Shown one piece after another: positions 1-16,403 of a stretch of 16,403 nt of DNA. The translations under genes were made by a program, and so were the position numbers. The DNA is taken from positions 1 through 16,403 of the forward strand of contig JBDRPD010000067.1 of NCBI GenBank assembly GCA_043827405.1, written 5' to 3'. The stretch comes from Elusimicrobiota bacterium. Its GTDB lineage: Bacteria; Elusimicrobiota; Elusimicrobia; UBA1565. Position 1 is the stretch's first letter, and each line of letters begins with the position of its first letter. A model generated the notes under the pieces. It made no database searches. It saw only the letters and a program-made list of their open reading frames with translations, and was not told the DNA's origin.

Positions 1-298
1 GGTCTTAAACCCCGCCAAGTTCGCCGCGGTCCGGGACGGCGAGGGCAAACGCCGCGGCTACTTCTTCTTCTCGCTCAAACGCGAAGGGAAGCTCTGGGAG
101 CGCTACCTCGAGTCGGCGGACGGCGCGCCCAAGGAACCCCGCGAGCTGATGGGCGCGCCCTTCCTGTGCGTGGACGCGCCGTCCCCCGAGTCGATGATCG
201 TCGGCAATCACTTCTCCTACGACGATGAGAGCATCCAAACCCCGCACGGGGTCGAGGTCATCCGGCGGCCCATCGCCAACGACGGACCCTCGAGCTAG
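1..298 (+). CDS. 3' end of a hypothetical protein (5'-truncated by the window)
   Basis: Frame 2 is open from base 2 (VLNPAKFAAVRDGEGKRRGYFFF...IANDGPSS) to TAG at 296-298, with GC-rich third positions like the neighbouring genes. Not in the ORF track as a full ORF. Confidence 0.7.
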   Translation, partial: VLNPAKFAAVRDGEGKRRGYFFFSLKREGKLWERYLESADGAPKEPRELMGAPFLCVDAPSPESMIVGNHFSYDDESIQTPHGVEVIRRPIANDGPSS

Positions 299-306
299 GC
301 CGGCGC

Positions 307-337
307 TTGCCCCGCGGCGTCACTTTCTTCCTACAAT
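307..337 (+). promoter_or_regulatory. Probable sigma70-type promoter giving a leaderless adh transcript
   Basis: TACAAT at 332-337 lies 6 nt before the ATG at 344 and there is no SD. TTGCCC at 307-312 is a weak -35 with a 19-nt spacer. Confidence 0.5.
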
Positions 338-343
338 ACCCGC

Positions 344-1465
344 ATGATCCATACCTACAACTTCCCAACCGAGATTCATTTCGGCCCCGGCGCCCGCAAG
401 CTCCTGACCGCCAAGCTCCAGGAGCTCGGCATCAAGAAGCCGCTGCTCGTCACCGACCGCACCGTGGCCCAGCTGCCGTTTTTCCCCGAGATTCTGGCGG
501 ACGCGCCCGCCGCCGGAACCTTCTTCGACTTCGCGGGCAACCCCGCGCAGGCGCATGTCGCCGCCGGGCTCGCGGCCTACCGGCAGCATGACGCCGACGG
601 CTTCATCGCGCTCGGCGGCGGCGCCGCGATCGACGTCGCCAAAGCGATCGCCCTGCTGGTGAACCATCCCGGCGGGCTGTTCGACTACGAGGACGGGGCG
701 CCGGACGCCAAACCCATAGACCAGGACCTCCCCCCTATCGTGGCGATCCCCACCACCGCCGGCACCGGCAGCGAGGTCGGGCGTGCCTCGGTGATCTCCA
801 CCGACGACACGCACCAGAAGAAGATTCTGTTCACCCCGAAGATGCTGCCGCGCGTTATCCTCGCCGACCCCGAGCTGACCCTCGGCCTGCCGGCGGCGGT
901 GACGGCGGCCACGGGGCTCGACGCCCTGACCCATTTGATCGAAGCCTATATCACGCCGGCGAGCGAGAACCCGATGTGCGACGGCATCGCCCTGGAAGGC
1001 ATCCGGCTCGTCGCCCGCAGCCTGCGCCGGGCGGTACGCGCCCCGGAAGACATCGCGGCCCGCGGCGATATGCTAAACGCCGCCATGATGGGCGCGGTCG
1101 CTTTCCAAAAAGGGCTCGGCGCGGTCCATTCCTGCGCCCACGCGCTCTCCACCGTCTGCGACATGCATCACGGCCTGGCCTGCGGCATCATGCTGCCCCA
1201 TGTCATGGCCTATAACCGGCCGGCCATCGAAGACAAGCTCGCGGTCATGGCGCAGACCGTCGGAACCGCGGACTTCATCGCCTGGATCAAGGCGCTCAAT
1301 GCCGACATCGGCATACCCGGCCGTCTCGCGGCGGCGGGCGTGGAGCGCCGGCACCTGGACGATCTGGTCGAGACGGCCTTCGCCGACGTCTGTCATCCGC
1401 TCAATCCGCGGCCGGTCACCGAGCAGGACTTCCGCGAGCTTTTCCAGGGAGCGCTTAAGCCATGA
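344..1465 (+). CDS. Iron-containing alcohol dehydrogenase family protein (4-hydroxybutyrate dehydrogenase-like)
   Basis: 373 aa with GGGAAIDVAK, IPTTAGTGSEV, DALTHLIEAY and HSCAH..HHG metal-binding motifs typical of Fe-ADH. Confidence 0.93.
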   Translation: MIHTYNFPTEIHFGPGARKLLTAKLQELGIKKPLLVTDRTVAQLPFFPEILADAPAAGTFFDFAGNPAQAHVAAGLAAYRQHDADGFIALGGGAAIDVAKAIALLVNHPGGLFDYEDGAPDAKPIDQDLPPIVAIPTTAGTGSEVGRASVISTDDTHQKKILFTPKMLPRVILADPELTLGLPAAVTAATGLDALTHLIEAYITPASENPMCDGIALEGIRLVARSLRRAVRAPEDIAARGDMLNAAMMGAVAFQKGLGAVHSCAHALSTVCDMHHGLACGIMLPHVMAYNRPAIEDKLAVMAQTVGTADFIAWIKALNADIGIPGRLAAAGVERRHLDDLVETAFADVCHPLNPRPVTEQDFRELFQGALKP

Positions 1466-2142
1466 GCCGAATCCTGATCATCGAAGACGACGCGGACCTG
1501 GTGCAGATGATGAGCCATGTGCTGTATCAGGCGAACTATGAAGTGCACTATGCCTTCAACGGCAAGGAAGGCTATGACAAGATTCTGTCGGTGCATCCCG
1601 ACCTGATCCTGCTCGACCTCAAGATGCCGAAGATGTCGGGCACCGAAGTTCTCAAGCTGATGGCGGAAAATACGACCTTGCGCGATATCCCGGTCATCGT
1701 AATGACGGCGCATGCCGGAGCGGACAATCTGCTCGAAGGCGCCGTCATAGCCCAGGGGGCTCGCGAATTCGTCAAGAAGCCCTTTGAGCTCAAGGAACTC
1801 CTCCTCAAGATCCGCATCATCCTCCGCCAAAGCCCCAAGGAACAGCATAAGCAAACCGACCATATCGCCAAAGGCGTAGTCCGCTTCGACCCGCATCTGC
1901 GAACCGTCTGGATCAACGATAAGCGGGTGGCGACTTTGGCTCCTAAACGCGCCAAAATCCTGCAGCTGCTGCTCCAGGCCAAGGGAATCGTCTCCCGGGA
2001 AAAGCTGATGACGGGCGTCTGGGACGAAAAAGACAAGGAAAACCTGCTGGAAAAGACCATACAGCGTCTGCGCGAAGATCTTGGACCTGAACAAAGCGCG
2101 CGCCTGGTCACCCACCCCGGCGGCTACGAAATAGTCGGCTGA
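1462..2142 (+). CDS. OmpR/PhoB-family response regulator (receiver + winged helix); no kinase adjacent
   Basis: ILIIEDD, PDLILLDLKMP (phospho-Asp), VMTA, KKPF, and C-terminal VSREKLM..VW..LEKTIQRLREDL..GGYEI. ATGA overlap with the adh stop. Confidence 0.9.
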   Translation: MSRILIIEDDADLVQMMSHVLYQANYEVHYAFNGKEGYDKILSVHPDLILLDLKMPKMSGTEVLKLMAENTTLRDIPVIVMTAHAGADNLLEGAVIAQGAREFVKKPFELKELLLKIRIILRQSPKEQHKQTDHIAKGVVRFDPHLRTVWINDKRVATLAPKRAKILQLLLQAKGIVSREKLMTGVWDEKDKENLLEKTIQRLREDLGPEQSARLVTHPGGYEIVG

Positions 2143-2174
2143 CGTTTCCTGACACGCACTGACTTCTCCTGACA
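2139..2174 (+). promoter_or_regulatory. Four phased CTGAC direct repeats; candidate response-regulator binding sites
   Basis: CTGAC at 2139, 2149, 2159 and 2169 (exact 10-bp period), forming two CTGACnnnTCCTGACA units upstream of the 2264 gene. Confidence 0.6.
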
Positions 2175-2263
2175 TTCCGGGGATTGAAGTCCCCGCCTGC
2201 ACAGTTACCCTATTAGTAGGTCACCCCCTCGACCGGCTTAACCAACGTAAACGAGAGATTAAG

Positions 2264-4819
2264 ATGCGCCGAGACCTGATCAGATTCAGCTTCATCTTCA
2301 CCCTGATCTGCTGCTTGGCCATGCCCGTCTTCGCCAAGAAAGACAAGGACGAAGACAAAGACACCGGCAAGCCGCCGGCGACCGAAGAGGAAAAGCCCGG
2401 CAAAGACAAGGACCAGCCGGAGCCGCCCGCGCAAGAAGAGCCGCCGGTAGAGGAACCTCCGGTTGAAGTTGTCCCTCCGATTGAAGAACCAGTTGAAGAG
2501 CCTCTGGTTGAAGAGCCGGTCGAAGAGGAAGGTGAAGACGACGACAAAGCCAAAGGCAATGACAAGGACAAGAAGAAGGACGAGCCGCCGGTAGAAGAAG
2601 AGCCCCCGGCCGAAGAACCGCCGGCGCCCGCTCCCGCGCCGGTTCCCGCGCCGGCGCCTGCTCCGGTTCCCGCGCCCTCGGCCAAGCCTTCCGAGTTCGC
2701 GGCGACGACCTCCCTGCCGCAAGCCTTCACCAACCATGCCCTGGTCCATGCCGACGGCCGGCTCTACCACCTGGGCGGGCTCGGGGCCAACGGCATCTAC
2801 TCCGCGAACAAGGCCTACTACGCCGCGATCGAAAGCCCCGGCGCGATCGGCGCCTGGACCGAAGCGGCGCTATTGCCCCGGGCGGTATTCGATCACGCCG
2901 CGGCGGCATGGAACAAGACCCTCTATATCCTCGGCGGCAGCCAGGCGGACATCTACAATTCGCGCGACCGCACCCCGCGGCCGTCCAATGTCGTCTACTA
3001 CTCAACGCTCAATCCCGACGGCAGCCCCGGCCCATGGGCCGCGGCTCGCCCCATGCCGGAACCCCTGGTCTCGCATACAGCGGTGGTCTCCGACAATACG
3101 CTTTACGTCAGCGGCGGCTGGCGCTACGGCGTACTCAGCAACCGCGTCTACTCCGCGCCGATACTGGCGGACGGCTCGCTCGGCAACTGGCAGGCGCATA
3201 ATGCCCTGCCGGAGTCCCTGCACTCCCATGCCGCCGTTCAGGACGGGACCCTGTACCTGCTCGGCGGGATAGACGGCAACGCCTATATGCAGAGCACGGT
3301 CTATATGAGCCGTATCGAAGCGGAAGGGGTGATCGGCACCTGGAGCGAAACCACGCCGCTGCTGCGGCCCCTCAGCATGCATGCCGCCGCCGTCGTGCAC
3401 GGCCGCATCTTCGTCAGCGGCGGCATGACCGGCACCGAGCCCACCAGCGAGGTATCGTTCGCGCCGATACTGGCCGACCGGTCGCTGGGCGAATGGGAGG
3501 TCGCGCCGTCGCTGCCCGCGCCGCTTTACGGCCATGCCTCGACGGCGGTCGACGGCGCGCTCTACGTGTCGGGCGGCTCCGACAGCGCCGCGGCGCAAAG
3601 CGCCGTTTACGCCATGGTATTCGAAGCGCAATCCGCGCCGGTCGCCACCGCGGACCTGCATCCCAATACCCTGAACCTGCTGAGCAACGGCAACTTCGTA
3701 ACCCTGTATCTCGAGTTCCCCGCCTTCGCCGCCCAGGCCTCCGAGATCGATCCGGCCTCGGTGCTGATCGTGAGCGTGAACGACCAGCCGGCGGCGCTCG
3801 CGGCGCTCGCCAAGCCGACCGGCCTGGGAGATGAGAACGACAACGGCATCGCCGACCTCATGGTCAAGTTCGACCGCTCCTCCTTGGCGGCGCTGATGAG
3901 CGCGGGCGACAATCGCATCGAGTTCCAGGGCCGCCTCAAGGACGGCACGGTTTTCTCGGCGGAAGACACCGTCTGGGCCAAGGAACCCAAGAAGCGTCTG
4001 GCCCGGAAGGCGGCGTTCAAGATGCCCGCGGTATCCTACGAACACAACGGCGCGCTCGGCATCGTGGGAAACCAGGGCGGCAAGATCAAGAGCGCCGCCA
4101 AAGCGGCCGTCGACGTTCCCGAAGGCGCGACCAACAGCGGCGTGCATATCTGCGTGACGCCCGAAGACACCTCGGACGATATCAAGAACACCCACCGGGA
4201 AGAGGCCAAGCTGCGCAAGGAATTGAAAGCCGCCGGTCCGGCGATCGAATACGGCCCCGAAGGCACCCAGTTCCAAAAGCCGGTGACGCTCGAACTGCCC
4301 TACGATGCCGCCTTGCTGCCCGACGGCGCCGAGGAAGGCGGCCTGCAGATCCACTACTGGAACCCGGGCAAGAAGGAATGGGAGGCGCTCGTTTCCGCGG
4401 TCGACCCCGAAGCGGGGGTCGTGCGCGCCCAGACCACGCACTTCTCGCTCTATCAGGTCCTCAGCGGCGGCGCGCCGGCGGCGCAAGAGGAGGGTGAGCC
4501 CGACTTCCACTTCCGCGAGGTATACGCCTTCCCCAACCCCGCCAAGCGCGGCGCCTCGCCGACCTTCCATATGGAAGCCGAGGCGGCCGACCGGGTGGAG
4601 CTGCGTGTCTACGACCTTTCAGGACAACGCGTCTACGCGGCCGCCATTGACGCGGCGGCCATGATCGACGACGGCTCGGGCCGCGGTCCCGTACGCTCGT
4701 ATGAGCATGTCTGGGACGTAGCAAGCGTGGGAAGCGGCGTCTATATTTTCACCGTCACCGCCCATAAGGCGGGACGCAAAGCCCTCCGCGCCGGCGGCAA
4801 AGTGGCGGTAGTCAAATGA
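2264..4819 (+). CDS. Secreted multidomain protein: signal peptide, acidic/Pro-rich linker, Kelch-like propeller, Ig-like domain, ZU5-like domain, T9SS/FlgD-like C-terminal domain
   Basis: Signal peptide ending VFA; EEPP and PAPAP tracts; six repeats of H.A....LY..GG, most followed by G..G.W; GPEGTQFQKPVTLELPY...HFSLY (ZU5-like); VYAFPNP...LRVYDLSG...WD...SGVYI...KVAVVK C-terminus. Confidence 0.85.
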   Translation: MRRDLIRFSFIFTLICCLAMPVFAKKDKDEDKDTGKPPATEEEKPGKDKDQPEPPAQEEPPVEEPPVEVVPPIEEPVEEPLVEEPVEEEGEDDDKAKGNDKDKKKDEPPVEEEPPAEEPPAPAPAPVPAPAPAPVPAPSAKPSEFAATTSLPQAFTNHALVHADGRLYHLGGLGANGIYSANKAYYAAIESPGAIGAWTEAALLPRAVFDHAAAAWNKTLYILGGSQADIYNSRDRTPRPSNVVYYSTLNPDGSPGPWAAARPMPEPLVSHTAVVSDNTLYVSGGWRYGVLSNRVYSAPILADGSLGNWQAHNALPESLHSHAAVQDGTLYLLGGIDGNAYMQSTVYMSRIEAEGVIGTWSETTPLLRPLSMHAAAVVHGRIFVSGGMTGTEPTSEVSFAPILADRSLGEWEVAPSLPAPLYGHASTAVDGALYVSGGSDSAAAQSAVYAMVFEAQSAPVATADLHPNTLNLLSNGNFVTLYLEFPAFAAQASEIDPASVLIVSVNDQPAALAALAKPTGLGDENDNGIADLMVKFDRSSLAALMSAGDNRIEFQGRLKDGTVFSAEDTVWAKEPKKRLARKAAFKMPAVSYEHNGALGIVGNQGGKIKSAAKAAVDVPEGATNSGVHICVTPEDTSDDIKNTHREEAKLRKELKAAGPAIEYGPEGTQFQKPVTLELPYDAALLPDGAEEGGLQIHYWNPGKKEWEALVSAVDPEAGVVRAQTTHFSLYQVLSGGAPAAQEEGEPDFHFREVYAFPNPAKRGASPTFHMEAEAADRVELRVYDLSGQRVYAAAIDAAAMIDDGSGRGPVRSYEHVWDVASVGSGVYIFTVTAHKAGRKALRAGGKVAVVK
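2336..2680 (+). repeat. Low-complexity coding repeats (KDKD, EEPP, PAPAPAPV)
   Basis: Repeated GAAGAGCCG-like and CCGGCGCC/CCGGTTCCCGCG units within the 2264 CDS. Confidence 0.7.
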
Positions 4820-5769
4820 GCAGGCGCAAGCTCATATCGATTTGGGCGGTCTGTCTCATTCTTGGCGCCGGGGGGAGAGCCGAGGGGGGAGAGACCGCCT
4901 CTTTTTTGAAAATATCCCCGGGGGCACGGCCGATCGGCATGGGCAATGCCTTCACCGCGATAGCCGATGACCTCAACGCCCTGGCCTGGAACCCGGCCGG
5001 CCTGGCCGACGCCAAGCAGCGCGAGGCCTCCTTCATGCACGCCGAGCTCTACGCCCATACGCGCTTCGACTTTATCGGCTACGCGCAGCCGCTCGACCAG
5101 TTGGGCCTATCCGGCACTTTCGCCATCGGCGTCTCGCGGCTCAGCCAGGAGACGATCAGCGGCCGCGACGAGAACCGCCGTCCCACCGGCTCATTTACCG
5201 CCGCCGATACCGCCTACCAAGCGGCCTACAGCGGGCGCTTCTTCAATAGCGGGACCAATTTCGGGCTGAGCGGGAAGTATCTGCAAAGCGCGCTCGGAGA
5301 TACGCGCGCAAGCGCCTTCGCCGTTGATATCGGCGTCAAACAGCATACCAACGCCGGCGGCCGGGATCTGACTTTCGGCGCCTCGGTCATGAACATCGGA
5401 CGCGGCATGCGCTACCTCGATGAGACCGACGACCTGCCGCTCACATTCTCCGCCGGCACGGGTCTGCGGATGTTCTCAAACATACTTCTAGCGGCCGATA
5501 TCCGACACCGCCCGCACAGCCAACAGACATCGTTCAGCTTTGGCTCTGAATACATAGTGCTTCCGACCCTGACGCTGCGCGCGGGCTACGGGACGCTTTT
5601 CAATTCGAGCACCCGCAGCGCCGGCAGCGCCAGCAGCGCCATCTCGCAGCTGCAGGGCATGGGCATGGGCATGGGGCTCAAGGTCGGCCGGGCTACGCTC
5701 AACTACTCTTTTGCCCCGGCCGGCGAGCTCGGCAATACGCAGCGGCTGTCAGTCTCGACTCGTTTTTAA
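4816..5769 (+). CDS. PorV/PorQ-family outer-membrane beta-barrel protein
   Basis: Signal peptide, then FLKISPGARPIGMGNAFTAIADDLNALAWNPAGL (PorV/FadL-like N-terminal signature), LRAGY, GELGNTQRLS and terminal Phe. ATGA overlap with the upstream gene. Confidence 0.85.
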   Translation: MSRRKLISIWAVCLILGAGGRAEGGETASFLKISPGARPIGMGNAFTAIADDLNALAWNPAGLADAKQREASFMHAELYAHTRFDFIGYAQPLDQLGLSGTFAIGVSRLSQETISGRDENRRPTGSFTAADTAYQAAYSGRFFNSGTNFGLSGKYLQSALGDTRASAFAVDIGVKQHTNAGGRDLTFGASVMNIGRGMRYLDETDDLPLTFSAGTGLRMFSNILLAADIRHRPHSQQTSFSFGSEYIVLPTLTLRAGYGTLFNSSTRSAGSASSAISQLQGMGMGMGLKVGRATLNYSFAPAGELGNTQRLSVSTRF

Positions 5770-8220
5770 CCGGTCGCGTCCTTCCACCAGCTTCCGCTGC
5801 AGATCCGGGTTATCCTCAACAGGCTTCGCTTTCAGCGCCCGTTCATAGAGCGCCAGCGCCTGGCGGGGATGTCCCTGCGCTTCATGGATGGAAGCCAAGG
5901 TCAGGTACGCCGACAATAACCCGGGTTCGCGCCGCAAGGCCTCTTGCAGATCCCGCACCGCCTGCTCCGATGAGCCGTTGAGATACTCGCATAACGCTTT
6001 ATCCTTCAGCAGGCTCGCCGTCGCCTCGCGCCGAATCAGCCGGCGATAGATTTCGAGCGCCGGCTCATACTCCTTAAGCTCCTGATAGACCAGAGCGATG
6101 CGATGCCGCGTCTCGCTGGAATTCCCGGCCAGCGCCGCCGCACGCGCCAATGATTCTTTTGCGGCGGCCTCTTTTCCCGCGGCCGCGGCCGCGCGGGCGT
6201 GTCGGATGCGCAGGTCCGCATCGCCGGGACGGCGGGCGAGAAGCTGGTCGAAAAGCGCCAGCGCCTTGGCGCTTTCTCCCAATGCCGAATAGGCGTCCGC
6301 CAGCAGGATCCGCCGGTCTACGCTTAAGGCGGAAATTCTGATCCCAGCCAGCTCCCGCCGGGCGCGCTTAGGATCGCCCAGCCGCAGCGCCGCCAGCGCG
6401 CGGTCGAGCAGGGACTCGGCGTTGCCGGCCGGCAGCTTATCCAGCACGGAAGCCCGCAGCCGCGCGAGCTCCAAATCAACCGCCGTGCCCCACCCCCGGC
6501 GTTCCTGCAATGCGGCGAGGAGCTCATTGACGGCATAGCCGTCTTCCGGCGCGGCCGCCACCCAAGCCCGCAGGTACTCTACCCGGCGCCGGATCCAGGG
6601 CTCCGCCGTGAAGTTGCGCGCCAGCCGTTGGGCGCCCGCCGCCTCCGGGGAAAAGTCCGCCGGATCGGGAATGGGAGAGGTCGCGCGCGCCGCGAGCTCC
6701 CAGTACACCCGGCCCTGCGGCGATACATGCCGCCGAGGCAGCCGGAACCCGCCGGCCAAAGACCGCGCGGCGGCGAGGCCTCCGACCGCGGGCTGGGATA
6801 TCTGCCGTCCGCGCGGGAAGTCGTCGCCTTCCCGGATACCGGCCGGACGATCCCCCCCCGGCGCGAAGAAAACGGTTCTTCCCGCATGCAGATAGCGCTC
6901 GATACGGCCGCCCAGCGCCGGCCCCGGCACGGCCGCGGGCACCTCGCATTCACGGTCTTCTCCGCCGCCGATCCGGATAAAGTTCAGATGCCCGTCATAG
7001 AGCATCTCGGGAAACGGACAGCCCGGCGTCAGCGCCACTCCGCGCTCACCCAGACGAGAGCGCAGGAAGCGTGATTCCGCCAGGATCGGGTCATTATCCG
7101 GCCCGAACTCGGAGTTCCAGATATGCTGCGCATTGAGCGCCAGCAGCGGCAGGCAGATTACCGCGAACACCCCGCGCGTCCAGGGAAAGCGCGCCAGCGT
7201 CATGGCCAGCGGCAGCGGCAACAGCAGAACAGCGGCGAAAATAAAGCTGTTGCGGTTATTATTGATCAGGAAGAACAGGGAAAAGAAGAGGAAGCTGGCG
7301 AACGCCAGCCGCACGCCGCGGTTGCGCTGCAGCCACCGCAAACCGTCTCGATCCCGCGATACGATCGCGAGCAGCAGGACGATCACCAGCAGCGGCAGCA
7401 CGGCGGCGCCGTGCTCCATGAACAGCGAGCGGCCGAAGCCCGCCGCTTGAGCGCGCAGGCTCGCACTGGTGTAGATCGAAGTCCCCGGGATGCTCTCAGC
7501 CGCTCGGAACAGGTCGCCGAAGCCGCCCAACGCGAACATGTCCGTACCGGCGCCGTGCCAATATATAAACAGCGCGTAGATCGCGGCCAGCACCGGGACG
7601 AAAGCGGCGAAGAAGCATGCGAACGGCCGCAGGCGGCGCCAGCCGCCGGCCCGCACTTCCCACAGCGAGGCGCATACCGCGACGGGCAGCAGCGAAATCG
7701 CCGCGGTATGAAAACCCGCCGCCAGCGCGGCGACGGCGCCCGCGGCGGCGAAACGCGCCGGGGCCTTCCAGCTTCCCGGTAGGCCGCCCAGCAGCAGCAG
7801 CGACGCCGTCACGCAGGCCGCGCCGAGCGCGTAAGGCGAGGCGCGCAGACTGTGCGTCCAAAAGCCCTGCGCGGAGTAGCCCAGCAGAAGCACGCACAAG
7901 GCCGCCGCGATTCCATCACGGCTGCGGCGTTCGGCATCCAGGAACAGGCCGGTCAAGGTCAGCGCGGCGGCGACGATATTGAGCATCTCGGCGGGCACCA
8001 GCATCCGTCCGTGATAGCCGGCGAGACCGAGCATGCCCCGCAGCGCTCCCAGAACCGGAACGTAGAGCGGATGCACCCATTCATGCGTGCCCCAACGGCC
8101 GTCCTCAAGGGAAAACAGGTAGCGCAGACCGTGAAAAAGGAAAGGGAGCAGGTCGAAGCTGATAACCGCCCAGGCGGCGAGCCCGACGACAAACAGCAGG
8201 CGGCCGCCGCTCTTACTCAG
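5749..8220 (-). CDS. Polytopic membrane protein with C-terminal TPR repeats; possible GT-C (DUF2723/TMEM260-like) glycosyltransferase
   Basis: Many hydrophobic helices, HPLY, FWTHSLRASPYAL and LAAGFH segments, and TPRs (ALALFDQLLARRP, AYLTLASIHEAQG..ALALYERAL). The track starts at GTG 8076, but the frame stays open through a further TM segment to CTG 8220, which overlaps the upstream stop. Start codon uncertain. Confidence 0.7.
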   Translation of the reverse strand: MSKSGGRLLFVVGLAAWAVISFDLLPFLFHGLRYLFSLEDGRWGTHEWVHPLYVPVLGALRGMLGLAGYHGRMLVPAEMLNIVAAALTLTGLFLDAERRSRDGIAAALCVLLLGYSAQGFWTHSLRASPYALGAACVTASLLLLGGLPGSWKAPARFAAAGAVAALAAGFHTAAISLLPVAVCASLWEVRAGGWRRLRPFACFFAAFVPVLAAIYALFIYWHGAGTDMFALGGFGDLFRAAESIPGTSIYTSASLRAQAAGFGRSLFMEHGAAVLPLLVIVLLLAIVSRDRDGLRWLQRNRGVRLAFASFLFFSLFFLINNNRNSFIFAAVLLLPLPLAMTLARFPWTRGVFAVICLPLLALNAQHIWNSEFGPDNDPILAESRFLRSRLGERGVALTPGCPFPEMLYDGHLNFIRIGGGEDRECEVPAAVPGPALGGRIERYLHAGRTVFFAPGGDRPAGIREGDDFPRGRQISQPAVGGLAAARSLAGGFRLPRRHVSPQGRVYWELAARATSPIPDPADFSPEAAGAQRLARNFTAEPWIRRRVEYLRAWVAAAPEDGYAVNELLAALQERRGWGTAVDLELARLRASVLDKLPAGNAESLLDRALAALRLGDPKRARRELAGIRISALSVDRRILLADAYSALGESAKALALFDQLLARRPGDADLRIRHARAAAAAGKEAAAKESLARAAALAGNSSETRHRIALVYQELKEYEPALEIYRRLIRREATASLLKDKALCEYLNGSSEQAVRDLQEALRREPGLLSAYLTLASIHEAQGHPRQALALYERALKAKPVEDNPDLQRKLVEGRDRLKTSRD

Positions 8221-8882
8221 CGCAGTTTCTCGCCGGCAGGGCCGTCGGTGAGTACGGCGAAGGTATTGACGAGGTTGTTGAACTTCTTGATGTGATGGTC
8301 GTAGCCCTGCCGCGTGGCGGGATAGACGAGCACGTAGAAGCCGGAGTCCATCGGCAGGACGACATACTCGTGCTTGCGGATGATGCCGTGGCGGTTGGTC
8401 TCGGGGTCGATCGCCACGCCGAAAGTGTAGTTCTCCGGCACATCGGCGATGGACTCGACGATAAAGTGCTTGCCCTCCCAGCCGGAGATCGATACGCGAT
8501 TGATATTCTTCGCCATGCGGCGGTCGGGCCCGTAGACATCGCGCAGGTTCTGGTTGATGTAGTCGTCGGCCGAAGCGTAGCGCTCATAGGTGTTGTCGCG
8601 CAGCGGAATCGAAGAGTTGGTCCGGTACCAGCGTATCGACAGGCTGGGCACGCCGTTGAAGAAGTCCTGATCGAACTGTCCGACGAAGGTATAGTTGGTG
8701 AAGTTTTGGCCCTGCTGGTCCACATACACATTCCAGCCCCAGGGAACCTGGACGGTATAATCCCCGAAACTGGACTGGTACTGGATATACCGCGGCGGCT
8801 TGCAGCTGGAGGCGAAAAGCGCGCCGGCCAGCATGCAGAGCCCCGCGGAAAAGTACAGCGGGCGTCTCATTATATTGCGCAT
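8217..8882 (-). CDS. Hypothetical lipoprotein (possibly PsbP-like fold)
   Basis: Basic N-terminus, hydrophobic core and FASSC lipobox, followed by YTVQVPWGW. Start placed at ATG 8882 (or 8870) because ATG 8903 is only 3 nt from the predicted -10. Confidence 0.75.
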   Translation of the reverse strand: MRNIMRRPLYFSAGLCMLAGALFASSCKPPRYIQYQSSFGDYTVQVPWGWNVYVDQQGQNFTNYTFVGQFDQDFFNGVPSLSIRWYRTNSSIPLRDNTYERYASADDYINQNLRDVYGPDRRMAKNINRVSISGWEGKHFIVESIADVPENYTFGVAIDPETNRHGIIRKHEYVVLPMDSGFYVLVYPATRQGYDHHIKKFNNLVNTFAVLTDGPAGEKLR

Positions 8883-8906
8883 GCGGTTTTTCGGCGCCGT
8901 CATCCG

Positions 8907-8935
8907 AGTATAGCAGGGGAACGGAATCCTGTCCA
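8907..8935 (-). promoter_or_regulatory. Sigma70-type promoter for the lipoprotein/TPR operon
   Basis: Minus strand reads TGGACA (8935-8930), 17 nt, TATACT (8912-8907), with an extended -10 TG. Confidence 0.7.
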
Positions 8936-8963
8936 GATTCGGTAATGCGCGCCGGTAAAATTC

Positions 8964-9035
8964 AGCCGGCGAGAGGATTTGAACCTCCGACCTACCGCTT
9001 ACAAGGCGGTTGCTCTACCCCTGAGCTACGCCGGC
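8964..9035 (-). tRNA. tRNA-Thr(UGU), CCA not encoded
   Basis: Minus strand GCCGGCG TA GCTC AGGGGTA GAGC A ACCGC CT TGT AA GCGGT AGGTC GGAGG TTCAAAT CCTCT CGCCGGC T folds as a full cloverleaf. Confidence 0.97.
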
Positions 9036-9059
9036 AATTGCTTTATTTTACAACAGATT

Positions 9060-10319
9060 TTAGTTCAGCGTCTCCCGCCTGACCTGGCTTTGTGGCCAAT
9101 CCGTGGCCAAAGTTTTCCATGCGTGTAAGTCGCCCGGAGCGGCGGGGACAACGGCGCCGGGAGCCGGAGGCTTCTTTTCGTCCAGGCCGAGCATGGCACC
9201 CATGACGGGCGCGAAGTGCTCAACCGAGGCGACCTTATGCTCCCGCCGCAGATGGCCGTATCGTTCCTGTATCTGGTCGGCGGTCGTGTGCCCGACCAGC
9301 GAAGCGATGGTCATGAGGTCCAGCCCCTTCATCACCGCGTAGGAAATATATGCGTGTCGTAGATCGTGGTAATGCAGGAAGGGCAGACCCGCCCTGCGCT
9401 TGATCGTGTTGAACGCCGTGTCGATCGACTTCCGGTGTCCCTTGCCGTCGCGTCCGGGGAAGACGTAGAGGCTCTTCATTCCTGCTGCCTCGGCCCGATC
9501 CCTCCGCTCGGCGAGCAACTGCGCTACCTCCCTCGGCATCGGCGGCTGCTGGGGGTCTCCGTCTTTCGTCTCCGGGAAGTAGATGGACTCGGTCTCGAAA
9601 TCAACGTTCTTCCACTTCAGGGATAGAAACTCACCGCGTCGGCGGCCCATAAGAAGACCCAGCAGGATCATATCACGGGCGTCGCGCTCACTTTCCAACA
9701 CCTCCGCCGCCTCTCTCAGAGCCTTGATCTCCTGCGGCTGGAGCAGGCGCTTGCGTTTGGCCTTCTTCTCGTCGAACAGCTTGACTCGGGCCACGGGGTT
9801 ACTCCTGATCAGTTTCCGACGGACTGCCATGTTCAGGATCGCTCGCAAACACTTTACATCCTTGTTGGCCGTGGTCTTGGAGACCAGCTTGGGTTTGTGC
9901 GTCCGGCTCCACTCGGCGATGCCTTCCTCGGTGCCGAAACGGCCCCTGAGAGGCGGCTGAACGAACTGCTCGGCACGGGCAACCAGAAAGTCATCGGCCA
10001 TGGCCATGGTAATGGCGTTAAGCGGCAGGTGTCCGAACGCAGGCATCAGGGTCTCGATACTCGCCTCGTCCTCTTTCCAACTTTTCTTGTGCGGCTTCAC
10101 CAAATCCAAATACTTCTGTGAGAACTCGGCGAAAGTCGGCGCCCGCTCTTCGAGATCGATGCCGAACCGCTCGTTCAAGAGGTCGTTCTTGAGCTTGGCA
10201 ACGATTCTCAGCGCGGCCTTCCTGTTCGTCCCGATCTTCTTGCGAATACGCTGCTTCGTTACCGGATGTCTCATACTAAAGTAGTAGATTCCGTCCCGTT
10301 CCCACAGTCCATCAGCCAT
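9060..10319 (-). CDS. int: Tyrosine recombinase / phage-type integrase
   Basis: N-terminal arm-binding-like domain, TFAEF core-binding domain, NPVARV, and catalytic R (GRRRGE), K (TKDG), HDLRH, GH and Y (ERYGH). GGAGGAG SD. Confidence 0.95.
   Translation of the reverse strand: MADGLWERDGIYYFSMRHPVTKQRIRKKIGTNRKAALRIVAKLKNDLLNERFGIDLEERAPTFAEFSQKYLDLVKPHKKSWKEDEASIETLMPAFGHLPLNAITMAMADDFLVARAEQFVQPPLRGRFGTEEGIAEWSRTHKPKLVSKTTANKDVKCLRAILNMAVRRKLIRSNPVARVKLFDEKKAKRKRLLQPQEIKALREAAEVLESERDARDMILLGLLMGRRRGEFLSLKWKNVDFETESIYFPETKDGDPQQPPMPREVAQLLAERRDRAEAAGMKSLYVFPGRDGKGHRKSIDTAFNTIKRRAGLPFLHYHDLRHAYISYAVMKGLDLMTIASLVGHTTADQIQERYGHLRREHKVASVEHFAPVMGAMLGLDEKKPPAPGAVVPAAPGDLHAWKTLATDWPQSQVRRETLN
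9092..9110. repeat. Direct repeat GTGGCCAA x2; candidate integrase arm-type sites
   Basis: GTGGCCAA at 9092-9099 and 9103-9110 (11-bp period), about 60 bp from the tRNA. Confidence 0.55.
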
Positions 10320-10348
10320 ACGCTACTCCTCCGTGCCCCCGATGGGAC

Positions 10349-10386
10349 AAAAAACAAACTCCGCGCCTAAAAGAGGACACGGAGTT
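10349..10386 (-). terminator. Intrinsic terminator-like hairpin between xis and int
   Basis: RNA AACUCCGUGUCCU-CUUUU-AGGCGCGGAGUU followed by UGUUUUUU. Confidence 0.7.
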
Positions 10387-10390
10387 CAGA

Positions 10391-10516
10391 CTACCGCCTT
10401 CTACTTTTAGGCCGCGCTTTCGTGGCACCCAAGCTGTCGCAAAGGCTCACGGTCGCATCGCACGGAAACAAATTCGCCGACGATGCGGACATTCTTAGCT
10501 TAACAGGCGTTTCCAT
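10391..10516 (-). CDS. Possible 41-aa leader peptide (METPVKLR...ARPKSRRR)
   Basis: ATG 5 nt after the xis stop, and its stop lies 4 nt before the terminator stem. No clear SD and no recognisable family. Confidence 0.3.
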   Translation of the reverse strand: METPVKLRMSASSANLFPCDATVSLCDSLGATKARPKSRRR

Positions 10517-10521
10517 TTTCG

Positions 10522-10719
10522 TCAAGGTCGGCGCCTCTGGACATGGGGCACGACCCGGAACTCCTTCATCCATTTTTCGAGTTCTTCCTCATCGAAGAGC
10601 ACTATGCCGCCAATCTTGATGAACGGGATTTTCCTTTCAGAAGTCCATGTGTAAATCGTCTTCGGGCTTCGCCGCAGTAATGCGGCCACTTCTTTCAACG
10701 TGAGTTTCCGGGCCATCAT
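10522..10719 (-). CDS. xis: Excisionase-like HTH_17 DNA-binding protein
   Basis: MMARKLTLKEVAALLRRSPKTIYTWTSERKIPFIKIGGIVLFDEEELEKWM is a classic excisionase HTH. ATGA overlap with the MTase stop and a GGAG SD. Confidence 0.88.
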   Translation of the reverse strand: MMARKLTLKEVAALLRRSPKTIYTWTSERKIPFIKIGGIVLFDEEELEKWMKEFRVVPHVQRRRP

Positions 10720-11762
10720 TTTCTCCGTCGAGCATTGTGATATCGGAAGCGGCAGGATTTCGAGCAGAACTCCTGCCACGGCTTTTTCTGGAAAAAGTTC
10801 TTCCCGCAGGCGGGGCAGGCCAGGGCCGCGTAGCGTTGGGGCGCCCCGCGCCTTCGCCCGCGTGGGCGCACTAGAGCGTGTGCCGAAGCGGCCTTATGAC
10901 CCAAGAGGGAACCGAACTCAGCCTCGGCGATCGCGGCCTCGGCCTGGGCGATGTAGGTCGCGTTCAGATCAGAGCCGACATAGTGGCGTCCCAAACGCTT
11001 GGCCGCGATCGCAGTGGTTCCGCTACCGAGAAAATTATCAAGAGCGACGCCGCCGATCGGTGCGCCATATCGCACAAGCCACTCCGCGACCTCAGGGTCC
11101 ATCGTGGCGGGATGGACACTGCTCTCCCTCCTGCCGTTAGCGATACACAGCGCATCTGCTTCGTCGGCACAGACCATGCGGAGCACGTCCTTGACCGGAA
11201 GCCTGTTCAGACGCTCCAGGGCCGGGGCGATGAAGTTCCCCCCGTCCGCGCCGTCAGCCCGATACTTCCACGAACGATTATCACGGGCAGCCCAGAGGGA
11301 AGGTCGGAGGACCGCGTCTTTGTTGACGGCGTATCTTTTTATGTCCTTGACGGCATGGAACACGATCTCGACGGAGCGCTTGAGTAGGCGCGAATCATTA
11401 CCGGGCAGCGCGTTAGTCTTAATGATCGAAAGCTGTTGGACAATATGGAAACCCCGACCAGCGAGCGCCTGGGGCAATAGGTAGTTCGTGGGAGAGAGGG
11501 TGCCACCGATCGACTGGGGCATGAAGTTTAAGAACAAGTTCCCGGTGGACTTGAGAATGCGCTTCCACTCACTGATCACCGGACCCAGGCGCTCAATAAA
11601 CTCACGGCCTTGGTAGAGCCCGAGGTCCTGGGGATCGTCCGAGTAGGTCCGCATCCGCTCGAACGGGATCGACGTGACGATCGCGTCGATCGACTCGGGC
11701 GGCACCCAGTCGAGTTTGTGGGCTGGGCAACAGCGGACTTGGTCGAGGAAATCGTGACTCAT
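10716..11762 (-). CDS. Beta-class N4-C/N6-A DNA methyltransferase with C-terminal zinc finger
   Basis: SIDAIVTSIPF (motif IV variant) precedes RILKSTG, HPATM and LDNFLGSGTTAIAAKRLGR (motif I). The tail is CPACGKNF...FCSKSCR. Start taken as ATG 11762. Confidence 0.88.
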   Translation of the reverse strand: MSHDFLDQVRCCPAHKLDWVPPESIDAIVTSIPFERMRTYSDDPQDLGLYQGREFIERLGPVISEWKRILKSTGNLFLNFMPQSIGGTLSPTNYLLPQALAGRGFHIVQQLSIIKTNALPGNDSRLLKRSVEIVFHAVKDIKRYAVNKDAVLRPSLWAARDNRSWKYRADGADGGNFIAPALERLNRLPVKDVLRMVCADEADALCIANGRRESSVHPATMDPEVAEWLVRYGAPIGGVALDNFLGSGTTAIAAKRLGRHYVGSDLNATYIAQAEAAIAEAEFGSLLGHKAASAHALVRPRGRRRGAPQRYAALACPACGKNFFQKKPWQEFCSKSCRFRYHNARRRK

Positions 11763-11812
11763 GTGTCCCCGCCGCAATCAGAGAACCAAAAGAGGAGCTT
11801 AGGACTGCTCAT
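11759..11812 (-). CDS. Micro-ORF, 17 aa (MSSPKLLFWFSDCGGDT)
   Basis: ATGA overlaps at both ends (11809-11812 and 11759-11762), with GGAG upstream. Confidence 0.4.
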   Translation of the reverse strand: MSSPKLLFWFSDCGGDT

Positions 11813-11883
11813 CTCTCTTCTCCGCGTTCGTGATGAGCTTCGGTATCCTCTACCCTCTTCGACGCCCAGGACGTGATCCTCAT
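11809..11883 (-). CDS. Micro-ORF, 24 aa (MRITSWASKRVEDTEAHHERGEER)
   Basis: ATGA overlaps at both ends (11880-11883 and 11809-11812). Confidence 0.4.
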   Translation of the reverse strand: MRITSWASKRVEDTEAHHERGEER

Positions 11884-12356
11884 GGCTCCGACTCGTCCAA
11901 AAGGTCGCAAGTGCAAAGTCGTTCCCGACATTCAGTGCAGAAGCGGTCTTTACTCTCCACTCGCGCCGTGCATGACGAACACCTGGGGACACCCCGTGGG
12001 CTCAGTTCGCAGCCGCAGGCAGAGCAGTAGGACTGCCCTTTGGCCGTGGAAGCGCCGCACGCTGGACACTTCTGCGCGACAGGGGCGGGATTCGTCCAAA
12101 CCAGCTTCGTCGTCGATATCCGATCCACCTGGAATTGCCATCGCCCCTCGTCCAAGATCGTTTCGTGCAGCGCTGTGAAAAACGCCTGCTCTTCGCTCTG
12201 GGCCTCGATCTCGACCTCGATGGTGACTTCGGCGGGCACCCGCACAATGTAGGTGCGGAGCTTCTCTGTCTGATTCTCTTGGGCAGCCATTCTCTTTCTC
12301 CTCGCGATCAATACGGCTCGACCATCTCGGCTTTCGCCCCGTTCACTCGCTGACAT
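11880..12356 (-). CDS. DpnD/PcfM-like domain + double zinc ribbon protein
   Basis: TYIVRVPAEVTIEVEIEAQSEEQA, then CPAC..CSAC..CSSC..CTEC. Start is ATG 12356 (AGGAGGT SD) or ATG 12290 (GAGGAG SD). Confidence 0.7.
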   Translation of the reverse strand: MSASERGESRDGRAVLIARRKRMAAQENQTEKLRTYIVRVPAEVTIEVEIEAQSEEQAFFTALHETILDEGRWQFQVDRISTTKLVWTNPAPVAQKCPACGASTAKGQSYCSACGCELSPRGVPRCSSCTARVESKDRFCTECRERLCTCDLLDESEP

Positions 12357-12579
12357 CAATGACCTCCTGCCCGCCAGGGCCTGCCGCGTTCCGCTCAGGC
12401 TGATCATCGTCGCGCTCGACATATCCGAAAAGAAGCCACCTAACCTCCAGCTTCCCGCCGCAGCGTTTGGGGCAGGGGAAGGTCGCGAAGTTGAGGCCAA
12501 GGGCGACAGGAACTTGGCCGACTCGGCGGAATCCGCAGCGACGGCACCAGTGCTCGACCGGGCGGGTCCAGGAATTCAT
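12343..12579 (-). CDS. Small zinc-ribbon protein
   Basis: CRRC...CPKRC. ATGA overlap with the upstream gene; paralogous to the N-terminus of 14042-14515. Confidence 0.65.
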   Translation of the reverse strand: MNSWTRPVEHWCRRCGFRRVGQVPVALGLNFATFPCPKRCGGKLEVRWLLFGYVERDDDQPERNAAGPGGQEVIDVSE

Positions 12580-12971
12580 GGGCGGGCCTCCGGTTCCTCA
12601 GGTGGACGACATGGTGACTCTTCGTTTGCTGCCTTGCTCTTGAAGATTCTCGACCAATCGGGTTGCGGCTCACGGGCGCTGCCGCCTGGGTGCTGGGCCA
12701 AGCGGATCATCTTGGTCGGCCTCCGCTGATCCCCGACTACCCTCCAGGGGTCAAGAACTTGCCTCACGATTCCGGCTTCGATGAGCCGCTGGATCGCCTG
12801 GTTTGCTCGCTCCCGGTTTCCGCCGACGATGCTGGTCAGGTGGGTCTTAGGCAGGCCCTCGGGGGGTTGCGACCGGAGAACCCTGAGAACCTCTTCCTGG
12901 CGGCGCCTGATCTTGAGTTCGAGAATCTGCTGGTCCCAGTAGGACTTCGGGTGTGAGTCATTCTCTGTCAT
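12576..12971 (-). CDS. Winged-helix DNA-binding protein
   Basis: VLRVLRSQPPEGLPKTHLTSIVGGNRERANQAIQRLIEAGIV; AGGAGG SD. Confidence 0.75.
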   Translation of the reverse strand: MTENDSHPKSYWDQQILELKIRRRQEEVLRVLRSQPPEGLPKTHLTSIVGGNRERANQAIQRLIEAGIVRQVLDPWRVVGDQRRPTKMIRLAQHPGGSAREPQPDWSRIFKSKAANEESPCRPPEEPEARP

Positions 12972-14052
12972 TGTTCCTCCTAGATTCCGACGGGGCGCTT
13001 CGCTCCAGGCCCCTCGACAAAATCAGATACTCCGTCTTCCCCCGGTTCGGTATCCGCTCGATCCGGCACCCCGCGTAGAGTTCCCGAACATCGCTCCCAG
13101 ATTCTTGGCTCACAATCCACGGTTCCCCACGCTTGATCAGCGCCGTGGCCAGCGCTTCGTGTTCGTAGTCGTCCATCCAGTAACGATAGAGTTGGCGCCC
13201 AGCGGTCGGATATGGAGGATCGGCGTAGACGACGGCCCGGTTCGGGAGCGTGCGGATCAGGCCCAGGGCGTCCTCGCATCGGACCTCGGTTCGGCCAACG
13301 AGCAGACGATGTATCCTTCTGATCCGTCGGGCGAACTCCGCCCCATCGAAGCGGTCGCAGTGGTCCTGGGAAAACCCGGACTCCCGGCGGCCACCGTGAC
13401 TTAGACGGTTGATCATGAGGCACTGGAACGCAGCGGGCAGATCGAGGTTCGGCTCGCCCCGGCCAAGTTCATTGAAGAATCTGCGCGTCGGTCTACGCCG
13501 CCGAATCTTCTCGGCCAAAGCTTGGTGCCCTTCTGTGTCGGTCAGAGTTCGCCACAAGGCCGCGATCGCCGGGTCCAGATCGTTGAGGACGAGCCGGACC
13601 CTCGGATAGTTTGCGGCGACCCAGAGCGCGACGGACCCGCCGCCGACAAAGGGCTCGGCGAATACCTTAGCCGTAGCCAGAGACGGGGCGAGGAGTGGGG
13701 CGATGTGTTTGATGAGCTTGTACTTGCCCCCAGGATAGCGGAGGACTGATAGGGGGCCGGGGATCAGGCGGCCACGGGAATTGGGTTGGCAACGCTCATG
13801 GTTCAATCCCCGATGCCCCGAGGCCCGAGAATAGCGCACAAGTTCGCGTCGCTTTTCGTCTTCGGCCAGGCCGAGCTTGGTCTTCTTCATGACCAAACCC
13901 CGATCGAGTAGAAGGTTGAGGGCGTAGCCGAATGTCTGATTTCTGAGCCCGGAGGCCCGGCGCAGAGCCATGAGGCCCAGGCCACCCGGATACTGATCCA
14001 GAGCGTCGATGACCTTGACCGCGTCCATGGCCAGGACTCGGTCAGCGGCCAC
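12958..14052 (-). CDS. D12-class (Dam-like) N6-adenine DNA methyltransferase with N-terminal winged helix
   Basis: LRYPGGK, EPFVGGGSV, LNDLD and VYADPPY motifs after about 95 extra N-terminal residues. GTG 14052 has a GGAGG SD and overlaps the upstream stop region. Confidence 0.88.
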   Translation of the reverse strand: MAADRVLAMDAVKVIDALDQYPGGLGLMALRRASGLRNQTFGYALNLLLDRGLVMKKTKLGLAEDEKRRELVRYSRASGHRGLNHERCQPNSRGRLIPGPLSVLRYPGGKYKLIKHIAPLLAPSLATAKVFAEPFVGGGSVALWVAANYPRVRLVLNDLDPAIAALWRTLTDTEGHQALAEKIRRRRPTRRFFNELGRGEPNLDLPAAFQCLMINRLSHGGRRESGFSQDHCDRFDGAEFARRIRRIHRLLVGRTEVRCEDALGLIRTLPNRAVVYADPPYPTAGRQLYRYWMDDYEHEALATALIKRGEPWIVSQESGSDVRELYAGCRIERIPNRGKTEYLILSRGLERSAPSESRRNNDRE

Positions 14053-14515
14053 TGTGCCTCCCTGAAGCCCGCTCAGTCCCTCGGGCAGTGGGTTGCCCGC
14101 CTCTTTCAATCAGTCGATGGATCGTTTGGAGCCGGAGCCGTCCGTCTCGCGCTCTTCTCCGCTCTGAGGTTTGAATAAGGAGTCCGGCCTCCCGGAGTCG
14201 CCGGAGTGCCAGGAAGACCGACGCCCACCGTGCCCTGACCTCGCGGAGGAGCGCGATCGTCGTCAGGCCATCCGGGGCTTGCCGTAGCGTGACGATGATT
14301 CGGGCCAGAGTGTGCTCGCCCTTCGGGTCAGCGGCCATGGGGTTTTTCGTGCTCTCCGGTCGGGGATACATGACCGTCCCGCATTCGGGGCAAGGGTAGC
14401 CCCCGAGGAACAGGTCGATCGTGATGCCGGGGGGGATGGTGACGGGACGTGTGTATTCGCACCGGGCACACCGGAACTCTTCAGGCCCAAGGAATCTCGG
14501 AGGGCGAGAGTTCAC
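14042..14515 (-). CDS. Zinc-ribbon + winged-helix protein
   Basis: CARC...CPEC, then IIVTLRQAPDGLTTIALLREV...ALRRLREAGLL. GTGA overlap with the rep stop. Confidence 0.75.
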   Translation of the reverse strand: MNSRPPRFLGPEEFRCARCEYTRPVTIPPGITIDLFLGGYPCPECGTVMYPRPESTKNPMAADPKGEHTLARIIVTLRQAPDGLTTIALLREVRARWASVFLALRRLREAGLLIQTSERRRARDGRLRLQTIHRLIERGGQPTARGTERASGRHSGR

Positions 14516-15414
14516 GATAGTCCTCTCGGATCAATCGGCCCGGACGGGTGCCAAGGCGGCTTCGGAGTCCGGCGGCCCATGCGTTTCGCCGCCTTGCGCC
14601 GAGCCGTATCTTCCCGGTTGGAGGCGTGGGTCGGATACATCGTGCCCCAGGACCGGATCATCGTAAGGCCGGATGTCGCCTGATGAAACTGGCGGAGCAA
14701 GCGCACATCGTGAGGAAGTTCTTGCCTCCGTGCGCCATAGGCCAGGACCTGACCCTGGGTGCCGGGCGTCACGGTCTCGGGCTCAACATTCCACGCGCCT
14801 CCGAGCCGGACCCAGTTCTTCTTGAACCAGTTGTCCGAGAGCCCCCCACCATAGTCGAGCAGGGCGTCAAAGTGAGGAAGCCAGCCCTCGGTCCCGTGGA
14901 TGATGTGCATGTTGACGACTCCACCCTGGACGGCCTGGCGGAACTCGGGCATCTCTCGGAACTCGCGGAACCGAGTGAAATGATCTTCAAGGACGCTCCG
15001 GGTCAGACGGATCACGGGGTAGCTCGTCAGGACCAGGTGGAGAGCGCTCCCCATCTTGGCCAGCCGGGCTTGGTATTTGGTCAGGAACACTCGTTCCCGG
15101 ACCCATCCGCAGATCGAGCAGAGCTTGACCTGCTGGCACCGGGCGCCGGGCTGGCACTCTTCGATCTTCAGGGCTCGGGCATAATCTATATGGCGCAGGA
15201 TGGCGGCGATGTCCCGGTTGGCCTTGTAGGCCCGGTCCAGGAGTTCATCGCGGGAGGGACGGGGCTTCTTCCGATCCTTGCGCTCCGGGAGGCCCAGGGA
15301 GGAGAGGGGGCTATTATAAAGACCTCTACCGAGGGTCCGATCCTGATCGAACTGGTCGCGCTTGTCACTCGAAGCGGCAAGGTGTGCTAAAATAGGTCTT
15401 GGTGATTGGGGCAT
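14512..15414 (-). CDS. rep: Rolling-circle replication initiator-like protein (Rep_1/pC194-type HUH superfamily), divergent
   Basis: Motif order matches Rep_1: Cys cluster C..CQQVKLCSIC, motif 1 HLVLT, GGVVNMHI, motif 2 WLPHFDAL, W...G, motif 3 YGAR, and C-terminal GLTMIRSWG. Start uncertain (ATG 15414 or TTG 15426). Confidence 0.72.
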   Translation of the reverse strand: MPQSPRPILAHLAASSDKRDQFDQDRTLGRGLYNSPLSSLGLPERKDRKKPRPSRDELLDRAYKANRDIAAILRHIDYARALKIEECQPGARCQQVKLCSICGWVRERVFLTKYQARLAKMGSALHLVLTSYPVIRLTRSVLEDHFTRFREFREMPEFRQAVQGGVVNMHIIHGTEGWLPHFDALLDYGGGLSDNWFKKNWVRLGGAWNVEPETVTPGTQGQVLAYGARRQELPHDVRLLRQFHQATSGLTMIRSWGTMYPTHASNREDTARRKAAKRMGRRTPKPPWHPSGPIDPRGLS

Positions 15415-15434
15415 ATCCCGTCTCAATCGCGCCG

Positions 15435-15475
15435 AAGAACACCGCCGCCTGCCAGGGTCGAGGCGGTGTTTTCTT
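15435..15475. terminator. Hairpin between the merR-like gene and rep; possible bidirectional terminator or attenuator
   Basis: AACACCGCC (15438-15446) pairs with GGCGGTGTT (15462-15470), followed by TTCTT on + and CTT on -. Confidence 0.5.
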
Positions 15476-15478
15476 GTG

Positions 15479-15670
15479 CTATAGGTTGATATTCCTTTTC
15501 GCTAGGAGCTTCCTCAATCTCCGCAGGTCGGCCTCGGTGTAAACACGGTGTCCGTTCTCAGTCCTCCTTGCGCGAGGGAGTGCTCCGATCTCCTCCTTGT
15601 AATACAGGACGGCCCGCCGGATACCGAGACGCCTGCAAACTATTCCTGGGCCAAGTAACTTTTCTGTCAT
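15479..15670 (-). CDS. MerR-type HTH protein (63 aa)
   Basis: RLGIRRAVLYYKEEIGALPRARRTENGHRVYTEADLRRL; GGAGG SD before ATG 15670. Confidence 0.85.
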   Translation of the reverse strand: MTEKLLGPGIVCRRLGIRRAVLYYKEEIGALPRARRTENGHRVYTEADLRRLRKLLAKRNINL

Positions 15671-15687
15671 CGTATCCTCCAGATTCG

Positions 15688-15779
15688 TATCATCTTGATA
15701 AGACTGAAAGAGTGTAGTCGAAGACACTCCGAAGCGCGTGACAGTCGCAGGGACAAAATTCCGCCACCGACTGTCACGC
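15688..15779. promoter_or_regulatory. Divergent control region with several inverted repeats
   Basis: Perfect 12-bp IR GCGTGACAGTCG (15736-15747) / CGACTGTCACGC (15768-15779); GAGTGT/ACACTC (15710-15729); TATCA-N3-TGATA (15688-15700). Confidence 0.6.
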
Positions 15780-15800
15780 CGATGTGGGGTTGCCCCAGCG

Positions 15801-16403
15801 ATGAACAACTTAAAGAAATTGCGCCCGCTCGCGGACGAGGTGAAAAGACATATTCGCAGCTTCACCCGCGAAGGCGGCGCGGCAGGATTTCTCTTTTTTG
15901 CATGGCAACTGGCGAGCTACGCGGGCTCGTTCACGGAGACAAAGGCAGGACTTCTGCGTGGCCCTCATCCGATCAAGAACAAGAAGAACCGGAAAAAAGC
16001 TATCGGCTATCTCAAGGGTCTGCTCGAACTCAATATCCTTGTAGGACAGGACGCAGGCGAACAGGTCCAGCAACTCTTCTCCAAGACGACTCGGGACGGA
16101 CTTCAAGGGCTGCTCGACTTACTGGAAGGACGCTTCGTCATCGCGGAGCACGAAGACATTTCGTCCCGGAGGGCTCCGAAAGCAAAGAACTATGGACGAC
16201 ACTACTTCTATGGCGCGATGTTTCCCTACATGGAGGCCGCTCGGATCGGCAATTTGACCTGGCGGCATCGCTGGCTGGGAAAGTGGTGCGCTCTCGTAGA
16301 GCCCATCTCGATTCACTGGAAAGGAATTGAGGAGGAGAAGCTCTTCAGAGGAAGCGGAGTGGAAATCGATACCCTGATCCGCAGCATCAGTGGCTACGAC
16401 ACG
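15801..16403 (+). CDS. Hypothetical protein, divergent from the main operon, 3'-truncated
   Basis: Manually translated: MNNLKKLRPLADEVKRHIRSF...IRSISGYDT, 201 codons with no stop to the window end. Absent from the track because it has no stop. Composition is more protein-like than the overlapping 15695-16330 frame. Confidence 0.72.
   Translation, partial: MNNLKKLRPLADEVKRHIRSFTREGGAAGFLFFAWQLASYAGSFTETKAGLLRGPHPIKNKKNRKKAIGYLKGLLELNILVGQDAGEQVQQLFSKTTRDGLQGLLDLLEGRFVIAEHEDISSRRAPKAKNYGRHYFYGAMFPYMEAARIGNLTWRHRWLGKWCALVEPISIHWKGIEEEKLFRGSGVEIDTLIRSISGYDT

Follow-up and report, generated by a model that had tools for sequence, protein, structure and literature searches.

The window analysed here is one whole contig (C67) of 16,403 nucleotides from an Elusimicrobiota bacterium, and it ends within an integrative element whose middle is unassembled. 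Reading from a tRNA-Thr gene, the order is int, xis, an N6_N4 methylase with a C-terminal Zn finger, a double-zinc-ribbon (DZR) protein, a Zn ribbon protein, a winged-helix (wHTH) protein, a Dam-like methylase fused to a wHTH, a Zn ribbon plus wHTH protein, Rep, and a MerR-like HTH protein (Table 1). Each of the ten genes is an uninterrupted ORF whose codon-position GC is of the coding type, and rep, xis, and int share one orientation. The gene run described in a first-pass annotation of this DNA is real, with family matches for int, xis, the N6_N4 and D12 methylases, and the DZR and MerR proteins, although Rep, the wHTH proteins, and the 78-aa Zn ribbon are supported indirectly.

Table 1. Features of the element and its tRNA-Thr site, by position in the window
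Feature	Position	Strand	Basis
tRNA-Thr (anticodon TGT), intact	8964..9035	-	ARAGORN and sequence
attL repeat	8999..9051	.	blastn against the genome, alignment
Tyrosine integrase (int), 419 aa	9060..10319	-	Phage_integrase 1.2e-20; phrog_1 1.1e-60
Terminator-like hairpin between xis and int, 13 pairs and T run	10355..10388	-	sequence
Excisionase-type HTH (xis)	10522..10779	-	HTH_17 2.7e-14; TIGR01764 excise 5.9e-12
Beta-class N6_N4 DNA methylase	10716..11777	-	PF01555 1.9e-26, domain residues 30-280
Double-zinc-ribbon (DZR) protein	11880..12500	-	DZR 5.6e-6, just short of the Pfam cut-off
Putative Zn ribbon, 78 aa, CxxC...CPxxC	12343..12579	-	Cys pattern alone; no family match
Putative winged-helix protein, 131 aa	12576..12971	-	weak similarity to the 157-aa protein; no family match
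D12-class (Dam-like) N6-adenine methylase, DPPY	12958..14109	-	PF02086 1.1e-17, residues 125-353
Zn ribbon + wHTH protein, 157 aa	14042..14515	-	similarity to L016; Atlas lead HTH_DeoR 0.89
Rep_1-superfamily HUH-type initiator (predicted)	14512..15426	-	relatives, alignment blocks, AF2 model
MerR/excisionase-like HTH	15479..15865	-	MerR_1 4e-7; mad1 HTH 2.3e-10
Divergent intergenic region, candidate double-strand origin	15675..15800	.	CTTGATA and 12-pair hairpin
Divergent ORF, unassigned function, open at contig end	15801..16403	+	codon-position GC

The string from rep to xis is tightly packed, but less uniformly than the continuous stop/start overlaps first described. Four of its seven junctions overlap with any choice of start, and a fifth, that of dzr, overlaps alike from TTG 12500 or from ATG 12347, the latter being the likely start. 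The junction between the Zn+wHTH and Dam-like genes depends on the start chosen (a 68-nt overlap from a TTG, or a 13-nt gap from the ATG of the public gene call), and at least 102 nt separate the DZR and N6_N4 methylase genes. The xis gene likely starts at the ATG at 10719, overlapping the methylase stop. The int gene is uncoupled from xis by 202 nt that contain the terminator-like hairpin (10388-10355); it is directed towards the tRNA and stops 24 nt short of the tRNA 5' end, and this int-then-tRNA layout recurs in all four tRNA-adjacent loci (the window and the loci of Rep relatives L006, L007, and L014).

The placement of methylase and DNA-binding genes inside the rep-to-xis string was read correctly at the outset. 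The N6_N4 methylase has recognizable motifs IV (SIPF) and I (FLGSGTT) and, as read from its sequence, a C-terminal tail with four Cys that is absent from the aligned methylases of relatives. The Dam-like methylase carries an extra N-terminal stretch of about 120 aa that is wHTH-like and that the public gene call P0101 (start M28) retains. A similar module occurs in the 157-aa protein, which shares 42% identity over 64 aa with L016:4577-4993 and whose wHTH is conserved beside Rep in the closest relatives; internal similarity is weak, at E 1e-4 between the 157-aa protein and the Dam N terminus and E 0.005 between the 157-aa and 131-aa proteins. The suggestion of three wHTH modules thus draws on these weak similarities and the HTH_DeoR lead, but the 131-aa protein itself has no family match. 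The DZR protein, earlier called DpnD-like, has no such Pfam match at E ≤ 0.01; it has a paralogue (tblastn, 42% over 55 aa, C50:134937-135101) in a second element of the same genome, which has the identical gene order but with a Prim-Pol in place of Rep. No nuclease family was found beside either methylase in the window, as a Type II restriction-modification (R-M) system would have, although a PD-(D/E)XK-fold gene on the other arm, across a gap, may be a distant partner.

The window Rep has no match in Pfam (E ≤ 0.01), PHROGs, NCBIfam, or PDB sequences, and its assignment comes through its relatives. A search of 1.84 billion proteins found 66 representatives at E ≤ 1e-3; among 51 aligned relatives, 43 match Rep_1 (PF01446, pC194 type) at E ≤ 0.1, the best at 2e-20, and 23 match REP_ORF2-G2P. 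The alignment of relatives contains a Cys cluster and LTLT, HxH, and Y..K motifs. The window Rep has the N-terminal Cys cluster, a motif I (HLVLT) that lines up with LTLT, a motif II (PHFDALL), and Tyr230, which is invariant in the 51 sequences, so that motif I and the catalytic Tyr are both present. The His-hydrophobic-His of HUH initiators is not: the window Rep reads H185-F-D187, placing Asp in the second metal-binding column, where at least 90% of the 51 members and all four closest relatives have His, and the Lys of Y..K is replaced in its subclade. On its sequence, a Rep with H-F-D could be inactive. The AF2 model (pLDDT 83.3) places HUH folds at the top of its VIA list (SIRV1 ORF119, Z 8.9, rmsd 4.7 over 112 aligned residues; Helitron transposase, Z 7.4), with other viral and plasmid Reps further down at Z 5.5-6.8 (parvovirus, circovirus, nanovirus, and pMV158 at 5.9-6.8), all values within the tool's "common" range and with ferredoxin-like non-Rep folds (S6, ACT) intermixed; Foldseek returned no PDB match at E ≤ 0.001. 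The reading as an HUH Rep, made in the first-pass annotation, is thus indirectly supported by the Rep_1 matches of relatives, motif I, and Tyr, but it lacks a direct family match and shows H-F-D for H-x-H. We found no relative of this Rep in IMG/VR or in 50,697 phage records, and tblastn against 72,556 plasmid records gave no match.

Upstream of rep, the MerR-like gene likely starts, by its sequence, at the ATG at 15670 (64 aa), and the divergent intergenic region beyond it is a candidate origin. CTTGATA, the named nick site of Rep_1 (PMC10378824), lies at 15694-15700 (+), on the strand opposite rep, and the hairpin in this region has a DNA fold of -27 kcal/mol (z -4.27; none of 200 shuffles equally stable). 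CTTGATA occurs three times in the window against 0.81 expected, an excess that lacks significance because 11 of 200 shuffles contain at least three, and among the loci of Rep relatives it is absent from L016 and inconsistently placed in others. The divergent ORF has no family match; its codon-position GC (0.57/0.41/0.67) resembles that of the element genes, and it weakly matches a gene beside rep in L006 (33% over 45 aa, pairwise E 6e-6).

The attachment site places the element in the anticodon loop of the tRNA-Thr gene. The attL repeat spans the tRNA from its anticodon loop to its 5' end and continues for a further 16 nt upstream, and the 5' half of the tRNA is the portion duplicated at the far end of the island: the 53-bp repeat, with a perfect 40-nt core, is identical at 50 of 53 positions to C50:6904-6956, on another contig of the same genome, where no tRNA gene was found. 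A tyrosine integrase with Xis at a tRNA gene flanked by such a repeat represents site-specific integration, and int, xis, the duplicated tRNA half, and the relatives of Rep together uphold the proposal that the element is integrative and has a Rep of rolling-circle type. The search for the other att called for by that proposal thus yielded a 53-bp copy, but the two contigs do not overlap, and their connection is one that we infer. The copy on C50 adjoins about 6.6 kb of low-GC cargo that comprises toxin-antitoxin pairs, a defence candidate, and a protein of PD-(D/E)XK nuclease fold. Both arms of the element are low in GC: C50 has 47-57% in 501-7000, 63% in its first 500 bases, and 61-69% beyond, and in the window the element has 55-65% versus 56-71% in the flank. 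Since C50 opens with the end of a host-like gene (positions 1-286, GC3 0.95), which matches C40:1-286 at 97.9% identity, the att-bounded interval may be composite.

Sequencing depth in run X1 (possibly the source sample) is 5.4-8.85 for the element contigs versus 22.2 for the flank contig, about one-third, with the tool's caution that depth is not copy number. This suggests that only some members of the population carry the element, as would be expected after recent movement, and because its depth lies below that of the flank, the sample gives no sign of amplification of the element. The loose ends showed no circular junction. Conjugation and virion genes were not seen in the assembled parts, which flank the unassembled middle; the earlier statement that nuclease, capsid, relaxase, and T4SS genes are missing holds for the window, but the other arm encodes the PD-(D/E)XK-fold protein.

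The loci closest by Rep are L016, L017, and L018, of which L017 and L018 are near-identical, leaving two independent elements. In both L016 and L018, a wHTH+Zn-ribbon protein comes directly after Rep, and then an N6_N4 methylase, a small ORF, and a serine recombinase; both also carry, immediately upstream of Rep, a conserved protein (456/496 aa) that fits no known family and has no homologue in the genome of the window. Because the same order recurs in the closest relatives of Rep, its pairing with the wHTH-Zn and N6_N4 genes is not random cargo. Part of the synteny anticipated for relatives is found in L016 and L017/L018, but not in the more distant L006, L007, and L015, which have no such methylase string, nor in L014, where a Type III R-M (Mod+Res) pair adjoins rep in its place. 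L015 retains a rep fragment and xis with no int detected, and L007 retains the N-terminal third of Rep alone, beside a Prim-Pol.

We read the locus, with a probability of roughly 60%, as a mobile element in the tRNA-Thr anticodon loop that likely excises by means of int and Xis and is predicted to replicate by rolling circle, or to be mobilised, through its Rep_1-type initiator. The rep-to-xis string would form a single transcription unit, expressed from the promoter region beside the MerR-like gene, and its induction would couple excision with replication, much as in pSAM2; the CTTGATA-bearing intergenic region would be the candidate origin. Expressed along with Rep, the methylases would mark the DNA of the element itself, more likely to shield it from restriction and less likely to gate use of the origin or rep expression through the wHTH and Zn proteins. 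As no transfer gene was seen, spread would need a helper or genes in the unassembled middle.

The methylases might instead not be orphan, as they were first called, but belong to an R-M or defence island in which at least one of them partners the PD-(D/E)XK-fold protein, methylation protects the host, and the island is addictive, a reading that we consider unlikely. The orphan label is unproven, with a nuclease-fold gene inside the same att-bounded interval. D102, E115, K117, and four Cys are invariant across the 34 members of the family of that 186-aa protein, and its AF2 model (pLDDT 87) heads its VIA list with PD-(D/E)XK nucleases (CdiA-CT, Z 8.8; Can2, 7.7; BamHI, 7.2), BstYI, BglII, EcoRV, and MunI also being present; beside it on the other arm lie BrnT/BrnA, MNT/HEPN, and PDC-M21A, the best PADLOC match of the Dam-like methylase is PD-Lambda-5_B (4e-34), and L014 has its Mod+Res pair beside rep. 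However, the rep region, the assembly gap, and the host-like gene end part the nuclease gene from both methylases, the 186-aa protein has no Foldseek match at E ≤ 0.001 and no fitting PADLOC model, and fold alone shows no function. Moreover, L016 and L018 keep a methylase beside Rep with no nuclease family detected among their 9 and 13 scanned ORFs.

A more specific proposal, which we regard as rather unlikely, is that Rep, the wHTH/Zn-ribbon protein, and the N6_N4 methylase constitute a three-gene replicon module moving among integrative elements whose recombinases differ, in which methylation of the origin or new strand, read by the wHTH/Zn protein, would license or limit rolling-circle initiation and so make a methylation-gated replicon; here the module would have been duplicated and fused into the wHTH-Dam and methylase-Zn proteins. 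It is also improbable that the locus is a decaying remnant whose Rep, minus a catalytic-site His, leaves an element that only integrates and excises, or does neither, with the gene string as inherited baggage. H-F-D is indeed unique among the five closest sequences, and L015 and L007 are clear remnants, but the genes of this element are intact, its att repeat is nearly perfect, its depth fits recent movement, and Asp is also able to bind metal. An integrated ssDNA phage (inovirus-like) or phage satellite with structural or hijacking genes in the missing middle, to which the phage-type REP_ORF2-G2P matches and the 456/496-aa protein of L016 and L018 might point, is very improbable given the absence of Rep relatives from the phage collections, of that protein from this genome, of PHROGs structural matches among the 12 window ORFs, and of any Zot-type ATPase, coat, or capsid family in the window or C50:1-7000.

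Under the integrative-element reading, the locus extends the "integrative plasmid" plan of rep, xis, and int beyond the actinomycete AICEs and Firmicutes IMEs in which it is known and into a groundwater lineage that is uncultured, with a Rep clade that escapes curated models and the plasmid and phage collections. It provides a testable case in which a rolling-circle Rep retains its methylase and small DNA-binding companion as the recombinase switches from tyrosine to serine; if the link is functional, it bears on restriction evasion or copy-number control in small mobile replicons. The locus further illustrates cleanly a rare kind of island, one that substitutes its own copy for the 5' half of the tRNA gene and must therefore provide the tRNA promoter.

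As a plan, this is not the undescribed element family that was first suggested. The part of PMC2440964 drawn on here describes pSAM2 as having a rep-xis-int operon and pC194-family rolling-circle replication, with AICE variants that use a Prim-Pol or a serine integrase, and the element shares with pSAM2-type AICEs the use of a tyrosine integrase and Xis to integrate at a tRNA anticodon loop, a Rep linked to the pC194 family through its relatives and encoded ahead of xis and int on the same strand, and the exchange of Rep for Prim-Pol and of tyrosine for serine integrase among relatives. It differs from AICEs, which reside in actinomycetes, in its Elusimicrobiota host, in carrying the 5' rather than the 3' half of the tRNA, in the terminator-like hairpin that sets int apart from xis, in the seven methylase or DNA-binding genes between rep and xis, and in a Rep for which direct similarity to plasmid records could not be detected. 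FtsK-like Tra, Kor (GntR), and the Nudix Pif were not found in its assembled parts, with no FtsK/TraB-like translocase among 12 ORFs of the window and another 12 in C50:1-8705, on either side of the unassembled middle.

IMEs with rolling-circle initiators are likewise described in the sections of PMC5704250 used here, where Rep_1 initiators serve both replication and mobilisation. As in those IMEs, the element has its own int and xis, a rolling-circle initiator, and cargo of toxin-antitoxin and R-M type, and no mating-pore genes or T4SS families were seen in its assembled parts, between which the gap remains. The IMEs in those sections are mostly from Firmicutes, with Rep_trans/MobT, Rep_2, PHA00330, or Viral_Rep initiators and in many cases a TcpA coupling protein; this element has a Rep of a divergent Rep_1-like clade, and no coupling protein was seen. 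With the 5' tDNA-fragment islands of Islander it shares a full tRNA at one end, a 5' fragment at the other, and an anticodon-loop crossover; these islands are a minority (159 of 3919, versus 3760 with a 3' fragment; PMC4383910, Table 1), and the portion of that source covering them links the class to no replicon type. The pC194/pUB110 Rep_1 plasmids share motif I, the catalytic Tyr, the N-terminal Cys cluster of relatives, and a copy of CTTGATA ahead of the rep operon, but they are small and free, whereas this element is integrated, and its Rep differs in the H-F-D at HUH and the replaced Lys of its subclade. The backbone is thus ordinary; only the tight pairing of replication and methylase genes is unusual.

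The 304-aa putative rolling-circle initiator (Rep) found no match in a direct search of Pfam, PHROGs, NCBIfam, PADLOC, and PDB sequences, and a word-based homologue search recovered only the protein itself. A full HMMER search against 1.84 billion representative proteins recovered 66 relatives at an E value of ≤1e-3, 25 of them at ≤1e-10. In the alignment of 51 of these (short fragments and two long multi-stretch matches were left out), a cysteine cluster and LTLT, HxH, and Y..K motifs are recognizable; Pfam Rep_1 is matched by 43 of the aligned relatives (best E value, 2e-20), REP_ORF2-G2P by 23, and the IS91-type zinc domain by 21. Motif I (HLVLT) is retained in the Rep of the window, as is the invariant Tyr230, and the metal site reads H-F-D (H185 to D187), versus H-V-H, H-L-H, H-A-H, and H-L-H in the four closest relatives. 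The AlphaFold model based on the 51-row alignment has a mean pLDDT of 83.3, with residues 1 to 47 disordered. Foldseek gave no match to this model at an E value of ≤0.001 (the top row, a circovirus Rep domain, is at 0.019). VIA ranked SIRV1 ORF119 first (Z score of 8.9, root mean square deviation of 4.7, 112 aligned residues) and a Helitron transposase second (Z score of 7.4), followed at Z scores of 5.9 to 6.8 by parvovirus, vientovirus, nanovirus, AAV, circovirus, and pMV158 Reps intermixed with ribosomal S6 folds and ACT folds. We regard Rep as a divergent Rep_1-superfamily protein whose metal site is altered, and as a putative initiator.

Relatives of Rep are rare in this lineage, occurring in 3 of 401 genomes of a phylum sample (single-protein query) and, with a profile, in 6 of 101 genomes of the order and 8 of 393 of the class, this genome being counted each time. 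A pattern scan of a genome-contig collection with Rep, IMG/VR scans with Rep, its relative P0002, and alignment A4, and tblastn searches of a plasmid and a phage collection recovered no relative.

The closest relatives (40 to 44% identity), from a metagenome scan, are locus L016 and the near-identical loci L017 and L018. In these, Rep is followed directly by a protein that shares the wHTH of the window (42% identity over 64 aa) and ends in a C-terminal zinc ribbon and, third in order, by an N6_N4 methylase with 25% identity over 229 aa to that of the window; a small ORF and a large serine recombinase come next. The order of this triad is therefore conserved between the window and two other, mutually independent elements even though their class of recombinase is not that of the window. 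The set looks expanded in the window: of its three wHTH modules, which resemble one another weakly, one is fused to Dam, and there are separate zinc-ribbon proteins; the zinc tail of the N6_N4 methylase is present only in the window, the methylases of the relatives being without it. Immediately upstream of Rep, L016 and L018 also encode a conserved protein (456 and 496 aa, respectively) with no Pfam family and, by tblastn, no homologue in the window's genome.

Among four more distant loci (L006, L007, L014, and L015), blastp at 1e-3 detected neither Dam nor the wHTH/zinc proteins. At L014, a Type III restriction-modification pair (772-aa Mod and 905-aa Res) and an HTH_3 protein adjoin the related Rep, and L006 carries a sigma factor and a PDDEXK_1 nuclease. 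L007 retains the N-terminal third of Rep alone, followed by Prim-Pol, xis, and int, and looks like a hybrid or a case of replaced replicase; its 148-aa ORF matches only the zinc finger and motif I of Rep, and the 288-aa Prim-Pol lies directly after it.

Coordinates of features on contigs C67 (the window), C50, and C40 of this genome and at loci with relatives of Rep
Feature	Contig or locus	Position	Strand
228-aa lipoprotein-like ORF, final host gene ahead of the tRNA	C67	8217-8903	
tRNA-Thr(TGT)	C67	8964-9035	-
16 nt upstream of the tRNA 5' end	C67	9036-9051	
Counterpart of these 16 nt	C50	6941-6956	
rep	C67	14512-15426	-
GC-rich hairpin and TTCTTC	C67	15443-15478	-
Terminal ORF, rejected as a gene	C67	16119-16403	-
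Host-like gene end	C50	1-286	
Near-identical copy of this gene end	C40	1-286	
186-aa protein, no family	C50	within 444-6775	
Erythromycin-esterase-family protein	C50	within 444-6775	
BrnT/BrnA	C50	within 444-6775	
M1-like peptidase (weak match)	C50	within 444-6775	
DUF3024 protein, matching defense candidate PDC-M21A (2.8e-45)	C50	within 444-6775	
Nucleotidyltransferase/HEPN pair	C50	within 444-6775	
Second copy of the tRNA region	C50	6904-6956	
Second island	C50	~130000-160000	
Rep N-terminal ORF and Prim-Pol	L007	2496-3805	
Type III pair and HTH_3 with related Rep	L014	6242-11280	
456-aa protein upstream of Rep	L016	2330-3700	
496-aa protein upstream of Rep	L018	6023-7513	

C67 is 1 of 108 contigs in a 4.33-Mb genome of 97.97% completeness. 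Its first 8,903 nt hold ordinary host genes, namely an Fe-alcohol dehydrogenase, a response regulator, Kelch-repeat, outer-membrane-type, and TPR proteins, and a lipoprotein-like ORF; the last of these has a lower overall GC content (58 to 62%), a high GC3 (0.84), and no family match of its own. From 9060 to the contig end, GC content drops to 55 to 65%, versus 56 to 71% in the flank, and the long ORFs with coding-type codon-position GC are, apart from the last, all on the minus strand. The terminal minus-strand ORF (codon-position GC of 0.69/0.44/0.53) is less gene-like than the plus-strand ORF overlapping it. Family scans of the element recovered a tyrosine integrase, an excisionase-type HTH, the N6_N4 methylase, a double-zinc-ribbon (DZR) protein, a MerR-type HTH, and a D12 (Dam-like) methylase whose domain begins at residue 125 of 383; the 78-aa, 131-aa, and 157-aa proteins and Rep had no match in these scans. 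The first-pass annotation had called the DZR protein DpnD-like, a label for which the family search gave no match. A word-limited search with the N-terminal extension of Dam returned only the window's own protein, which does not imply that the fusion is unique.

The integrase points at the tRNA and its stop lies 24 nt short of the tRNA 5' end, which places the element on the upstream side of this gene. The same layout of int and then tRNA occurs in all three tRNA-adjacent relatives: L006 and L014 (tRNA-Ser) and L007 (tRNA-Gln, overlapped by the 3' end of int). By blastn, the genome holds one other copy of the tRNA region, on C50 (53 bp, 94.3% identical), in which ARAGORN finds no tRNA gene. 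The repeat runs from the anticodon loop to 16 nt beyond the tRNA 5' end, with a perfect core of 40 nt; these 16 nt are identical at 13 positions. GC content is 47 to 57% to the left of the C50 copy (C50:501-7000) and 61 to 69% to its right. The pieces are oriented in a way that fits a single insertion, in which the host promoter is followed by the displaced 5' half, C50 from 6903 down to 1, a gap, C67 from 16403 down to 9052, and finally the restored tRNA. In both copies, the one borne by the element and the displaced one, TAAAAT, a putative promoter -10 element, stands about 9 nt ahead of the tRNA start; the element may carry a copy of the tRNA's own -10 element. A minority of known islands, 159 of 3,919 in Table 1 of the Islander paper (PMC4383910), have a 5' fragment.

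On the C50 arm, the 186-aa protein has 34 relatives, with invariant D102, E115, and K117 and four cysteines, and its model reaches a pLDDT of 87. VIA matched the model to CdiA-CT (Z score of 8.8), Can2 (7.7), BamHI (7.2), and many Type II enzymes; Foldseek gave nothing at an E value of ≤0.001, its top rows being weak. Because the Foldseek top rows and the VIA list are almost all PD-(D/E)XK nucleases, the modeled structure allows that this protein may be the nuclease partner of one methylase.

No other contig overlaps the end of C67, and BLAST with its last 1,500 bases gave a self-match only. C50 begins with a host-like gene end (GC3 of 0.95) that is 97.9% identical to the beginning of C40, which continues with host genes beyond the shared 286 bp; the near-identical starts therefore indicate an assembly break at a repeat. 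This host-like piece falls within the att-bounded interval, which may be composite. In an attempt to rebuild the empty site, homologues of the TPR flank gene were found in 13 of 16 other genomes of the family; at the two loci fetched (in G090 and G142), neither a tRNA nor a flank gene of C67 adjoins the homologue, and synteny is therefore lost over this evolutionary distance.

In a groundwater sequencing run that is possibly the source sample, loose ends at 8999 and 9035 do not match the sequence of C50 and hence show no attP or attB junction, and a third at 14502 is sequencing adapter. Logan contigs of this run have a depth of 22.2 in the flank and 5.4 to 8.85 in the element, depths that should not be read as copy numbers; at face value, they place the element, unamplified, in a minority of cells. 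Because the depth of the element is about one-third of the flank's, we rejected the reading that it exists in this sample as an active high-copy plasmid.

From rep to xis, adjacent genes overlap at four of seven junctions with any start and at the dzr junction from both of its candidate starts; at the Dam junction, overlap occurs with one start but not with the other, and the gap ahead of the N6_N4 methylase is at least 102 nt. A hairpin of 13 pairs plus a T run separates xis from int. The MerR-like gene and the divergent ORF are 126 nt apart; this intergenic region folds well as single-stranded DNA, at -27 kcal/mol (z score of -4.27), and contains CTTGATA, named as a nick site recognized by Rep_1-like proteins (PMC10378824); its count in the window is nonsignificant and its placement in relatives inconsistent. 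Between the MerR-like gene and rep, a GC-rich hairpin with TTCTTC directly after it is visible by eye on the minus strand; it may act as an attenuator or as a single-strand origin.

A review of IMEs (PMC5704250) covers integrative elements that have rolling-circle initiators, as well as Rep_1 proteins that perform both replication and mobilization, and one of AICEs (PMC2440964) describes the rep-xis-int operon of pSAM2, pC194-family rolling-circle replication, Prim-pol variants, and a serine-integrase variant. The second, larger island on C50 (L033 and L034) shares the backbone order of the element, with a 352-aa int, xis, a DZR paralogue, a Prim-Pol protein of 987 aa, and a MerR-like HTH, its Prim-Pol mirroring the alternative-replicase pattern of AICEs. 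Farther on it encodes a 937-aa N6_N4 methylase, a TnsA-like fragment, a small serine resolvase, a DnaB-like helicase, and an HTH-M78 pair; neither of its loci yielded a tRNA. The element under study differs from these described systems in that it has no Tra, Kor, or Pif genes in its assembled parts, resides in a non-actinomycete host (Elusimicrobiota), is integrated on the 5' side of its tRNA, and combines a Rep bearing the H-F-D site with a conserved methylase triad. Its backbone is ordinary; what deserves attention is the Rep clade and its constant companions, the wHTH/zinc protein and the methylase.
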